The position numbers and the translations under genes are program-made. Shown here one piece after another: positions 1 through 64,000 of a DNA stretch of 64,000 nt. This DNA is from an uncultured Chlorobiaceae bacterium (GTDB lineage Bacteria > Bacteroidota > Ignavibacteria > UBA10030 > SZUA-254). The notes below the pieces were generated by a model, which had not been told where the DNA came from, ran no database searches, and saw only the letters and a program-made list of their open reading frames with translations. Every line of letters begins with the position of its first letter. Position 1 is the first letter of the stretch. The stretch spans positions 10,481 through 74,480 of the forward strand of contig CAYYIJ010000002.1 in assembly GCA_964471945.1 (NCBI GenBank). Reading direction: 5' to 3'.

Positions 1-2
1 TA

Positions 3-284
3 ATGGTAAGTAGAGCAAAAGAGAAAGGATTCAACTTTACATATCTTCGGGATGAAGATCAAATAGTGGCAGATGCATTCGGTGCTACGCATACACCGCA
101 GTTCTTCGTGTTCGATGAAAAGAGAAAACTACGATACAGCGGTAAAATGGACGACAATTGGAACAATCCGAAAGCAGTTAAAGAAAATTATCTACGCGAT
201 GCAATAGACGCTCTGCTTTCTGGAAAAGATGTTAAAATTCTGGAAACATATTCTATAGGCTGCACAATCAAGTGGAGGACCTAA
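3..284 (+). CDS. Thioredoxin-fold redoxin (AhpC/TSA-like), C-terminal fragment; the gene starts upstream of the window.
   Basis: ORF runs from the window edge; the composition and motifs (FVFDEKRKLRYSGKMDD) resemble redoxin-family C-termini. Confidence 0.45.
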   Translation: MVSRAKEKGFNFTYLRDEDQIVADAFGATHTPQFFVFDEKRKLRYSGKMDDNWNNPKAVKENYLRDAIDALLSGKDVKILETYSIGCTIKWRT

Positions 285-285
285 T

Positions 286-1569
286 TTAATTTCTTGTTGC
301 CGCCGAAGCAGTTTTTTCGTGAGCAACAACCTTATTATAAATCAACATAAATAAAGCTGCTAATGCCCCGACAGCTGCCAGTATGAGCCAGATAACATCG
401 GGATTATTGGCTTCTTTTGCAAATGTTTTATAGATATAACCGCCAAACGTTCCACCAAAAACCCAACCCATTGCAATTGGTAAAAATGCATATCCTTGAA
501 AAAGTCCGATTTGCCCCTTGGGTGCAAGATTGGCTATGTACTCGTAATATCGAGGTGCTTGTGTCATCTCACCGATTGCAAAAATGACGAGTGCCGGTAC
601 TATTATCCAAAGAGTTGGATTGGTAAAAATGATTAACCAGGTTATTGCCGAGAGTGCAAAACCTACTGTTATCGCTGTGATCGGAGAAAGCTTACTTGTC
701 AGTCGGTTGACCAAGACCTGAAGAAAGATTATACTCCACGCACCAGTTGACTCAACTAATTCGAACGGTGCGTCGGCGGAGATGAAGTCTCTAATAAAAT
801 ATGGTATGATTATAAATATTTGCCAGAACATTATCCAATATAGAGAAAATATCATGAGGAATAGCATGAAACGGAAGTTGGTAAGAACATAGAAAAGATT
901 TGAAACTTTTTCCGACAACAGTCCGCCGGGTGCATCTTCGGTGCCCCCCGGCTCCTTATAGAAAATCAGTGTGCTGATAAACATCAATGCACACGAAACT
1001 GCAGAGACAAGATACACATAGCTGATACCGATATTATCACGAACTAAAAAGGCAATTGCTGGTCCAACAGCGCCGCCTATGTTAACAAGCATATAATAAA
1101 TTGCATAACCCAATGATTTTGATTGGAGAGTTGTTGTTTTAGAAACGGTTCCTAGAACTGCAGGTTTAATGAATGAGCCTCCTATCGCTGTAAACACTAA
1201 AACGGCTACAAGAGTCCAGAATAAATGTTCCTTTGCAACCAACTCGGAAAACGGAGGCATACCTGTAGCGCCAATCAGGAAATAACCTATGGCAAGAATG
1301 AAGAAAGCAAATGTAAAAGATTTGCGGAAGCCATATTTATCTGCAAGCGCACCCGCAAATATAGGGAGGAAATAAATTAACCCACCAAAGATGGACGAAA
1401 GCTTACCCGCCTGAAATTCATCGAAATGGAGATGATCCCGCAAGAACACACTTAACACGGTTGCTTGACCATAATAAGCGAGTCTCTCGAATAATTCCAT
1501 TCCGTTTGCCACCCAAAACATTGGATGAAATTCTGTTCGCAGCTTTTGTAAACTTTTTGTTAATTCCAT
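286..1569 (-). CDS. Proton-dependent oligopeptide transporter, POT/PTR2 family MFS (DtpT-like).
   Basis: Twelve or more hydrophobic segments and POT-family signature stretches (LAYYG, FGGLIYFLPIFAGALADKYGFRK). The ORF extends to 1701 with a TTG start. I trimmed to the internal ATG (MELTKS...) 44 codons downstream, which gives a typical POT N-terminus. Confidence 0.8.
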   Translation of the reverse strand: MELTKSLQKLRTEFHPMFWVANGMELFERLAYYGQATVLSVFLRDHLHFDEFQAGKLSSIFGGLIYFLPIFAGALADKYGFRKSFTFAFFILAIGYFLIGATGMPPFSELVAKEHLFWTLVAVLVFTAIGGSFIKPAVLGTVSKTTTLQSKSLGYAIYYMLVNIGGAVGPAIAFLVRDNIGISYVYLVSAVSCALMFISTLIFYKEPGGTEDAPGGLLSEKVSNLFYVLTNFRFMLFLMIFSLYWIMFWQIFIIIPYFIRDFISADAPFELVESTGAWSIIFLQVLVNRLTSKLSPITAITVGFALSAITWLIIFTNPTLWIIVPALVIFAIGEMTQAPRYYEYIANLAPKGQIGLFQGYAFLPIAMGWVFGGTFGGYIYKTFAKEANNPDVIWLILAAVGALAALFMLIYNKVVAHEKTASAATRN

Positions 1570-1751
1570 GAATACTCCTGTCGATTTATAAAGATACCTG
1601 AAACGATATTTTGAATATGTGAAGTTAGTGAAATGTGCTATGAGAAGCAAACTGAGAGCGGCGAGCGAAGGCTGTGAGGGTATTACCAATAAAATTTTCA
1701 ATGTGCAGACGATTTTGAATCTGAATTATATTTCTGTATCTTTTCAAATAT

Positions 1752-2816
1752 TTGAAAGATAACGGATACATGAATATGAAAGCAATTAGATTTCATAACT
1801 TCGGTGATACAGAAGTTTTACGATTAGAGGATGTACCCAAGCCGCGTATAGGTCCAAACAATATACTGCTCCAGATGAAAGCCGCAGCATTAAACCACCT
1901 CGACATATGGGTGCGGAGCGGTTCAAGAGAAAAAAATATTCCGCTGCCTCACATTCTCGGTTCAGACGGATCTGGGATAATTGCAGAAGTTGGTTCGGCT
2001 GTAGATTTTTTCAAAGTTGGAGATAAAGTATTAATCTCACCCGGTATCTCATGCGGCTATTGCGAGATGTGTTTGGGTGGAACAGATAATCTTTGCCGCA
2101 CATACCATGTACTTGGCACGAAGGAGGATGGAACATACGCTGAGTTTGTAAAGCTTCCCGCCGATAATGTTCTACCAATACCGGATGGATTGGATTTCAA
2201 TCAAGCAGCTGCGATACCGCTTGTCTTTTTAACGGCATGGCATATGCTAGTTGGAGTAGCGAGAATAAAACCTGGCGAAACAGTTCTCGTTCATGCGGCA
2301 GGCAGCGGTGTTGGCTCTGCCGGAATTCAGATTGCAAAACTTTTTGGTGCGCACGTGATTACTACTGCTAGTTCAATTGAAAAGTTGAATAAAGCAAGAG
2401 AGCTTGGTGTTGATGATGGAATAAATTATAAAGAAAATGATTTTGTAGAAGAAGTAAAACGAATCACCGATAAACGAGGTGTTGATATTGTATTCGAACA
2501 TACAGGCGGTGAAATTTTCCAGAAAAGTATTCTCACACTTGCCAAAGGCGGCCGACTTGTTACATGTGGTGCAACTTCGGACTATGTTGGCAAGATTGAT
2601 TTACGATATATATATGCCAAACATCTTTCGCTCTATGGCTCATTCATGGGAACAAAGCGAGAAATGATAGAAGTGCTGAATTTTTTCAAGAAAGGTGTAG
2701 GTGCAGTTCAAATGCAACCGGTTATCGACTCGGTGTTTCCTTTAGATAAAGCGGTGGAGGCGCACAAGCGATTAGAAGATAGAAAGATTTTTGGGAAAAT
2801 AGTACTAACAATATAA
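1752..2816 (+). CDS. Zn-dependent alcohol dehydrogenase / quinone oxidoreductase (MDR superfamily).
   Basis: GroES-like N-terminus (GHE-like HILGSDGSG), Cys cluster CGYCEMCLGG, Rossmann motif GAGSGVGSAG. The real start may be the Met 6-8 codons downstream (MNMKAIRF). Confidence 0.8.
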   Translation: MKDNGYMNMKAIRFHNFGDTEVLRLEDVPKPRIGPNNILLQMKAAALNHLDIWVRSGSREKNIPLPHILGSDGSGIIAEVGSAVDFFKVGDKVLISPGISCGYCEMCLGGTDNLCRTYHVLGTKEDGTYAEFVKLPADNVLPIPDGLDFNQAAAIPLVFLTAWHMLVGVARIKPGETVLVHAAGSGVGSAGIQIAKLFGAHVITTASSIEKLNKARELGVDDGINYKENDFVEEVKRITDKRGVDIVFEHTGGEIFQKSILTLAKGGRLVTCGATSDYVGKIDLRYIYAKHLSLYGSFMGTKREMIEVLNFFKKGVGAVQMQPVIDSVFPLDKAVEAHKRLEDRKIFGKIVLTI

Positions 2817-2830
2817 GAAAGGATTATTGT

Positions 2831-3178
2831 ATGAATCATTTTGGTCACATCGAAATACCAACCAGAGATTTTAAGACAGCAAAAAAATTCTTCGGCAGTG
2901 TATTCAACTGGAAATTCCAGGAGGTACCTGAAATGGAGTATGTTCTTTTTCGTGCAGGCATGAAACCGAACGGAGGATTTTTCAAAGTCAAGAAGATGCC
3001 GAAGGATGGACAGGTTAATGTTTATATTGAAGTTAAAGAGATCAATGCAACATTGAAGAAAATCAAAAGATTGGGCGGCTCTGTGATTGTCAAAAAAACT
3101 CCCGTTGCCGACATGGGTTGGTTTGCCATGTTCACAACTCCCGATGGCTGCCGCTTGTTTCTGTGGGAACGGAAATAA
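2831..3178 (+). CDS. VOC / glyoxalase-bleomycin resistance family protein.
   Basis: Single-module VOC fold of 115 aa (HFGHIEIPTRDFKTAKKFF...). Confidence 0.65.
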   Translation: MNHFGHIEIPTRDFKTAKKFFGSVFNWKFQEVPEMEYVLFRAGMKPNGGFFKVKKMPKDGQVNVYIEVKEINATLKKIKRLGGSVIVKKTPVADMGWFAMFTTPDGCRLFLWERK

Positions 3179-3257
3179 AAATTTCACGCAAAGCTCTCAA
3201 AGATACGCAAATATATTTTTCCCCTCTGAGTCTTTGCGTGAACTATTCTAATGCCTT

Positions 3258-4205
3258 ATGACAACATTTTCAGATATAGAGCGAGCGTATGAAGCCTTAA
3301 AACTCGTTGTTCATAAAACACCTCTTTTATCATCGCGGTCTTTTAATGAACTTGCCACCAACGAAATTTATTTTAAAGCAGAAAACTTTCAGCGAGTTGG
3401 CGCATTTAAATTTCGCGGTGCATATAGCAAGATAGCTTCGCTAAGTGCCGAAGAAAGAAAGCGGGGTGTGATTGCACACTCATCTGGTAACCATGCTCAA
3501 GGTGTGGCGCTTGCGAGTAAAATCTTTGGTGTGAAAGCAGTTATCATAATGCCCCACAATTCCGTGGTCAGCAAAGTAGAAGCAACAAAAGGATATGGAT
3601 CGGAGGTCGTTTTTTGTGATGTATCAACGGACGAACGGGAAAAAACAACACAAGAGCTAATTAACAAACACGGCTACATGCTCATCCATCCTTACGATGA
3701 CGAAAAACTTATTGCTGGACAAGGAACGGTCGGATTGGAAATTTTTCAAGATATAAAAGAGCTTAATTATCTTTTTGTCCCTATTGGCGGCGGGGGCTTA
3801 ATCTCAGGATGTGCAATTGCCGCTAAGCATCTTTGTCCAAGCATTAAAGTAATAGGGGTTGAAACTGACGGTGCTAACGATTGTTATCAATCATTCCGAG
3901 CAAAGAAACTGATTAAACTTCGAGCAGCCAACACGATTGCAGATGGCATGAGAACTCTATCAGTTGGCAAGCTCAATTTCGAAATCATCATGAATTATGT
4001 TGATGATGTTATCACCATCAAAGATGAAGACATTTACCCAATGATAAAATTCTTTCTTGAGAGGATGAAAATTCTTGTCGAGCCGACTGGCGCCGTTGCT
4101 CCTGCCGCAGTAATGAAAAATGTTTTGGGATTAAAAGGAAAAAAAATTACCGCTGTTATTAGTGGTGGAAATGTTGATACTGATGTTCTTAAACAAATTC
4201 TTTAA
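3258..4205 (+). CDS. PLP-dependent threonine/serine dehydratase family enzyme (threonine ammonia-lyase / serine racemase-like).
   Basis: PLP lysine motif FKFRGAY, SGNHAQG, and a Gly-rich loop GGGGLISG; 315 aa. Confidence 0.8.
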   Translation: MTTFSDIERAYEALKLVVHKTPLLSSRSFNELATNEIYFKAENFQRVGAFKFRGAYSKIASLSAEERKRGVIAHSSGNHAQGVALASKIFGVKAVIIMPHNSVVSKVEATKGYGSEVVFCDVSTDEREKTTQELINKHGYMLIHPYDDEKLIAGQGTVGLEIFQDIKELNYLFVPIGGGGLISGCAIAAKHLCPSIKVIGVETDGANDCYQSFRAKKLIKLRAANTIADGMRTLSVGKLNFEIIMNYVDDVITIKDEDIYPMIKFFLERMKILVEPTGAVAPAAVMKNVLGLKGKKITAVISGGNVDTDVLKQIL

Positions 4206-4446
4206 TAATCACTTCCAATAAAATAATCGTGAAGAATCGACACATCTCCATTGCAAAAAACATAATACCCACAATGGGACGACGCGAATAATTTTAGTTG
4301 AGATAATTCAACAATAAGAGCGGTATCAGTTCGGTGTGATATTTTCACCAGAAAAATTATCTGATAAATTCTTTAGAATCGAGATGTTTCGCATCGCTCA
4401 ACATGACAAAAAAGAATAATTCAGAAGTCTTTATATTATTACTCTC

Positions 4447-5199
4447 ATGGATTTCTCAATAATAATCTTAATTTCGTTTATATTTTTTATTATCGCTTTG
4501 CTCTACTCTTCAGTGGGGCACGGCGGTGCATCTGGATATTTGGCGGTGTTATCCTTATTTACTTTTAAACCGGATGAAATGGCATCAACCGCGTTGCTCA
4601 TAAATGTAACAGTAGCCGGGATTGCGTTTTACTCTTATTATCGTTTAGGATATTTTTCTCCAAAACTTACATTACCGTTTTTGTTAACTTCAATTCCGCT
4701 CTCATTTATCGGCGGCATGCTGAATATCCCAAAATATTATTACAGTTTCTTGCTCGCCATGGCGCTTATTACCGCAGCACTTCGTTTAATGATTAAATTG
4801 GAATCTAAAACAATAGTCGAACCAACTTACAAACATACACGAATGGCAGTTGCACTACCTGTTGGTGGAGCGATTGGTTTTATCTCCGGAATTGTCGGGG
4901 TTGGTGGAGGAATATTCCTAAGTCCGATAATTCTTCTAATGAAATGGGCAAATCCAAAATTCACAGCCGCAACTTCGGCATTATTTATAGTGATGAATTC
5001 CATTTCAGGAATTGGTGGAAGGATTATAGATGACAGATTTTCAACAGGTAATTTTTTGCCTTTCATGGCTGCGGCGATAGTGGGCGGATTTGTCGGGTCG
5101 ATTTGGGGTGCGAAGAAATTTTTACATCAAACACTCAGAAGATTACTCGGAATTGTTCTATTAATTGCGGCAATAAAACTGTTGATTGCATCTCTGTAA
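4447..5199 (+). CDS. TauE/SafE family sulfite/anion exporter permease (DUF81).
   Basis: A 250-aa polytopic protein with the internally duplicated GxGGG motifs typical of TauE/SafE (GHGGASGY, GVGGGIF). Confidence 0.8.
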   Translation: MDFSIIILISFIFFIIALLYSSVGHGGASGYLAVLSLFTFKPDEMASTALLINVTVAGIAFYSYYRLGYFSPKLTLPFLLTSIPLSFIGGMLNIPKYYYSFLLAMALITAALRLMIKLESKTIVEPTYKHTRMAVALPVGGAIGFISGIVGVGGGIFLSPIILLMKWANPKFTAATSALFIVMNSISGIGGRIIDDRFSTGNFLPFMAAAIVGGFVGSIWGAKKFLHQTLRRLLGIVLLIAAIKLLIASL

Positions 5200-5410
5200 T
5201 TCAGTGCGCTTAGTGTTGACTTAATTCACAGCCGAGGCGAGGAGGAAACAAAGATAACTTCGAGAATTTTTAAATATTTTATCATGTTGCAAGTGAAGAA
5301 CATTTTTTTTACCTTTTTAAACAGAAATTTAATTAGACTTAGCACGAAACAATAAATTATTAATCAATAACGACTAATAACTCAAAACTCATAATTCATA
5401 ACTAAAATAT

Positions 5411-5775
5411 TAGCGTAGCTTCGGCTGCTGTCTTGGCTTGAAAACGTGGAAATTTTTATGCATGCAAGATGGAGCCAGCATACGCCCCGAAAGGGGCGTG
5501 GCTGGTGTATCCTTTGTGTGCGGGCATCCACGTGCCTCAAGTCAGAGGGTAATCGGTTTCACGCCCTTTGTATTTCTGTGGCACCCGTGTAGTAGACGGT
5601 CACCGACCGTCGTTCGTAGAATACCTTGTTCGCCGATCTGTTGATCGGCTACTACAGCCCGCCGCAAAGATTCAGCCAAACGTGGTAGCCGCACCCTTTA
5701 CGGGTGCGTGTCTCAGGAAACACAGAAATCCCGCTTTAAGTAGATAAACCCACGGCTCAAAAGTCTGCGGTTACT
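5411..5775. ncRNA. Candidate structured non-coding RNA; GC-rich, ORF-free element of unknown class.
   Basis: GC content is well above the flanks. Multiple perfect hairpins are visible: ACGCCCC-GAAA-GGGGCGT nested in CCAGC/GCTGG, GACGGTC/GACCGTC, GCCGATC-tgtt-GATCGGC, GCACCC-tttac-GGGTGC. A long-range pairing ATTTCTGTGGCACCCG / CGGGTGC...CACAGAAAT is also present. The only ORF here (5438..5644) has a junk-like product. Confidence 0.3.
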
Positions 5776-5793
5776 AAGAAAATTTGAAACACT

Positions 5794-5832
5794 TGATATT
5801 CTTAAAAATGTGTGGTATATTATATACCACAG
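5794..5832 (+). promoter_or_regulatory. Sigma-70-like promoter (TTGATA, 17-bp spacer, TATATT) overlapped by a perfect palindrome TGTGGTATAT|ATATACCACA; candidate operator for the downstream HTH repressor.
   Basis: Read directly from the sequence, 20-50 nt upstream of the HTH start codon. Confidence 0.4.
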
Positions 5833-5849
5833 TATAAGGAGTTACAAGT

Positions 5850-6212
5850 ATGACTTTTGGTGAATTTGTTAGAAAAAAACGTATTGAAGCCGAGCTTGGT
5901 CTTAGAGAGTTCTGTATAAAGGCAGAGGTAGACTCAAGTAACTGGAGCAAAATTGAACGTGGAATACTTCCTGCACCTTCGAACCGGGAGTTCCTTGAAT
6001 CGCTGGCTAAGTTGTTAAAATTGAAGAAAGGTGAAACAGATTGGTACATATTTTTTGATCTTGCTTCCCTTTCTCAACAAAAGATTCCGGACGATGTTTA
6101 TGAAGATAAAAATGTATTAGCCGCTCTTCCAGTATTTTTTAGAACAGTCCGGGGCGAAAAACCGACTGAAGAAGAATTAGATAATCTGATAACTCTTTTA
6201 AAGCAGAGGTAA
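5850..6212 (+). CDS. XRE-family helix-turn-helix transcriptional regulator (CapH/ImmR-like).
   Basis: N-terminal HTH_3-like segment (TFGEFVRKKRIEAELGLREFCIKAEVDSSNWSKIERG); 6 nt upstream of the peptidase gene. Confidence 0.75.
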   Translation: MTFGEFVRKKRIEAELGLREFCIKAEVDSSNWSKIERGILPAPSNREFLESLAKLLKLKKGETDWYIFFDLASLSQQKIPDDVYEDKNVLAALPVFFRTVRGEKPTEEELDNLITLLKQR

Positions 6213-6217
6213 AAAAA

Positions 6218-6829
6218 TTGGGAGCCGACATATCGGGATTACAAATACCGTTCCTTTGGGATGATGAGATACGGAAGAAGGCAGACGAATTCAGGAAAAA
6301 ATATTGGGGTGATAAAATTCCTATCGATGTTGAACTGATTGCCGAGAGAGATTTAAAAATTTTGATTATTCCGATTCCTGATCTCCGTTACAAAGCTCAT
6401 ACAGAAGCATATCTTTCAGGTGATCTAAAAGAAATTTCGTACGACCCCGCTGCTCCTGACATCAGAATTCGTTTTTCGATAGCACACGAAATCGGTCATT
6501 TCGCTCTTCATGCAAACATAATTCGACAACTCAGACCAAGTTCAATAGATGAATGGAAAGAAATTCAACGAGCTTTGCCCGATGTTTTTTGGGGACGCGC
6601 AGAATATCAGGCGCGGGAATTTGCTGGAAGACTGTTGGTTCCCCCTGAGTTGTTGATTCAGGCGTTGAGAGAATTACAACCCTTGATTGAAAAAGCAAAA
6701 GCCATTGCGCCGAATTTGGAAATACCTGTTATTAAAGAACTCGTTTCGCCGAAACTTGCAAAGAAGTTTTTCATATCAGATGAAGTAATAGTGCGACGGA
6801 TGGATGCTGAGGGAATTCAGATAAAGTGA
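6218..6829 (+). CDS. ImmA/IrrE-family zinc metallopeptidase (M78, DUF955; CapP-like).
   Basis: HExxH motif in IAHEIGHFALH plus a downstream Glu; the typical partner of an XRE HTH. Confidence 0.75.
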   Translation: MGADISGLQIPFLWDDEIRKKADEFRKKYWGDKIPIDVELIAERDLKILIIPIPDLRYKAHTEAYLSGDLKEISYDPAAPDIRIRFSIAHEIGHFALHANIIRQLRPSSIDEWKEIQRALPDVFWGRAEYQAREFAGRLLVPPELLIQALRELQPLIEKAKAIAPNLEIPVIKELVSPKLAKKFFISDEVIVRRMDAEGIQIK

Positions 6830-6838
6830 AATGACCAG

Positions 6839-8050
6839 ATGTCAGAGATGAAAGAAAGAAATATGATATTTATCAGCCACGCTTGGGAAGACTTTGAATT
6901 TACAAAGTGGCTTGCATTACAATTAGCCAAAGAAGGTTTTGGCGTTTGGTGTGATTTGACAAAATTACTTGGGGGAGAAAATTGGCCAAGAGAAATAAAT
7001 GAAGCATTGCAAAGAAGAACATGTAAATTTCTATTTGTTCTTTCGAGATCATCAAATACAAAACCCGATCCTCTTGGCGAACTTGAAACTGCAAGAAAGA
7101 TAATGAGGCGAGAAAATATCAGCAATTTCATTGTACCTCTTAAGATAGATAGTATCGTTCGGGATCAAGTTGATTATAGACTTCAAGAAATTCAAAGCCT
7201 CTCATTTGAATCCGGTTGGGCAAAAGGTCTGTCGGATTTGTTAAAGATGTTAAATGAACAAGGAATTCCCAAGAATCTTTCATTCAATCCTCAAGCTGTC
7301 AACGAATGGTGGAAAAGATACGGTACGGAGTCAAGAAAGATTCTTGAAACGCCAGAAAACCTTTCTTCAAATAGATTTTCGATACATCACTACCCTACAA
7401 CAATTTTTGCTCACTTTGTGGATGAGAAACCTCGGATAATATCTAGAATTATTGAATCAATTCCCCTTTCAACATTAGATATTATACATGGCGAAGATGA
7501 GCTTATAGAAAACTCAAAGACAGGTCTCTATTACTTAACAAGACTTTCAAATCAGACATTTGAAAAAGGGATGGTTAATAAAGGACTTCGAAGTTTCACC
7601 CTCGCAAAATCAAAAGGTTGCTGCTACTATTTCCACGAAGAATTACTTAATAATGGAAGGATAAAATACAGAAATAGTGGTGAGCTGGATCCGAGAATAA
7701 AATTGTGGGGAAAATTTGGGACTGAGAAATGGTACTGGGCTTTGCGAGTACGATTTATGATGGAGCCACAACTTCATTATTTGGTACAATCTCATGTATT
7801 GGTTCAAAATAAAAAAGGGTTCAGTCCTGCACCAAAAGGAGTTTACAAATCGTGGAGGAATGACAAATGGAGAGATAAGTTAAAGGCATCAATGGTACAC
7901 CTAGCAGAAGACAATTCAGATATAAGATTTGGACTCGGAGCAAATAATAATCTAACAATTTCAAAGGAATCCACTTTATACACCTGCCCAGTAAGTTACG
8001 AAGAACCAGCAGAACAATCGGAAATAGAGGACGCAGATACTGATGGCTGA
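6839..8050 (+). CDS. TIR-APAZ protein of a short-pAgo (SPARTA-type) system.
   Basis: N-terminal TIR-like domain (MIFISHAWEDFEF...GFGVWCD...FLFVLSRSS...GELE) followed by a roughly 260-aa APAZ-like region. An 8-nt overlap (ATGGCTGA) with the downstream Argonaute gene indicates translational coupling. Confidence 0.7.
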   Translation: MSEMKERNMIFISHAWEDFEFTKWLALQLAKEGFGVWCDLTKLLGGENWPREINEALQRRTCKFLFVLSRSSNTKPDPLGELETARKIMRRENISNFIVPLKIDSIVRDQVDYRLQEIQSLSFESGWAKGLSDLLKMLNEQGIPKNLSFNPQAVNEWWKRYGTESRKILETPENLSSNRFSIHHYPTTIFAHFVDEKPRIISRIIESIPLSTLDIIHGEDELIENSKTGLYYLTRLSNQTFEKGMVNKGLRSFTLAKSKGCCYYFHEELLNNGRIKYRNSGELDPRIKLWGKFGTEKWYWALRVRFMMEPQLHYLVQSHVLVQNKKGFSPAPKGVYKSWRNDKWRDKLKASMVHLAEDNSDIRFGLGANNNLTISKESTLYTCPVSYEEPAEQSEIEDADTDG

Positions 8051-9578
8051 GCTAATCAAACTCGAAGAACCTGAATTAATATTTGGACACAACCAGGCTT
8101 TGGAAGATCCAAGAGATGGTTTATCATTATTTGGCCCGCTTAAAGAAAATTCTCCCTTTGGAATCAATTATGGTCTAATTGGAACTGAAGCAGGTATCAA
8201 TAGATTCTACAGATGGCTAAAAACCACTAAGAGTTTGCTTGCTCATAATGAAGTTTCTAAAAGAATACTTTGGATACCATTCCCAGGTTTTGAAGAAATA
8301 TTCAGAATTCCATTTGCTGACGAAGCAATCACAACAAAAATCGTCGATGCCGAAATACTTAAACAAATATTAAAAGACGATGATGCTTTTCAAAGAGTTT
8401 ACAAAGCAGTTGACCTTTTTGAAGAACCAATTAGAGAGTTTTACAAGAGAGCTGATGAAGGAATCAACATTTGGTTTGCAATATCACCAGAATCAGTATT
8501 TAAAGAATGCAGACCTAAGTCTACTATAGATGATCCACTGAAAATAGTGAGCAGGGATGCAATAAAGAAAAGAAAGGAAATAGCGAAGCTAACAAGAGGT
8601 GGACAAGAATTTATTTTTAACGGACAAGAACAGGACTACTTCGCATATAATTTCGATAATGATTTTCGTCGCCAGCTTAAAGCTCGTTTGATTCTTAATA
8701 ATATTAAAGATCCTGTACAGATTATTAGAGAATCTACATTGACACAACAAGACTTCTTAGATAAATGGGGAAATCCTGAACGAGATCTTGAACCTGATTC
8801 TCAAGTCGCATGGAATTTGCTCTCAGCAATTTTTTACAAAGCAGGTGGAAAACCCTGGAAACTTAAGGGAATCAGAGAAGGTGTTTGTTATCTTGGTATG
8901 GTATTTAAAAAATTAGAGGGCGAAACGGATAAACGATCAGCATGTTGTGCGGCTCAAATGTTTCTCGATTCGGGAGATGGGGTGGTGTTTAAAGGAGCTG
9001 TAGGTCCCTGGAAATCACCCGAAGGCGAGGATTATCATCTTGATTACAATGCTGCAAAAGAAATAATTCATAGAGCTGTTGCTGCTTATAAAGATTTATT
9101 TGGAAACAACACTAATCCAAAAGAAATATTCCTACATGGTAGAACTTATTTGAACGAGGAAGAATGGCGAGGTTTTTCAAATATCGCACAGAGTGGAATC
9201 AAGATCGTTGGGATTAGAATCAGGCAAGGCAATTTCAAATTATTCCGTTCAGGGAGATTTCCAGTTCTGCGTGAAATGGCATTAATTGAAAATTATAAGA
9301 AAGGATATTTGTGGAGTACGGGTTTTATACCTAAACTAAAAACCTATCCTTATCAAGGTATTCCCTACCCGTTAGAGATTGATATTTGCAAGGGTGATTC
9401 TGATTTGTTAACAATAATGAAAGATATTTTGGCCCTTACTAAATTGAATTATAATAGTTGTCACTTTGCAGATGCTGTGCCAATCACCTTACAGTTTGCT
9501 CAAAAGATCGGAGATATATTAACGGCAGGTCCAATTGAAAAGGATACTGCCCCATTACCTTTCAAGTTTTATATCTAA
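8043..9578 (+). CDS. Short prokaryotic Argonaute (MID-PIWI, catalytically inactive).
   Basis: PIWI signature YKAGGKPWKL. No Asp at the RNase H catalytic positions. Length of 511 aa matches MID+PIWI-only pAgos. Confidence 0.75.
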   Translation: MAELIKLEEPELIFGHNQALEDPRDGLSLFGPLKENSPFGINYGLIGTEAGINRFYRWLKTTKSLLAHNEVSKRILWIPFPGFEEIFRIPFADEAITTKIVDAEILKQILKDDDAFQRVYKAVDLFEEPIREFYKRADEGINIWFAISPESVFKECRPKSTIDDPLKIVSRDAIKKRKEIAKLTRGGQEFIFNGQEQDYFAYNFDNDFRRQLKARLILNNIKDPVQIIRESTLTQQDFLDKWGNPERDLEPDSQVAWNLLSAIFYKAGGKPWKLKGIREGVCYLGMVFKKLEGETDKRSACCAAQMFLDSGDGVVFKGAVGPWKSPEGEDYHLDYNAAKEIIHRAVAAYKDLFGNNTNPKEIFLHGRTYLNEEEWRGFSNIAQSGIKIVGIRIRQGNFKLFRSGRFPVLREMALIENYKKGYLWSTGFIPKLKTYPYQGIPYPLEIDICKGDSDLLTIMKDILALTKLNYNSCHFADAVPITLQFAQKIGDILTAGPIEKDTAPLPFKFYI

Positions 9579-9809
9579 TCATTTAGTAAACAAAAATTGT
9601 TCTATTTATATCTTCAAAGAATATGTAAGTTTTTCCTTGAGAATTGGTATACCAAAGGATTCTAAAAACAAATCAATCTTGAAACAAGATACTATCTTCA
9701 ATTTTCATTTTTGAAAATCAACGTCTAAAATCTTTCCAGTTTTTCATCTTTTCAACCAAAATCTAACATTTATCTCTGGCATAATAATTGATATTTATAA
9801 ATACCAATT

Positions 9810-10271
9810 ATGAGAGAAGAAACTGCAGAAAACGTAGCAAACGAAGAAATTCCACTCTATACCATCAGCACAGCAGCGAAGTTGTTGGGTATTTCTGTTC
9901 ACACTTTGAGGATGTATGAGCGTGCCGGACTTATATTGCCATTCCAAAAAGAATCAAGTCATCGTCTTTACTCTCAATCGGATATCGAAAGGTTGCGTTG
10001 TATTCGAAAGGCAATTAACGAAGATAAAATCGGAATAGCAGGCATTCAACGTATCCATGCTTTAATACCTTGCTGGGAAATTCTTCCTTGCACCCAAAAA
10101 GATCGGGAACATTGCAATGCTTTTAAAAGTCACCAAGTGGGATGCTGGACATATAATCACAAAAATAATGTATGTGAAAAAAAGGATTGTAGGTTGTGCA
10201 AAGTGTATAAAAAAGCTATGGATTGCAATAGCATAAAGAATAGTATCATCACAGCAACAAATAAAAATTAG
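9810..10271 (+). CDS. MerR-family transcriptional regulator with a Cys-rich C-terminal sensor tail.
   Basis: MerR HTH (YTISTAAKLLGISVHTLRMYERAGLI). The last ~70 aa contain 9 Cys (PCWEILPC...HCNAF...GCW...VCEKKDCRLCK...DC). Confidence 0.7.
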   Translation: MREETAENVANEEIPLYTISTAAKLLGISVHTLRMYERAGLILPFQKESSHRLYSQSDIERLRCIRKAINEDKIGIAGIQRIHALIPCWEILPCTQKDREHCNAFKSHQVGCWTYNHKNNVCEKKDCRLCKVYKKAMDCNSIKNSIITATNKN

Positions 10272-10295
10272 GAAACCAAAATCTCAAAAAGAATT

Positions 10296-11525
10296 ATGAA
10301 AAAACTACTCATACTTGGCGCCGGAACAGCCGGCACGATGATGTTGAACAAATTCAGCGGCGCACTCGATAAACATGAATGGCAGATAACGATCGTCGAT
10401 CAGCATGAAACACACTACTACCAACCCGGATTTTTATTTATCCCGTTCGATATTTACACGAAGAAAGATGTCATAAAACCGAAAAGAGATTTCTTTCCCG
10501 CAAGTACAAACGTTGTGGTATCCGAAATTCAAAAGATCGAGCCAGAAAACAATCGCGTTCTTCTTGCTAACAACGCTGTACTGCCATACGATTACCTGAT
10601 AATTGCAACCGGTGCAAAAATTAATCCCGATCAAACCGAAGGAATGACTGGCGAATTGTGGCGGAAAAATATATTCGACTTTTATACCATCGAAGGGGCT
10701 TGTGCTCTGCGGGAATTTTTCAAACGCTGGCAGGGCGGCAAGCTCGTTATCAACATAACCGAAATGCCGATTAAGTGTCCGGTAGCACCTCTCGAGTTTG
10801 CATTCCTTGCCGATTGGTATTTTACGGAAAAAGGAATCAGGAATAATGTCGATATTCATTTCGTCACTCCACTTCCAGGTGCATTTACAAAACCGCGGGC
10901 ATCGGCGATACTCGGCGACTTCCTTGATAAAAAGAATATCCATCAAACCACCGAGTTCAACATTGCTCGGGTCGATAATGAAACTAAAAAAATAGTTTCC
11001 TGGGATGAAAATGAAATTCCGTTTGACGTCCTCGTAACCATCCCGACGAATATGGGCGACGAGGTTATCGCTAGAAGCGGTATGGGAGATGAATTGAATT
11101 TCGTTCCGACCGACAAAGAGACACTCCGGGCAAAGAATCATGACAATATCTTTGTCATCGGCGATGCGACCGATTTACCAAGCTCGAAGGCAGGTTCAGT
11201 TGCTCACTTCCAATCAGATATTTTGTTCGAGAATTTTATGAATATCATCGATGGCAGAGAGCCGCAGGAAAAATTCGACGGGCACGCTAACTGTTTCATC
11301 GAATCGGGTTTTGGAAAAGGTATACTGATCGACTTCAATTACGATACCGAACCGCTGCCCGGCAAATTTCCGCTGCCCGGTGTCGGACCATTCTCTCTTC
11401 TTGAAGAAACAAAGATGAATCATTACGGCAAGATTATGTTCAGGTGGATGTATTGGAATTTCCTGTTAAAGGGATTAGAACTGCCCATCGAATCCAACAT
11501 GTCAATGGCTGGTAAGAGGTTATAA
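10296..11525 (+). CDS. FAD-dependent pyridine nucleotide-disulfide oxidoreductase, sulfide:quinone oxidoreductase-like.
   Basis: N-terminal GAGTAG dinucleotide-binding motif; ~410 aa. Genomic context with DUF1641, DsrC/TusE and DsrE-like genes. Confidence 0.65.
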   Translation: MKKLLILGAGTAGTMMLNKFSGALDKHEWQITIVDQHETHYYQPGFLFIPFDIYTKKDVIKPKRDFFPASTNVVVSEIQKIEPENNRVLLANNAVLPYDYLIIATGAKINPDQTEGMTGELWRKNIFDFYTIEGACALREFFKRWQGGKLVINITEMPIKCPVAPLEFAFLADWYFTEKGIRNNVDIHFVTPLPGAFTKPRASAILGDFLDKKNIHQTTEFNIARVDNETKKIVSWDENEIPFDVLVTIPTNMGDEVIARSGMGDELNFVPTDKETLRAKNHDNIFVIGDATDLPSSKAGSVAHFQSDILFENFMNIIDGREPQEKFDGHANCFIESGFGKGILIDFNYDTEPLPGKFPLPGVGPFSLLEETKMNHYGKIMFRWMYWNFLLKGLELPIESNMSMAGKRL

Positions 11526-11526
11526 A

Positions 11527-12198
11527 ATGAATGAAGAAAGTTTACAGCTTAAAATCGATGTAATCAATATGAAATTAGATTTAATTCTTGAAGAGATAGA
11601 CCTCCAAAAGCGTCATCGTCGCGAGATGGATGACTTGAAAGACGATCTTATGCGCGTTGGCAAAGACGTTTATCAAACAGCGGTTGTAGAATTAGAGGAT
11701 GTGCATGATTATCTGAACACGGGCGATGTTTTATTTTTGGGAAAGAAAATCCTTCGCAATGTTGGAACGCTGACAAAAACATTCGAACAGCTCGAAAGCA
11801 TCAGAGATTTTCTTCAAGATGCAGCTCCGTTGGCGCGAGAATCGTTTATAGACTTTATGAATAAATTAGACGAGTTCGACCGTAAAGGTTACTTTACCTT
11901 CATGAAAGAATTGGGGAAAGTCGCAGATAGAGTTGTAACATCCTTCACGCCTGAAGATGTGAAGCATCTCGGTGATAATATCGTCACGATTATCAACACA
12001 GTTAAAAGTCTGACTCAACCGGATATGCTTCATACAATCAACAACGCGCTTTCTGTTTATAAGAGAATGGATATCGAAGTGAAAGAAGATGTTTCTCTTC
12101 TTTCGCTTTTAAAAGAACTGAACACGCCAGAAGCAAAACGCGGCTTGGCTTTCGCAATAAGATTTTTGAAAAGCTTGGTAAATCCAATAAAAGAATAA
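11527..12198 (+). CDS. DUF1641-family protein, a common partner of SQR / type-II NADH dehydrogenase genes.
   Basis: A 223-aa helical protein immediately downstream of the flavoprotein; identified by gene-context pattern. Confidence 0.5.
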   Translation: MNEESLQLKIDVINMKLDLILEEIDLQKRHRREMDDLKDDLMRVGKDVYQTAVVELEDVHDYLNTGDVLFLGKKILRNVGTLTKTFEQLESIRDFLQDAAPLARESFIDFMNKLDEFDRKGYFTFMKELGKVADRVVTSFTPEDVKHLGDNIVTIINTVKSLTQPDMLHTINNALSVYKRMDIEVKEDVSLLSLLKELNTPEAKRGLAFAIRFLKSLVNPIKE

Positions 12199-12214
12199 AA
12201 TAAAAGGAGATTAT

Positions 12215-12532
12215 ATGGCAACAAAAGTAATAGCAGGAAAAACAATCGAGTTTGATGCAGATGGACATCTGGCAAAACGCTCGGATTGGAACGAAGAGAC
12301 GGCAAAAGAGTTGGCAAAGGAGGAAGGGATCGATAATCTAACAGATCGTCACTGGCTTGTCATCAAATATATGCAAAAGGAATTCAATGAAAAAGGCGAC
12401 GCACCATCAATCAGAAAATTAACAAAGGAAAGCGGTGTCGATACAAAAGAGTTATACGCACTGTTTCCGAAAGGACCTGCAAAAAAGGCGGCGAAGATAG
12501 CAGGTCTTCCAAAACCAAAAGGTTGTATTTAA
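12215..12532 (+). CDS. TusE/DsrC-family sulfur relay protein.
   Basis: 105 aa with the conserved C-terminal arm ...PKPKGCI (penultimate Cys), typical of DsrC/TusE. A good SD sequence (AAAGGAG) precedes it. Confidence 0.7.
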   Translation: MATKVIAGKTIEFDADGHLAKRSDWNEETAKELAKEEGIDNLTDRHWLVIKYMQKEFNEKGDAPSIRKLTKESGVDTKELYALFPKGPAKKAAKIAGLPKPKGCI

Positions 12533-12549
12533 CATAAGGAGAAAAAGTT

Positions 12550-13050
12550 ATGAATGACATTTATGAACCAATAAAAAAAGTTTCAATCGTTGTATCCAGA
12601 GGCTCGCTCGAAGGAGTTTATCCGGGATTGATAATGGCAAACGGTGCAAGGATGGAAGGAATTGAAGCAACACTCTTTTTTACCTTCTTCGGCTTGCATG
12701 CAATCATCAATAAAAAAATGGATAAGATTAAAGTCGCTACGGTTGGAAATCCAGCAATGTGTGTTCCCTCGGCAATGGGACCCGGGCTTCCGACGTGGAT
12801 GGGTGCAATTCCAGGCATGTCGTGGTTTGCAACCGGAATGATGAAAAAAGAAATAGAGAAACTCGATATACCTCCGATAAGGGAATTTATCGAAATGATC
12901 CATGATGCCGGCTGTGAGATTTATGGATGTAAAGCAACGGTCGATATGTTCCATCTGACGAAAGAAGATTTTTGTCCGCAAGTTGATGATATCATATCGG
13001 TCGGTCAGTTTTATGAAAAATCTGCTGGGGCGCAGATCATCTTTACCTGA
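12550..13050 (+). CDS. DsrE/DsrF-like family protein.
   Basis: A ~165-aa DsrE-like fold with conserved Cys; SD sequence AAGGAG upstream; sulfur-cluster context. Confidence 0.5.
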   Translation: MNDIYEPIKKVSIVVSRGSLEGVYPGLIMANGARMEGIEATLFFTFFGLHAIINKKMDKIKVATVGNPAMCVPSAMGPGLPTWMGAIPGMSWFATGMMKKEIEKLDIPPIREFIEMIHDAGCEIYGCKATVDMFHLTKEDFCPQVDDIISVGQFYEKSAGAQIIFT

Positions 13051-13119
13051 TAGGCAACAGATTTTTTTTCTGGTATATTTCTAAAAATATATTTACATTG
13101 AGCAAAGAAAATTATTCTT

Positions 13120-13290
13120 TGGTTTCGTCTCCGAGTTTCACAACCTAAGTCTTAGAGATATGGTTGTGTAACCGATGAGTCTGCGGACTCTTCCCAATAA
13201 TAAGAGATTGGGAAAACGGTGATGGCGGAAACGGCATCGCCACCCGGCTTGTCCCGAATTTGTTTTGGGACTTGGAAAGGAGAGATAAAT
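13120..13290 (+). promoter_or_regulatory. Structured 5' leader of moaA; candidate Moco (molybdenum cofactor) riboswitch.
   Basis: A GC-rich patch with four clean hairpins (CACAACC/GGTTGTG, TCCCAAT/ATTGGGA, GTCCC/GGGAC, GGTGATGGCG/GCCATCGCC-like), directly upstream of the Moco biosynthesis operon. The Moco motif itself could not be verified by eye. Confidence 0.35.
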
Positions 13291-13385
13291 AATTTTATCA
13301 TTTATTCATTCCAAGAAGAGATGGGGATTTTTATTTTAATGCAAAAGTTAAAATTAAAAATGAAAAAATATTTATTTATGAAAAA

Positions 13386-14396
13386 ATGATGCCATTAATT
13401 GATTCTTTTAGAAGAGAACATAAATATCTTCGTATATCAGTAACTGATAGGTGCAATCTTCGATGCAGCTACTGCCAGCCCGCCGATGGCGTTCTGGCGG
13501 GCATGCCCCCGCAAGGTATTAAGTTAAAAGAACGGAGCGAGATATTGAGCTTCGATGAAATTGAGCGGGCTGTCAAAATATTTTCTTCGATGGGTATAAA
13601 CAAAATCCGGATCACGGGTGGCGAGCCGTTGGTTAGAAAAGATTTACCAAGGCTTATTCAGAGATTGGCAATTATCTCCGGGATCGAAACCGTAGGTGTA
13701 ACGACAAACGGAGTTCTCTTAAAATCATTCGCTGCCCAGCTAAGGCAAGCTGGAGTTACGAACTTGAATTTCAGCTTAGATTCTTTACACCAATCGCGGT
13801 TCGAAGAAATTTCAGGTCAGAATTATTTCAACGATGTAATTAATGGAATTGAAGCCGCGCTTGTGGCGGGTTTTCAGCCGCTCAAACTGAATGTAGTAGT
13901 AATGGGCGGTATCAACGATGATGAACTTATCGACTTCATCGAATTTGTTCGCAATAAACCTATTAATGTTCGCTTTATCGAGTATATGCCTTTTAAATTT
14001 AATGGCTGGGGTAAAGCCATCTTTGTTTCTTATCAAGAGATGATAAAAAAAATCGAGCAAAGGTATAAATTAATTCCATTGCAAACAAACATTTCATCTA
14101 ACACCAAGGATTATTGGATTGATGGAGTGGTAGGAACTATAAGTTTTATAACGCCGATGTCTGACCATTTTTGCGGAACATGTAATCGTATTCGATTGAC
14201 CGCCGATGGCTTGATAAAGTCCTGCCTGTTTCACCCAGCGGAAATAAATTTACGCTCAGCTCTTCGCAACGGTGAAACCGATGATACAATCAAAGAGATG
14301 ATATATTCAGCACTTAAACAAAAACAATATACGCATCCGGTTTTGGAAGCTTTAGCGGGTATTGAAAACCAGAGTATGGCGGAAATTGGCGGCTAA
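13386..14396 (+). CDS. moaA: GTP 3',8-cyclase MoaA (radical SAM).
   Basis: CNLRCSYC radical-SAM motif plus a C-terminal Cys cluster (CGTCNRIRL). Confidence 0.9.
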   Translation: MMPLIDSFRREHKYLRISVTDRCNLRCSYCQPADGVLAGMPPQGIKLKERSEILSFDEIERAVKIFSSMGINKIRITGGEPLVRKDLPRLIQRLAIISGIETVGVTTNGVLLKSFAAQLRQAGVTNLNFSLDSLHQSRFEEISGQNYFNDVINGIEAALVAGFQPLKLNVVVMGGINDDELIDFIEFVRNKPINVRFIEYMPFKFNGWGKAIFVSYQEMIKKIEQRYKLIPLQTNISSNTKDYWIDGVVGTISFITPMSDHFCGTCNRIRLTADGLIKSCLFHPAEINLRSALRNGETDDTIKEMIYSALKQKQYTHPVLEALAGIENQSMAEIGG

Positions 14397-14423
14397 TTTG
14401 AATACATTACGTCCTTTGCAACT

Positions 14424-15383
14424 TTGCGAGAGAATATTTCACGCAAAGCCGCTAAGTCAACAAAGGGAAATATTATGATTGATATATCAAACAAAATAAA
14501 AACACTAAGAACTGCCATTGCGCAGGCAACACTCAAACTTTCAAACAACACTATCGAGCTTGTTCATCAAAATAAAATCCCAAAAGGTGATCCACTTTCT
14601 GTCGCAAAAGTAGCCGCAGTCCAAGCCGCCAAAAACACAAGTCAAATTATTCCATACTGCCATCCAATCCCCGTCGATTATGTTGGAGTTGATTTTGAGT
14701 TTGGTGATAAAAAGATTGATGTTACCGTTACTGTAAAAGCGATCTATAAAACCGGCGTTGAGATGGAAGCTTTAACTGCTGCATCGGTTGCAGTATTAAC
14801 ACTTTACGACATGATGAAGATGCTCGATGATAAGATGGAAATCGTTTGGGTGAAATTAATCGAGAAGAGTGGTGGTAAATCGGACTTTAAAACAAAATAC
14901 GATAAACCTCTCCGTGCTGCGGTGCTTGTAATGTCTGATTCAATTGCAACTGGAACAAAATCGGATTTATCGGGACAACTTATAGTCGAACGTCTGAAAA
15001 AGGAAGGCGTTGAAATAATAGATTACAAAATCGTTCCAGACGATGTAGAAAAAATCAGTCAGGTATTAATTCATTATTCAGATGAAGAAAAATTAGATTT
15101 GGTGATGACAACAGGAGGTACAGGTTTTAGTCCGAGGGATTGCACGCCTGAAGCAATGCAAAAAGTAATCGAAAGAGAAATACCCGGAATTCCTGAAACC
15201 ACAAGGAGTTACGGTCAGGAGCGGACGCCCTTTTCTATGCTTTCACGTGCAAAATCCGGGTTGCGTGGAAAAACTTTGATAGTAAATTTGCCCGGCTCAA
15301 AGAAAGGCGTTGCCGATTCTTTGAACGCACTCTTTCCCGGATTATTGCACTCATTCAAAATGATGTGGGGAGGAGGACACTGA
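14424..15383 (+). CDS. moaC: Bifunctional MoaC (cyclic pyranopterin monophosphate synthase) - MogA/MoaB (molybdopterin adenylyltransferase) fusion.
   Basis: N-terminal half is MoaC-like (GDPLSVAKVAAVQAAK...EMEALTAASVAVLTLYDM). C-terminal half is MogA/MoaB-like (VLVMSDS...TTGGTGFSPRD). The start may be the internal Met (MIDIS). Confidence 0.85.
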   Translation: MRENISRKAAKSTKGNIMIDISNKIKTLRTAIAQATLKLSNNTIELVHQNKIPKGDPLSVAKVAAVQAAKNTSQIIPYCHPIPVDYVGVDFEFGDKKIDVTVTVKAIYKTGVEMEALTAASVAVLTLYDMMKMLDDKMEIVWVKLIEKSGGKSDFKTKYDKPLRAAVLVMSDSIATGTKSDLSGQLIVERLKKEGVEIIDYKIVPDDVEKISQVLIHYSDEEKLDLVMTTGGTGFSPRDCTPEAMQKVIEREIPGIPETTRSYGQERTPFSMLSRAKSGLRGKTLIVNLPGSKKGVADSLNALFPGLLHSFKMMWGGGH

Positions 15384-15460
15384 ATCAATGCAAAAGTCAA
15401 AAGTAAAAAATAAAAAGATTTACCTAACAGTCTATTCATCTTTGCTAGATGTAGAAATTT

Positions 15461-16675
15461 ATGATAACTTTTGAAAAAGCAATAGAGAAAATTTTAAAAC
15501 ATACACATCGGTTGCCAGCGATAACTATAAGTTTATCTGAATCGCTTGGATATGTTCTTGCAGAAAAGATCAAAACGAAAGAACCGTTACCACGGTTCGA
15601 TTCTTCAGCTGTGGATGGATATGCGGTCAGGATTGAAGATTTTAATAGCGATTCTAAGAAATCATTAACCACTCTGCCAGTTATTGGTGAAGTTAAATCA
15701 GGCGATACCATTATACCGATCTTGCGGAAAGGTTTTGCGATAAAGATATTTACAGGTGCTGTTGTTCCAAGGAATGCAGCTGCCGTTGTGATGCAAGAGA
15801 ATACCAAAGAAAAAAATCATGCTGTTAAAATTTTAAGAAAACCAAGGAAAGGCGAGAATATCCGTCGAGCAGGCGAAGAATTTGTAAAAGGCGGAACCGT
15901 AATTGAACAAGGCACACACATTACACCGCCCGTTATTGGTCTGCTGGCATCAATGGGATATACAAAAATTCGTGTCCACCGTAAACCTAAAGTCGGGTTG
16001 ATTGTAACGGGGAATGAATTGAAGTCGTTAAATTCGAAATTGCGACTTGGCGAGATATACGATTCAAACTCGGATGCACTCTCCGCTTGTCTGACTTCAC
16101 TCGGTATAAAACCGCTGGTTGTTATGCGAACTAAAGACAATAAGAAATCAATCCGCTTAGCATTATCGAAAGCTATTCAACTTTCGGATGTTATTATTTC
16201 AATCGGTGGTGTTTCTGTAGGTGAGTATGATTTTGTAAAAGAAGTTTTACTTGAGCTGGGAGTCAAGAAAATATTTTGGAAGGTTGCAATAAAACCCGGG
16301 AAACCAAATTTCTTCGGCATCAAAGGGAAAAAGTTGATATTTGGATTGCCTGGTAATCCCGTTGCAGCATTGGTTTCTTTTCATCAATTAGTGAAACCCG
16401 CCATCAATAAGCTCGTGGGATTGGAAAATGAAAATAAATTTGTTTCCACTGCGAAACTTCAGGCAGCGTTGCGAAAGAACCAGGGGCGTTTAGAGTTTGT
16501 ACGTGGAATATTTTCGAGAAATTCTGATGGTGAGTTAATCGTAACTCCAACTAAAGGACAAGATTCGCATATACTCAGTGGACTTACGAATGCAAATTGC
16601 TTGATCAATTTTCCCAAGGATGATAATCATCTTAAAAAAGGTTCAAGTGTGGAAGTAGAGTTGTTAAGATGGTGA
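15461..16675 (+). CDS. moeA: Molybdopterin molybdotransferase MoeA.
   Basis: MoeA domain order and the GGVSVGEYD, GLPGNPVAA motifs. Confidence 0.85.
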   Translation: MITFEKAIEKILKHTHRLPAITISLSESLGYVLAEKIKTKEPLPRFDSSAVDGYAVRIEDFNSDSKKSLTTLPVIGEVKSGDTIIPILRKGFAIKIFTGAVVPRNAAAVVMQENTKEKNHAVKILRKPRKGENIRRAGEEFVKGGTVIEQGTHITPPVIGLLASMGYTKIRVHRKPKVGLIVTGNELKSLNSKLRLGEIYDSNSDALSACLTSLGIKPLVVMRTKDNKKSIRLALSKAIQLSDVIISIGGVSVGEYDFVKEVLLELGVKKIFWKVAIKPGKPNFFGIKGKKLIFGLPGNPVAALVSFHQLVKPAINKLVGLENENKFVSTAKLQAALRKNQGRLEFVRGIFSRNSDGELIVTPTKGQDSHILSGLTNANCLINFPKDDNHLKKGSSVEVELLRW

Positions 16676-16682
16676 GGATGAG

Positions 16683-16726
16683 AATTGGAAAAATTGAAAA
16701 GATTGAAAAGATTGAAATGATTATAA
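16683..16726. repeat. Short tandem repeat, about four copies of a 9-mer (ATTGAAAAG-like), in the moeA-MOSC intergenic region.
   Basis: Direct reading: gaattggaaaaattgaaaagattgaaaagattgaaatgatt. Confidence 0.5.
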
Positions 16727-16748
16727 TCTGGCAAAGAATTAACAACAA

Positions 16749-17234
16749 ATGACCAATGACAAATTACAAGGCAAAGTAGTTGCTCTCAGTATCAGTGAGC
16801 AGGGGGGTGTTCCAAAAACAAATGTTCAATCAGTTAGATTGATTGAGAATTGGGGCATTGAAGGAGATGCTCACGCGGGAAATCAACATAGGCAAATAAG
16901 TTTGCTTGCAATCGAGAGTATCAGGAAAATGCAAGCCAAAGGACTGGGGGTTCGACCAGGCAATTTTGCAGAAAATGTTACAACCGAATTTCTTAATCTT
17001 CTTGAATTCGAAGTTGGAGACCGACTCATCATCGGCGATGCAGAGCTTGAAATAACTCAAATCGGGAAAGAATGCCACAGCCGATGTGCAATTTATTACA
17101 GTGCAGGTGATTGCGTGATGCCTCGTGAAGGAATATTTGCACGAGTGTTAAAGAGTGGCAAAGTTAGGGCGGGTGATTCAATTAAAGTGAAAAATTTTAA
17201 AGCCATTGAATTATTAAAAAAGAAGAGTACTTGA
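16749..17234 (+). CDS. MOSC domain-containing protein (YiiM-like).
   Basis: A 161-aa MOSC beta-barrel fold with conserved Cys (GKECHSRC). Confidence 0.7.
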   Translation: MTNDKLQGKVVALSISEQGGVPKTNVQSVRLIENWGIEGDAHAGNQHRQISLLAIESIRKMQAKGLGVRPGNFAENVTTEFLNLLEFEVGDRLIIGDAELEITQIGKECHSRCAIYYSAGDCVMPREGIFARVLKSGKVRAGDSIKVKNFKAIELLKKKST

Positions 17235-17819
17235 GTGTTGGAATTAAGGGATGATATTATTGCTGGAGGTAAAAGTGAACGGATGGGACGCGGCAAAGCT
17301 CTTCTCGATTATCATGGTAAACCCTTTGTTCAACATATTGCAGAAAAACTACAAGGAGTTTTCAAAAAAGTAATCATCATTTCTGATAAAGGAGAACAAC
17401 ACAAATTTTTACGTTTACCGATCTATGAAGATATTTATAAAGAATGCGGTCCCCTCGGTGGCATTCACTCAGCATTCATTAATACGGATACAAAAAATAT
17501 TTTTGTCACATCGGTTGACTTACCATTAATAGAAACAAACATGATTCAATTTCTTCTTGATCAAATAAGCGATGCCGATGTAATCCTATTCTCGACAGAT
17601 GATCGGGTGCAGCAGTTGTTCGGATTATACGGGCAGACGTGTATGGAAACTCTACCAAACCATATTCAGCGAAATCAATATTGTGTTCGGGGGTTAATTG
17701 AACAGCTTAATTCAAAAATGTTACCAGCAGAAACTTGTTTGGGAATCAATCGGATCAATTCATTGGCCAATATAAATACAACGACCGATTACATTGAGAT
17801 TTACAATCATTTCGCTTAA
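17235..17819 (+). CDS. mobA: Molybdenum cofactor guanylyltransferase MobA.
   Basis: N-terminal nucleotide-binding motif IIAGGKSERMG..K; GTG start overlapping the upstream stop. Confidence 0.8.
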   Translation: MLELRDDIIAGGKSERMGRGKALLDYHGKPFVQHIAEKLQGVFKKVIIISDKGEQHKFLRLPIYEDIYKECGPLGGIHSAFINTDTKNIFVTSVDLPLIETNMIQFLLDQISDADVILFSTDDRVQQLFGLYGQTCMETLPNHIQRNQYCVRGLIEQLNSKMLPAETCLGINRINSLANINTTTDYIEIYNHFA

Positions 17820-17901
17820 AATCTCCAAAATTTAATATTTTTCAAAGTGTGTGATATAACCCAACATTTAATTACAGATTTTTGTATATTAATATAGTAT
17901 T

Positions 17902-19401
17902 ATGAGAAAAATAATCGGAAGAATATTCCTTTCATTACGAATAAAAATAGCGATGTCGGTAAGTATCGTTTTTCTGTTCGCAGGCGGCTTATTTATGTAT
18001 TTTGCCCATCAGACCGGATATACGATGCTCGAAAAACAAGCTCAAGCAAAGGGCCATGGTGTCATAGAATTCGGTAAGGCAATTCTTGAATATATTATGC
18101 TATCCGGGAAAAACGATCAACTACAAAATGCACTCCAACGGGCAGTTTGGTCGGGCGAGGCAAAGGATGTCTTAATTTTAGATGACAATGGCATCATTTT
18201 GATGAAAGCCAACGGACGGCAATACAAAGATCGTATTCCGATTGAGCAGTTTAAAAAAGTTTCTAAGTTCCCGGATGATCTATTCATGTCAATCAATGAA
18301 CATGATTCTCTTTATGAGTTTGTAATCTCCCCCATTCTCAAAAAGCCTGAATGTTATGACTGTCATACTGAAAGAGACAAGACTAAAGGATACATTGCAG
18401 CGAAGATTTCAATGAGTGATATTCGTTCTGCATCAGTTGAACACAGAACAATGAATATATTTATGACAGTCGTTACTTTTTTGGGTATTGGCGGGATATT
18501 ATTTATCGCTCTGCTTTACTTGGTTGTTCGTCCTATCCATAAATTACGGAATCAGATAACGAAGAGTGAGCACCAAATTGATCAACTTGAACATGGTGAG
18601 CAAATAGAATTTACTGAGCTGGAGGTACCCAGCCAAGAGGATGAAATTACTGATTTGATGAAAGCTTTCAATAAACTCATCAAACGACTTAACGAAGGGA
18701 ACAAAAAACTTCATGAGTTACATCAAGGACAGCTCGAACAAGCAGATCGATTGGCAACTACAGGTGAAATGGCGGCAAGCATAGCCCATGAGATTAAAAA
18801 TCCTATTGCTGGCGTGTTAGGAGTGCTTCAAGTATTTGATGGCGACATACCGAAGGATGACGCCCGTAAAGACATCATCACCGAAATGATGGTACAACTT
18901 GAAAGAGTTAATCAAGCTGTAAACGATTTATTAAGTTACGCACGCCCAACGCCCCCAACCTTTGAGGCAGTTCTTTTAAACGACTTAATTCAAAAAACCG
19001 TATCATTGCTTTCTCAACAGACCAAAAAGAAACACATTTCTATTGATACATCTTTCGACGATGAATCAATTGTAATATCGGCTGATCGAAAACAAATCCA
19101 ACAGGTTCTCTGGAACATCATGCTGAACTCCATTCAAGCTATCGATATGATTGGAAAACTTTCCGTGTCTATCACTCAATCAAATTCTTCTGTCGAGATT
19201 CGAATTATTGATTCAGGAAAAGGTATTCCCCAGAAACAGCTATCGGATGTTTTTAAACCATTCTTCACAACAAAACATAAAGGTACTGGTTTAGGAATGA
19301 CGATATCTAAACGAATTATCGAACAGCATGGTGGTTCAATTAATCTTGAGAGTACGGTTGGGAAAGGCACTATCGTAACTATTCATTTACCAAAAAATTG
19401 A
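17902..19401 (+). CDS. Sensor histidine kinase with a periplasmic c-type heme-binding (CxxCH) domain.
   Basis: Two TM segments flank a ~160-aa periplasmic domain containing CYDCH; HisKA H-box SIAHEIKNP; HATPase_c N/G boxes. Confidence 0.8.
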   Translation: MRKIIGRIFLSLRIKIAMSVSIVFLFAGGLFMYFAHQTGYTMLEKQAQAKGHGVIEFGKAILEYIMLSGKNDQLQNALQRAVWSGEAKDVLILDDNGIILMKANGRQYKDRIPIEQFKKVSKFPDDLFMSINEHDSLYEFVISPILKKPECYDCHTERDKTKGYIAAKISMSDIRSASVEHRTMNIFMTVVTFLGIGGILFIALLYLVVRPIHKLRNQITKSEHQIDQLEHGEQIEFTELEVPSQEDEITDLMKAFNKLIKRLNEGNKKLHELHQGQLEQADRLATTGEMAASIAHEIKNPIAGVLGVLQVFDGDIPKDDARKDIITEMMVQLERVNQAVNDLLSYARPTPPTFEAVLLNDLIQKTVSLLSQQTKKKHISIDTSFDDESIVISADRKQIQQVLWNIMLNSIQAIDMIGKLSVSITQSNSSVEIRIIDSGKGIPQKQLSDVFKPFFTTKHKGTGLGMTISKRIIEQHGGSINLESTVGKGTIVTIHLPKN

Positions 19402-19404
19402 TAT

Positions 19405-20778
19405 ATGAGTTGTAAAACGATTCTTATTGTTGATGATGAAAAATTGATTCGTTGGTCCTTGGTTCAGGAGCTTACAAAATTAGGTTTCAAAACAATCGAG
19501 TCGGAATCTCTACGGCATGCCCGATCAATAATTGACAGCGAAGAAGCCGACTTAATTCTTCTCGATCAAATGCTGCCCGATGGAACAGGTATTGATTTAC
19601 TTACTGAGTTAAAAAAAGATGGCATACTTATCCCCGTTATAATGCTCACTGCAGTCGATAAATCAAATACTGCAGTACAGGCAATGAAATTAGGCGCGTT
19701 TGATTACATAACAAAACCAGTGGATTTTGAAATATTAAAAATATTAATTGAGAAAGCATGTGAATCAAGCCGATTAAAGCGACAAGTAGTCCAATTTTTA
19801 AAAGATCAACAAAGTACTTGTGGTTTTTACGGGTTGTTAGGGACATCAGCTCCAATGAAAAATGTTTGCGAACAAATTGCAAAGATCGCATCGAGCAGTA
19901 TTACGACGGTTTTAATAACAGGTGAAAGCGGGACTGGAAAAGAATTAGCGGCTAAAGCTATTCATTTTCTTAGTGAAAGGAAAGATAAACCACTCATCAC
20001 TGTAAACTTCTCGGCTCTCACGGAAACATTGGCTGAAAGCGAACTCTTCGGTCACGAGAAGGGTGCCTTTACTGATGCTCGACAGCAAAAGAAGGGAATG
20101 TTTGAGCTTGCCGACGGTGGAACAATATTTTTAGATGAAATCGGCGACACATCTCCAAAAATACAAGTAAAATTACTTAGAGTTTTAGAACAAAAAACTT
20201 TCCAAAGGGTTGGTGGAACTTCCGATATTACAGTTGACGTGAGAATTATTGCAGCAACAAACCGACATTTGGAAAAGCTAATAAAGGAAGAGAAATTCCG
20301 AGCAGACCTTTTTTATCGGCTCAATGTCGTAAATTTGCATCTACCTCCACTGAGAGAACGAAAAGAGGATATTATTCAATTAGCAGAATACTTTCTGCAT
20401 GAATTTAACAAAACATTTCATAAAAATTTTAAAGGACTTTCCGAGGAAACAAAGAAGTTATTCATACAGCATGGTTGGCCCGGAAATGTTCGCGAGTTGC
20501 GCAATGTAGTTGAGCGTGCTGTTCTTATGGATGAAGGCGATTATATCTTCTCGCATTCTGTCGAGTTGGGACACCTCCATACTTTAGGTCATGAAAGCCA
20601 CCCGGCACCTATTACTCTCGGTCAAGAAGGACAATCGCTTACAGAGATTGAAAAACAAGTCCTCCTTCAGGCATTAGAAAAAACAAATCATAATCAATCG
20701 CAAGCTGCAAAGTTATTGAAGATAAGTCGCGATACACTACGTTATCGCATGAAAAAATATGGGATGTTCGATCGGTGA
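19405..20778 (+). CDS. Sigma-54-dependent response regulator (NtrC family: REC + AAA+ + Fis-type HTH).
   Basis: REC domain Asp pocket, Walker [15 protein letters not shown]-like loop (EKGAFTDA), and a C-terminal HTH. Confidence 0.85.
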   Translation: MSCKTILIVDDEKLIRWSLVQELTKLGFKTIESESLRHARSIIDSEEADLILLDQMLPDGTGIDLLTELKKDGILIPVIMLTAVDKSNTAVQAMKLGAFDYITKPVDFEILKILIEKACESSRLKRQVVQFLKDQQSTCGFYGLLGTSAPMKNVCEQIAKIASSSITTVLITGESGTGKELAAKAIHFLSERKDKPLITVNFSALTETLAESELFGHEKGAFTDARQQKKGMFELADGGTIFLDEIGDTSPKIQVKLLRVLEQKTFQRVGGTSDITVDVRIIAATNRHLEKLIKEEKFRADLFYRLNVVNLHLPPLRERKEDIIQLAEYFLHEFNKTFHKNFKGLSEETKKLFIQHGWPGNVRELRNVVERAVLMDEGDYIFSHSVELGHLHTLGHESHPAPITLGQEGQSLTEIEKQVLLQALEKTNHNQSQAAKLLKISRDTLRYRMKKYGMFDR

Positions 20779-20925
20779 GGATTTTAACCCATGCAGGGTT
20801 GAGAATTTTAACACAAGGGCATAAATCATTTTATAACCCAAGGCGTAAAACTATCGAAAACAACTCACTTTTTAGCATATAACATTTCATGAAATGTTGG
20901 CATAATTATTGTGCCTTTTGTTTGA

Positions 20926-21357
20926 ATGCTAAATGTTACTGAATTAGATTATTCGTCAAACGTCACATCGAGCGACTTGTTAACCTCAAACAATCAAAAG
21001 GTCAAACAGATTTTGGTGGTTGATGATGAGCCATTAGTTTGTTGGTCTATAAAAAATTGCCTGTCCAAGGCAGGGTATTCCGTCGTAACTGCGGAATCAG
21101 CTGAAAGGGCAATCGAAAAATTGTATACAACATGCTTTGATCTCATTGTTACGGACATGAAATTACCTCAACATGATGGCTTTGATGTTGCCGAAATGGC
21201 ACATAAGCTATCTCCTAAGACGCCAGTCATCATGATTACAGCTTTTGGAGATAGTGTTTCAAGGGAACGGGCACAAAATACAAACATCAGCCGTTTCATT
21301 GATAAACCATTTAATATGAACGAGTTCACAAAACTTGTTTCGAGCCTTCTACATTAA
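20926..21357 (+). CDS. Stand-alone response-regulator receiver (CheY-like) protein.
   Basis: REC domain only (VVDDEP...TDMKLP). Confidence 0.75.
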   Translation: MLNVTELDYSSNVTSSDLLTSNNQKVKQILVVDDEPLVCWSIKNCLSKAGYSVVTAESAERAIEKLYTTCFDLIVTDMKLPQHDGFDVAEMAHKLSPKTPVIMITAFGDSVSRERAQNTNISRFIDKPFNMNEFTKLVSSLLH

Positions 21358-21530
21358 GATTTTATCAAGTACAATCTTTACTTAGTTTCCTCGTTCTAAA
21401 TCTCACTTTTGCGTATCATTCCCCACCTTGTTGGGTTATTTGACCCAAGTCTTAATACCGATGCCGCCTCGTCAAATTTGAATTAACCTAATTTCAGACA
21501 TTTTTAACCACTTTTCAACCTTTTGTTTCT

Positions 21531-21546
21531 TGGCATTAGAAGTGCA
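21531..21546 (+). promoter_or_regulatory. Candidate sigma-54 (-24/-12) promoter TGGCAT-N5-GTGCA upstream of the octaheme cytochrome gene.
   Basis: GG and GC elements spaced exactly 10 nt apart (TTGGCATTAGAAGTGCA); an NtrC-type activator is encoded 1 kb upstream. Confidence 0.4.
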
Positions 21547-21564
21547 TTAATATTATACGATATA

Positions 21565-22800
21565 ATGTTCTCTTTTAAAATGATAAAATCCGCTTTAAAA
21601 ATTTTTATTTTCTGCAGTATCTGTTTAACTGTCTTTCTTGGGCTCGGATCTTCAGACCAGATTACGGTATTGGTTCCGAATTCAACGGATTCACTTGCCT
21701 ATGAAAATAATTCTCTTTTTATCATTTCGGTCGATAAAGAATTTTCCAAAGAATTATTAGTATCAACTCAATGGGAGTCTGAAAGAGTTATCAGCATCAA
21801 CACAAAAGAAACAAAGGAAAATTTTCCGAAAGAATTTTATAAAATATTCCCGCCTCAATCCTCAATACAAACATTAGCTTACTCCTTTGTTTTAAGTTCT
21901 GGTTATACTAAACCCGAAACCCTTTCGTATAAATACTCAGACACTATGACGATTCGAAAGTTCTGGCAATCGACATCGTTTGCAAATTTTATCAAGAGAG
22001 TTACTGAGTTTAACGCACCATCAATTTTGCTAAATATTAAGGGATGGAAAGATTCACTATACACTACAGAGTTTGATGATCCTGGTGATGATTCGCGAAA
22101 GCTATTTAAAATAAACATACCATTAATTTCGGGAAATAATACTATTTATTTTTCTGTAACTGGACATACGGAAAGCAGGGTGGAGTATTTTGTAAACCAT
22201 GTTCGTGAATCATCGTCAACCGAGTCGCGCGATAAACGTTTTCATAATTCTGAACTCGAGCAAACCTGCTCACCGTGCCATGAAGGACTACCAAGTTCGG
22301 CAAGCGGAGACAATATGACAGCTGATTGTTTGTCTTGTCATAAAACCATTTCACATGGAGAAAAAGTCCACGGTCCAGTCGATATGAAAGAATGTTCAAG
22401 TTGTCATTCTTGGTCTAAAGATAAAAATTCCGTTGTTGTTGAAAAAGGCGTACCAGAGGTTTGCTACGACTGTCATACAGAAACAAAATCCGTTGTTGAA
22501 AATTCCGCATTTCCACACGCCGTTGGCAGTGAATGCGTTTCTTGTCATTCTCCTCATAGCTCAAGAGGTTCTAAATTGTTAAAACAAGATGTATTCCGAA
22601 TATGCTCGTCTTGTCATGAAGATTACGTCGTAAATCATCCTGTTGAAAGACACCCTCTTCGATTTACTAAGATTAGTAATAATAAAAATGAAGAAATTTC
22701 CTGTGTTAGTTGTCATAATCCTCACGGTTCAAACAATAAAGCAATGTTGAAAGCTGCCGGCGGGAAAATGGCAATCTGTCTTAATTGCCATAATAAATAA
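21565..22800 (+). CDS. Multiheme c-type cytochrome (about 8 CxxCH motifs) with an N-terminal signal/anchor.
   Basis: Eight CxxCH motifs in the C-terminal half. The ORF starts at 21523, but the sigma-54 promoter candidate lies inside that extension, so an internal Met (21565 or 21580) is more likely. Confidence 0.8.
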   Translation: MFSFKMIKSALKIFIFCSICLTVFLGLGSSDQITVLVPNSTDSLAYENNSLFIISVDKEFSKELLVSTQWESERVISINTKETKENFPKEFYKIFPPQSSIQTLAYSFVLSSGYTKPETLSYKYSDTMTIRKFWQSTSFANFIKRVTEFNAPSILLNIKGWKDSLYTTEFDDPGDDSRKLFKINIPLISGNNTIYFSVTGHTESRVEYFVNHVRESSSTESRDKRFHNSELEQTCSPCHEGLPSSASGDNMTADCLSCHKTISHGEKVHGPVDMKECSSCHSWSKDKNSVVVEKGVPEVCYDCHTETKSVVENSAFPHAVGSECVSCHSPHSSRGSKLLKQDVFRICSSCHEDYVVNHPVERHPLRFTKISNNKNEEISCVSCHNPHGSNNKAMLKAAGGKMAICLNCHNK

Positions 22801-22801
22801 G

Positions 22802-23659
22802 ATGATGCCAAAACTAAAAATATTGATAATGTTTTTGATTCTCCTCAATACAGACCTAAAATCTCAAGATGTGAGCGACATCGGTATCGGTGGCGGCAAT
22901 GGAATAGTGTTAATTCCGGCGTTAACTACTACCCCGCTATCTGAATTTCGTTTTCAGACAAACCACGAATTTTTCACTCATAAAAAACTAAACAGCGTAA
23001 CATCATTAAACCTCACCGCTGGTTTTTCTACCCATCTGGAACTATTTCTTAAAGCGTCCACCGAAGATTGGGCGAACTCAACACCTTTGAGGCGAATAGG
23101 ATATGGCGCCAAGTTTATACTGCCAATAAGCGTTAATATAATTAATCAGCCCGCGATCTGGTTCGAGAGTATTAACGGAGTTAATGACCTTGACAACTCT
23201 CTTTTAAAAAGCAAACTAATTCATACCGCCGCAGTTATCAACCCGGCTATTTTAAATTTCACGCCAACAATCCTGGTAGGAATTACAGCTGCAAATTCAT
23301 CTAATCGATTATTTGTTGGGGCTGGAACTTCGCAAACAATAAGCGAGGAAATTAGGTTGGGCTCTGAGATTTCTTACAACTACTACGGTTCAGGCGATGT
23401 GCGTGGATCTGTCTTAATAAATAAACGTATATTTTCAAATGTAGGGATACAATTTGTGTCAACTTATCTCGCATCATCATCATTGCACACCTGGTCGTTT
23501 TCTCTTGGCTTAGTTCTGTCCACTTCTCAAATAAATTTTAGCCCGCAAGCATTAGAACAGAGTGATAAAAAATTAATACCCGATATTGATGATTTGATTA
23601 AGAGCCTTGAAGATGAAGGCAAAAAAGATGAAACGGAAGAAAATAAAAATGATAAATAA
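22802..23659 (+). CDS. Hypothetical exported protein (signal peptide; possible outer-membrane beta-barrel).
   Basis: Signal peptide, beta-rich composition with alternating hydrophobic residues, and an acidic/Lys-rich tail. Confidence 0.4.
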   Translation: MMPKLKILIMFLILLNTDLKSQDVSDIGIGGGNGIVLIPALTTTPLSEFRFQTNHEFFTHKKLNSVTSLNLTAGFSTHLELFLKASTEDWANSTPLRRIGYGAKFILPISVNIINQPAIWFESINGVNDLDNSLLKSKLIHTAAVINPAILNFTPTILVGITAANSSNRLFVGAGTSQTISEEIRLGSEISYNYYGSGDVRGSVLINKRIFSNVGIQFVSTYLASSSLHTWSFSLGLVLSTSQINFSPQALEQSDKKLIPDIDDLIKSLEDEGKKDETEENKNDK

Positions 23660-24662
23660 ATATATAATAATTACGCTGCAAGTTTTAATTGCTTTTTTGT
23701 TGATGAGCTGCGGCGCATCAAAGGATGCTCAAAAAGTTGAGCTCGTTTGGCCCTTGCCTCCGGATGAGCCTCGTGTAAAATATATTAAAACTTATCAGAG
23801 CGAGGATGAATTCCTCTCTGGATTTGGTAAAGCCGTTCAGATCATAGCTGGCGACAAATCTACTATAGGCTTATCACGACCTTTTGACGTTACAACCGAT
23901 GGAAAAGGTAAAATATTTGTCTCGGATATGGAACAGGGGTTAGTGATGTTCGATGAAGTAGAAAAAAAGGTTATTCCCTTAGGACAAAAAAGTATATATC
24001 CGCTTGGCAGAGTAATTGGAATAGCGTACGGTAATAACAAACTCTTTGTCGGCTCAGTGGAAATCAAGGGAATCGTCGCGCTAACACTCGATGGAGAAGT
24101 AATCCAAACTATCGGAGCTTTAGGACAGTTTCAAAATCCGGTTGATGTAGCTTATGACAAATATTTAAACCGTGTAATCGTTGTAGATAATAAAATACAT
24201 CAAGTGGTTGTATTTTCTGAGCTTGGTGATTCGTTGTTTACTATTGGACAAAGAGGCGAAGGCGATGGTGAATTTAATTTTCCGCAAAGCGCCGCTATTG
24301 ACAAACAAAGTAATATTTATGTTGTGGATGCTTTCAATTATAGAGTCCAAGTTTTTGATAAAGATGGAAAGTTTATTCGCAAGTATGGTCAGCAGGGCGA
24401 TGTTTATGGATTGTTTAGCCGTCCTAAGGGTATTGCTTTAGACAACTATAATAATATCTATGTTGTAGATGCTATACACAACAACTTCCAGATTTTTAAT
24501 AACGACTTCGAACTGCTTATGTTCGTCGGTAGATATGCAGTAGATGATAATAAAGGTTTTATGAATCCTGTTGGTATCGACATAGATGAATCAAACAGGA
24601 TATACGTAGCAGATCAGTTGAATTCGCGCGTACAAGTATTTCAACTGTTAAAAGGTGATTAA
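23649..24662 (+). CDS. NHL-repeat (six-bladed beta-propeller) lipoprotein.
   Basis: Lipobox LLMSC. Six NHL-like repeats (FxxPxGVAxDxxGNIYVVDxxNxRVQVF pattern). I trimmed to the Met that gives a proper signal peptide. Confidence 0.75.
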   Translation: MINKYIIITLQVLIAFLLMSCGASKDAQKVELVWPLPPDEPRVKYIKTYQSEDEFLSGFGKAVQIIAGDKSTIGLSRPFDVTTDGKGKIFVSDMEQGLVMFDEVEKKVIPLGQKSIYPLGRVIGIAYGNNKLFVGSVEIKGIVALTLDGEVIQTIGALGQFQNPVDVAYDKYLNRVIVVDNKIHQVVVFSELGDSLFTIGQRGEGDGEFNFPQSAAIDKQSNIYVVDAFNYRVQVFDKDGKFIRKYGQQGDVYGLFSRPKGIALDNYNNIYVVDAIHNNFQIFNNDFELLMFVGRYAVDDNKGFMNPVGIDIDESNRIYVADQLNSRVQVFQLLKGD

Positions 24663-24743
24663 ATTATTTTCTCATACGCCTCGTGAGAGATTAATTACAA
24701 TTAACGATGAGGCAAATAAGATAACAAATTAAGGAGTAATTTC

Positions 24744-25493
24744 ATGAAAAAAATCCTTTTCTTAACCACACTGATACTTATTGTGTCAACATGGGTTATG
24801 GCACAAACGCAAGGAACTGCGTTTATGGCAGGTGCAAAGCACGATCTAAGAGTAAACTCCGGAAAAGCATCGCAAGATTCGATTGCCGGCGCATCCGATA
24901 GGTTATGCTCATATTGCCATTCACCACACATTCCTGCAGCCGGAATCAAAGACCCACTTTGGGCACGCGCTGCAAAAGGTACGAACAATTGGGGTAAATA
25001 TTCTGGTCAACAATTAGATGCAACGGTTGTTGATCCGTCCGACCCAACCGGTGACCAACATAAGAATGAATCAAATATGTGTATAAGCTGCCACGACGGC
25101 ACTGCTATGTACACATCTGCGTCTTATGTTAAGAGACCACATGTTTCCAGTAACCCAACCTGGACTGGCGGCAGCCCGATTGCTTTCACAGCACGTAAAT
25201 CGAATTATGGAACACGTGGAAGAAATGCAATAGTCGGTGGAACCGATTATGTGGATTTAAGCCACACACATCCTGTTAATTTTGATTATAGTGATGCAGT
25301 AACAGCGGACGGGGGACTTTATGCTTCAGTTAACCCAAAGTATGTTTTCCATGATGGTACACAAAAAATTGGACGTTTGTTTAATGACAAGGTTCAATGT
25401 TCATCCTGTCATAATCCACACAAGAAGGACACAAAAATGCTTCAAGGAGATACCGCTGATGGGAAGCTTTGTGTTGCATGTCATGCAAAGTAA
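24744..25493 (+). CDS. Tetraheme c-type cytochrome, secreted.
   Basis: Signal peptide plus four CxxCH motifs (CSYCH, CISCH, CSSCH, CVACH); SD sequence AAGGAG upstream. Confidence 0.8.
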   Translation: MKKILFLTTLILIVSTWVMAQTQGTAFMAGAKHDLRVNSGKASQDSIAGASDRLCSYCHSPHIPAAGIKDPLWARAAKGTNNWGKYSGQQLDATVVDPSDPTGDQHKNESNMCISCHDGTAMYTSASYVKRPHVSSNPTWTGGSPIAFTARKSNYGTRGRNAIVGGTDYVDLSHTHPVNFDYSDAVTADGGLYASVNPKYVFHDGTQKIGRLFNDKVQCSSCHNPHKKDTKMLQGDTADGKLCVACHAK

Positions 25494-25507
25494 TCTCGGT
25501 TAGTTGT

Positions 25508-25545
25508 GTATAAAATTCTGGGGCTTTTTTAATGCCCCAGAATAT
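25508..25545 (+). terminator. Rho-independent terminator.
   Basis: TTCTGGGGC-ttttttaat-GCCCCAGAA hairpin followed by a T-rich tract. Confidence 0.6.
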
Positions 25546-25577
25546 TTTTACTATTTAATATTATTGGCAAGGGAATT

Positions 25578-27251
25578 TTGTTGAGAGTTAGTATTAAGAT
25601 ATTAATCTTATGGCTGGCATTTGATTTTATATCATTTAGCCAAATTAGCTATTGGGGTGGTGATGTACGGTACCAATTCCAATATCATGATGTTTCTACA
25701 TCAGATATTATATCAAAATTTTATCGGCATAGTCCCAGAATATCGCTTAAGACTTCAGGATATATTTTATCCCCCTCTATAGCTTCGATAAATCTTAGCT
25801 CATCCCTATTTACAAATTTCAATCAATCACATTCTAAGAATTTTTATTTTTCTTCCAAACAAATCTCTTGCAATTATTACAATTTAAATGCTACAATTCT
25901 TCCCGAATTTTTAATAAGATTTAATATAACTGCATCTGAAAACGAAATTGAATCGAAATCCGAAACCGCGAGTTATTCTGAATATCCGTCTGATTTCAGG
26001 AACAGCCAGCAAAGAATAAACTTAAGTTCAGATAAAATTGAATTTTTACCTAACATCAGTTTATCCGTTGGCAGAAGCAGAAATTGGTCTGTCTCATCTT
26101 ATTCAAAAACTGATCAAACTCAACACGACTATTCAATATCATTATCAAGAGGAACAGGTAATTCAAACATTTCACTTTCAGGATATATGATTGAAAATTT
26201 CGAAAAATCAAGAGAATATTATAATCGTTATTACCGTATCCAGTTAAATGGCATGAAAGAAATCTCGAAAACGGGTAAGCTCAATTTTAATTCTGAACAT
26301 TATCGACACAGTTCATTTACTTTCACAAATCTTAATACAAATTACAACGACAAAGCAAGCGAACAATTGAGATATCAAACATTAATTTCAGGAAGGATTT
26401 CTGAAACCGAGGTTACTTCAAACGTTAGCTACGGACTTTCACAGTCCGTTAATTATTCATTTGAAAAACATTATCATTTGGGTTATAGTATTAACGGCGG
26501 GGGTGCAAGTGATTATTTTATTATCGATAAACCGAGTGGAGTGTTCCGAAAAATTAATACATTCGGATTAGGGAATGGGGCTACCTTTCAACACAATAGA
26601 CAGATAGGTAATTTGGGATTTGGGAACGGATTAACAATCGGTTACAGCAGACAGTTTAATCCTGACAAACAATATTCTATAAATTACGGTCTGAGCAGCT
26701 CAATTACCACCGATATCAACGGTATTGGTGTTAATGGAAACTTTGATATCGGAGGGAGCCGAACATATTTATTCTTAGAACGAGCCGAGTTTTCAAAGAA
26801 CGCAACCTTATCGCTTTCAACAAGATTGTTTGACGTAGTTTCGTCTGAAACAGTAATAGATTATCGCGACGAAAAAATAACAGAATCTGAATCATTTGAA
26901 CGCACCTTTCGGCAAATACGTATGAACCAACGGCTTCACGGTTCTGCTTATTATTACATTCCGATGAATTTAAGTTTCAGCGGCAGTGTTTTCTTGAACA
27001 TGTTTCCGAAATTAACTAAACACTATAACGCCAATTTTTCTTTCAGCAGCCCCTATTTTTTCGTCGCAAATCTATCGTTTGCATATTCAATTTCTTTTTC
27101 TTACGAACCTTTTTATCGCCGTACAATAATAGACCACACTGCTGAATTTAGATATTCGTTGAGAGCGTTGCAGTTTCATCTTAAATTGAGAGAACATAAA
27201 TACATCAACAATCGGCGGGATGTACTATTTACAATTATCCGTCCGTTTTAA
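25578..27251 (+). CDS. Hypothetical outer-membrane beta-barrel protein (porin-like).
   Basis: Signal peptide, high N/S/Y/G/T content with amphipathic beta-strand periodicity, and a C-terminal aromatic residue (…IRPF). Confidence 0.45.
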   Translation: MLRVSIKILILWLAFDFISFSQISYWGGDVRYQFQYHDVSTSDIISKFYRHSPRISLKTSGYILSPSIASINLSSSLFTNFNQSHSKNFYFSSKQISCNYYNLNATILPEFLIRFNITASENEIESKSETASYSEYPSDFRNSQQRINLSSDKIEFLPNISLSVGRSRNWSVSSYSKTDQTQHDYSISLSRGTGNSNISLSGYMIENFEKSREYYNRYYRIQLNGMKEISKTGKLNFNSEHYRHSSFTFTNLNTNYNDKASEQLRYQTLISGRISETEVTSNVSYGLSQSVNYSFEKHYHLGYSINGGGASDYFIIDKPSGVFRKINTFGLGNGATFQHNRQIGNLGFGNGLTIGYSRQFNPDKQYSINYGLSSSITTDINGIGVNGNFDIGGSRTYLFLERAEFSKNATLSLSTRLFDVVSSETVIDYRDEKITESESFERTFRQIRMNQRLHGSAYYYIPMNLSFSGSVFLNMFPKLTKHYNANFSFSSPYFFVANLSFAYSISFSYEPFYRRTIIDHTAEFRYSLRALQFHLKLREHKYINNRRDVLFTIIRPF

Positions 27252-27265
27252 TTCTTTAATAAATT

Positions 27266-29428
27266 ATGAATAAATATATAAAACCTGCAATAATTACGAT
27301 AATCGGAGTTGTATTATCAGTCTCAGCATTTATGCCTGCAGTTGATGCTCCATTTTTTAATGATGACAACGTTTACATCATAGGCAACAAAAACTTCGAC
27401 TCACCTATAAATGAAGTATGGAAATTCTTTTTTAAGCGAACAAACAATTACGAGTATTTGCCAATCCGAGATATCGTGTATCGTGTCGAGTATGAAATGT
27501 TTGGCGAGAATCCATTAGGTTATCGCATAGTTAATTATTTGTTATATATTCTTTGCTGTCATCTGGTTTACCGTGCATCCAAATTAATTGTGCAATTATT
27601 CAAACAAAAGAACTTAATCTCAGGCGAAACACTAGTTGGATGGATGCCAGCTATAATTACAATTATGTTTGCAGCGCATCCTGCACATGTCGAATCGGTG
27701 GTTTGGATTTCGAGTATGAAAGATTTGCTTTCCGGTGTGTTTATGTTTCTTGCATTGTTCTATTTCATAAAAGGTATTATAGGTGAAGCGTTAATAAAAA
27801 AGTATCTTTATTCAAGCTGGGTTTTATTTTTAGCGGCTTTGCTATCTAAATCTACTGTAATACCTCTCGTATTTATGATTTTTGTTATTGCGTCTGTCCG
27901 CTTTGGAATCAGCAGACAAAATTTTAAACAAGTATTCAAAACAACACAGCCATTTTTGATAATAGGAGTTGTGTTCCTTTTTGTTTACATGCATTTCGGT
28001 TCCGACTCGAAGATTCTTGCTGCGCCGTTTTTGTTTGGAACGCTTGAATCAGTAGTCAACAATTTTCATATTCCGATACTCATACTCGGATATCTTGTTC
28101 GTATTGCACTTATACCGATTAATTTACGGTTGATTTATGATGTAATAGATTTTGGAGCACCCTTTATTATTGCCATTGTATTCGGAGCAGTTTGCATAAT
28201 TGTCAGCATATTTGCTTTACGTTATCTCAACAGACGGCTTACACTTATAGCTTTTGGAATAATTTGGTTTACCGTTTTTACTTTGCCATACCTTCAAATT
28301 ATTCCATTCAATTCGTGGTCATTTGCAAGCGAACGGTATCTGTTCCTTTCAATCTATGGATTAGTACTCATGATTGCAGCGGTGATTATATCATTGAATA
28401 AAAAAACAGGTATGATTATTACCATCAGCATTGTTATTTTTTATCTTTCGAGTACATTTAGTTACAGTTCTATCTGGAAAACTCAGGATACACTGGTCGA
28501 AAATAATGCACGTTACAATCCCAATAATACTTCCTCACAAATGATGTATGTTGAATTAGTACTCATACCACAGAAACGGTATGGCGAAGCATTAGAAATT
28601 GCTGCCAAATCAGGGAAAACTGAAATAGATAAAGAACGCTTTGTTCGTTACATCAAAGTTTTTCAAGCTTACGATTATGAACAGTGGGATGAAATCGAAA
28701 AGCATTGCGAGTGGTTAGAAGGAATGACGGGTATGAATAGCTCGAACGGATTTTTGAACATCCTTGCTACACATTATGAGAATAAAAAAGATTTTCTAAA
28801 AGCTATTGAATATTATTACTATGCAATGGAAGGAACTTACACAAATGAAGATCGAAATGTGTACGCTCAAGTAATCGAGAGGTTGCGTCATTCATACACA
28901 CATAAGATAGACGAATTGGAATCGTTGATAAAAAAATCACCAAATCATGTAAATATGATCGGGGCTTTAGCAAATCAACAGATGCAAATATTTATGTTAG
29001 ATGAAGCCCAGACAAATTACGCTAAGGTGCTGCGGCTTGATCCGGAAAACAAAATAGCACATTATAATCTTGGCTTGCTGTTACGTAAAAAGGGTGAGCA
29101 GCAATTGTCGGTTGAATATTTACAGCGTGCAATCGATTTAGGATTTACAAATGCGATGGTGTTTAACAACTTGGCAATCGGTTACAAAAATATTGATGAA
29201 GCGGTAAAAGCGGAAGAAATATTTTTAAAAGCCATCGAGGTTGACGAAAATTACTGGTATGCTTTATTTAATTTAGCCAAGTTGTATGCTGTACGCGAGA
29301 AAAATGACAAAGCTGTCGAGTATTTTCTAAAAGCTCGAAGGATAGTAATCGAACAAGGTTTATCGCCTGATAATATTGATACATATTTATCGGTTATAAA
29401 CAAATCTCAAAGACCGGAAAAAGAATGA
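27266..29428 (+). CDS. Polytopic membrane protein with PMT/ArnT-like glycosyltransferase-fold N-terminus and C-terminal TPR repeats.
   Basis: About 11 TM helices in the first 400 aa and TPR-like repeats in the last 250 aa; architecture typical of DUF2723/PMT_2-TPR proteins. Confidence 0.5.
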   Translation: MNKYIKPAIITIIGVVLSVSAFMPAVDAPFFNDDNVYIIGNKNFDSPINEVWKFFFKRTNNYEYLPIRDIVYRVEYEMFGENPLGYRIVNYLLYILCCHLVYRASKLIVQLFKQKNLISGETLVGWMPAIITIMFAAHPAHVESVVWISSMKDLLSGVFMFLALFYFIKGIIGEALIKKYLYSSWVLFLAALLSKSTVIPLVFMIFVIASVRFGISRQNFKQVFKTTQPFLIIGVVFLFVYMHFGSDSKILAAPFLFGTLESVVNNFHIPILILGYLVRIALIPINLRLIYDVIDFGAPFIIAIVFGAVCIIVSIFALRYLNRRLTLIAFGIIWFTVFTLPYLQIIPFNSWSFASERYLFLSIYGLVLMIAAVIISLNKKTGMIITISIVIFYLSSTFSYSSIWKTQDTLVENNARYNPNNTSSQMMYVELVLIPQKRYGEALEIAAKSGKTEIDKERFVRYIKVFQAYDYEQWDEIEKHCEWLEGMTGMNSSNGFLNILATHYENKKDFLKAIEYYYYAMEGTYTNEDRNVYAQVIERLRHSYTHKIDELESLIKKSPNHVNMIGALANQQMQIFMLDEAQTNYAKVLRLDPENKIAHYNLGLLLRKKGEQQLSVEYLQRAIDLGFTNAMVFNNLAIGYKNIDEAVKAEEIFLKAIEVDENYWYALFNLAKLYAVREKNDKAVEYFLKARRIVIEQGLSPDNIDTYLSVINKSQRPEKE

Positions 29429-29470
29429 TTGATTTCCTCTCTGCAAAATCCCTTGCCAGAGAGACGAGGG

Positions 29471-29487
29471 TTGGAACTGCTGCTGCA
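29471..29487 (+). promoter_or_regulatory. Candidate sigma-54 promoter TGGAAC-N5-CTGCA upstream of the second NHL gene, preceded by a strong inverted repeat at 29437..29462.
   Basis: GG-N10-GC spacing is correct; this is a weaker match than the one at 21531. Confidence 0.3.
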
Positions 29488-29545
29488 AAGTGGCATTCCA
29501 ATCCTCACTGTATTATATTAATATAGCAACAAAGAAACCGATTGT

Positions 29546-30553
29546 ATGCAATGGTTTAAGAATACATATTATTTAATCTTCATCCTTCTTATTCTCATAA
29601 GAATAGAATTCGCTTTTGCCCAGAGTGAGGGTAAAAAATTGGTTTGGCCCCCCCAACCTCAGAAGGCACGCATACAACATCTTCAGACGATCAGCTCGTT
29701 GAAAGATATAGAGAAAGAACCTTCCTTTTTTGCCAAGTTATTAAAATGGGCTTTCGGTGGCGCTACAACGTCAAAATGGTTAGTCCAACCTGTGGGTATT
29801 GCCGTTTCAGAGAATGGAAAAATTTTTGTAGCCGACCCAGGTTCAAAAGCAGTACACGTTATAGATTTGGAAGAGAGTACACACGGATATTTACTCGAAT
29901 ACGAAAACGATAAATTAATTTCACCCGTCGGTTTAGCAATGTCCGAAGGCGGGTTATTATACGTATCCGATTCAGAGAAAGGCGAGATTTTTGTAGTGGA
30001 TGCAAAATTAAAACTGAAATTTCGGATTAAAGAAAAACTTATCCGACCTACTGGTATGGTCATAATAAACAACAAATTGTATGTCGTCGACACAGGGCAG
30101 CACAAAATAGTTGTTTTTAATTTGAAAGGTGAGTATTTGAGCGAATTTGGTTCACGGGGGGCGGGTGAATGTGAGTTTAATTTTCCTATAACTATAACCG
30201 CGAAAAACAACTATCTGTATGTAGTTGACGCGTTAAACTATCGAATACAAATATTTGACCTCGAAGGTAAATACATTTCCTCGTTCGGCGAGCTTGGGAA
30301 TGCGGCGGGCTTTTTTTCAAGCCCCAAAGCTATCGCTATCGATTCAGACTCAAATATTTATGTTACAGACGCAATGTTTGATAACTTCCAGATATTTAAT
30401 CAGAAAGGTGAACTGCTGTTATTGATTGGGAAATCCGGAGCTGTCGCCGGATTGTTCAGCAGTCCTAACGGAATTTTTATAGATAAATCAGATAAAATTT
30501 ACGTTGTTGATACGTTCAATAAAAGAGTACAAATTTTTAAATACATAAAATGA
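29546..30553 (+). CDS. NHL-repeat beta-propeller protein (paralog of 23649..24662).
   Basis: Signal peptide plus six NHL repeats. Shares blocks with the first NHL protein (YRIQIFDLEGKYI, NFQIFN). Confidence 0.75.
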   Translation: MQWFKNTYYLIFILLILIRIEFAFAQSEGKKLVWPPQPQKARIQHLQTISSLKDIEKEPSFFAKLLKWAFGGATTSKWLVQPVGIAVSENGKIFVADPGSKAVHVIDLEESTHGYLLEYENDKLISPVGLAMSEGGLLYVSDSEKGEIFVVDAKLKLKFRIKEKLIRPTGMVIINNKLYVVDTGQHKIVVFNLKGEYLSEFGSRGAGECEFNFPITITAKNNYLYVVDALNYRIQIFDLEGKYISSFGELGNAAGFFSSPKAIAIDSDSNIYVTDAMFDNFQIFNQKGELLLLIGKSGAVAGLFSSPNGIFIDKSDKIYVVDTFNKRVQIFKYIK

Positions 30554-32433
30554 TACCACGACTGTATATATTCATAACCATTGCGTTAACTGTTAGTTTT
30601 GCAACAACAGCATTTGCACAAACGAGAATTATTGATACAAAACATAATTTAAGCGTCAGCGGCACAGGCACAGTAAAAGCATTGACCGAAAGACAAACCT
30701 GTGTGTTCTGTCACACACCTCACAGCCCAAAACCAAACTCTCAGTTGTGGAATCGGCAGGATCCTGTTGGCGACTATGTTTTATATTCGAGTGAATATTT
30801 GACGAATAAAAATTATCCAAGTCCAAGCCAGCCGAATGCAGTTTCAAAACGCTGTCTTTCCTGCCACGACGGCACGATAGCGCTTGGCGCAGTTTATAAT
30901 GTTTCTCCCAGTTCAATCACGATGTCGGGTGGAATAACTACAATGCCCGAAGCATCAATTGGATACATAGGAACTTCACTCGCCGACGATCACCCTGTGG
31001 GTTATAATTATGACCCGATAGCGGATCCTGAACTCGTCGCACGTTCATTTCCATGGAATACGAGAGTAAAATTGGATCCAGATGCATCGAATGGTACTGT
31101 TGAATGCCACACCTGTCATGATGCACACGATAACCAACACGGGAATTTTTTAAGAATGTCTAATAACAATGCAGAACTGTGCAACTTTTGTCATAACAAA
31201 ACAAACTGGAATTCGTCAGCACATCGGATATCTAATCAAGCCCTTACTCCTCCGGGTTCAAGCGCTACAACAGTTGGAGAGTGGGGATGTCGTAATTGTC
31301 ATAAATCGCACAGCGGCGCTGGAAAGCCCTATCTTCGACCCCTAGTTGAAGAAAATAATTGCTTTACACCGGGTTGCCACGGCAGTTTCTTAAAAGGTAA
31401 CAACACAAAAGACATCCAAACTACTTACTCGAAAATTTTTACCCACCCAACTATAACAGTTAGCGGTAAACATCTCAATCCCGATAACGCTGGAAGTCTT
31501 AACATTCCAAACCGACACGCTGAGTGCGAAGATTGCCACAATTCACATCAAGCAAAGAAAGGACTTCATACTAAGAGGACCAATCAAGTATCGAATGTTT
31601 TGATCGGAGTAAGAGGTGTTACGCCGCCCAACGCCGATATATGGACGCAACCCAATCAGTCAAATTATACAATTGAATATCCATCTATGCAGGAAAACCA
31701 GATTTGTTTTAAATGCCATTCGTCGTATGCTTTTGGAATTGTTCCCAATGGCGTAACGACTATTATTGGTCCTTCGGGTACAAACTTAACGGACCAAGCA
31801 ATGGAATTTAATCCAGCAAACAAATCGGCACATCCGGTACGAGTAACTTCCGATAATTTCTTCGGCTCATCATATCCAAGAGCATTAACAACTTATCAGA
31901 TGCATGATGATTGGAATCAAGTTGGCAATCAATCGATGTATTGTTCGGATTGTCATGGAAATAACCAACAGACATCTGATATGATTCCACAAGGTCCGCA
32001 TGGCTCGGACCGAAAATTTATGCTCACAGGGAAAGCTGGTTATTGGCCCACAAACGCTTTTAATATTTTATGGTCGCTTGACGATATTAAAAACAATAAA
32101 AATAACTGGCAGAATGATCTTTTCTGTACAAATTGCCATCCTGTTTTCAGTGAAGGAAATTTTAAAAATAAAGTACACGCCACTAATGTTCACCAGAGCA
32201 GTGAAGTAAAATGTATAACCTGTCATGTTGTAGTGCCTCATGGGTCAAAGCATTCAAGATTGATCGGATATGAAACTGATGTTATACCATACAATTATAT
32301 GGGCAGCGGAATATTTGATAAACTGGTAATTACTAATTTTCAGAAATCATCGGGTCCTGTTGCTTATGAAAAAAATAACTGTTCTATGAATGGAATTTGT
32401 CATGATTCTCCAGAAGGTTTTTATCGAAAATAA
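30550..32433 (+). CDS. Large multiheme c-type cytochrome (about 10-11 heme sites).
   Basis: Signal peptide plus ten or more CxxCH motifs and one CxxxxCH-like site; 4-nt overlap with the upstream NHL gene. Confidence 0.8.
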   Translation: MIPRLYIFITIALTVSFATTAFAQTRIIDTKHNLSVSGTGTVKALTERQTCVFCHTPHSPKPNSQLWNRQDPVGDYVLYSSEYLTNKNYPSPSQPNAVSKRCLSCHDGTIALGAVYNVSPSSITMSGGITTMPEASIGYIGTSLADDHPVGYNYDPIADPELVARSFPWNTRVKLDPDASNGTVECHTCHDAHDNQHGNFLRMSNNNAELCNFCHNKTNWNSSAHRISNQALTPPGSSATTVGEWGCRNCHKSHSGAGKPYLRPLVEENNCFTPGCHGSFLKGNNTKDIQTTYSKIFTHPTITVSGKHLNPDNAGSLNIPNRHAECEDCHNSHQAKKGLHTKRTNQVSNVLIGVRGVTPPNADIWTQPNQSNYTIEYPSMQENQICFKCHSSYAFGIVPNGVTTIIGPSGTNLTDQAMEFNPANKSAHPVRVTSDNFFGSSYPRALTTYQMHDDWNQVGNQSMYCSDCHGNNQQTSDMIPQGPHGSDRKFMLTGKAGYWPTNAFNILWSLDDIKNNKNNWQNDLFCTNCHPVFSEGNFKNKVHATNVHQSSEVKCITCHVVVPHGSKHSRLIGYETDVIPYNYMGSGIFDKLVITNFQKSSGPVAYEKNNCSMNGICHDSPEGFYRK

Positions 32434-32559
32434 TTCTTTAAAAACAGGTAAATTACCCCCAAAAATAAAGGATAAAATGGATAAAACAAGATTTTACTTG
32501 ATATTGTGCATTGACAAGTTTATATTTAATATTAGAATAGGATAATTTAAATAATAGCA

Positions 32560-32676
32560 ATGATACTTACATTAGAAGAAAAATTATCAATTTCATTTTG
32601 GTGGTTAGTAGCGTTAGGCATAACAGGGTATTTATGCCTCGGAATTGCCAATACGGTCGTGGTAATTCTCCAGTAA
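32560..32676 (+). CDS. Candidate small membrane peptide (38 aa, single TM helix), absent from the ORF track because it is under 60 aa.
   Basis: ATG...TAA ORF MILTLEEKLSISFWWLVALGITGYLCLGIANTVVVILQ, preceded by a TTGACA-16-TAGAAT promoter-like sequence. Confidence 0.3.
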   Translation: MILTLEEKLSISFWWLVALGITGYLCLGIANTVVVILQ

Positions 32677-32741
32677 TCTACCTATACGGTATAGATCCTA
32701 ATCCATCGTTTAATTTCCTGATAAAGGAAAATGAGATCATA

Positions 32742-33329
32742 TTAATATTTTTGATTGTACAATTCCTTTACTCCCTCTTTGCCAAGAACGTAATCAAATT
32801 CCATGGCACATACCTCAAAAATAGTTAACCTCCCGTCCAGATTAATTATATGACAAGGTTTACCATTTTCAAGCTCAACCTCGTCGATCAATAAAACATT
32901 TTTTTCAATCGTAAGCGGGTAAGCAATACAGTAAAACGGTTTAAGTGAAAATTGATTCAAGCCTTCAGCAATACAAGCTTTCTGAAGTGTGCAAAGCCCT
33001 GCATTATCAAGGAATACACAACCATAATCAAACACTTGTGTCCCTACTGATCTCCCCGATGGAAAATCTGTATCACTTACTTCAATTTTTTCAAACCATA
33101 ACTGCGGATTGTGTTCCTGATGTGGCTCCATGTATCTACGAATCATCTCAGCGTTAGCAAGAATCTTATCGCTCTCGGAAATATCGACAAACACACCCCA
33201 CCGACAGCATGCACCTTTGCAGCTTTTAACATCACAACCAGATGTAAAGCGAAGATTAAAAATGTTCTCATCAATTTTCAGTTCAGGAATGTGAGCAAGA
33301 TGATGTATCCGAAGAATTTTTTTATTCAT
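32742..33329 (-). CDS. DUF3109-family protein.
   Basis: Cys-rich motif CKGACCRWGV. I trimmed to MNKKIL..., the Met that follows an AT-rich leader. Confidence 0.5.
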   Translation of the reverse strand: MNKKILRIHHLAHIPELKIDENIFNLRFTSGCDVKSCKGACCRWGVFVDISESDKILANAEMIRRYMEPHQEHNPQLWFEKIEVSDTDFPSGRSVGTQVFDYGCVFLDNAGLCTLQKACIAEGLNQFSLKPFYCIAYPLTIEKNVLLIDEVELENGKPCHIINLDGRLTIFEVCAMEFDYVLGKEGVKELYNQKY

Positions 33330-33467
33330 AGTATATGAAGTTACCTCTTTAATCAAGAAAATACAAACGAGGGTGGAAGGGAATATCGAAGATATTGAAA
33401 ATTTGGATTTACTTTTGTATAATCTATAAATTAAATCATTAACCCATTCTGGTAACGAGAAAATACA

Positions 33468-34223
33468 ATGAGTTTGATTATACACCGTCTACGCAAGATT
33501 GTTCGAAACATGCCCAGTTTATTTCTTGGTCACAATATTTATGTCGACACTAACAAACTACGACTAATTGACCGTGTGTTTCGATGTGTTCAACCTTCTG
33601 CGATGTCATTTGCAGATTTAGGCGGGGTGTGGAAAGTGAATGGCGCATACTCCCTTTATGCGCTGAAGAAGCATTCCTTAGATCGAGGTATACTCGTTGA
33701 TACCGATTTTCCTGACGGTCTTTTTGAAAAACTTTCGAGGATACCTCGGCTTCACCTTATCAAAGGTAACTTTGCCAATGCAGATGTTGTCCACTGTATT
33801 GGAATGATCGATGTAGTCTTTTTCTTCGATGTGCTGGTCCATCAAGCTAATCCATCATGGGATGCCATTTTGTCGATTTACGCAGAAATAGCTCCCTGCT
33901 TGGTGATTTACAACCAACAATATGTGTTCGGCAATCAGTCGGTACGCCTTACCGATCTGCCGATAGAGAAATACATGTCAATAACCTCAAGAAGACGTGA
34001 AGAATTCTGCAGATATGTCTACGCACACGCAGATGAAATACACCCAACCTACGGAAAGCCATGGCGCGATGTACATAATATATTCCAGTGGGGAATTACT
34101 GATCAGGATATTCGTACTAAAATGGCTGAGTTGAGTTTTCGTGAGGTTTACTTTCAGAACTGTGGGAGATTCTCAAATCTTGAGGCATTCGAGAACCATG
34201 CTTTCATTTTTGTTCGTGATTGA
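33468..34223 (+). CDS. Hypothetical protein; class-I SAM-dependent methyltransferase-like.
   Basis: Motif-II-like DVVFFFDVLVH and a Rossmann-like pattern; a weak assignment. Confidence 0.4.
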   Translation: MSLIIHRLRKIVRNMPSLFLGHNIYVDTNKLRLIDRVFRCVQPSAMSFADLGGVWKVNGAYSLYALKKHSLDRGILVDTDFPDGLFEKLSRIPRLHLIKGNFANADVVHCIGMIDVVFFFDVLVHQANPSWDAILSIYAEIAPCLVIYNQQYVFGNQSVRLTDLPIEKYMSITSRRREEFCRYVYAHADEIHPTYGKPWRDVHNIFQWGITDQDIRTKMAELSFREVYFQNCGRFSNLEAFENHAFIFVRD

Positions 34224-34236
34224 TTTGGACGCTAAT

Positions 34237-34275
34237 CATTACATAAAAAATGGGATGCTGCCGAGGGGGTAGCAT
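34237..34275 (-). terminator. Rho-independent terminator for the protease gene.
   Basis: GGGATGCT-N11-AGCATCCC hairpin followed on the minus strand by a T-tract (plus-strand cataaaaaatg). Confidence 0.55.
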
Positions 34276-34303
34276 CCCATCTAAGCGTTCTATAATTGAA
34301 GAG

Positions 34304-36124
34304 TTACGGTTTTACCATGTAGAACTCGTAGCTTCCGCTTCCGCTGTAGCTGTATATTCTCCACCTGTAATATCCGGCTGTACCATTGTAGGAAATGTTC
34401 TCGTTGGAGGTACTGCTCAACGAGCTTGCAACGTTACTCCAGGTTAAACCATTCCACTTCTGGAGATAGAGATCAAAATCCGCATTTATAGGACCTCGCA
34501 AGCATCCTTGATGCGTTCCACTTACGCTACTGTAATAATATGTGCCGTTGGGTTGAATCTGCGATGCACCTGTACCTGAGAGTGAGCCAGTGTACAGTGT
34601 ACCGGGGCATGGTGCAGTCGAGGTAGTGGTAAAGCTCCACACAGATGACCATGCACTCGTTCCAGCAGTATTACTTGCGTTAACCCGCCAGTAATATAGT
34701 GTACCATTAGCAAGTCCCGTAACCGCTTGAGATGTTGAGGTAATTCCACTCTGGTCGAATACGGTTGTTGAGAATGCTGAGCTTGTAGATACCTGCAGGC
34801 GATACGATGTTGCACCGCTAGAAGCATTCCAGCTAAGCGTTGGACTTGTTGAAACACCGGTTGCACCATTTGCCGGGGAAGAAAGTGTCGGCGCTGATGG
34901 TGGTGTCGGCGTTACTCCAAACAACGAGTAGAGCAGCTTATTAGGTGTTCCCGTAGGAACGCTTGTGATTTTATTCAGTGTTGCATTGTTAACAATTGCA
35001 CTTGCAACTGTAGCCGGTGTTGAGCCGGGATATTGATGCAAGTACAATGCTGCTACTCCAGCCACATGCGGTGATGCCATCGAAGTACCGGAGATGGTAT
35101 TCGTTGCTGTGGTGGAAGTGTGCCATGCAGACTTGATGCTTGAACCCGGAGCGAGTATGTCGACACATGAACCGTAATTCGAATAAGAAGTTGCAAAAGC
35201 ATCTGTACTTGTTGTTGCTGCAACTGTGATAGCTTCAGGAACACGAGCGGGCGAATAGTTGCACGCATTCGCATACGAATTCCCCGCCGCAATTGCATAC
35301 GTGATTCCATCTGCGATTGATCGCTTAACCGCATCATCCAAAGTTGTTGATGCACCTCCGCCCAACGACATATTTGCAACTGCATTGTTGGTTGTATGAT
35401 GACCAGTAACCCAATCTACACCAGCAATAACACCTGTTGTGGTACCATTTCCGCTATTATCAAGCACACGCACAGCATAAAGTTTTACTGCCTTAGCTAC
35501 ACCATAAATTGTACCGCCTACCGTCCCTGCAACGTGTGTACCGTGACCATTACCGTCTGTGCCAGTACCTCCGAATGCATCGTAACCAAATACAGCACGT
35601 CCACCGAATTCAGTGTGGTCAAACTTTATTCCAGTATCGATAACATATACATCAATACCAGAACCGGTATAATTATAGTTGTATTTTGTATCAAGCGGTA
35701 AACTCGCTTGATCGATACGATCTATGCCCCAAGTTGCATTGTCCTGCGTAACCGATATACGCATCACTTGATCTTCTTCGATATAAGCGATGCGCGGATT
35801 GTTTAAAAGTCCTCGGATGGCAGCTTCAGGAACTTTGATGGCAAATCCTTTCAATGCATGTTGGTAAATATAGTTTGCTTTTCCACCAATTTGTTTAGCA
35901 AGTTTATCAGTTTCTCCTGCTACATCAGTTACATCTTCTTTAAACACCACGATGTAAGAATTAGGGATACGTCCCTCATCCGGTGCCTTGAAAAACTGGA
36001 TAGACTGTTGTTCGAGAGCGGTCTGCGGTGGAGTAACCATAGGTGTCTCTTCATTACAGCCGCCGATTGCCATAAGAAACAGAATGACAATGTATGCAAG
36101 AATATGGACTCTTTGCATAAGCAA
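34304..36124 (-). CDS. Secreted subtilisin-like serine protease (peptidase S8) with an I9 propeptide, Fn3-like and PPC (pre-peptidase C-terminal) domains.
   Basis: Catalytic-triad motifs VIDTGI (Asp), HGTHVAGT (His), GTSMASPHVAG (Ser); lipoprotein-type signal peptide. The GC content is noticeably higher than neighbouring genes. Confidence 0.85.
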   Translation of the reverse strand: MLMQRVHILAYIVILFLMAIGGCNEETPMVTPPQTALEQQSIQFFKAPDEGRIPNSYIVVFKEDVTDVAGETDKLAKQIGGKANYIYQHALKGFAIKVPEAAIRGLLNNPRIAYIEEDQVMRISVTQDNATWGIDRIDQASLPLDTKYNYNYTGSGIDVYVIDTGIKFDHTEFGGRAVFGYDAFGGTGTDGNGHGTHVAGTVGGTIYGVAKAVKLYAVRVLDNSGNGTTTGVIAGVDWVTGHHTTNNAVANMSLGGGASTTLDDAVKRSIADGITYAIAAGNSYANACNYSPARVPEAITVAATTSTDAFATSYSNYGSCVDILAPGSSIKSAWHTSTTATNTISGTSMASPHVAGVAALYLHQYPGSTPATVASAIVNNATLNKITSVPTGTPNKLLYSLFGVTPTPPSAPTLSSPANGATGVSTSPTLSWNASSGATSYRLQVSTSSAFSTTVFDQSGITSTSQAVTGLANGTLYYWRVNASNTAGTSAWSSVWSFTTTSTAPCPGTLYTGSLSGTGASQIQPNGTYYYSSVSGTHQGCLRGPINADFDLYLQKWNGLTWSNVASSLSSTSNENISYNGTAGYYRWRIYSYSGSGSYEFYMVKP

Positions 36125-36420
36125 TTCTCCTTATTTTGGTTTTTGATGATAGTGATTTAGATGGATAATTGTAAGTAATTTTTTTGACAAAGTCAACTTT
36201 ATTTGCTTTAACATTTAATTCTGCTGCCAAAGAAAGAAATTGATTGGGTCTTACTGTGGTAGCGCTAAATCCGTCCTTGAAAACAATAATTAATTCTTTC
36301 TGATCGACATGAAATGTATCAATTCCGACAACCGATCTGGCTCGCATGGTAAGTGAAGGAATAACACGTCCGTATCGTCTTTACGAATCTTTTGCAGACC
36401 ATAGTTTATCTGCGTTATAA

Positions 36421-37953
36421 TCAACTATCCTGTGAATGCTCACTTACTCTAAGCAATTTTTTCAGGTAATCGTGCCACTTCATATATGCTTCGAGATACG
36501 TTTCTCTTTTCTTGGGGTTCGGTTCGATCACTTTCACGGGAGACAATCCAATGAATGCATCTTCCACTGACTCATAAATTCCCACACCAATGCCGGCACC
36601 ACGGGCAGCTCCTTGAGCAGCATCAGTGTTATAGAGTGTTACAGGTACATTCGTTACAGTTGAAAGTGCCTCACAGAAAATTGGATTCAGGAACATACCC
36701 GAGTTGCTCGCTTTTATTGCTCGAACTTCTAACTTCATCCCGGATATAATTTCCAATCCGTGTTTAAACGCAAAAGCAATTCCTTCCTGCGCCGCCCGAA
36801 GAATATGTGCCTTACTATGAATTGTGAAATCTAAATTACATACTGCCGCTCCTATGTTTTTGTTATTTAACACTCGTTCAGCTCCGAGTCCATAGGGGAG
36901 AATAACGAGCCCTTCTGAGCCAGCCGAAATTAACTCGGCGAGTTTGTTCATCTGCGAGTATGTAAGCGTATCATTTCCAAACGTAACAACATTCCGCTTG
37001 AGCCAGCTATTAATCATGCTTCCACAATTAATAATGAGGCGTATCCCATATCTCGGTTTGCTTTTTGTGTGATTAACATGCAGGAATGTATTCATACGAG
37101 ATTGAGAATCGGCAACGGCTTTTTCGGTTACACCGAAGATAACGCCGGTAGTGTCTGCCGACACCGCAGCTTCACCTTGCCTCAGAACGTTAAGGGAGAA
37201 TGAACTGTTTTGCTGATCGCCTGCACGATATGTAACTTTAGTCCTCGGTTTCAGTCCTAACTCAGTAGCTGCTTTTTCTGTGAGAACTCCTTGATCGTAA
37301 AAATTTGGAACCACCCGAGGAATCAATTCCTGAGAGATTCCGAAATGACGCAGTACAAAATCAGCAATTTTGTCTTCCAAATAATTCCATAAAATCATCT
37401 CCGATAACCCTGTTGGCGTTGTAAGGATTTCACCTGTCATTATCATCGCGATATAATCACCTGGCAACATCGCCTTATAAATATGTTGGTAGATATCGGG
37501 CTCGCGATCCATAACCCATTTTAATTTCGATGCAGTGAAGTTGTTTAGAGAATTAAGCAAACGATGGAAACAGGTTTGTTCACCAAGCGAATTTAATGCC
37601 CTCTCACCGATATCAGCCGCACGGGTGTCGCACCAGATAATTGCAGGCCTTAGCGCTCTATTGTTTTTATCAACGATTACCAGTCCGTGCATTTGGTATG
37701 ATATACCGATGGCACGGACATCGTGCAGATCAACACCTGATTTTTCTTTAAGAATCGCAGTTACCTTCTTCACATTATCCCACCACAAAGATGGGTTCTG
37801 CTCAAACCAATCAGGTTTTGGAGAGAGTATTTCCATTTTTTGCTCGGGTGAACTCGCAGAGGCAATCACTACCCCAAATGCAGAATCGATAAGTGATGCT
37901 CTTATAAATGAGCTTCCTATATCATAACCGAGTAAATACCCCTCATTTGCCAT
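36421..37953 (-). CDS. FGGY-family carbohydrate kinase (xylulokinase-like).
   Basis: N-terminal GYDIGSSFIRASL and the FGGY_N/FGGY_C arrangement; 510 aa. Confidence 0.8.
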   Translation of the reverse strand: MANEGYLLGYDIGSSFIRASLIDSAFGVVIASASSPEQKMEILSPKPDWFEQNPSLWWDNVKKVTAILKEKSGVDLHDVRAIGISYQMHGLVIVDKNNRALRPAIIWCDTRAADIGERALNSLGEQTCFHRLLNSLNNFTASKLKWVMDREPDIYQHIYKAMLPGDYIAMIMTGEILTTPTGLSEMILWNYLEDKIADFVLRHFGISQELIPRVVPNFYDQGVLTEKAATELGLKPRTKVTYRAGDQQNSSFSLNVLRQGEAAVSADTTGVIFGVTEKAVADSQSRMNTFLHVNHTKSKPRYGIRLIINCGSMINSWLKRNVVTFGNDTLTYSQMNKLAELISAGSEGLVILPYGLGAERVLNNKNIGAAVCNLDFTIHSKAHILRAAQEGIAFAFKHGLEIISGMKLEVRAIKASNSGMFLNPIFCEALSTVTNVPVTLYNTDAAQGAARGAGIGVGIYESVEDAFIGLSPVKVIEPNPKKRETYLEAYMKWHDYLKKLLRVSEHSQDS

Positions 37954-38551
37954 AGTTTAGAATATATTTTTTATAATCGTCAGGTGAATCGACGTTGATG
38001 AAAATCCCTTCGTCTTTAACATCAACTTCTTGAATGTCCTGCTCATGACTTCGCACAACCGCTCTCGCACCAATATCAAGCGGAGCGTTTCGAATTTCAT
38101 TAAAAAGTGTTCTATCGAAGATAACTGGGTGTCCGCGTTGTCCTTGATATGTTGGAATAATAATTCTTTTCTTCGATAGCCAATACCCTTGAAGCAGATT
38201 AACCAATAGCGATTGCGTAAGAAGAGGGTGATCCACGGGACAGATCATTGCACCGTGGATTTCTTCTGGATCGGTCTTAGCCATATCTAAATTATTTAGT
38301 CCGGCGATTGTTGATGTAAGCTGCCCTTTCTGCCAATTATCGTTAATAACAACTTTACCCTCGAACCATGTTAATGTTTTTTGAATCTCTTTCGCTTCAG
38401 CACCGAGGACTATAACAACATCTATTATCCGCGCTGAGTGAAGGACTTCAACAATATGTTGGAGAAACGTTTTCCCTCCGATTTTCAGGAGAGCTTTTGG
38501 TGTACCCATGCGTTGGGAAGAACCGCCAGCGAGTATTATTCCAGAGATCAT
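37943..38551 (-). CDS. MobA-like NTP transferase (MocA-type molybdenum cofactor cytidylyltransferase).
   Basis: N-terminal IILAGGSSQRMG..K motif. Confidence 0.7.
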   Translation of the reverse strand: MISGIILAGGSSQRMGTPKALLKIGGKTFLQHIVEVLHSARIIDVVIVLGAEAKEIQKTLTWFEGKVVINDNWQKGQLTSTIAGLNNLDMAKTDPEEIHGAMICPVDHPLLTQSLLVNLLQGYWLSKKRIIIPTYQGQRGHPVIFDRTLFNEIRNAPLDIGARAVVRSHEQDIQEVDVKDEGIFINVDSPDDYKKYILNYGK

Positions 38552-39642
38552 AGTGATGTAATTCTTTTTCTCATTTGACGCAGGGGTTGGTTTTCATCAT
38601 GACGTACATGAATCAATTCAGCAACTATGCTAATGGCAATCTCCTCAGCTGTTACCGCACCAATGTCAATGCCTATCGGTGCATGAACACGCTTGAGTTG
38701 TTCATCTGTAACTCCATGCTCACGGAGATGCTCGTATGTTGTCAGTACTTTCCGTTTACTCCCAATCATGCCGATATACTTCGCGGTTGTTTTCACAGCT
38801 TGTTCCAGTACGATCTCATCGTATTTATGTCCACGGGTTACAATAACAATGTATGTTGATTGGTTAATCGTTAAATGGTTAATTGCGTTTGCATAATCAA
38901 GCACAATTGTCTTAGTTGCTTCAGGAAAACGCTGAGAGTTTGCATACTTCTCTCTATCGTCAACAACCGTTACGCGGAAGCCAGCAATCGCAGCAGTTTT
39001 GGAAACGAACTTTGAAATATGTCCACCGCCAAAGATGATAAGACTCGGAGTACCTGTAATCGGTTCAAATATCAATTCTCCGAATGGTAGTTCAATGAGT
39101 TGGGTTTCTTGTCTGTGATGCGCTTTCTTTAATAATTCTTCCAAATCTTTTGTCAGATGAGGAATCCTGCTCGTCAGAGGTATTGCCGAGCATGAAGAAC
39201 GGGAGATAAGCTGTTTCCACTCGATTTTCCCTTCCCCTGAAAGTAAACTTGCAAGCACACAATCTTCTCCTGCATCACGAAGTACTTTCAATTCCTGATA
39301 CAGTGATTGATGCGTTTTCGAAATGGGCTCAATCAACACATCGAGACTTCCACCACAAATCAATCCGCTATCCCCGCCGTAGGCGGGTTCTAGATCATCT
39401 TCATTCAAATTGAATGTCATCACTTCCACGCTACCGGTTTGATATAAACGATTAGCATGAAGTATGACATCTCCTTCCATACACCCACCACCAATTGTTC
39501 CTATAGATTTCGTTCCACCGTTTGTAATGAGCATTTTTGAAAGGGCGGAAGCAGGCGTTGAGCCGGAAGTTGATATGATGGTTGCGAGCATGATGCGGTC
39601 TTCATGCTGGAGTGCAGAGATTATTTCTTGGTAAATATCCAT
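38548..39642 (-). CDS. XdhC/CoxI-family molybdoenzyme maturation factor.
   Basis: XdhC N-terminal domain plus XdhC Rossmann domain (IIFGGGHISK). Confidence 0.75.
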   Translation of the reverse strand: MDIYQEIISALQHEDRIMLATIISTSGSTPASALSKMLITNGGTKSIGTIGGGCMEGDVILHANRLYQTGSVEVMTFNLNEDDLEPAYGGDSGLICGGSLDVLIEPISKTHQSLYQELKVLRDAGEDCVLASLLSGEGKIEWKQLISRSSCSAIPLTSRIPHLTKDLEELLKKAHHRQETQLIELPFGELIFEPITGTPSLIIFGGGHISKFVSKTAAIAGFRVTVVDDREKYANSQRFPEATKTIVLDYANAINHLTINQSTYIVIVTRGHKYDEIVLEQAVKTTAKYIGMIGSKRKVLTTYEHLREHGVTDEQLKRVHAPIGIDIGAVTAEEIAISIVAELIHVRHDENQPLRQMRKRITSL

Positions 39643-39874
39643 TATAGTTGATGATGGAGGATTGATGATTCTGAATTCAATTTTTCAAGATTATAAAATA
39701 TAGCGTGTTGGAATGTGAAGTGCAAACGAAAAAATGGAATAAGTGAAAGAACCGATATATGATTTTGCGATCCGAGGATTTATTTCGTATAAGTTTTATG
39801 CTACAGCGGTAGTATTTCGATTTGCGTTAGTAACGTATATGGCCCTAACTGACTTTTTAATGCATGATTAGGGA

Positions 39875-42742
39875 TTATGGCGCCTGCAAAATTAGCTCCC
39901 CGTTCCGTTTCACTTTCACCCAACAACCCCTTCCTGATAAAAGTGTATCTGTTTGAATATAAGTATCATCGTACATAAAAAATTTTGAGCCAACGATATC
40001 AGACGGAACTTGTATAATTGAATTTACAGCAACTGACTTAGTTAATGCGCCAATCATATTCCATCCGGCAACGACGTCAATTGTATCGTTTGTGAAAGAA
40101 TCGCCTGCTAATTCAATGTTTTGAGTTGTTATAAATTTCAGCCAATAACCTTTTCCGTTCTCAAGTGCTTCCGTAATAACATAGCTGCCATTGTAAGCAA
40201 ATGCCTCCGATATCGCAGTTGGATAAAGAATGTTTTTGCTGTAATCATCAACGACCAACGGAACAGAAATCAGGTTCCATCCCTCATTGTACGTTGTTGC
40301 AATGTTTACCGCACCGGGAGTAAATTCGTCGGCTCCAATATCTGGGGTTGTTGGATTACGCGTCATTCCATCTATGTCGGATGCGATTCCTGCAATCGGT
40401 GTGCCCGCAGCATTCACAGGCGATGTAACAGCCGTCTGAATATGTAAGTTACCGCTGCTTGGTGATACAAACAACGGATCTGCACTTATACTCGCTGCGT
40501 CCTGTGTAGGAAAAAACGATGCTCGCCAATTAACTATCGTTATTCTATTTCCTGAGTTATATCCAACTACACCCTGTGAAGTAGGTGCAAACAGATCGTT
40601 ATTATTAGATGTAAAATCAGCCGGCACCGACGAAAGATAGATACAGTAAGCTTTATTATCAGTTGATGTTCCAATAAGATTTGTTTGGTTATAAACGATA
40701 TTATTCTTCATTACAATATTTGATCCGCCGTGTAATTCGAATCCTGATGTACGGCTTGAAGCAGAGGTTGAGTTATCGGTTCCCTCAAGATATATCGAAT
40801 TAAAGTAATAACGATCACCGCTGTTTGCAATATCATTGCTGTAAATGCCCCGTGAATAATTCACATTGCTTCCAGCACCTGAGGACAAAATACTATAAAT
40901 GAAATTGTTAAATACCAATGCGTTCGATCCAGTACCTGCGCTATTTTCAATACCGCACGCCCAGTAATAATTGACTTGATTCTTGATATTACCAATTATA
41001 TTACCACTTACTTTCGCATTTATTGTGCCTTCTGACAACCAAATGCCCCATAAATCGTTATTTCCGCTTTTCTGAGTCCAATCGTGGATGAAATTATTTT
41101 CAATCATAGGACCTAACTGCCATCGCGTGACAATTGCAGCCATTCCATGTTTGGTGAACTCGCAGTTTGATATACGATTACCTGCGTCTTTATATGTCGA
41201 GCTGTATCCATATAATAAAATACCATAACAGCCCTCCGCACTCGAAAGAGAATCTGCCCCCGTGCGTACATTTATATTTTTAACAACATTGCTGTCTGCG
41301 AACGATTCGTCAATACCAGATATAAAAACACCAATCTTCCCATTCGTACCTAGAGCATTGATGGTCATATTTCGATTGTTCATGCCCGTATTCGAGCCAT
41401 TAATCGTTACTTTTGATGTTCCATAAATCGCAATTCCGAATGGCTCTATTGATGTGGAATTAATGTTCACGATGGGTGATATTCCCGCAGAGGGTTTAAT
41501 AATAATACGGCGAATTAAGTTATAGGTGTAGTCAAGCGGACCAATTGTAAGAGGCGGTTCGCTATATGTAGAGTTGATAAGTGATAATGTAATATCGTTC
41601 GAGATAATATTATGATTTAATGTATCAATTGCTTTTTTAAGTGTTGGAATATTTCCACCGCTTCCTACAGTAAATGTACCCGAAACCAGAACGGCACCAT
41701 AAAAGCTTGACGCCAAAGAGTCGTTACCGCTATTTTGATCGTCGCTGAGGAATGAATATGCAACCATTGAATATTGACCCCCAATCATCGGCGTGTAAGG
41801 GCTGAACTCCACCAGCGCCGTTTGTTCAACATTCAATGATGATATTATTTGGTTATCCTCATAAACGGTCCCAGATGGTGGTATGATTCGAAACCGTACC
41901 GGAATGTTTGCCTGAGCATTTGCTCCTGCATTTTGAAATGTAACAAGTGGGTCAATTGATTCACCCAACAACACCTTGCTGCCGTTGAATGGATAATCAA
42001 TAGAAATAACAGCTATGTCATTAGGAACCTTAGGTCGGACGACCTGGACGAGATCAATTCCAACATAATCAGAACTGAGTCCTGATAATCCACCATTATA
42101 GATAAGGTAACGGAACGCAATATAAATATTGCTTCCACTTGGAACAAAATTATTTAGTGGATAGCGCTTTTCCCCCCAGCCATTTGTAGATGTTTTAAAA
42201 TAATCAACCAAAACCGTGAAAGAAGAAAGTTCTGTGTCGGTCGTTGAAATACGAACTTCGATTGAATCATCCCAAGCGGAAAAATCCGGCGAGCGGTTCC
42301 AGAATGTAAGTGTATCACTTGAACTTATAGATTGAATCTGAGGTGAGATTAGCCATTCATCAATATAGAAATCGTTGGCACCCTGATAATTTGCAGCAGC
42401 ATGTCCATTGCCGCTGTATGCGGTTAAAATCGCGGTATTCCCTTGAAACCAAGGACCTGTTGTTCCCCCACCATCGGCGTTAACTGTTTTCCAACCGGTA
42501 GGAGGAAAACCTGTTACACCTTCAAAACTTTCCTGAAAGATAATAGTGGATGTCGGTAAAAGAAGTTGTTTTTGTTCTGATTGGATCGAGGACGGAATAT
42601 TAATAACAGGAATAGAGACGCTGTGCTTCGAATGAACAGTACTGGCATCACTAAGAGTTTTTCGCTTAACAACTGACTGGGGAAACAATCCTGCTGTGAG
42701 CAGAAGAAGCGTAATAATAATATTTACACTGCGGGCATTCAT
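39875..42742 (-). CDS. Large secreted protein with parallel beta-helix repeats.
   Basis: Signal peptide and a long central region of Gly/Asn/Ser-rich ~22-residue repeats characteristic of a right-handed beta-helix. No recognisable T9SS tail. Confidence 0.45.
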   Translation of the reverse strand: MNARSVNIIITLLLLTAGLFPQSVVKRKTLSDASTVHSKHSVSIPVINIPSSIQSEQKQLLLPTSTIIFQESFEGVTGFPPTGWKTVNADGGGTTGPWFQGNTAILTAYSGNGHAAANYQGANDFYIDEWLISPQIQSISSSDTLTFWNRSPDFSAWDDSIEVRISTTDTELSSFTVLVDYFKTSTNGWGEKRYPLNNFVPSGSNIYIAFRYLIYNGGLSGLSSDYVGIDLVQVVRPKVPNDIAVISIDYPFNGSKVLLGESIDPLVTFQNAGANAQANIPVRFRIIPPSGTVYEDNQIISSLNVEQTALVEFSPYTPMIGGQYSMVAYSFLSDDQNSGNDSLASSFYGAVLVSGTFTVGSGGNIPTLKKAIDTLNHNIISNDITLSLINSTYSEPPLTIGPLDYTYNLIRRIIIKPSAGISPIVNINSTSIEPFGIAIYGTSKVTINGSNTGMNNRNMTINALGTNGKIGVFISGIDESFADSNVVKNINVRTGADSLSSAEGCYGILLYGYSSTYKDAGNRISNCEFTKHGMAAIVTRWQLGPMIENNFIHDWTQKSGNNDLWGIWLSEGTINAKVSGNIIGNIKNQVNYYWACGIENSAGTGSNALVFNNFIYSILSSGAGSNVNYSRGIYSNDIANSGDRYYFNSIYLEGTDNSTSASSRTSGFELHGGSNIVMKNNIVYNQTNLIGTSTDNKAYCIYLSSVPADFTSNNNDLFAPTSQGVVGYNSGNRITIVNWRASFFPTQDAASISADPLFVSPSSGNLHIQTAVTSPVNAAGTPIAGIASDIDGMTRNPTTPDIGADEFTPGAVNIATTYNEGWNLISVPLVVDDYSKNILYPTAISEAFAYNGSYVITEALENGKGYWLKFITTQNIELAGDSFTNDTIDVVAGWNMIGALTKSVAVNSIIQVPSDIVGSKFFMYDDTYIQTDTLLSGRGCWVKVKRNGELILQAP

Positions 42743-42787
42743 TATTAATTGTACAACAATCAGATTAGAAAATCAAACATAGAAATC

Positions 42788-42826
42788 CCGTCCCTCCATA
42801 ACATAAATGGAGGAACGGGTTTTCAC
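42788..42826. terminator. Intergenic stem-loop (bidirectional terminator-like) between the T9SS cargo and beta-helix genes.
   Basis: CCCGTCCCTCCAT-N7-ATGGAGGAACGGG hairpin with T-rich flanks on both strands. Confidence 0.5.
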
Positions 42827-42855
42827 TTTCATCTAATCCACCTGAATAGAGAAAT

Positions 42856-44814
42856 TTATTTCATCATCATCATCTTTCGAACACTTGTGTAGTTTGCTTT
42901 TTCACCAAGAGCGTTCGCATTAATCTTATAGAAATAGACACCGCTGCTGAGTGTGTTTCCAGCCGCATCGAGACCATTCCAAGAAATAGAATAACTGCCA
43001 GCATTTAATTCTCGATTAACCAATGTTATAACCTGTTGACCAAGTACATTGTAAATCGATATGTTGACTTCGCTTGCTGTTGGGACGTTGAAAGAAATCT
43101 CAGTTGTTGGATTAAATGGATTTGGATAATTTTGATGTAAAGAATATTTCTGAGGAATTTCACTATCCATTTCCTTAATCACAAGTACCAAGCTTGTAGT
43201 ATATAACTCCATATCACTTGCCGTGTAGTTATTAGCGCCATCCACAACGATCGGTGAGCTTTCGGTTACACTGTAATTTTCTTTATCAACAACGAGCTTA
43301 TAGCTGCCCGGTGCTAATCCATGAATATCGAATGTTCCGTCATCTTCGGTGATATCATAGCCAACAACAGCATTCGATGCTGTAGAAACTGCATAAACAG
43401 TAACACCGTTGATCGCACTGCTTTGAGCTGATTCGCGTACGCTGCCGCTGATGCTCGCAAATCCAGCAACCAGAATTGGCTGTACACAGATGTCAATACC
43501 TGTTGTTGCCCCGGTTACCAAGAAACTATCAGCATTTACCCAGCATGTAATACCACAGCTATCTACGTCATACCATGCGGGAGCGTAGTATGCTAATGGA
43601 TATGCTTTTGCGAAATGGTAACCTGTATATATGTAGTTGAAAGAATAATTTCCCAGAGAATCCGTTATTGTGCTCCGGATTGGAAAAATACCACGAGGTG
43701 TCTTTTTAAATAAAACAACTTTTGAAAGAACTCCGTCCCCATCCAAATTCTTCACCATACCTGCAACTGAATTCTGGGCTTCAGGATTGCTCACAAGATC
43801 GAAATTAATGTTAGATGTATCGGATACTAAAAATAATCTATCGGCATCATACGGTGTACTTTTATTATTATAGAATTCGGGGATGTATCCCAATTTGGCA
43901 GCGAGGATTATATAACTTAAGCTATCAGGTACATGAGCTAAATAATTACCGTTGCTATCTGTCCTGACAACTCTCATTACCCCAAGCAGGGTTCCAAAAC
44001 CTTCCAGCATGTACATCTCACTTCGGCTTCCAAAGAGCGATCCTTCTTGATATTGCATTCTTTGAACTTGGCGATTTGACCGCATGATAACAACAAATGC
44101 TCCTTTAATTGGATCACCCGTAGCACTATCGATAACCGTACCACTCACCGCAACAAGTCTTGCGGGCGGTGGTGGTGGAATACGGGTAAGTCCGAAATTC
44201 GCAACACTTGTATCACGGGGCATGACTGAAACGGGTGTAGCATCCCGGTGATGTAATACGTTATCATACCACTCCGGAATATATGTCCACTTCGTTGCAA
44301 AAACAAGATATACTCCAGAATCGATCGGCATCGAATAATATCCATTCGAATCCGTTCTTGCTTCGCGGAAATAGACAAAGCCGTTTGGTGTAAAGAATCG
44401 CACTCTAACACCCCTAATCGGTTGTTGTGTGAAATCATCAATAATGGCTCCAGAGATGATACCCTTATTTCGCGCGGGCGGCTGACTACCGGGAATAAAT
44501 GTTACATCATTACTTGGCTCACTCTCTCCTAAATAGTTAAGTGCTGTAACGTAATATCTATAGATGTGCCCCGGGGGTACAAATTGATCAACGAACCCAG
44601 GCATTCTTGCCATTGCTATGGGAATAAATGGGAGCGCATCAAGGGCTTTATAAATTCTATATCCACTCGCTCCAGAAGATGGCTGCCAAGTTAGGTGTGC
44701 GTAATTTCCCATTGGCTCTACTGTTAAATCTGCGGGCGCAGGTGGAACGGTTTGCGCCGCGGTAAAAACAATAAAGATCAATGAGAATATTGTGAATAGT
44801 GTAACTTTATACAT
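42856..44814 (-). CDS. Secreted surface protein with Fn3 and carboxypeptidase-regulatory-like domains and a T9SS type-A C-terminal sorting domain.
   Basis: C-terminal tail matches the Por/T9SS type-A sorting-domain consensus (NYPNPFNPTTEISF...IYNVLGQQV...SGVYFYKI); AGGAGG RBS. Confidence 0.7.
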   Translation of the reverse strand: MYKVTLFTIFSLIFIVFTAAQTVPPAPADLTVEPMGNYAHLTWQPSSGASGYRIYKALDALPFIPIAMARMPGFVDQFVPPGHIYRYYVTALNYLGESEPSNDVTFIPGSQPPARNKGIISGAIIDDFTQQPIRGVRVRFFTPNGFVYFREARTDSNGYYSMPIDSGVYLVFATKWTYIPEWYDNVLHHRDATPVSVMPRDTSVANFGLTRIPPPPPARLVAVSGTVIDSATGDPIKGAFVVIMRSNRQVQRMQYQEGSLFGSRSEMYMLEGFGTLLGVMRVVRTDSNGNYLAHVPDSLSYIILAAKLGYIPEFYNNKSTPYDADRLFLVSDTSNINFDLVSNPEAQNSVAGMVKNLDGDGVLSKVVLFKKTPRGIFPIRSTITDSLGNYSFNYIYTGYHFAKAYPLAYYAPAWYDVDSCGITCWVNADSFLVTGATTGIDICVQPILVAGFASISGSVRESAQSSAINGVTVYAVSTASNAVVGYDITEDDGTFDIHGLAPGSYKLVVDKENYSVTESSPIVVDGANNYTASDMELYTTSLVLVIKEMDSEIPQKYSLHQNYPNPFNPTTEISFNVPTASEVNISIYNVLGQQVITLVNRELNAGSYSISWNGLDAAGNTLSSGVYFYKINANALGEKANYTSVRKMMMMK

Positions 44815-44876
44815 AATAACCTCCTAAGGTTATGTTATTGAATATACGGGCATATTTTTGAAAAACTTTTTCACGC

Positions 44877-45593
44877 TTATTTATTTTTGTCAAACTTCAG
44901 TTGTTCAATCCGCAGCTCAATAAAAGAGCGTTGAGTTTTGGATATCTTCTCAAATGAAAGCTCAATGTATTCCGACAATGCTTCTGTTTTTAGATTCATT
45001 TTTTCTAAAGCATTCGCAACCATTAGGCGGGTTTCAACATTTACTGCTAATTCAGGATTTAACCTAAAAACTTCTTTTACTTTCAATACACAGGTTGCAT
45101 AAAATCTGTTTTCGTATAGAACCTTTGCTCCATTCAATTGCTTCAAGCCATTATCAGATACTATTGATCGAGGTGTTAATGTGTTTTCTTTGTTCGTTCC
45201 GTGAACTGTTGTTGTTGTGGGAATAAGAAGTTTTCCATCATCATCTCTGATTGGGACAGAGCGCACCTTCTCCATCGCTAACTTTAATAAAAGCTCTTCT
45301 TGTGTCAGCATCCGCAGATCTGAGAGATCGATAATAACGAATTCGGGAATTGTTATTTTTTTTATTCCGCCTAATAAAATAGTTACGGAAGATTTTCTCT
45401 TTAGTTCAATTGAGTCTTCGGGTTTTAATACATCGCCAACAGAAACAGTTTTCCATTCTTCCTGAATGTTGGGGCGAGCCAGAACAGTTCCCTTGACTGC
45501 AACAATTTTAATATCCGCACCATAGCTAAGCGAGGTAAGTGTAAAGATCAATAGATAATAAATTATTTTTTTCATGTTTAATCTCTTTTTCAA
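44877..45593 (-). CDS. Hypothetical exported protein, FecR-like N-terminal domain.
   Basis: Signal peptide; KIVAVKGTV...WKTVSVGDVL...DSIEL pattern resembling the FecR sensing domain. Confidence 0.35.
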   Translation of the reverse strand: MKKRLNMKKIIYYLLIFTLTSLSYGADIKIVAVKGTVLARPNIQEEWKTVSVGDVLKPEDSIELKRKSSVTILLGGIKKITIPEFVIIDLSDLRMLTQEELLLKLAMEKVRSVPIRDDDGKLLIPTTTTVHGTNKENTLTPRSIVSDNGLKQLNGAKVLYENRFYATCVLKVKEVFRLNPELAVNVETRLMVANALEKMNLKTEALSEYIELSFEKISKTQRSFIELRIEQLKFDKNK

Positions 45594-47608
45594 TTCGTTG
45601 ATGGTACCTCAACAACCCTCATCCAGCCCTTCAGCTGACCAAGATTTATTTCAGCATCTTGTAAATATGCTTGTGCGCCAATATCCCATGCTTTTTCAAA
45701 ACTTTTAGTGATGGCAGTTGTTTCAATCGCTATCCAGATGGTTTCAGTTCCTTTATCATTTTTCCGAACGATGTATCGCTTTGGGTTTTCACTCAAAATA
45801 TGGGCTTCTTTCGGATCAATACCTGTATCAAACATCATATAGATGTGAGAGTCCTCTGGATTTTGAGGAGGAATTATATCTATGAAGGCGGTTGAAATTC
45901 CAATGCTCATTAATAAAGATGAATAACAGACCGTAATATCATCACAATCACCGCCGTTCAAAGCAAGTGTTTCGGACGGATACTGCACAAAATCTTTACT
46001 CTTTTTGGGATCCTGAACATACTGAAGGCGCTCAGCCATAGAATTGAAAATAACTTTTGCCTTCTCAAAATTTTGCGTGACTGTGGGAACACTATCGAGA
46101 TGTGCTTTTTTACTATTTATAGCTCTTCGGGTGAATTTTATGACGTCGGGATCGTCAGGTGTAACAAAATATCTTAGCAGCATCACGTCTCCATCCCAAT
46201 CGTTGCGGCCTCGAACTAAAACACGTGTTTGATAGCGATCATCGTAATCGGAATCAATTTCAGCGTTTACATAAACCGTTCCATCATAAATAGAAAACTT
46301 TTTCACACCTGTTATTAAATCACTAAACACTGCAAAGAAGGGAATTTCTATCACCTCGTCTGGCGCGATGGAATACGATCCCGTTTCCGTCGGTGCATTC
46401 ATAAGCTCGCTAATTAAAAAGCTTACTTTCGCATTAATTGGATATGACGATATATTTCTCACACGGGCTTTACCAAGTGGTTGGAAGGCATATATCTGGT
46501 GAGAAGCAGTGAACACTTCGTTGAGCATCTCAACGTATTCGAGTCGTGCCAGTGTTTCTCTCGTTCTGCCAAGGCGGGCAGTCATCGAAAGTATAAACCT
46601 ATCGGATGTAAACGGCGAATAATCAATATCGCTGTATGACGTTGACTTGAAAGTGTTAATATCAATTTTGTTCGTGCGTTTAGTTTGATTAACAAATTTC
46701 AGGTAGCTTATATCGAACCCTATCGGCTGAAGCCGTATTCCCACTCCGATTGCGGCGGCTTCAATGTTCTCGATGCCATTTGAGTATATACCGGAACGAA
46801 CTTGCAACCATTTCATCGAAGTCCACTCAGCACCTATTTGGATTTTTTTCCTCGTATCACCATCAACACCAACGGAAACATTCTCAATTCCTTTGTATAT
46901 AATTCCCATCCGCATCGATTTCGCTAATTTCAACTGGTATTCTTGAATTTCGTTTTTAAATACTTCTTCTTGTATCTCAAATAAATTTTTAAAAACTAAT
47001 CCCATGACCCAGCAGTAATTCATATTATACAGCATTCCTAAGTCGAACGTCCATGAACTTGCACTGTGATCTTCTGTCTCAGTTTGAATAACATTGCTTG
47101 TATCAAAATAATATCTTGTATCTGATGCTTCGCTATCGAAAAATCTTGCGCTCATTCCAACCGAGATATCTTTGGAAATTCGGTAGTTATATCCAAGCGC
47201 ATAACTTTGATGATAAGAAATATTCTTGTCATACCGTGTAGAGAGAATGTTTCCGCTTGAATCGTAAATAATCAAGTTTGATGGCACAACAAATTCAAGC
47301 ATCTTCCCGGGAGAATAAATTATCGCTGCTGCCTGGTTACTGAAAAAACTTTTCCCTGCCCCAAGTGAATGTAATCTAAACCCGGATTGTCGTTCTAATG
47401 TACTTATATAATTTGAAATACTAACTTCCCAATCTTTAATAAGACTCAATCCCGCTGGATTCCAATCAAGCGAGTAAGGGCCGTCGGTCAACGATGTGAA
47501 GGCGCCTATGCCAACACCACGAGCCGAGCTTAAATACTGAGCATTTGATATGTATCCTGTGACAACCATAATGAAAATAATATTTTTAGTATACTTTACT
47601 AAATTCAT
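45590..47608 (-). CDS. Exported protein with a C-terminal transglutaminase-like cysteine-protease domain.
   Basis: Signal peptide; transglutaminase-core Cys motif GGDCDDITVCYSSLL plus downstream His/Asp; the N-terminal half is beta-rich. Confidence 0.55.
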   Translation of the reverse strand: MNLVKYTKNIIFIMVVTGYISNAQYLSSARGVGIGAFTSLTDGPYSLDWNPAGLSLIKDWEVSISNYISTLERQSGFRLHSLGAGKSFFSNQAAAIIYSPGKMLEFVVPSNLIIYDSSGNILSTRYDKNISYHQSYALGYNYRISKDISVGMSARFFDSEASDTRYYFDTSNVIQTETEDHSASSWTFDLGMLYNMNYCWVMGLVFKNLFEIQEEVFKNEIQEYQLKLAKSMRMGIIYKGIENVSVGVDGDTRKKIQIGAEWTSMKWLQVRSGIYSNGIENIEAAAIGVGIRLQPIGFDISYLKFVNQTKRTNKIDINTFKSTSYSDIDYSPFTSDRFILSMTARLGRTRETLARLEYVEMLNEVFTASHQIYAFQPLGKARVRNISSYPINAKVSFLISELMNAPTETGSYSIAPDEVIEIPFFAVFSDLITGVKKFSIYDGTVYVNAEIDSDYDDRYQTRVLVRGRNDWDGDVMLLRYFVTPDDPDVIKFTRRAINSKKAHLDSVPTVTQNFEKAKVIFNSMAERLQYVQDPKKSKDFVQYPSETLALNGGDCDDITVCYSSLLMSIGISTAFIDIIPPQNPEDSHIYMMFDTGIDPKEAHILSENPKRYIVRKNDKGTETIWIAIETTAITKSFEKAWDIGAQAYLQDAEINLGQLKGWMRVVEVPSTN

Positions 47609-47614
47609 TCGTCC

Positions 47615-48520
47615 TTACAAATTTACCCTTAATAGTCGATTATGAATCGATGCAGCTTGAACTAAAACGCTATCCTGGTATCCCTCAATTTTCATAGTAA
47701 ACCGTTCTTCCGACATGAATGTAAACATGAATTGTTGAAAACGTCGAGTTGGCAGTAATGCCAATATTTTTGTGGGGATAAAAATTTCCCCCCTGGTATT
47801 TCTAATGCGAAGGTGAATTGTGGGTAACCATGTTTTTTGTTGTAATCCACCCTCTCGACTGATAATAATATGTACATATTGGTTGGTACAATTCCACTTG
47901 ATACGCATTGGTTCTGTAACCTGAATATAAGGTGGTACGATATCCGTTACTTGCATTTCGGGTGGACCTTTGAACGACGCATCAAAAGTGCCGGTTCCCT
48001 TTTTGTCTGTTCCTTTCCATGTGTATGTCTTGCCGGGGTTGTAGTTGTATGATTTTCGGAAATGATATTTATATCCTATGATCGTATCCATCATAGACAT
48101 GGGTATTCTTTGATATCTTACGTGTTTACCGAGTGTATCTGAATCGAGACTTAGTGTTCCAACGTCTAATGAGGTATAAGCAATGACACGACCATTATGT
48201 AGAATTGGTTTTGACGTATCGATAAATATCGCTTCTGCTTTTATAAGGCTATCTTGTCGCGAGAACATTTCATTCCGAATACTCGAAAAAATTAGTCTGC
48301 CATAATATTTCATGTAATCGCCGCTAACCAACCCCGTGCTGTCGACTCCTGACGTAATAGATACAGAATCTGCGATTGTTCCGACCGTAATCATTTCTAT
48401 AAATCGAGAATCATCCTGATTATCAATAATTTCTATCGGACCAGTGTCTTGGCAACCAGACCCTAACATGAGGAGAAATATTATTACGAAGCTTAAAAAA
48501 GTATTATTTTCTTTTTTCAT
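47615..48520 (-). CDS. Hypothetical lipoprotein.
   Basis: Lipobox LMLGSGC; no recognisable domain. Confidence 0.4.
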   Translation of the reverse strand: MKKENNTFLSFVIIFLLMLGSGCQDTGPIEIIDNQDDSRFIEMITVGTIADSVSITSGVDSTGLVSGDYMKYYGRLIFSSIRNEMFSRQDSLIKAEAIFIDTSKPILHNGRVIAYTSLDVGTLSLDSDTLGKHVRYQRIPMSMMDTIIGYKYHFRKSYNYNPGKTYTWKGTDKKGTGTFDASFKGPPEMQVTDIVPPYIQVTEPMRIKWNCTNQYVHIIISREGGLQQKTWLPTIHLRIRNTRGEIFIPTKILALLPTRRFQQFMFTFMSEERFTMKIEGYQDSVLVQAASIHNRLLRVNL

Positions 48521-48931
48521 ACTAAATCTAATTTAATTAATTTTTTATTATCTTTCCCATAATTTGAGACTTCTGAAAAATCACCCCGCCGCTCTTTTCC
48601 TTGAAGCCCGCATGTGATTTATGATTTTCTTTGTTAAGAGCAGCGGGATAATTGTTTATTATAAATCAATGTTCGTGCCAACGAAAATGTGTCCATTATG
48701 CATCGATTTTGCACAATGTTATTAGGGGAATCGCAGGAAAATGTAGGGAAACTGCTGGAACGATTGCCTTCAGGCAATCCTCAGATACCGATGATGTGTT
48801 TATGGAGTGGACAACTAAAAATTATTATTTTTCTTGGTGACTTATATTTTATAGTTACTCGTAGTTAATTTATCAAATAGGCTAAAGACCTTGATGCGAG
48901 CGGCTTTTCAATAGTGGTTGTCTAAAAGGTA

Positions 48932-48966
48932 AAAAAGGAGTCATGCTGAAATAAATTCAGCATGAC
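48932..48966 (-). terminator. Rho-independent terminator downstream of the CHASE2-sigma-54 activator gene.
   Basis: Perfect 13-bp stem GAGTCATGCTGAA-ataaa-TTCAGCATGACTC with a T-tract on the minus strand. Confidence 0.55.
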
Positions 48967-49036
48967 TCTGGACTTTTTGGACCACCCCTACAAAAATATA
49001 CTAATCCCTGCGGATTTTAGTCCTTAGTTCATGTTT

Positions 49037-51700
49037 TTAGAGATGTCCTGATTCTATTTTAAACTCGCCCCGATAAGCAGAATTAATAATCTCGGTAAGA
49101 TAATAATGATACTTCTGTGGCAAATTTTTATATTTTGACTTCGATGCTATCGTTATTTGTTCAATTGATTTTTTTGGGTCAACAAACTCGATTCCGTTTC
49201 GCAGGTACTCTTGTAATTTCTTCTCAACTTTATTATTAATTATCGAATCTTCTATCTGCGATATTATTATAACGGTTTTAGAAATATTCCATTGAGAATC
49301 ATAGAATGCTTTAAAGCAATAACCTCTAAAATATTCAGCAACCGTTCCACGATTTAATCCACCAAGGTCGTCCGCTGTTTCTGAGATCGAGTTCCTTGAG
49401 AATTCTTTCTCCCGTAATAGTGATATGATTTTTTCTTCAAGATCGATTGAAGTCTTTTCCCCCTGAGTAATTTCTTCGGAAACATCCTTCATCCGAACCA
49501 TCGTGCGTCCCTCGGCTTTTGCTAAAAGTACTGCACGCTTGATGACGCTTTGTAACTCTCGGATATTACCTCTCCATGCGTATTGCTTCAATATCTCTAT
49601 AACGCTCTTGCTGCATCTTATCGCTTTGTCCTCCTGATTCATAAAATACTCAACCAAGATTGGTATATCCTCAATTCTTTCGCGAAGCGGTGGTAGATGC
49701 ACTTCAAGTACGTTCAGCCGATAGTAAAGATCTTCACGAATTATTCTTTCAGCGACGGCTTGCTGAAGATTTTTATTCGTTGCCGTAATTACCCGCACGT
49801 CTACTTTCTTTGTCTGCATTCCACCAACACGTTCAAACGTGCCGTCTTGCAGCACCCGAAGAAGTTTTATCTGAAAATTTTCGCTTGTTTCACCTATTTC
49901 ATCAAGGAAAATTGTTCCACCATCTGCTATTTCAAACCGTCCCGCTTTGTCTTTGACTGCTCCTGTGAATGCGCCCCTCTCATGTCCGAAAAGTTCACTT
50001 TCTAACAGCCCCTCTGCCAATGCACCACAATTCACAGCTATAAACGATTGTTTTTTCCGACTAGAATTTTCATGAAGTGCCCGTGCAACCAATTCTTTTC
50101 CTGTTCCGCTTTCACCATAAATAAGTACTGCTGCATTGTTGTTTGCAATTTTTTTGATAAATGATACAATACCTACCATTGGTCCATTATTTCCATAGAT
50201 GATTCCACAGAATTCTTTGCACGGTGCTTCCATGTCTCCATCGGTAATATTTGCAGGTTGTAAGTCTTCTGCCAATTCTTTTAACCGACCAACTTCTGTT
50301 TTGTACTTTATTATTTCTTCCTGTAGCTGCGTTCGACGTTTTTCGGCATCATTCTGACGAAGCGATTGAAATTCTTTTTCTAACTTAACTAACTGCAATT
50401 CTTTTACTTGAAGAAGTGAATCGGTTTTTTCTTTTTCTTTTTTAAGAATGTCGATGTGTCCGTGAATTATTTTTTGTTTATATATTAGCATTGAAATGGT
50501 AACAAGAAAAATTGTGCTTATCGGTGCCGCAATCAGAAGCACGTAGGAATAATACGAGAAAATAATAAACGAAATAAGAATGAGCGTTGTTGCAAGCACG
50601 ATCAACCCAATCAATCCATACAATTCCCGCTTAATCCCCATTAAGAAAGTACTTATAATTCCGCAGAGCAGTATAATTATTAGATCGAGGAGTTCTGGGC
50701 TGTATCTCAGAAAGCTACCGTGAAGGAGGTTGTGAAGAAAAAATGCATGTATGCCTATTACTGGGAACTCGTTGTCGAACGGAGTTTTTATGAATTTACT
50801 TCTACCCTCTGCAATTATTCCTACGAGAACAATTTTATCGCGGAACTGCTCAAGTAATTGTTCGTATATCAAATCTGTTTTAATTCTATCATAACTCTTT
50901 AAAAAATTTACAACAGATATCATCTTTAGAGTATTAATTCCACCTATATAATTGATAGAAGCAGCGCCATTTTTGTCAACGGGAATATGAAATATAGCTT
51001 CCCGAGTTTTAATTTTTACTTCATCAGATGAAATTACTACATCCGATTTGGAAGCTTTAACATTAACACGAAAAATTTCGAGCGCAAACGAAGGAAGAAT
51101 ACTTGTAACATTTTGAATAAAAAGTGGAATTCTCGATTCGTTAATAAGATGTGTATGACCTATTGCGTTTACATTTTTCAATATGTTCTCAAATGGAAGT
51201 TCCGCTTGATGACCTTGAAGTAAGCTTACGCCTTGCGGTTTCTTATGAAGGAACCTGTCCGGAATTATAGAAATCGTATCTTGGGATTGTTCTTCAGAAA
51301 GCTCCTTAAAAAAACCGCTAACGACAACATTATTCGTCTTTCCTACAACTGCAGCAAGCAGATTATCATATTCTTGCAATTCTCGCTCAGACTCAGTTAG
51401 CGCTATATCAAAACCTATGACACCAACATCAAGTTCGCGCAACGCATTAATCAACAACGCATAATAACTTCTCTTTAGTGGTAAGCCCCCCAATGATGCA
51501 ATATCGTCGTTATCCAGATAAAGTATTACTATCGAGGTATCAACAGATTTTGCACCTCGAAATTGATATTCGATTGAGAGAATGCTACGGTCAATGTTCG
51601 CAAAAACATCTGGAAAAAGTAATGATATGAGAAGAATGATAATTGATACACAAACACCGAGGATAATTTGTTTTAGATTTCTTAACCGCATCGATTTCAC
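49037..51700 (-). CDS. Membrane-bound sigma-54-dependent activator with an N-terminal CHASE2 extracytoplasmic sensor domain.
   Basis: N-terminal TM segment, ~350-aa extracytoplasmic domain, three more TM helices, coiled coil, then an AAA+ sigma-54 activation domain ([23 protein letters not shown]) and a ~170-aa C-terminal extension. Confidence 0.8.
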
Positions 51701-52951
51701 TCAGCGCTGAGAAAGACCTTGTTTGTGTAACCATTTTTCGGGATCGAGTTTTTCTCTGCCTTTATATATCTCAAAATGAAGAACCGAGCCGTAAATCGAA
51801 TCACCGCTTTTCCCAAGTTGATGACCCTCTTTCACTTTAGAACCTTCGTTCACAAAAATTTCTGATAGATGGGCATAGACTGTTCTATATCCATTTTTAT
51901 GATTTACAATAACTAGATTTCCAAATGATGGGAGCCAATAGATTTTTGACACCTCACCATCGTCTACAACATGAACATTCGTCCCGATGGGAACTGCAAT
52001 ATCAATTCCGGTATTTTGTGTCATCGTGCCTAAGGTCGGATGTTGTTGTAAACCGAAGCGTGATGCTAATTTCCCGTTTGCAACGGGCCAGCGCAATCGA
52101 CCACGCTTCGCCGCAAATCCAACACCCGGCTCCACCAACTCATCTTCTTTCTTTGATAATTTCTCTTGTTTTTTTCTATCCTCCTCGATTAGCTTCGTAA
52201 TTATTTGCTCTATCTCCCTTGCGTCTTGTTTTCTTCGGTCTATCTCACGTTTATAATTTTGTTTGTTTTTTCTTATGTCAGCTAAAAGTTTTTTCCTTTC
52301 CTTCAATTTACCGGTTAGCCGTTTTTCTTCTTTCTTTTTTTCTTCAATCAAAAGCTTTTGTTCTGCCAATTGATGCTGCAAAAATATGTTTTGTTCCTCA
52401 TGATTGCGTTGCTTTGAGTCAATTTTATTTAAATCCTCTTTTCGTTGGCTCGAAAATCTTTTTAGATATTCTGATCGTACCAAAAGCTGATTAAATGATT
52501 TCGACGCAATCAATAATTCAAGATCATAAGTGTGCCCATTTTTATATGCCATCGTTACATAATTTGCATAATGATTTTTTAGATACCTGAGCTGCTCCCC
52601 TAATTCATCAATTTTTTGTTTTGTCTCAGTGATATCTTTTTTCAGTGTTGTTTCGCGCTCATGGAGATTCTTAATAAGTTTCTTTATTAATCCGCTTTGC
52701 CGATCATAGATTGCCAATAGTTCAAGAGTAGAACGTTCTTTCTTTTCGCTCTCATTAATTTTTTTATCATATGTCTCAATTTCTTTTCTCAATTTCTCAA
52801 GCTGTGATTGTTTTTTCTTGAGATCGTCGGTTTGTGAATATGAGAATAGACTTAACGATTGAAAAATCAATAAAAGTACAACAATGTAGTTTAACGATCC
52901 CGCGTTCAACGTTTTACTACCTTTGCATGTGGTGGGACAGTAAAGGAACAT
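51701..52951 (-). CDS. M23-family murein endopeptidase with an N-terminal coiled coil (EnvC/NlpD-like).
   Basis: Signal sequence, long coiled coil, and C-terminal M23 motifs (GIDIAVPIGTNVHVV...HLSEI). The start is ambiguous: the ATG gives a 46-nt overlap with the upstream gene, and an alternative TTG start is coupled to the upstream stop. Confidence 0.75.
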   Translation of the reverse strand: MFLYCPTTCKGSKTLNAGSLNYIVVLLLIFQSLSLFSYSQTDDLKKKQSQLEKLRKEIETYDKKINESEKKERSTLELLAIYDRQSGLIKKLIKNLHERETTLKKDITETKQKIDELGEQLRYLKNHYANYVTMAYKNGHTYDLELLIASKSFNQLLVRSEYLKRFSSQRKEDLNKIDSKQRNHEEQNIFLQHQLAEQKLLIEEKKKEEKRLTGKLKERKKLLADIRKNKQNYKREIDRRKQDAREIEQIITKLIEEDRKKQEKLSKKEDELVEPGVGFAAKRGRLRWPVANGKLASRFGLQQHPTLGTMTQNTGIDIAVPIGTNVHVVDDGEVSKIYWLPSFGNLVIVNHKNGYRTVYAHLSEIFVNEGSKVKEGHQLGKSGDSIYGSVLHFEIYKGREKLDPEKWLHKQGLSQR

Positions 52952-53673
52952 ATCACCGGTTTGTTGAAAATAATCTCATCATATACAATGGTAACACTTC
53001 GATTCTCCGCTTGAGATACAATTCGGATGAGATATGGTACCGCAATATCTTCGTTATATTCAATTTCCGAAACATTGACGCCTATTTGTTCGTTCCCATC
53101 AAAATCAGTTGTACGGTAAGACGAAGCAACAAATACATCTCCATCAATAGATATTTCTGTTAATTTTTCAGGGGAAGCATATCGGAAAGTGTATTGCTCC
53201 TTTTCTATAGAAAAATTTAATAAAGTATCTCGTTCATTTAATGTTGGAACTTCTCCAACTAGTGCGTTGATTATTTCGTGTGTCTTCATTCGTATTGGAA
53301 GAAAAGAATGCAGCCGCTCTCCAGCTGGATCTCCTACCATCACGGTGTTGTCCATCCTATTATAAAAAATAAACTGGTTCTGAGAAAGCGTAAAGGTTCC
53401 CACCCGGACACCGAACGGACCTTTTAAATCGATACGAAGTGAGTCGGGTTTAACTAACTCCATCATAAAAGAACCCACGTTTGATTCATCGGGATCTTCA
53501 ATCGTGATTGTTCCCTTAGCTTTGGCTGTTGTGATTCGGTTATTGCGCTCATCGACTTTCGATAATACTTCGTGATAGGATAGATTACGTTCCTTCACGG
53601 CTTTCTTTGATGGTGCACATCCAAAAAGTCCAGTTAAAACAATTATTATCAGAACTGCCCAACATCGATTCAT
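52906..53673 (-). CDS. DUF4292-like (LolA-fold) lipoprotein.
   Basis: Lipobox LTGLFGC. I trimmed to the Met whose ATG overlaps the upstream TGA (ATGA coupling). Confidence 0.45.
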   Translation of the reverse strand: MNRCWAVLIIIVLTGLFGCAPSKKAVKERNLSYHEVLSKVDERNNRITTAKAKGTITIEDPDESNVGSFMMELVKPDSLRIDLKGPFGVRVGTFTLSQNQFIFYNRMDNTVMVGDPAGERLHSFLPIRMKTHEIINALVGEVPTLNERDTLLNFSIEKEQYTFRYASPEKLTEISIDGDVFVASSYRTTDFDGNEQIGVNVSEIEYNEDIAVPYLIRIVSQAENRSVTIVYDEIIFNKPVICSFTVPPHAKVVKR

Positions 53674-55343
53674 GGACTGCCTCTCTGAATTTTTTCCTTT
53701 ATCGATTGATTGTTTGGATCTAGTTCTGATGCTTTTTGCCAATATTCTAATGCTTTGGATTTATCCGATAACTTAAAGTAAATATCCCCAAGGTGATCAT
53801 GAATGACGGTACTCGTAGAACCTAATTCAACTGCTTTACGAACCCATCGTTCTGCCTCTTTGTAGTCGCCGAGTTGATAATAAATCCAGCCATAAGTATC
53901 AAGATACGATTGATTTTCTGGTTGTTGTGATAGAGCTTCCTTCGACATTTTCAATGCTCGCTCAAGTTGAAGTCCACGCTCGCATAGACTATATCCATAA
54001 TTATTTAAAAGTAAATGATTCTTGGGTTCGATCCGCAACGCACGTTCATAAATGCTATCCGAATCTTCAAATCGTTTCAGTTCATCATAAACAAGCCCTA
54101 ATGCACTCATCGCATCTATACTTTTCTCGTTAAGCTGAAGCGCCTTTTCTAATATCGACGCTGCATCGGTTGGCTTGTGCAGACGTTGATACGATATTCC
54201 TAAGAGAAAATAAATTCTGAATTCCTCAGATGCAAATTTTTTTCCTTCATTTAGTATATTGATTGCATCCTCAAACCGATTACGGTCGTAGTAGATTGAT
54301 GCAACCCCTACCCATCCATCGGGATTCCATTTTACAAGGTCTATGACTTTAAAATAATTAATTAACGCGGCCGAATCGTTCCTCATTATATTATTAATGG
54401 CGCCTAGAAACCAAAATGGCCTCCAATCGGATGGATAATTAAACTTAATTTTCTCAAATAAGTTGATTGCAAGCGGAGCAACGGCCGAGTCTTTCTGGAT
54501 AAACGAAACAAATATCTGCCCAAATCGGATCAGCTCATCGGCAGAAAGTGTATCTCTCTTCATAACATATTCCAACTGTTCGCTCGCACGTTTATAATCT
54601 TGCCTTATAAGATAAACGTGCGCTATGGCTGCCCTAAGTTCTAAATTCTCCGGGTAGCGTTCTGTAAGATCATTATAAATAGTGATTGCTGCATCAACAC
54701 TATCTTGTCGAAGATAAACGTCGCCAAGTGTTTTTGCAATTTCAAAGTTCCCCGGATCAAGCGTAAGAATTTTTCTGAGTGCATCAGCCGCTTTATCGTG
54801 TTTTTCCATTGAGCGATAAATTTGTGCCATTTGGTAATAAGCATCTTCGTCCGGTCCAAAACGATCAACAATCTCTTGGAAAATTTCAATCGCTTTCATC
54901 GGGTTCCGCATCATTTGCAGCCGGGCGAGCGTATGCCATCCTTCACGATAATGTGGGTCAAGCTTAATTAATTTCTCGTATGCTTTTGTAGCCTTTTCAA
55001 TATCGAGCGCATTTATGTATATTTCTGCAAGTGTTTGCTGGTAGGTGCGATTCTTTGGATTTAAAGTAACAGCTTCGCTAGCCATTTGAATTGCAAGATC
55101 GTTTTTCCCAAGTATTGCATAATCTTTGGCTATAGCATGATAGATCGCAGGATCTTTCATGTGTTTTAATGCATCCTGATATTCAAGAATTGCCTTAGCA
55201 TAATCTCCCTTCTGATCGAGAAGAGATCCTTGAAGAAAATGTTCAAGCGCAACCTTGCGGTTCTCTTCTGGAATCGTGGGCTTAGTACCTGAACAACCCA
55301 CAAAGAGAAAAACAATTGATAATATTGATAAACTGAACTTCAT
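53670..55343 (-). CDS. TPR-repeat lipoprotein.
   Basis: Lipobox FLFVGCSG and about 12 TPR units. Confidence 0.7.
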   Translation of the reverse strand: MKFSLSILSIVFLFVGCSGTKPTIPEENRKVALEHFLQGSLLDQKGDYAKAILEYQDALKHMKDPAIYHAIAKDYAILGKNDLAIQMASEAVTLNPKNRTYQQTLAEIYINALDIEKATKAYEKLIKLDPHYREGWHTLARLQMMRNPMKAIEIFQEIVDRFGPDEDAYYQMAQIYRSMEKHDKAADALRKILTLDPGNFEIAKTLGDVYLRQDSVDAAITIYNDLTERYPENLELRAAIAHVYLIRQDYKRASEQLEYVMKRDTLSADELIRFGQIFVSFIQKDSAVAPLAINLFEKIKFNYPSDWRPFWFLGAINNIMRNDSAALINYFKVIDLVKWNPDGWVGVASIYYDRNRFEDAINILNEGKKFASEEFRIYFLLGISYQRLHKPTDAASILEKALQLNEKSIDAMSALGLVYDELKRFEDSDSIYERALRIEPKNHLLLNNYGYSLCERGLQLERALKMSKEALSQQPENQSYLDTYGWIYYQLGDYKEAERWVRKAVELGSTSTVIHDHLGDIYFKLSDKSKALEYWQKASELDPNNQSIKEKIQRGSP

Positions 55344-55468
55344 TCAAAATCTTTCATATTTTACAAAAATATAGTAATTTAAGTGAGTATTCACAAACGC
55401 ACATTGACTTTCAGAAACAAATTCAATACATTAAACCGCATGTAATATATATCACCAACGAGGATTGT

Positions 55469-56143
55469 ATGATAAAATCGAAAAAAGTTAATTATATTCT
55501 TATAATAATAGCTCTCTGTGTATTATTCGCGGGGTGTGGTAGTTCGGAAGAAACCGAGAAAGAAAGCTCTCCCCCGCAACTCAGCGCTACTGAGGCGCTG
55601 CAAAAAGAATTGGCAAACTTAAAGATGGAAAACGAAAAACTCAAAAATCAGGTTGCACGGCTTGAGCAAGAGAAGCGAACCGCTACAGCCCGTGCTGCAG
55701 AATTAGAAACCCAGCTTGTTGAACAAAAAAATAAAACTATCACTCCCCCTGCGACAGTGCAACCAACCATTACAGATGCACGCGAGAACTATAAAGAGGC
55801 ACTCAAGCTATTTCACAATCGTGAATACATTGAAGCTTCTACAATATTTCAAGCACTCCTAGATTCTGATGTACCAATTGAGCTTCAGGATAATTGTTAC
55901 TATTGGTTGGGCGAATGCTGCTTTGGCTTAAAAAAATACACTGATGCAATAAAAAAATTCGAGCAGGTATTTTCTTTCAAGATATCTGAAAAGAAAGATG
56001 AGTCTCAGGTAATGATTGCGAACAGTTACTTGGCAATGGGAAACAAGGAAAAAGCAAAAGAAGAGTATGAGAAACTTATCAAGAAATTTCCTGCAAGTCC
56101 GTTTGTGAAAAAAGTAAAAGAAAAACTTGTAAAACTTCAATAA
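55469..56143 (+). CDS. CpoB/YbgF-like protein (N-terminal coiled coil plus C-terminal TPR).
   Basis: Signal/lipobox (LFAGCGS), a coiled-coil segment, and a TPR-like C-terminus. Confidence 0.5.
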   Translation: MIKSKKVNYILIIIALCVLFAGCGSSEETEKESSPPQLSATEALQKELANLKMENEKLKNQVARLEQEKRTATARAAELETQLVEQKNKTITPPATVQPTITDARENYKEALKLFHNREYIEASTIFQALLDSDVPIELQDNCYYWLGECCFGLKKYTDAIKKFEQVFSFKISEKKDESQVMIANSYLAMGNKEKAKEEYEKLIKKFPASPFVKKVKEKLVKLQ

Positions 56144-56165
56144 CAAAACTAACAACTAGGGATTT

Positions 56166-56476
56166 ATGGATAGATCTCGATACGATATTCGGTTGGTTAA
56201 TTTAACATTTGGGAAATCAGTCTTGCGTCTAAAGTTGATAGTCAAACCAAAACTTCAGAATCCACAAATTCAAAGTTTTTACACGATAATGGTTTCACTA
56301 TCGAAGGAGCCACTCGGCAATAAAAGAAAAATGCAGCGAAGAAACCGGGGTTCGAGGATTTATGTGTCCCATCACCATTGAGGGAAATCCCTGTCTGATT
56401 GAGTTAGCATACGAAAGCGGAATTGGGGAGAAAGAAAGCATAGGGTTTGGTATGTTGGAAGTCATTAAAAAATGAT
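56166..56476 (+). pseudogene. Decayed gene remnant ending in a Cas6-like C-terminal glycine-rich loop.
   Basis: Frameshifted ORFs. The last 38 codons read MCPITIEGNPCLIELAYESGIGEKESIGFGMLEVIKK*, which matches the Cas6 GhGxxxxxGhG signature. No CRISPR repeats are nearby. Confidence 0.3.
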
Positions 56477-57142
56477 GAATGCTTGAGGATAGAGTAACAG
56501 ACAAAGGAAATGATATGGTTCGGACTGATGCGTCTTCCAATGCAGGATGTTAACAATCGGGCAGAAAACAAAAAATTATCAAATAACTTGATTTTATTAA
56601 TAAACCGAGCGATATTACTTCATAATAATAACTATACAAAAGGGTATTTTATGGAAACAAACAAAACAGAAGCACAACCCGAAGTTGGAGAATTCAAAGG
56701 AAAACCAACTTTACGAATCCCACTTGTAGAAGAGCCATCAGCCAATACACCGTGGCATTGGTTTACGTTTGGCAAAAGCAAAGCAAAAGCAATCGTAAAG
56801 TACTACGATGCCATTAAGAAGTTTGCCGAAGAATAGCAAAAGGTGGCTTTCAACCCGGCAATAACCCAAGATGAAGGTAACCTTTAACTAAGTTCGAGAA
56901 AATTATGTGAAAGCCGTCAAAGATTTGTTGTTGCAACACCTGAACTTATTCGAATATTTGATGGAAAAGACCTTACACAAACGATGCAAACGAAGTTGAA
57001 AGCGGTTGGTATGGATACTGAAAATAATAAAGTACAGTTTGATAGCACATACACGAAGGTAAAAACAAAACTAGTTACTATCAAAGATATTCAATTACTG
57101 ACTTTTCTCCACCAATTACATTTTCTAATGCATGATAAGATT

Positions 57143-58726
57143 CTACCTAGATCCACTCGCCCTTCCTTCACCCAATGTTTTCTCGTATTCTTGTTTGTAA
57201 CGTTTTAAACCATTGAATATCGCTTCGGCTATTCGCTGTTGTCCTTTGGCACTTTTTAAAATATTCTCGTCGTTTTTGTTCGAGAGATATCCCGCTTCCA
57301 CAAGCACATTTGGCATCGAGGCACCAACCAGAACATAAAAACCTGCTTGCTTCACTCCATTATTTAACAGATCGAGATGTCTACCCATTTCCTGTGCAAG
57401 TATTTCAGCAAACTGCTCGCTGTATTTTACATACGCGCTTTGCGCCATCGTAAGAAGGATAAAATTCTCTTCTGTCAATTTTTGATAACGTTTTTCATAA
57501 TCCTGTTCCAACTTTACAACCTCATTTTCACGTTCGGCAATTCGAAGAGCATGATCTGTTTTTCCAGGGCGAAGGAGGTATATCTCAAAACCGTTTTCTG
57601 TCCGATTTTTTCTCGGCATAGAGTTGCAATGGATACTGATGAAAAGCTTTCCACCATTCTGGTTTGCAATCTGTCCCCGACGATATAATTCGACAAAGGT
57701 ATCTGTTTTACGTGTGTACACAACATTAACGCCGGGTAAATTTTTTTCAATGAGTTTTCCTAATTTCAATGCAATAGACAGGGTAATATCTTTCTCGCGA
57801 GTGCCAGTAACTCCGATAGCCCCTGGGTCATCGCCACCGTGGCCTGCATCTATTACAACAACATCAAGCTTCCACTTATCGCGTTCACGCTGAAGCTCAC
57901 GCTCATAATTGCGTGTTCTGCGTGCTTCCTCTTGTTCTTTCGTGGCTGTCTGAAGTGCGATGAGGATATCGGTTCCATTTTCACCAATCATCGGTTCGGC
58001 AGCATTGATTTGTCCCTTTAAACGTAACGTAAGCTGGACAGATGTTGGATATTGAAATGCCAAAATTTGTTTGACTATCCCGGTAGGTTTGATACTCTTA
58101 ATGGTATTTATATCTGCACGGGTATTGGCAAGTGTGATATAAAACCATGTATCATTTCCGATTTGCTTGGGCCAGCATTCGTAGTCATTGATCTTCTTTT
58201 TACTGTGTATCTGTACGAGCAAGCCATTCGATTTTTCATCGAAACTTAAATTCGTAACATCAAATGCAGACTTCATTGTCTCAGTCCCGATAGTAATCCG
58301 AATTCCATCGAAAGAAATCTCTTCGACTATTACAGTTTTGAGAATTGAAATGATTTCGGTTGTTGGAATAAAAAATGAGTTTGCAACAAATATTATGTTT
58401 GCAGATAATTGTAAGAGATTTGCATTCTCTTTTTTATCGACTATAACAACAAACGGATTGTTTGCTGTAAATTTCAGTGTGAATTCATCCGTGCGTAACT
58501 CAATTTTTTTCGATTCGCTGTTGATGTATGTTTTAAGCTTTAAAACTTGCGCAAAATCATTCAATGAACAGTACAGAACATTGTTTTTTAGGAATGCACC
58601 AATATTCGTATTGAGTGATGGAGTTTTTGGGAATTGAATTGGTATTGAATTTTGTGCCCCAGTAGAAGTCGCCGAAATGTATATCAAAGCAAAAAGAATA
58701 AAGCGTAACGTGGTTCGGGCGCTCAT
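57143..58726 (-). CDS. N-acetylmuramoyl-L-alanine amidase (Amidase_3, AmiC-like) with an N-terminal AMIN-like domain.
   Basis: VVVIDAGHGGDDPGAIG and ISIHCNS zinc-ligand motifs, plus a signal peptide. Confidence 0.8.
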   Translation of the reverse strand: MSARTTLRFILFALIYISATSTGAQNSIPIQFPKTPSLNTNIGAFLKNNVLYCSLNDFAQVLKLKTYINSESKKIELRTDEFTLKFTANNPFVVIVDKKENANLLQLSANIIFVANSFFIPTTEIISILKTVIVEEISFDGIRITIGTETMKSAFDVTNLSFDEKSNGLLVQIHSKKKINDYECWPKQIGNDTWFYITLANTRADINTIKSIKPTGIVKQILAFQYPTSVQLTLRLKGQINAAEPMIGENGTDILIALQTATKEQEEARRTRNYERELQRERDKWKLDVVVIDAGHGGDDPGAIGVTGTREKDITLSIALKLGKLIEKNLPGVNVVYTRKTDTFVELYRRGQIANQNGGKLFISIHCNSMPRKNRTENGFEIYLLRPGKTDHALRIAERENEVVKLEQDYEKRYQKLTEENFILLTMAQSAYVKYSEQFAEILAQEMGRHLDLLNNGVKQAGFYVLVGASMPNVLVEAGYLSNKNDENILKSAKGQQRIAEAIFNGLKRYKQEYEKTLGEGRASGSR

Positions 58727-58934
58727 AATGAAAAAAAAGCTCTTAGGAAAATAATAAATAATTTTATACGTGGGAATCTTGTGTGCGAATCAAATCGGTT
58801 GTGGATTTCCTGTCCGGTTACTTTATTTCTTGTAATAATGATTACTGATAATGGGCTTTTCATGTCCGTTGTTAGATGTTAGATATTGGATGTTCGTTGC
58901 TTTTTGTTCATAGTTCTTTGACTTCAATCATTAG

Positions 58935-60077
58935 TCACACGAAGCTTTCGATAATAACAATGTTTCTTTTCTTTAATTCTTCAATCAACGGTACTAGTGG
59001 TACGCTTTGTTCTGGCGGAAGGACTCCGCGGGCGGTTATTCTTCCATCCATAACCATTTGTATGATTATAGATGTTGGAAAGGACGTTGTACGCGCCATT
59101 GCCGATATATTTAATTTATCATCATAATAATCTATCATCTCATACATGAGTGATTTTTGTTGATTGTTGATCGTACCTATAATCCAAACTTTCATCAATA
59201 CAACATCCTGTCCTGTGGATGGAAGTTTTTTCTTCAACAGCTCCTGGAAAACTTCCCTTGCTGTCCGCAATGAATTACCGACCATAATCGGCTCGGAGCT
59301 TGCAAAACCGAGATCGAATAATGTTTTGAACTTCTCACAATGTCCTTTGTATCGAATCGTTTTGTAATCAAGCTCCCTGACTTTTCCTTCGAACATCTGT
59401 GTGAGAGTCGAGACACCGCCGGAGGTATTGAATGCTTCCATTTTCCCAAACGGTTTCGAAAATTCAATTTCTTCAAGGTCAGCCATCGCCTCCACGAGAT
59501 TTATTTTACTATCGCGAATCACTTCTACCGGTTCAAGGTATTCATTGATAAGCCCCTCAACCGAAAATACGAGTATATAATTCAGGGGCGGCTGAGGGTA
59601 TCTCGGTAATCCACCGACACGAAGATGTATCTCGTCAACATTCTCAAATATTTTTGCACCACCTGCACCTAAAATAGTGGCAATCCCCGGCGCTAAACCA
59701 CAGTTTGGTAAAATCAAAACATTCGCCGACTTGGCTTTTGCATCAAGCTCCATTTGTTTGTAGACAACATCCATGTTTCCGCCAAGATCACAGAAGTGCT
59801 TTCGTGCCTCGATTGCTGCTTTAGTCAACATTAAATTATGATTATAAGAAGTCGCTCCACAAACAACATCGACACGACCCATCAAATCAATGAGATCATC
59901 GTAGTAGCTGACATCGAGTTTTACCGGCTCAACATTTCTGCCAATCGTTTGTGCAATATTTTTTGCACGTTCAAAGTCGATATCTGCAAGTATCACCTTC
60001 TCGACCCCATCAGAATGTGCAAGATCGTATGCCATTGCACTTCCCATCATGCCTGCACCAATTACAAGTGCTTTCAT
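58935..60077 (-). CDS. Saccharopine dehydrogenase family NAD(P)-binding oxidoreductase.
   Basis: N-terminal Rossmann GAGMMGS and the Sacchrp_dh_NADP/C architecture. Confidence 0.7.
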   Translation of the reverse strand: MKALVIGAGMMGSAMAYDLAHSDGVEKVILADIDFERAKNIAQTIGRNVEPVKLDVSYYDDLIDLMGRVDVVCGATSYNHNLMLTKAAIEARKHFCDLGGNMDVVYKQMELDAKAKSANVLILPNCGLAPGIATILGAGGAKIFENVDEIHLRVGGLPRYPQPPLNYILVFSVEGLINEYLEPVEVIRDSKINLVEAMADLEEIEFSKPFGKMEAFNTSGGVSTLTQMFEGKVRELDYKTIRYKGHCEKFKTLFDLGFASSEPIMVGNSLRTAREVFQELLKKKLPSTGQDVVLMKVWIIGTINNQQKSLMYEMIDYYDDKLNISAMARTTSFPTSIIIQMVMDGRITARGVLPPEQSVPLVPLIEELKKRNIVIIESFV

Positions 60078-60712
60078 TTCAAAATTTCTCCTGTAGCAAT
60101 ACTCCAGAAGAGTAAATCTAATTCATCCATATCTATTTTAATCTTTTTAGAAAAATTCCGAAATTTTTCCTCGATTTGCAAATATTTCTTTGCAGTAAGT
60201 GTTTTAGGTAACTCGCGAAGAACACCGAGACGAAAAAGACTTCTGAGAATATGACGGTCGAGGATCGCTAAATTGCGATGACCGATATTTCGGAGGAAGT
60301 GCGACGATTCTTTCCAGCCCAAACCCTTAACATTTTTAACAAACCAAAGGCGCAATTCTTCACTCGGTTGATTATTTGAAAGTTGTTTTAAGATCGAAGG
60401 AAATTGTATTTTCAGCAGCCGCAGATATCTCGATTTATTTTTATGAAATCTGATGTAGCAATCCTTGTTTCGAAGAATCGATTCTGGATTAACTTGTCTG
60501 TTATGGAAGTTATTCTTTTTTAGCATCCTGATTACTTTATCGGCATTCACTGCGCTTGACTGAGGAGTCAGCAGACAGTAAACAAGCTCGTAGAAATATT
60601 CCGAAGTTGGAACCGATGAAAAATCACTGAGCCGACTTCGGATAGCAGATTTCTGTTTAACATATAATTGCTGCAATTCTTTATAGGAAATTCTCTTTTT
60701 TGATTTAATCAT
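60074..60712 (-). CDS. ogg: Ogg2-type 8-oxoguanine DNA glycosylase / N-glycosylase-DNA lyase (HhH-GPD).
   Basis: HhH motif VKGLGWKESSHFLRNIG followed by a catalytic Lys/Asp region (LAILDRHI). Confidence 0.6.
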   Translation of the reverse strand: MIKSKKRISYKELQQLYVKQKSAIRSRLSDFSSVPTSEYFYELVYCLLTPQSSAVNADKVIRMLKKNNFHNRQVNPESILRNKDCYIRFHKNKSRYLRLLKIQFPSILKQLSNNQPSEELRLWFVKNVKGLGWKESSHFLRNIGHRNLAILDRHILRSLFRLGVLRELPKTLTAKKYLQIEEKFRNFSKKIKIDMDELDLLFWSIATGEILK

Positions 60713-60899
60713 AATGAAAAGATACGTAAAGATGGCAGGAAATACAAAGAGAGAAGATTCCGATGAGATTCTCTATGCACGATTCATGCTGCATGATGTA
60801 AACAGTCTTAACATGAATCATGAATCTTGAAGCCTGAATCAATTAAAAATATTTGTGGTTTTTTTCAATTGTAATCTGTACATTGAGTAGCAAAATATT

Positions 60900-61769
60900 T
60901 TGAAAAAGAACATGGCACACGTTTCAAATCCTAAAGCAGAAGAAATATTAGATAAAGAATTCAAATGCCTCAACGCCGGTTTCGTCCGCTTGGTCGATTA
61001 CATGGGCGGTGATGAATCGATCGTTCAGGCGGCACGTGTATCGTACGGCAAGGGAACGAAATCAATCAGCGAAGATCGGATTCTCCTTCGTTATCTGATG
61101 CGCCACTTACATACTACACCATTTGAGATGGTTGAATTGAAATTCCATGTCAAACTCCCGATATTTGTCGCTCGTCAATGGATTCGTCACCGTACTGCAA
61201 ACGTAAATGAACTATCGGGACGTTATTCGATCATGAAAGATGAATTTTATGTCCCTTCGGCTGAAGCGGTTAAAAGACAAAGTGTCAAAAACAAACAAGG
61301 TCGCTCCGATGATGATGTTTCACCCGAGCTACAACAAAAAATTTTAGACGTGCTTCTATTAGATCAGCAATCTACTTATAAGCATTATGAAGAATTTCTA
61401 AATGATAACATCGCACGCGAGCTTGCCCGCATCAATCTTCCGCTTTCGCTTTATACCGAATGGTATTGGAAGATCGACTTGCACAATCTCCTTCATTTCT
61501 TAAAGCTGAGGATGGATAAACATGCACAGTACGAAATCCGCATTTACGCTGAAACGATGGGAGAAATTGTTAAGCGTGTAGCCCCGATAGCATGGGAATC
61601 ATTTGAGGATTATGCTTTATATGGTGAGCGATTCTCAAAAGCTGAGCTGCAAGTAATTGCTGATAATCTCGATATAAAAAAGATCACAAAAGAATCTATC
61701 GAGAAGTACGAATTGAAGGGATTAGAAGCGGATGAGTTTTTGGAGAAACTTAGAAAGCTTAAAGGATAA
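60900..61769 (+). CDS. thyX: FAD-dependent thymidylate synthase ThyX.
   Basis: ThyX signature RHRTANVNELSGR (RHRx7S). Confidence 0.85.
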   Translation: MKKNMAHVSNPKAEEILDKEFKCLNAGFVRLVDYMGGDESIVQAARVSYGKGTKSISEDRILLRYLMRHLHTTPFEMVELKFHVKLPIFVARQWIRHRTANVNELSGRYSIMKDEFYVPSAEAVKRQSVKNKQGRSDDDVSPELQQKILDVLLLDQQSTYKHYEEFLNDNIARELARINLPLSLYTEWYWKIDLHNLLHFLKLRMDKHAQYEIRIYAETMGEIVKRVAPIAWESFEDYALYGERFSKAELQVIADNLDIKKITKESIEKYELKGLEADEFLEKLRKLKG

Positions 61770-61770
61770 T

Positions 61771-62151
61771 TCATTCATGCCTATTGTTAATTTTTCTCAT
61801 TTGTTTGATCTCGCTTCTTCGCTTCTTCTTTGGCTTCAATGCTTTCTGAAGTAACTCTACAAATTTTCTAACAGCATCTCCTCTGTTCTTCCACTGGCTC
61901 CGCGATTCTTGCGATACGATGTGAAGCATTCCTTCCACATCAATCTGGCTTTTTAGATTTTTCAGAATGCTATCTCGCTGAAGCTCAGATAAACTTGGAG
62001 AGCTAACCACATCAAAAAGCAATTCCACCTTTGTTTCAACTTTGTTTACGTTCTGTCCACCCCTGCCGCCGCTGCGTGCAAACTTGAAACGTAATTCAGA
62101 GATTGGAATTTCTAAATTTTGGTTGATATATATTTTCTCAAACGCTAACAT
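61771..62151 (-). CDS. arfB: Alternative ribosome-rescue factor ArfB (peptidyl-tRNA hydrolase, RF-1-domain protein).
   Basis: GGQ motif (SGGRGGQNVNKVETKV) and a basic C-terminal tail. Confidence 0.8.
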   Translation of the reverse strand: MLAFEKIYINQNLEIPISELRFKFARSGGRGGQNVNKVETKVELLFDVVSSPSLSELQRDSILKNLKSQIDVEGMLHIVSQESRSQWKNRGDAVRKFVELLQKALKPKKKRRSEIKQMRKINNRHE

Positions 62152-62341
62152 ACTTTGGTACTAACATACTAAATTGCTCAACCACTTCAAACCTTGCATT
62201 TCCATTCAATCTTTGCTAATTTGGATTACCCTGCTGTGCTTGCCTTGTAAGATGATCTCGGCTGAGGTTGAGGATGGCAGGGTGAGGTGTTTTCAGCCTG
62301 ACAAAATGCCTGTGAAAGATTGCAGATTACAAATTACAGAT

Positions 62342-64000
62342 TTGGGAATTTATTCATTGCTAGAAGAAGTCAAACATAAAATATTTCAATCGGAAAAATT
62401 TATAAACTTTACCGATAAAGTTGCAAACCTTCAACCTGGCGCCCCATTAAGCACATCTGGGGTGAATGGGTCGCTATTAGCTTTCCTCGCTGCAAATCTT
62501 TTTGAACACGAAGATCGACAGATTGTTTTGATTGCCTCAGAAGAAGATATAGCTGAAAAGCTCCGCGATGATTGTGCTGTAATTGTCGGTGAACAAAATG
62601 TACGATTATTTGGCGCTCGCCCAATCCATCAAGCTCAAATGCTTGACATGTCTTCTACTATACTACAGATCGAGACATTAAAATCTCTTGCGACCGGGAA
62701 ACGACTAATTATTGTTGCCTCACCGAACTCGATAGTAGAAAAAATTCCTCCACCTGAAAATTTTAATCGAACAATTATCGACATCGAAGTCAACAAAGAG
62801 TATAATTTCCAGAAATTCATAGAACAACTTGAGCAAATCGGATTCGATAGAAAAAATTTCGTCGAGAGTTACGGCGATTTTGCTGTTCGTGGAGGAATCA
62901 TAGATGTGTTTCCATATGTCGGTGAGAATCCGATTAGGTTAGAGTTTTGGGGTGATACTGTTGAATCTATTCGTGAGTTCGATGTGTTATCCCAGCGTTC
63001 GATTCAAGAATTGAAATCGGCAAGCATCGTCCCGGCGTTAACTACGGATGACACGGAAACAACACCAATGCACACTGCATCATTATTTGATTATCTAAAT
63101 AAAGATGCAATCATCATTCTTGATGAACCTGAAATCATCAAAAGAGAAATCGATGAGTTCCGAAAGGAAAGTGTAACAAACTTATTTACTTACGAGGAAA
63201 TTCTCCAACATGTTGGAAAATATCAGCTTATTCATAGTTCTGCTTTCAAATCGGATCAATCTGAAATCCAAAATCTGAAATCTGAAATCACCTGGGATTT
63301 TAGATCCCAGTCACAGCCCTCATTCAACGGCAGCATCAATCATCTCGTCGATCATCTCGATAAACTAACTAACGAAGGATACAAAATTTTCCTCGCAAGC
63401 GATACAAAGGCAGAGGCAGATAGATTGAAAGAGTTAATTGAAGAAGATGTAACAAAACCGGAAAACCCTGAAGGTGATTTAAGATTCAAGATTCAAGATG
63501 CGGGATCTTCTTCATTCAGCGTACAACCTAAATCTTACATCCAACCGGTGTTTATAGCTGAGACAATCCATTCTGGCTTTCTCTATCATTCTGCAAAGTT
63601 AGCTGTTTTCACAGAACATGAAATCTTCGGTCGGGTAAAGCGTCGCGGATTAATAGCTCATCGTCGCTTTAAAGGTTTTTCACAAAAAGAGCTGCAACAA
63701 CTCAAACGCGGCGATTATGTCGTTCATATTGATCATGGCATCGGCGAGTTTGCTGGCTTGACAAAAATAAAAATCGGTGGCGTTGAACAAGAGGTGATGA
63801 AAGTATTGTTTCTTGAAAACGATAAGCTGTATGTTAATCTCAACTTTATAAACAGAGTGCAAAAATATTCATCGCAGGAAGGGCACGTTCCGAAACTTAC
63901 CAAGTTAGGTTCACCCGATTGGGAGCGGATGAAAGCAAAAGCCAAACACCGCATCAAAGATATTGCACGCGACCTCATTGCACTCTATGCGAAACGAAAA
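62342..64000 (+). CDS. mfd: Transcription-repair coupling factor Mfd, N-terminal ~550 aa; continues beyond the window.
   Basis: Open frame to the window end with UvrB-homology and RNAP-interaction regions (...VHIDHGIGEFAGL...KLGSPDWERMKAK). There is no in-frame ATG after the upstream stop, so a TTG start near 62342 or 62357 is assumed; coordinates are approximate. Confidence 0.75.
   Translation, partial: MGIYSLLEEVKHKIFQSEKFINFTDKVANLQPGAPLSTSGVNGSLLAFLAANLFEHEDRQIVLIASEEDIAEKLRDDCAVIVGEQNVRLFGARPIHQAQMLDMSSTILQIETLKSLATGKRLIIVASPNSIVEKIPPPENFNRTIIDIEVNKEYNFQKFIEQLEQIGFDRKNFVESYGDFAVRGGIIDVFPYVGENPIRLEFWGDTVESIREFDVLSQRSIQELKSASIVPALTTDDTETTPMHTASLFDYLNKDAIIILDEPEIIKREIDEFRKESVTNLFTYEEILQHVGKYQLIHSSAFKSDQSEIQNLKSEITWDFRSQSQPSFNGSINHLVDHLDKLTNEGYKIFLASDTKAEADRLKELIEEDVTKPENPEGDLRFKIQDAGSSSFSVQPKSYIQPVFIAETIHSGFLYHSAKLAVFTEHEIFGRVKRRGLIAHRRFKGFSQKELQQLKRGDYVVHIDHGIGEFAGLTKIKIGGVEQEVMKVLFLENDKLYVNLNFINRVQKYSSQEGHVPKLTKLGSPDWERMKAKAKHRIKDIARDLIALYAKRK

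What the first reader, a model, noticed from the sequence alone, without database searches (positions are those of the whole stretch)
21523..32433. Porin-cytochrome-like gene cluster: three multiheme cytochromes (8, 4 and about 10 hemes) interleaved with outer-membrane barrel candidates and a PMT-like membrane protein
Within 11 kb on one strand there are an octaheme cytochrome, an exported beta-rich protein and an NHL propeller lipoprotein. They are followed by a tetraheme cytochrome with its own terminator, a 557-aa beta-barrel-like outer-membrane protein ending in an aromatic residue, and a polytopic PMT/ArnT-fold protein with TPR repeats. A second NHL protein and a 627-aa cytochrome with ten or more hemes complete the run. 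Cytochromes next to dedicated outer-membrane barrels suggest trans-outer-membrane electron conduits (the Mtr/Pcc type). The composition here, with NHL propellers and a glycosyltransferase-fold protein, differs from described Mtr or Pcc clusters. It may represent an undescribed extracellular electron-transfer or mineral/sulfur respiration module under the control of the upstream heme-sensing two-component system.
Basis: partly seen in the sequence, partly recalled or inferred. Interest (0 to 1): 0.6.

Follow-up and report, generated by a model that had tools for sequence, protein, structure and literature searches.

The report
OmcE-type cytochrome nanowire gene cluster
This 11-kb operon in an Ignavibacteria-like (Bacteroidota) genome most likely builds and anchors an OmcE-type extracellular cytochrome filament ("nanowire") for moving electrons outside the cell; the system is already described in Geobacter relatives, but this is a differently composed version.

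Summary
All eight genes are real. The haem counts are 8, 4 and 10 CxxCH plus two conserved variant motifs. The 249-aa tetrahaem protein is a full-length homologue of OmcE, the subunit of solved nanowire filaments (PDB 7tfs, 9yuq). It keeps all eight haem-ligand histidines. Residues 1-217 of the 627-aa cytochrome form a second OmcE module.

The gene set matches the published minimal omcE cluster: OmcE, two beta-propellers, a large beta-barrel and two multihaem cytochromes. AlphaFold2 models the 557-aa protein as a plug-less barrel of about 28 strands (pLDDT 90.5).

The membrane/TPR protein looks TMTC-like and is accessory, since syntenic relatives lack it. A conserved sigma-54 promoter and a kinase with a periplasmic CxxCH motif lie upstream. 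A strong hairpin follows the subunit gene.

This version differs from the Desulfuromonadia clusters. Its barrel belongs to another family, it has an extra 285-aa protein of untested fold, and it carries the OmcE-fusion cytochrome, which those clusters lack. That fusion, preceded by an NHL gene, recurs in most of the 80 surveyed loci from many phyla.

Verdict: a new variant of a known kind. The extracellular electron transfer reading holds. The "undescribed Mtr/Pcc-like" label does not.

The parts
17902..19401 (+). Sensor histidine kinase with one CxxCH (CYDCH, residue 151) in its periplasmic domain, between two hydrophobic segments (7-25 and 183-201)
   Evidence: Pfam HAMP/HisKA/HATPase_c. The motif is conserved in the syntenic kinases of L002 and L004.
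19405..20778 (+). NtrC-type sigma-54-dependent response regulator (receiver, AAA+ Sigma54_activat, HTH_8)
   Evidence: Pfam Sigma54_activat 1.9e-68. It holds the same position in L002 and L004.
20926..21357 (+). Single-domain response regulator (receiver only)
   Evidence: Pfam Response_reg 1.8e-26. Conserved in synteny.
21531..21546 (+). Sigma-54 type -24/-12 promoter element TGGCAT-N6-TGCA, about 35 nt upstream of the ATG at 21580
   Evidence: It is the only + strand match in the window. The same element, TGGCATTAAACATGCA, lies about 48 nt upstream of the orthologous first gene in L002 and L066.
21580..22800 (+). Octahaem cytochrome (406 aa from the corrected start). It has an N-terminal non-haem domain of about 210 aa with no family match, and a C-terminal MtrA/DmsE-like 8-haem domain.
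   Evidence: 8 CxxCH. Paired_CXXCH_1 4e-29. MtrA chain 6r2q_A 2.6e-13. The haem domain aligns end to end with the 8-haem 330-aa cytochrome of Desulfuromonadia omcE clusters, E about 1e-25.
22802..23659 (+). Exported 285-aa protein of unknown fold. It has a signal peptide, a beta-pattern-rich body of about 215 aa, and a charged C-terminal tail with a conserved IP(S/D)(F/I)(D/E)(D/E)(L/M)(E/I)K motif.
   Evidence: No Pfam, NCBIfam or PDB hit. Homologues occur only in the window-type loci L001-L004 and L066. No similarity to the barrel families by hhalign.
23607..24662 (+). NHL six-bladed beta-propeller, probable lipoprotein (LLMSC lipobox). The real start is probably an internal ATG near 23649.
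   Evidence: Pfam NHL 6.3e-21 and DUF5128 2.6e-13. N-terminal sequence. 51-61% identical in syntenic loci.
24744..25493 (+). OmcE-like tetrahaem cytochrome, the candidate filament (nanowire) subunit
   Evidence: Full-length phmmer hits to filament structures 9yuq_N (8.5e-17) and 7tfs_A (1.5e-15). The 4 CxxCH and the 4 distal His are invariant in alignment A2.
25515..25549 (+). Intrinsic-terminator-like hairpin (10-bp stem, 9-nt loop) plus U-tract, directly after the subunit gene
   Evidence: dG -21.4 kcal/mol, z-score -5.47, 0 of 200 shuffles as stable. Sequence read.
25578..27251 (+). Large outer-membrane beta-barrel (557 aa, about 28 strands, no plug domain, C-terminal F)
   Evidence: AF2 pLDDT 90.5, 29 strand elements. 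Foldseek matches only large OM barrels, including MtrB, FimD usher and LptD. hhalign gives 98.2% probability against the 650-700-aa barrels of other OmcE loci. The family is narrow: 38 representatives among 1.84 billion.
27266..29428 (+). Polytopic membrane protein (at least 9 hydrophobic segments) with C-terminal TPR repeats. It is TMTC-like, a putative periplasm-facing GT-C glycosyltransferase, and an accessory gene.
   Evidence: TPR families. Hydrophobic segments. The TM domain hits TM/TPR proteins beside a Desulfuromonadales omcE cluster at 2e-12 to 2e-14. Two of 4 homologues hit PF08409 TMTC_DUF1736 at 3.9e-4, but the window copy does not. Absent from L002, L004 and L066.
29546..30553 (+). 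Second NHL beta-propeller (ordinary signal peptide). Its stop overlaps the next gene's start by 4 nt.
   Evidence: Pfam NHL 1.3e-28. The 4-nt overlap is conserved in L002 and L004. An NHL gene lies directly upstream of the fusion cytochrome in 48 of 80 loci.
30550..32433 (+). 627-aa cytochrome with 12 haem motifs. An N-terminal OmcE module (residues 1-217) is fused to a C-terminal multihaem extension of about 400 aa with no solved relative.
   Evidence: 7tfs_A 1.6e-29 on residues 8-217. The AF2 model matches 7tfs with TM 0.70 over 205 columns, and nothing else in the PDB matches. 26 (near-)invariant His. At least 4575 homologues. It is the most conserved protein of the cluster, at 56-62% identity.

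Best explanation
The operon encodes an OmcE-type extracellular cytochrome filament and the envelope machinery that exports, anchors and feeds it. Homology, fold and synteny are shown. Every functional step below is inferred.

1. A sensor kinase with a periplasmic CxxCH motif, likely a c-type haem redox or ligand sensor, activates the NtrC-type regulator. The regulator fires the sigma-54 promoter at 21531-21546.
2. The 249-aa tetrahaem OmcE homologue is the polymerising subunit. As in OmcE, one haem per subunit would be completed by a histidine from the neighbouring subunit. This would give a continuous insulated haem chain outside the cell.
3. The hairpin after this gene lets it be made in excess over the downstream assembly genes.
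4. The plug-less barrel of about 28 strands is the outer-membrane port. It serves as the secretion channel, the anchor for the filament, or both.
5. The MtrA-like octahaem cytochrome and the 12-haem-motif cytochrome carry electrons from the periplasm to the filament.
6. The 12-haem-motif protein has its own OmcE module. It probably docks on one filament end through the normal subunit interface, acting as a base adaptor or a cap.
7. The two NHL propellers are chaperone or scaffold partners. The second is translationally coupled to the 12-haem-motif cytochrome.
8. The TMTC-like/TPR protein is an optional modifier, probably a glycosylating enzyme.

The direction of electron flow and the natural acceptor (Fe(III), humics, a partner cell or other) cannot be read from the sequence.
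For: Subunit identity:
- The tetrahaem protein matches the two solved OmcE filaments over its full length.
- All 8 haem-ligand His are invariant.
- OmcE wires have an interfacial haem ligated by His from two subunits (PMC12954529).

Cluster composition:
- The published minimal omcE cluster holds two multihaem cytochromes, two beta-propeller lipoproteins, OmcE and a large beta-barrel. It is often followed by glycosyltransferase and TPR genes (preprint).
- The window has exactly this set.
- The 8-haem cytochrome is homologous to the Desulfuromonadia cluster's 8-haem cytochrome.
- The TM/TPR protein is homologous to proteins next to a Desulfuromonadales omcE cluster.

Barrel: confident AF2 model, homologous to the barrels of 38 other OmcE loci.

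Fusion cytochrome: OmcE module shown by sequence and by model.

Synteny: the order, including the regulators, is conserved in L002, L004 and L066.

Regulation and stoichiometry: sigma-54 element conserved; hairpin.

Conservation gradient: the subunit, barrel and 285-aa protein evolve fastest, while the fusion cytochrome and NHL proteins evolve slowest. This fits the report that surface-exposed cytochromes evolve faster than conduit-embedded ones (PMC12977616).
Against: - No filament has been seen in any Ignavibacteria or Bacteroidota. Homology to OmcE does not prove polymerisation, and most OmcS paralogues are not known to form wires.
- The window's free-standing subunit belongs to a divergent subclade, 33% identical to Geobacter OmcE. 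That is less than the fusion's N-terminal module at 38%.
- The barrel shows no detectable similarity to the Desulfuromonadia omcE-cluster barrel (hhalign 0.6%).
- Deleting related cytochrome/NHL clusters in D. ferrophilus gave no Fe(III) oxide phenotype (PMC9769857).
- The physiological importance of OmcE and OmcS wires is disputed even in Geobacter.
- The roles assigned to the NHL proteins, the 285-aa protein and the fusion cytochrome are inference only.
Confidence: 0.7

Rival explanations
1. It is a porin-cytochrome conduit of the Mtr/Pcc type without any filament. The MtrA-like octahaem (or the 12-haem-motif) cytochrome sits inside the barrel. The OmcE-like proteins act as monomeric surface reductases. 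This is essentially the first reader's reading.
For: - The 8-haem domain resembles MtrA and DmsE (6r2q_A 2.6e-13; TIGR03508 1.2e-19).
- The barrel has about 28 strands with no plug, and MtrB is among its structural matches.
- Related clusters were interpreted as outer-membrane cytochrome complexes or Mtr-like conduits (PMC5815863; peat preprint).
Against: - All Mtr/Pcc family models score below their cut-offs: TIGR03508 70.8 against 192.2 bits, and MtrC domain 22-26 against 30 bits. There is no MtrB/PioB model hit.
- The tetrahaem protein keeps every residue that defines the filament subunit. It is followed by a stoichiometry-setting hairpin typical of a major structural subunit.
- The two readings are not exclusive. 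A conduit at the base of a filament is part of the best explanation.
Confidence: 0.2
2. It is a periplasmic respiratory or detoxifying multihaem enzyme system, for example nitrite, sulfur or polysulfide reduction, and the barrel is a substrate porin.
For: - There are weak sub-threshold hits to NrfB, NrfH and octahaem nitrite reductase.
- In L004 an NrfA-like gene and a CcmF gene lie just upstream of the regulators.
- SQR-like and DsrE genes lie about 10 kb upstream in the window.
Against: - No CxxCK catalytic haem motif occurs in any of the three cytochromes.
- No catalytic family reaches its cut-off.
- The NrfA-like neighbour is not conserved in the window or in L002.
- The closest solved relatives are nanowire subunits.
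Confidence: 0.05
3. The filament or conduit works in electron uptake (oxidation of Fe(II), Fe(0), minerals or a partner cell) rather than in reduction of an external acceptor.
For: Related NHL/cytochrome clusters in D. ferrophilus were induced under electron-donor starvation and linked to electron uptake from electrodes (PMC5815863). Haem chains are reversible (established knowledge).
Against: Nothing in the window fixes the direction. No inner-membrane partner is encoded nearby. This rivals only the direction of flow, not the identity of the machine.
Confidence: 0.25

Closest known systems
omcE nanowire gene cluster of Desulfuromonadia (Geobacter sulfurreducens OmcE, PDB 7tfs; Desulfuromonas soudanensis OmcE, PDB 9yuq; bioRxiv 10.1101/2025.10.22.684050)
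   Same: - A tetrahaem OmcE homologue with all haem ligands.
- An adjacent large beta-barrel.
- Two beta-propeller proteins.
- An orthologous 8-haem cytochrome with an N-terminal non-haem domain.
- A homologous TM/TPR (glycosylation-type) protein nearby.
   Different: - The barrel is 557 aa rather than 740-750 aa and shows no detectable similarity to theirs.
- The second cytochrome is a 12-haem-motif OmcE fusion instead of a 9-10-haem, 340-370-aa protein.
- There is an extra 285-aa exported protein.
- The cluster is flanked by a haem-kinase/sigma-54 system instead of resB-ccsB.
- The phylum (Bacteroidota/Ignavibacteria) is not among the five listed in that preprint.
Widespread 'OmcE - NHL - 5-haem - barrel - NHL - 11-haem fusion' module. 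It appears in 34 of the 80 surveyed loci and is probably what the literature calls the D. ferrophilus DFE_0448-0451/0461-0465 clusters and the peat 'porin-scaffold-cytochrome' EET1. The link to the D. ferrophilus and peat clusters was not tested by sequence.
   Same: - OmcE-like subunit.
- Homologous barrel (hhalign 98.2%).
- Two NHL proteins.
- The same NHL-plus-fusion-cytochrome pair at the 3' end.
   Different: - The window type replaces the small 5-haem cytochrome with an 8-haem cytochrome carrying a 210-aa N-terminal domain, and adds the 285-aa protein.
- It has a shorter barrel.
- Its gene order differs, with the cytochrome first and the subunit fourth.
osc (OmcS-companion) cluster of G. 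sulfurreducens (Shen et al. 2025, as summarised in PMC13194489)
   Same: The logic is the same: a nanowire subunit gene is clustered with a beta-propeller-like protein (OscD) and channel-like outer-membrane proteins (OscEFG) proposed to fold, secrete and shape the wire.
   Different: - There is no OmcS-type hexahaem subunit.
- There is no prolyl-isomerase chaperone (OscH equivalent) in the window.
MtrCAB / Pcc porin-cytochrome conduits
   Same: A large plug-less outer-membrane barrel sits next to a periplasmic MtrA-like multihaem cytochrome.
   Different: - No MtrB/PioB, DmsE/MtrA or MtrC family model reaches its cut-off.
- The cluster has NHL propellers.
- It has OmcE modules, which Mtr and Pcc systems lack.

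Membership tests
omcE-type cytochrome nanowire cluster | Tetrahaem OmcE homologue with four CxxCH motifs and the four additional conserved haem-ligand histidines | tested here: met
   phmmer 1.5e-15 to 7tfs_A and 8.5e-17 to 9yuq_N over the full length. All 8 His are invariant in A2.
omcE-type cytochrome nanowire cluster | Large outer-membrane beta-barrel gene next to the subunit gene | tested here: met
   AF2 pLDDT 90.5, about 28 strands. Foldseek matches OM barrels only. The gene lies 85 nt downstream of the subunit gene.
omcE-type cytochrome nanowire cluster | Beta-propeller (lipo)proteins in the cluster | tested here: met
   Two NHL propellers above the Pfam cut-off. The first has a lipobox-like LLMSC and the second has no Cys in its signal peptide.
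omcE-type cytochrome nanowire cluster | Two further multihaem cytochromes homologous to those of the Desulfuromonadia cluster | tested here: inconclusive
   The 8-haem protein is homologous end to end, E about 1e-25. The second cytochrome is a different protein, a 12-haem-motif OmcE fusion, which is absent from L005, L006, L011 and L013.
omcE-type cytochrome nanowire cluster | Barrel homologous to the Desulfuromonadia omcE-cluster barrel | tested here: not met
   hhalign probability 0.6%. The barrel is instead homologous (98.2%) to the barrel family of 38 non-Desulfuromonadia OmcE loci.
omcE-type cytochrome nanowire cluster | Subunit polymerises into an extracellular filament with inter-subunit His-haem ligation | not testable with these tools
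   This needs haem-aware multimer modelling or cryo-EM. Only monomer AF2 without haems was available.
MtrCAB / Pcc porin-cytochrome conduit | MtrB/PioB-family barrel, DmsE/MtrA-family decahaem cytochrome and MtrC/OmcA-type outer cytochrome | tested here: not met
   No barrel family hit. TIGR03508 scores 70.8 bits against a cut-off of 192.2. The MtrC II-IV domain scores 22-26 bits against a cut-off of 30.
osc (OmcS-companion) cluster | OmcS-like hexahaem subunit and PPIase chaperone OscH | tested here: not met
   There is no 6-haem protein and no OmcS structure among the PDB hits. No PPIase domain was found in any Pfam scan of the cluster or its flanks.
   The window TM domain has no Pfam, NCBIfam or PDB hit. 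Two of its 4 aligned homologues hit PF08409 TMTC_DUF1736, best E 3.9e-4. An acidic DD motif after TM1 is invariant.

The most novel reading that the evidence does not exclude
The 627-aa cytochrome with 12 haem motifs may be the dedicated terminal subunit of the filament. Its first 217 residues are a complete OmcE module. It is always partnered with, and translationally coupled to, an NHL propeller.

In this reading it docks through the normal OmcE interface. Its extension of about 8 haems then wires the filament into or through the barrel as a base or anchor, or caps it as a tip or stopper.

The D. soudanensis study looked for such a component and reported it missing from Desulfuromonadia omcE operons.

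Supporting counts:
- 26 (near-)invariant histidines, where 12 bis-His haems would need 24.
- The highest sequence conservation in the cluster.
- Presence in 66 of the 80 surveyed loci.
Probability: 0.3. Interest if true: 0.75.

Novelty: new variant of a known kind. Interest (0 to 1): 0.5.

Why it matters
Cytochrome nanowires have been solved only from Geobacter relatives and two archaea. How they are started, anchored, fed with electrons and terminated remains open.

This locus places an omcE-type system in Ignavibacteria-like Bacteroidota, a group common in anoxic sediments, aquifers and bioelectrochemical reactors. The survey built around it shows that most non-Geobacter versions share a conserved NHL plus OmcE-fusion cytochrome pair, which the model organisms lack.

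That pair is a concrete, testable candidate for the missing base or cap of the wire. It could also serve as a sturdier genomic marker than the fast-evolving subunit.

The haem-motif kinase, sigma-54 regulator and conserved promoter offer a handle on what signal switches nanowire production on.

Tried and rejected
- **Second OmcE-like module in the C-terminal 400 residues of the 627-aa protein.** hhalign gave 79-92% probability. Unrelated multihaem families gave 92-98% against the same profile, so the signal comes from the CxxCH motifs. Rejected.
- **The 285-aa protein or the N-terminal domain of the octahaem protein as a split-off piece of the longer barrels in other lineages.** hhalign probabilities were at most 0.7%. 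Rejected.
- **Fold of the 285-aa protein.** No Pfam, NCBIfam or PDB-profile hit. A home-made amphipathic-strand scan was too crude to count strands.
- **PMT/ArnT fold of the 720-aa protein.** There is no direct hit, only transitive weak TMTC_DUF1736 hits.
- **Terminator scan.** The simple scan missed the hairpin because of its 9-nt loop. RNA folding recovered it.
- **G. sulfurreducens locus.** Geobacter argillaceus (L006) and three Desulfuromonadales/Geobacteraceae MAG loci served as the reference clusters instead.
- **Papers not held in the library.** Wang et al. 2022 could not be opened and no copy of Shen et al. 2025 turned up in searches. Their content is cited only through papers that summarise them.

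Full report
**Observation**

The eight + strand ORFs exist as described. Motif counting gives 8, 4 and 10 CxxCH in the 425-, 249- and 627-aa proteins. The 627-aa protein also has a CFTPGCH motif. Its C611...C617-H618 motif is invariant or nearly so in 50 homologues, which makes 12 haem motifs.

- Pfam confirms both NHL propellers and the C-terminal TPRs of the 720-aa protein.
- The 285-aa and 557-aa proteins and the membrane domain of the 720-aa protein match no Pfam or NCBIfam family.
- The terminator after the tetrahaem gene is real. A 10-bp stem at 25515-25543 followed by ATTTTT folds at -21.4 kcal/mol, z = -5.5. The consensus scan missed it only because its loop is 9 nt.
- One correction: a sigma-54 -24/-12 element (TGGCATTAGAAGTGCA, 21531-21546) lies inside the TTG-started ORF. 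The first gene therefore most likely begins at ATG 21580, giving 406 aa, as in an independent gene call.

**What the cytochromes are**

Searching solved structures gave the key result.

- The 249-aa tetrahaem protein matches two proteins over its full length. One is OmcE of Geobacter sulfurreducens (7tfs, 1.5e-15). The other is a 218-aa 'putative multihaem cytochrome' deposited as 16 chains (9yuq, 8.5e-17). Its aligned sequence is 43% identical to G. sulfurreducens OmcE, close to the 41% the preprint reports for D. soudanensis OmcE. It is most probably that bundled filament (bioRxiv 10.1101/2025.10.22.684050).
- Residues 8-217 of the 627-aa protein match OmcE even better (1.6e-29).
- In an alignment with both solved subunits, the four CxxCH motifs and four further histidines are invariant. 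This holds in both window proteins. These are the residues the preprint names as conserved haem ligands.
- OmcE wires have an interfacial haem ligated by histidines from two adjacent subunits (PMC12954529).
- An AF2 model of the 627-aa protein (pLDDT 70, pTM 0.69) matches 7tfs on its N-terminal domain (TM 0.70, 205 columns). Nothing else in the PDB matches it.
- The C-terminal half of the 425-aa protein resembles MtrA (6r2q chain A, 2.6e-13) and the DmsE family, but scores far below the family cut-offs.

**Fit to the published cluster**

[quoted passage not shown] These are often followed by glycosyltransferase (families 2, 4, 39) and TPR genes. The window has exactly that inventory.

I tested homology component by component against Desulfuromonadia loci fetched (L005, L006 Geobacter argillaceus, L011, L013).

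- The 8-haem domain aligns end to end with their 330-aa 8-haem cytochrome, E about 1e-25.
- The NHL proteins match at 1e-39 to 1e-60.
- The membrane domain of the 720-aa protein matches two TM/TPR proteins beside the L005 cluster, at 2e-12 and 2e-14.
- Two components do not correspond. Their 740-750-aa barrel is not detectably related to the window's (hhalign 0.6%). Their second cytochrome has 9-10 haems in 340-370 aa and is not the OmcE fusion.

**The barrel**

The word-index search found three relatives. A full HMMER scan of 1.84 billion representatives found only 38, nearly all full length.

With 30 of these as alignment, AF2 gives a confident all-beta model (pLDDT 90.5). It has 29 strand elements and no plug or periplasmic domain, which I read as about 28 strands. 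Foldseek retrieves only large outer-membrane barrels at low TM-score (0.25-0.40). These include TonB-dependent receptors, MtrB, the FimD usher and LptD. The model is therefore a large generic barrel, not a member of a solved family.

Profile-profile comparison shows homology (98.2%, E 3.5e-14 over 347 columns) to the 650-700-aa barrels next to OmcE relatives in 38 other loci.

It has a signal peptide, beta-type sequence patterns and a conserved charged tail. It has no detectable relatives outside the window-type loci. Its barrel status is open.

**Distribution and the recurrent module**

The genome scan found at least 557 GTDB species with OmcE relatives. ORF-calling and classifying the best 80 loci gave these counts:

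| Feature | Loci (of 80) |
|---|---|
| NHL gene | 76 |
| OmcE-fusion cytochrome (at least 9 haems, at least 450 aa) | 66 |
| NHL gene directly upstream of the fusion | 48 |
| Complete module | 34 |

The complete module is OmcE (about 210 aa), NHL, a small 5-haem cytochrome, a barrel, NHL, and an 11-haem fusion. Carriers are labelled Planctomycetota, Bacteroidota, Gammaproteobacteria, Acidobacteriota, Calditrichota, Desulfobulbaceae, Nitrospiraceae, Verrucomicrobiota and others. That is far more than the five phyla named in the preprint.

The window-type variant has the 8-haem cytochrome with its N-terminal domain, the 285-aa protein and the 557-aa barrel. It occurs only in L001-L004 and L066. 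Gene order is conserved there, including the kinase, the sigma-54 regulator and the single receiver. The 720-aa gene is absent from those loci. L002 and L066 carry a third NHL gene and a second OmcE paralogue in that slot, so the gene is accessory.

Names attached to homologues place the window in Bacteroidota/Ignavibacteria (Ignavibacteriales, Ignavibacteria, Bacteroidota MAGs). A T9SS sorting domain elsewhere in the window agrees.

Related clusters are already in the literature. They include D. ferrophilus DFE_0448-0451/0461-0465, which hold cytochromes plus NHL propellers (PMC5815863), and a 'porin-scaffold-cytochrome' system with OmcE-like cytochromes in peat Acidobacteriota. I did not compare those sequences directly.

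**Regulation**

- The kinase has one CxxCH at residue 151, between its two hydrophobic segments. The motif is conserved in L002 and L004.
- The adjacent regulator is NtrC-type (Sigma54_activat 1.9e-68).
- The -24/-12 element upstream of the first gene is conserved in L002 and L066 at the same distance from the start codon.

This control is inferred from position and conservation.

**Mechanism (inferred)**

The free-standing OmcE homologue is the polymerising subunit. It is over-produced relative to downstream genes because of the hairpin. The barrel exports the filament, anchors it, or both, as proposed for OmcE and OmcS barrels. The octahaem and 12-haem-motif cytochromes connect the periplasm to the filament. 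The NHL proteins act as scaffolds or chaperones.

Identities to the three syntenic loci form a gradient:

| Protein | Identity (%) |
|---|---|
| Fusion cytochrome | 56-62 |
| NHL1 | 51-61 |
| NHL2 | 48-52 |
| Octahaem cytochrome | 44-45 |
| OmcE-like subunit | 36-43 |
| Barrel | 26-32 |
| 285-aa protein | 27-32 |

Exposed cytochromes are reported to evolve fastest, and conduit-embedded ones more slowly (PMC12977616). The gradient therefore suggests that the fusion cytochrome is buried in a complex rather than exposed. I favour a base-adaptor role over a tip role, at low confidence.

The fusion has a complete OmcE module, a conserved 4-nt overlap with NHL2, and 26 conserved histidines for 12 haems. 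The preprint notes that no tip or stopper candidate is encoded in Desulfuromonadia omcE operons. This protein is such a candidate in most other lineages.

**Rivals**

- A pure Mtr/Pcc-type conduit is not excluded. However, every family-membership test failed, and a conduit at the filament base is compatible with the best explanation.
- A nitrite or sulfur enzyme system is unlikely. There is no CxxCK motif and no catalytic family above its cut-off.
- The direction of electron flow is undetermined.

**Caveats**

- No filament is known from this phylum.
- D. ferrophilus deletions of related clusters had no Fe(III) oxide phenotype.
- The physiological role of OmcE and OmcS wires is disputed.

**Verdict**

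The locus is a new variant of a known kind, the omcE-type cytochrome nanowire cluster. Its most interesting element is the conserved NHL plus OmcE-fusion cytochrome pair.

Noticed in passing
window 21531-21546 (and L002 6681-6696, L066 2932-2947): A conserved sigma-54 -24/-12 element lies upstream of the first cytochrome gene. It falls inside the TTG-started ORF, so the gene start should move to ATG 21580.
   Followed up: yes
window 17902-19401: The sensor kinase carries a single CxxCH in its predicted periplasmic domain, conserved in two syntenic relatives. It may be a c-type haem redox sensor controlling production of the cluster.
   Followed up: partly
window 30550-30553; L002 15466-15469; L004 13727-13730: The stop of NHL2 overlaps the start of the 12-haem-motif cytochrome by 4 nt in all three loci. 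This suggests translational coupling and a fixed-ratio complex.
   Followed up: partly
L002 12661-14415 and L066 (slot between the barrel and NHL2): Where the window has the 720-aa TM/TPR gene, relatives carry a third NHL-like gene plus a second OmcE paralogue (228 aa). L004 has nothing there. This is a variable accessory slot.
   Followed up: partly
L062 (JBHHWA010000004.1, labelled Thermoplasmata archaeon): This contig carries the full bacterial-type module, including an outer-membrane-barrel candidate. It is probably a mis-binned bacterial contig rather than an archaeal system.
   Followed up: no
window 34304-36124 (- strand): A secreted subtilisin-like S8 protease with an I9 propeptide and an FN3 domain lies about 2 kb downstream of the cluster on the opposite strand. 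From memory, OmcZ maturation in Geobacter needs a subtilisin-like protease. This gene is not conserved next to the cluster in L002 or L004, so it is probably unrelated.
   Followed up: partly
window 6218-9578: Three genes sit in a row: an M78 (IrrE-like) peptidase, a TIR-domain protein (403 aa) and an unannotated 511-aa protein. This looks like a small anti-phage defence island.
   Followed up: no
window 13386-17819 and L002 1-2934: Molybdenum-cofactor biosynthesis genes (MoaA, MoaC/MoaB, MoeA, MOSC, MobA-like) lie directly upstream of the regulators in the window. MoaC, MoeA, MOSC and MobA-like genes hold the same position in the Ignavibacteriales MAG. The reason for this conserved linkage is unknown.
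   Followed up: no
window 10296-13050: A pyridine-nucleotide-disulfide oxidoreductase, a DUF1641 protein and a DsrE-family protein suggest sulfide or sulfur handling. They are not part of the cluster.
   Followed up: no
L005-L084: OmcE relatives occur in at least 557 GTDB species. The genome labels span many more phyla than the five listed in the 2025 preprint, including Planctomycetota, Acidobacteriota, Bacteroidota, Calditrichota, Verrucomicrobiota and Zixibacteria.
   Followed up: partly
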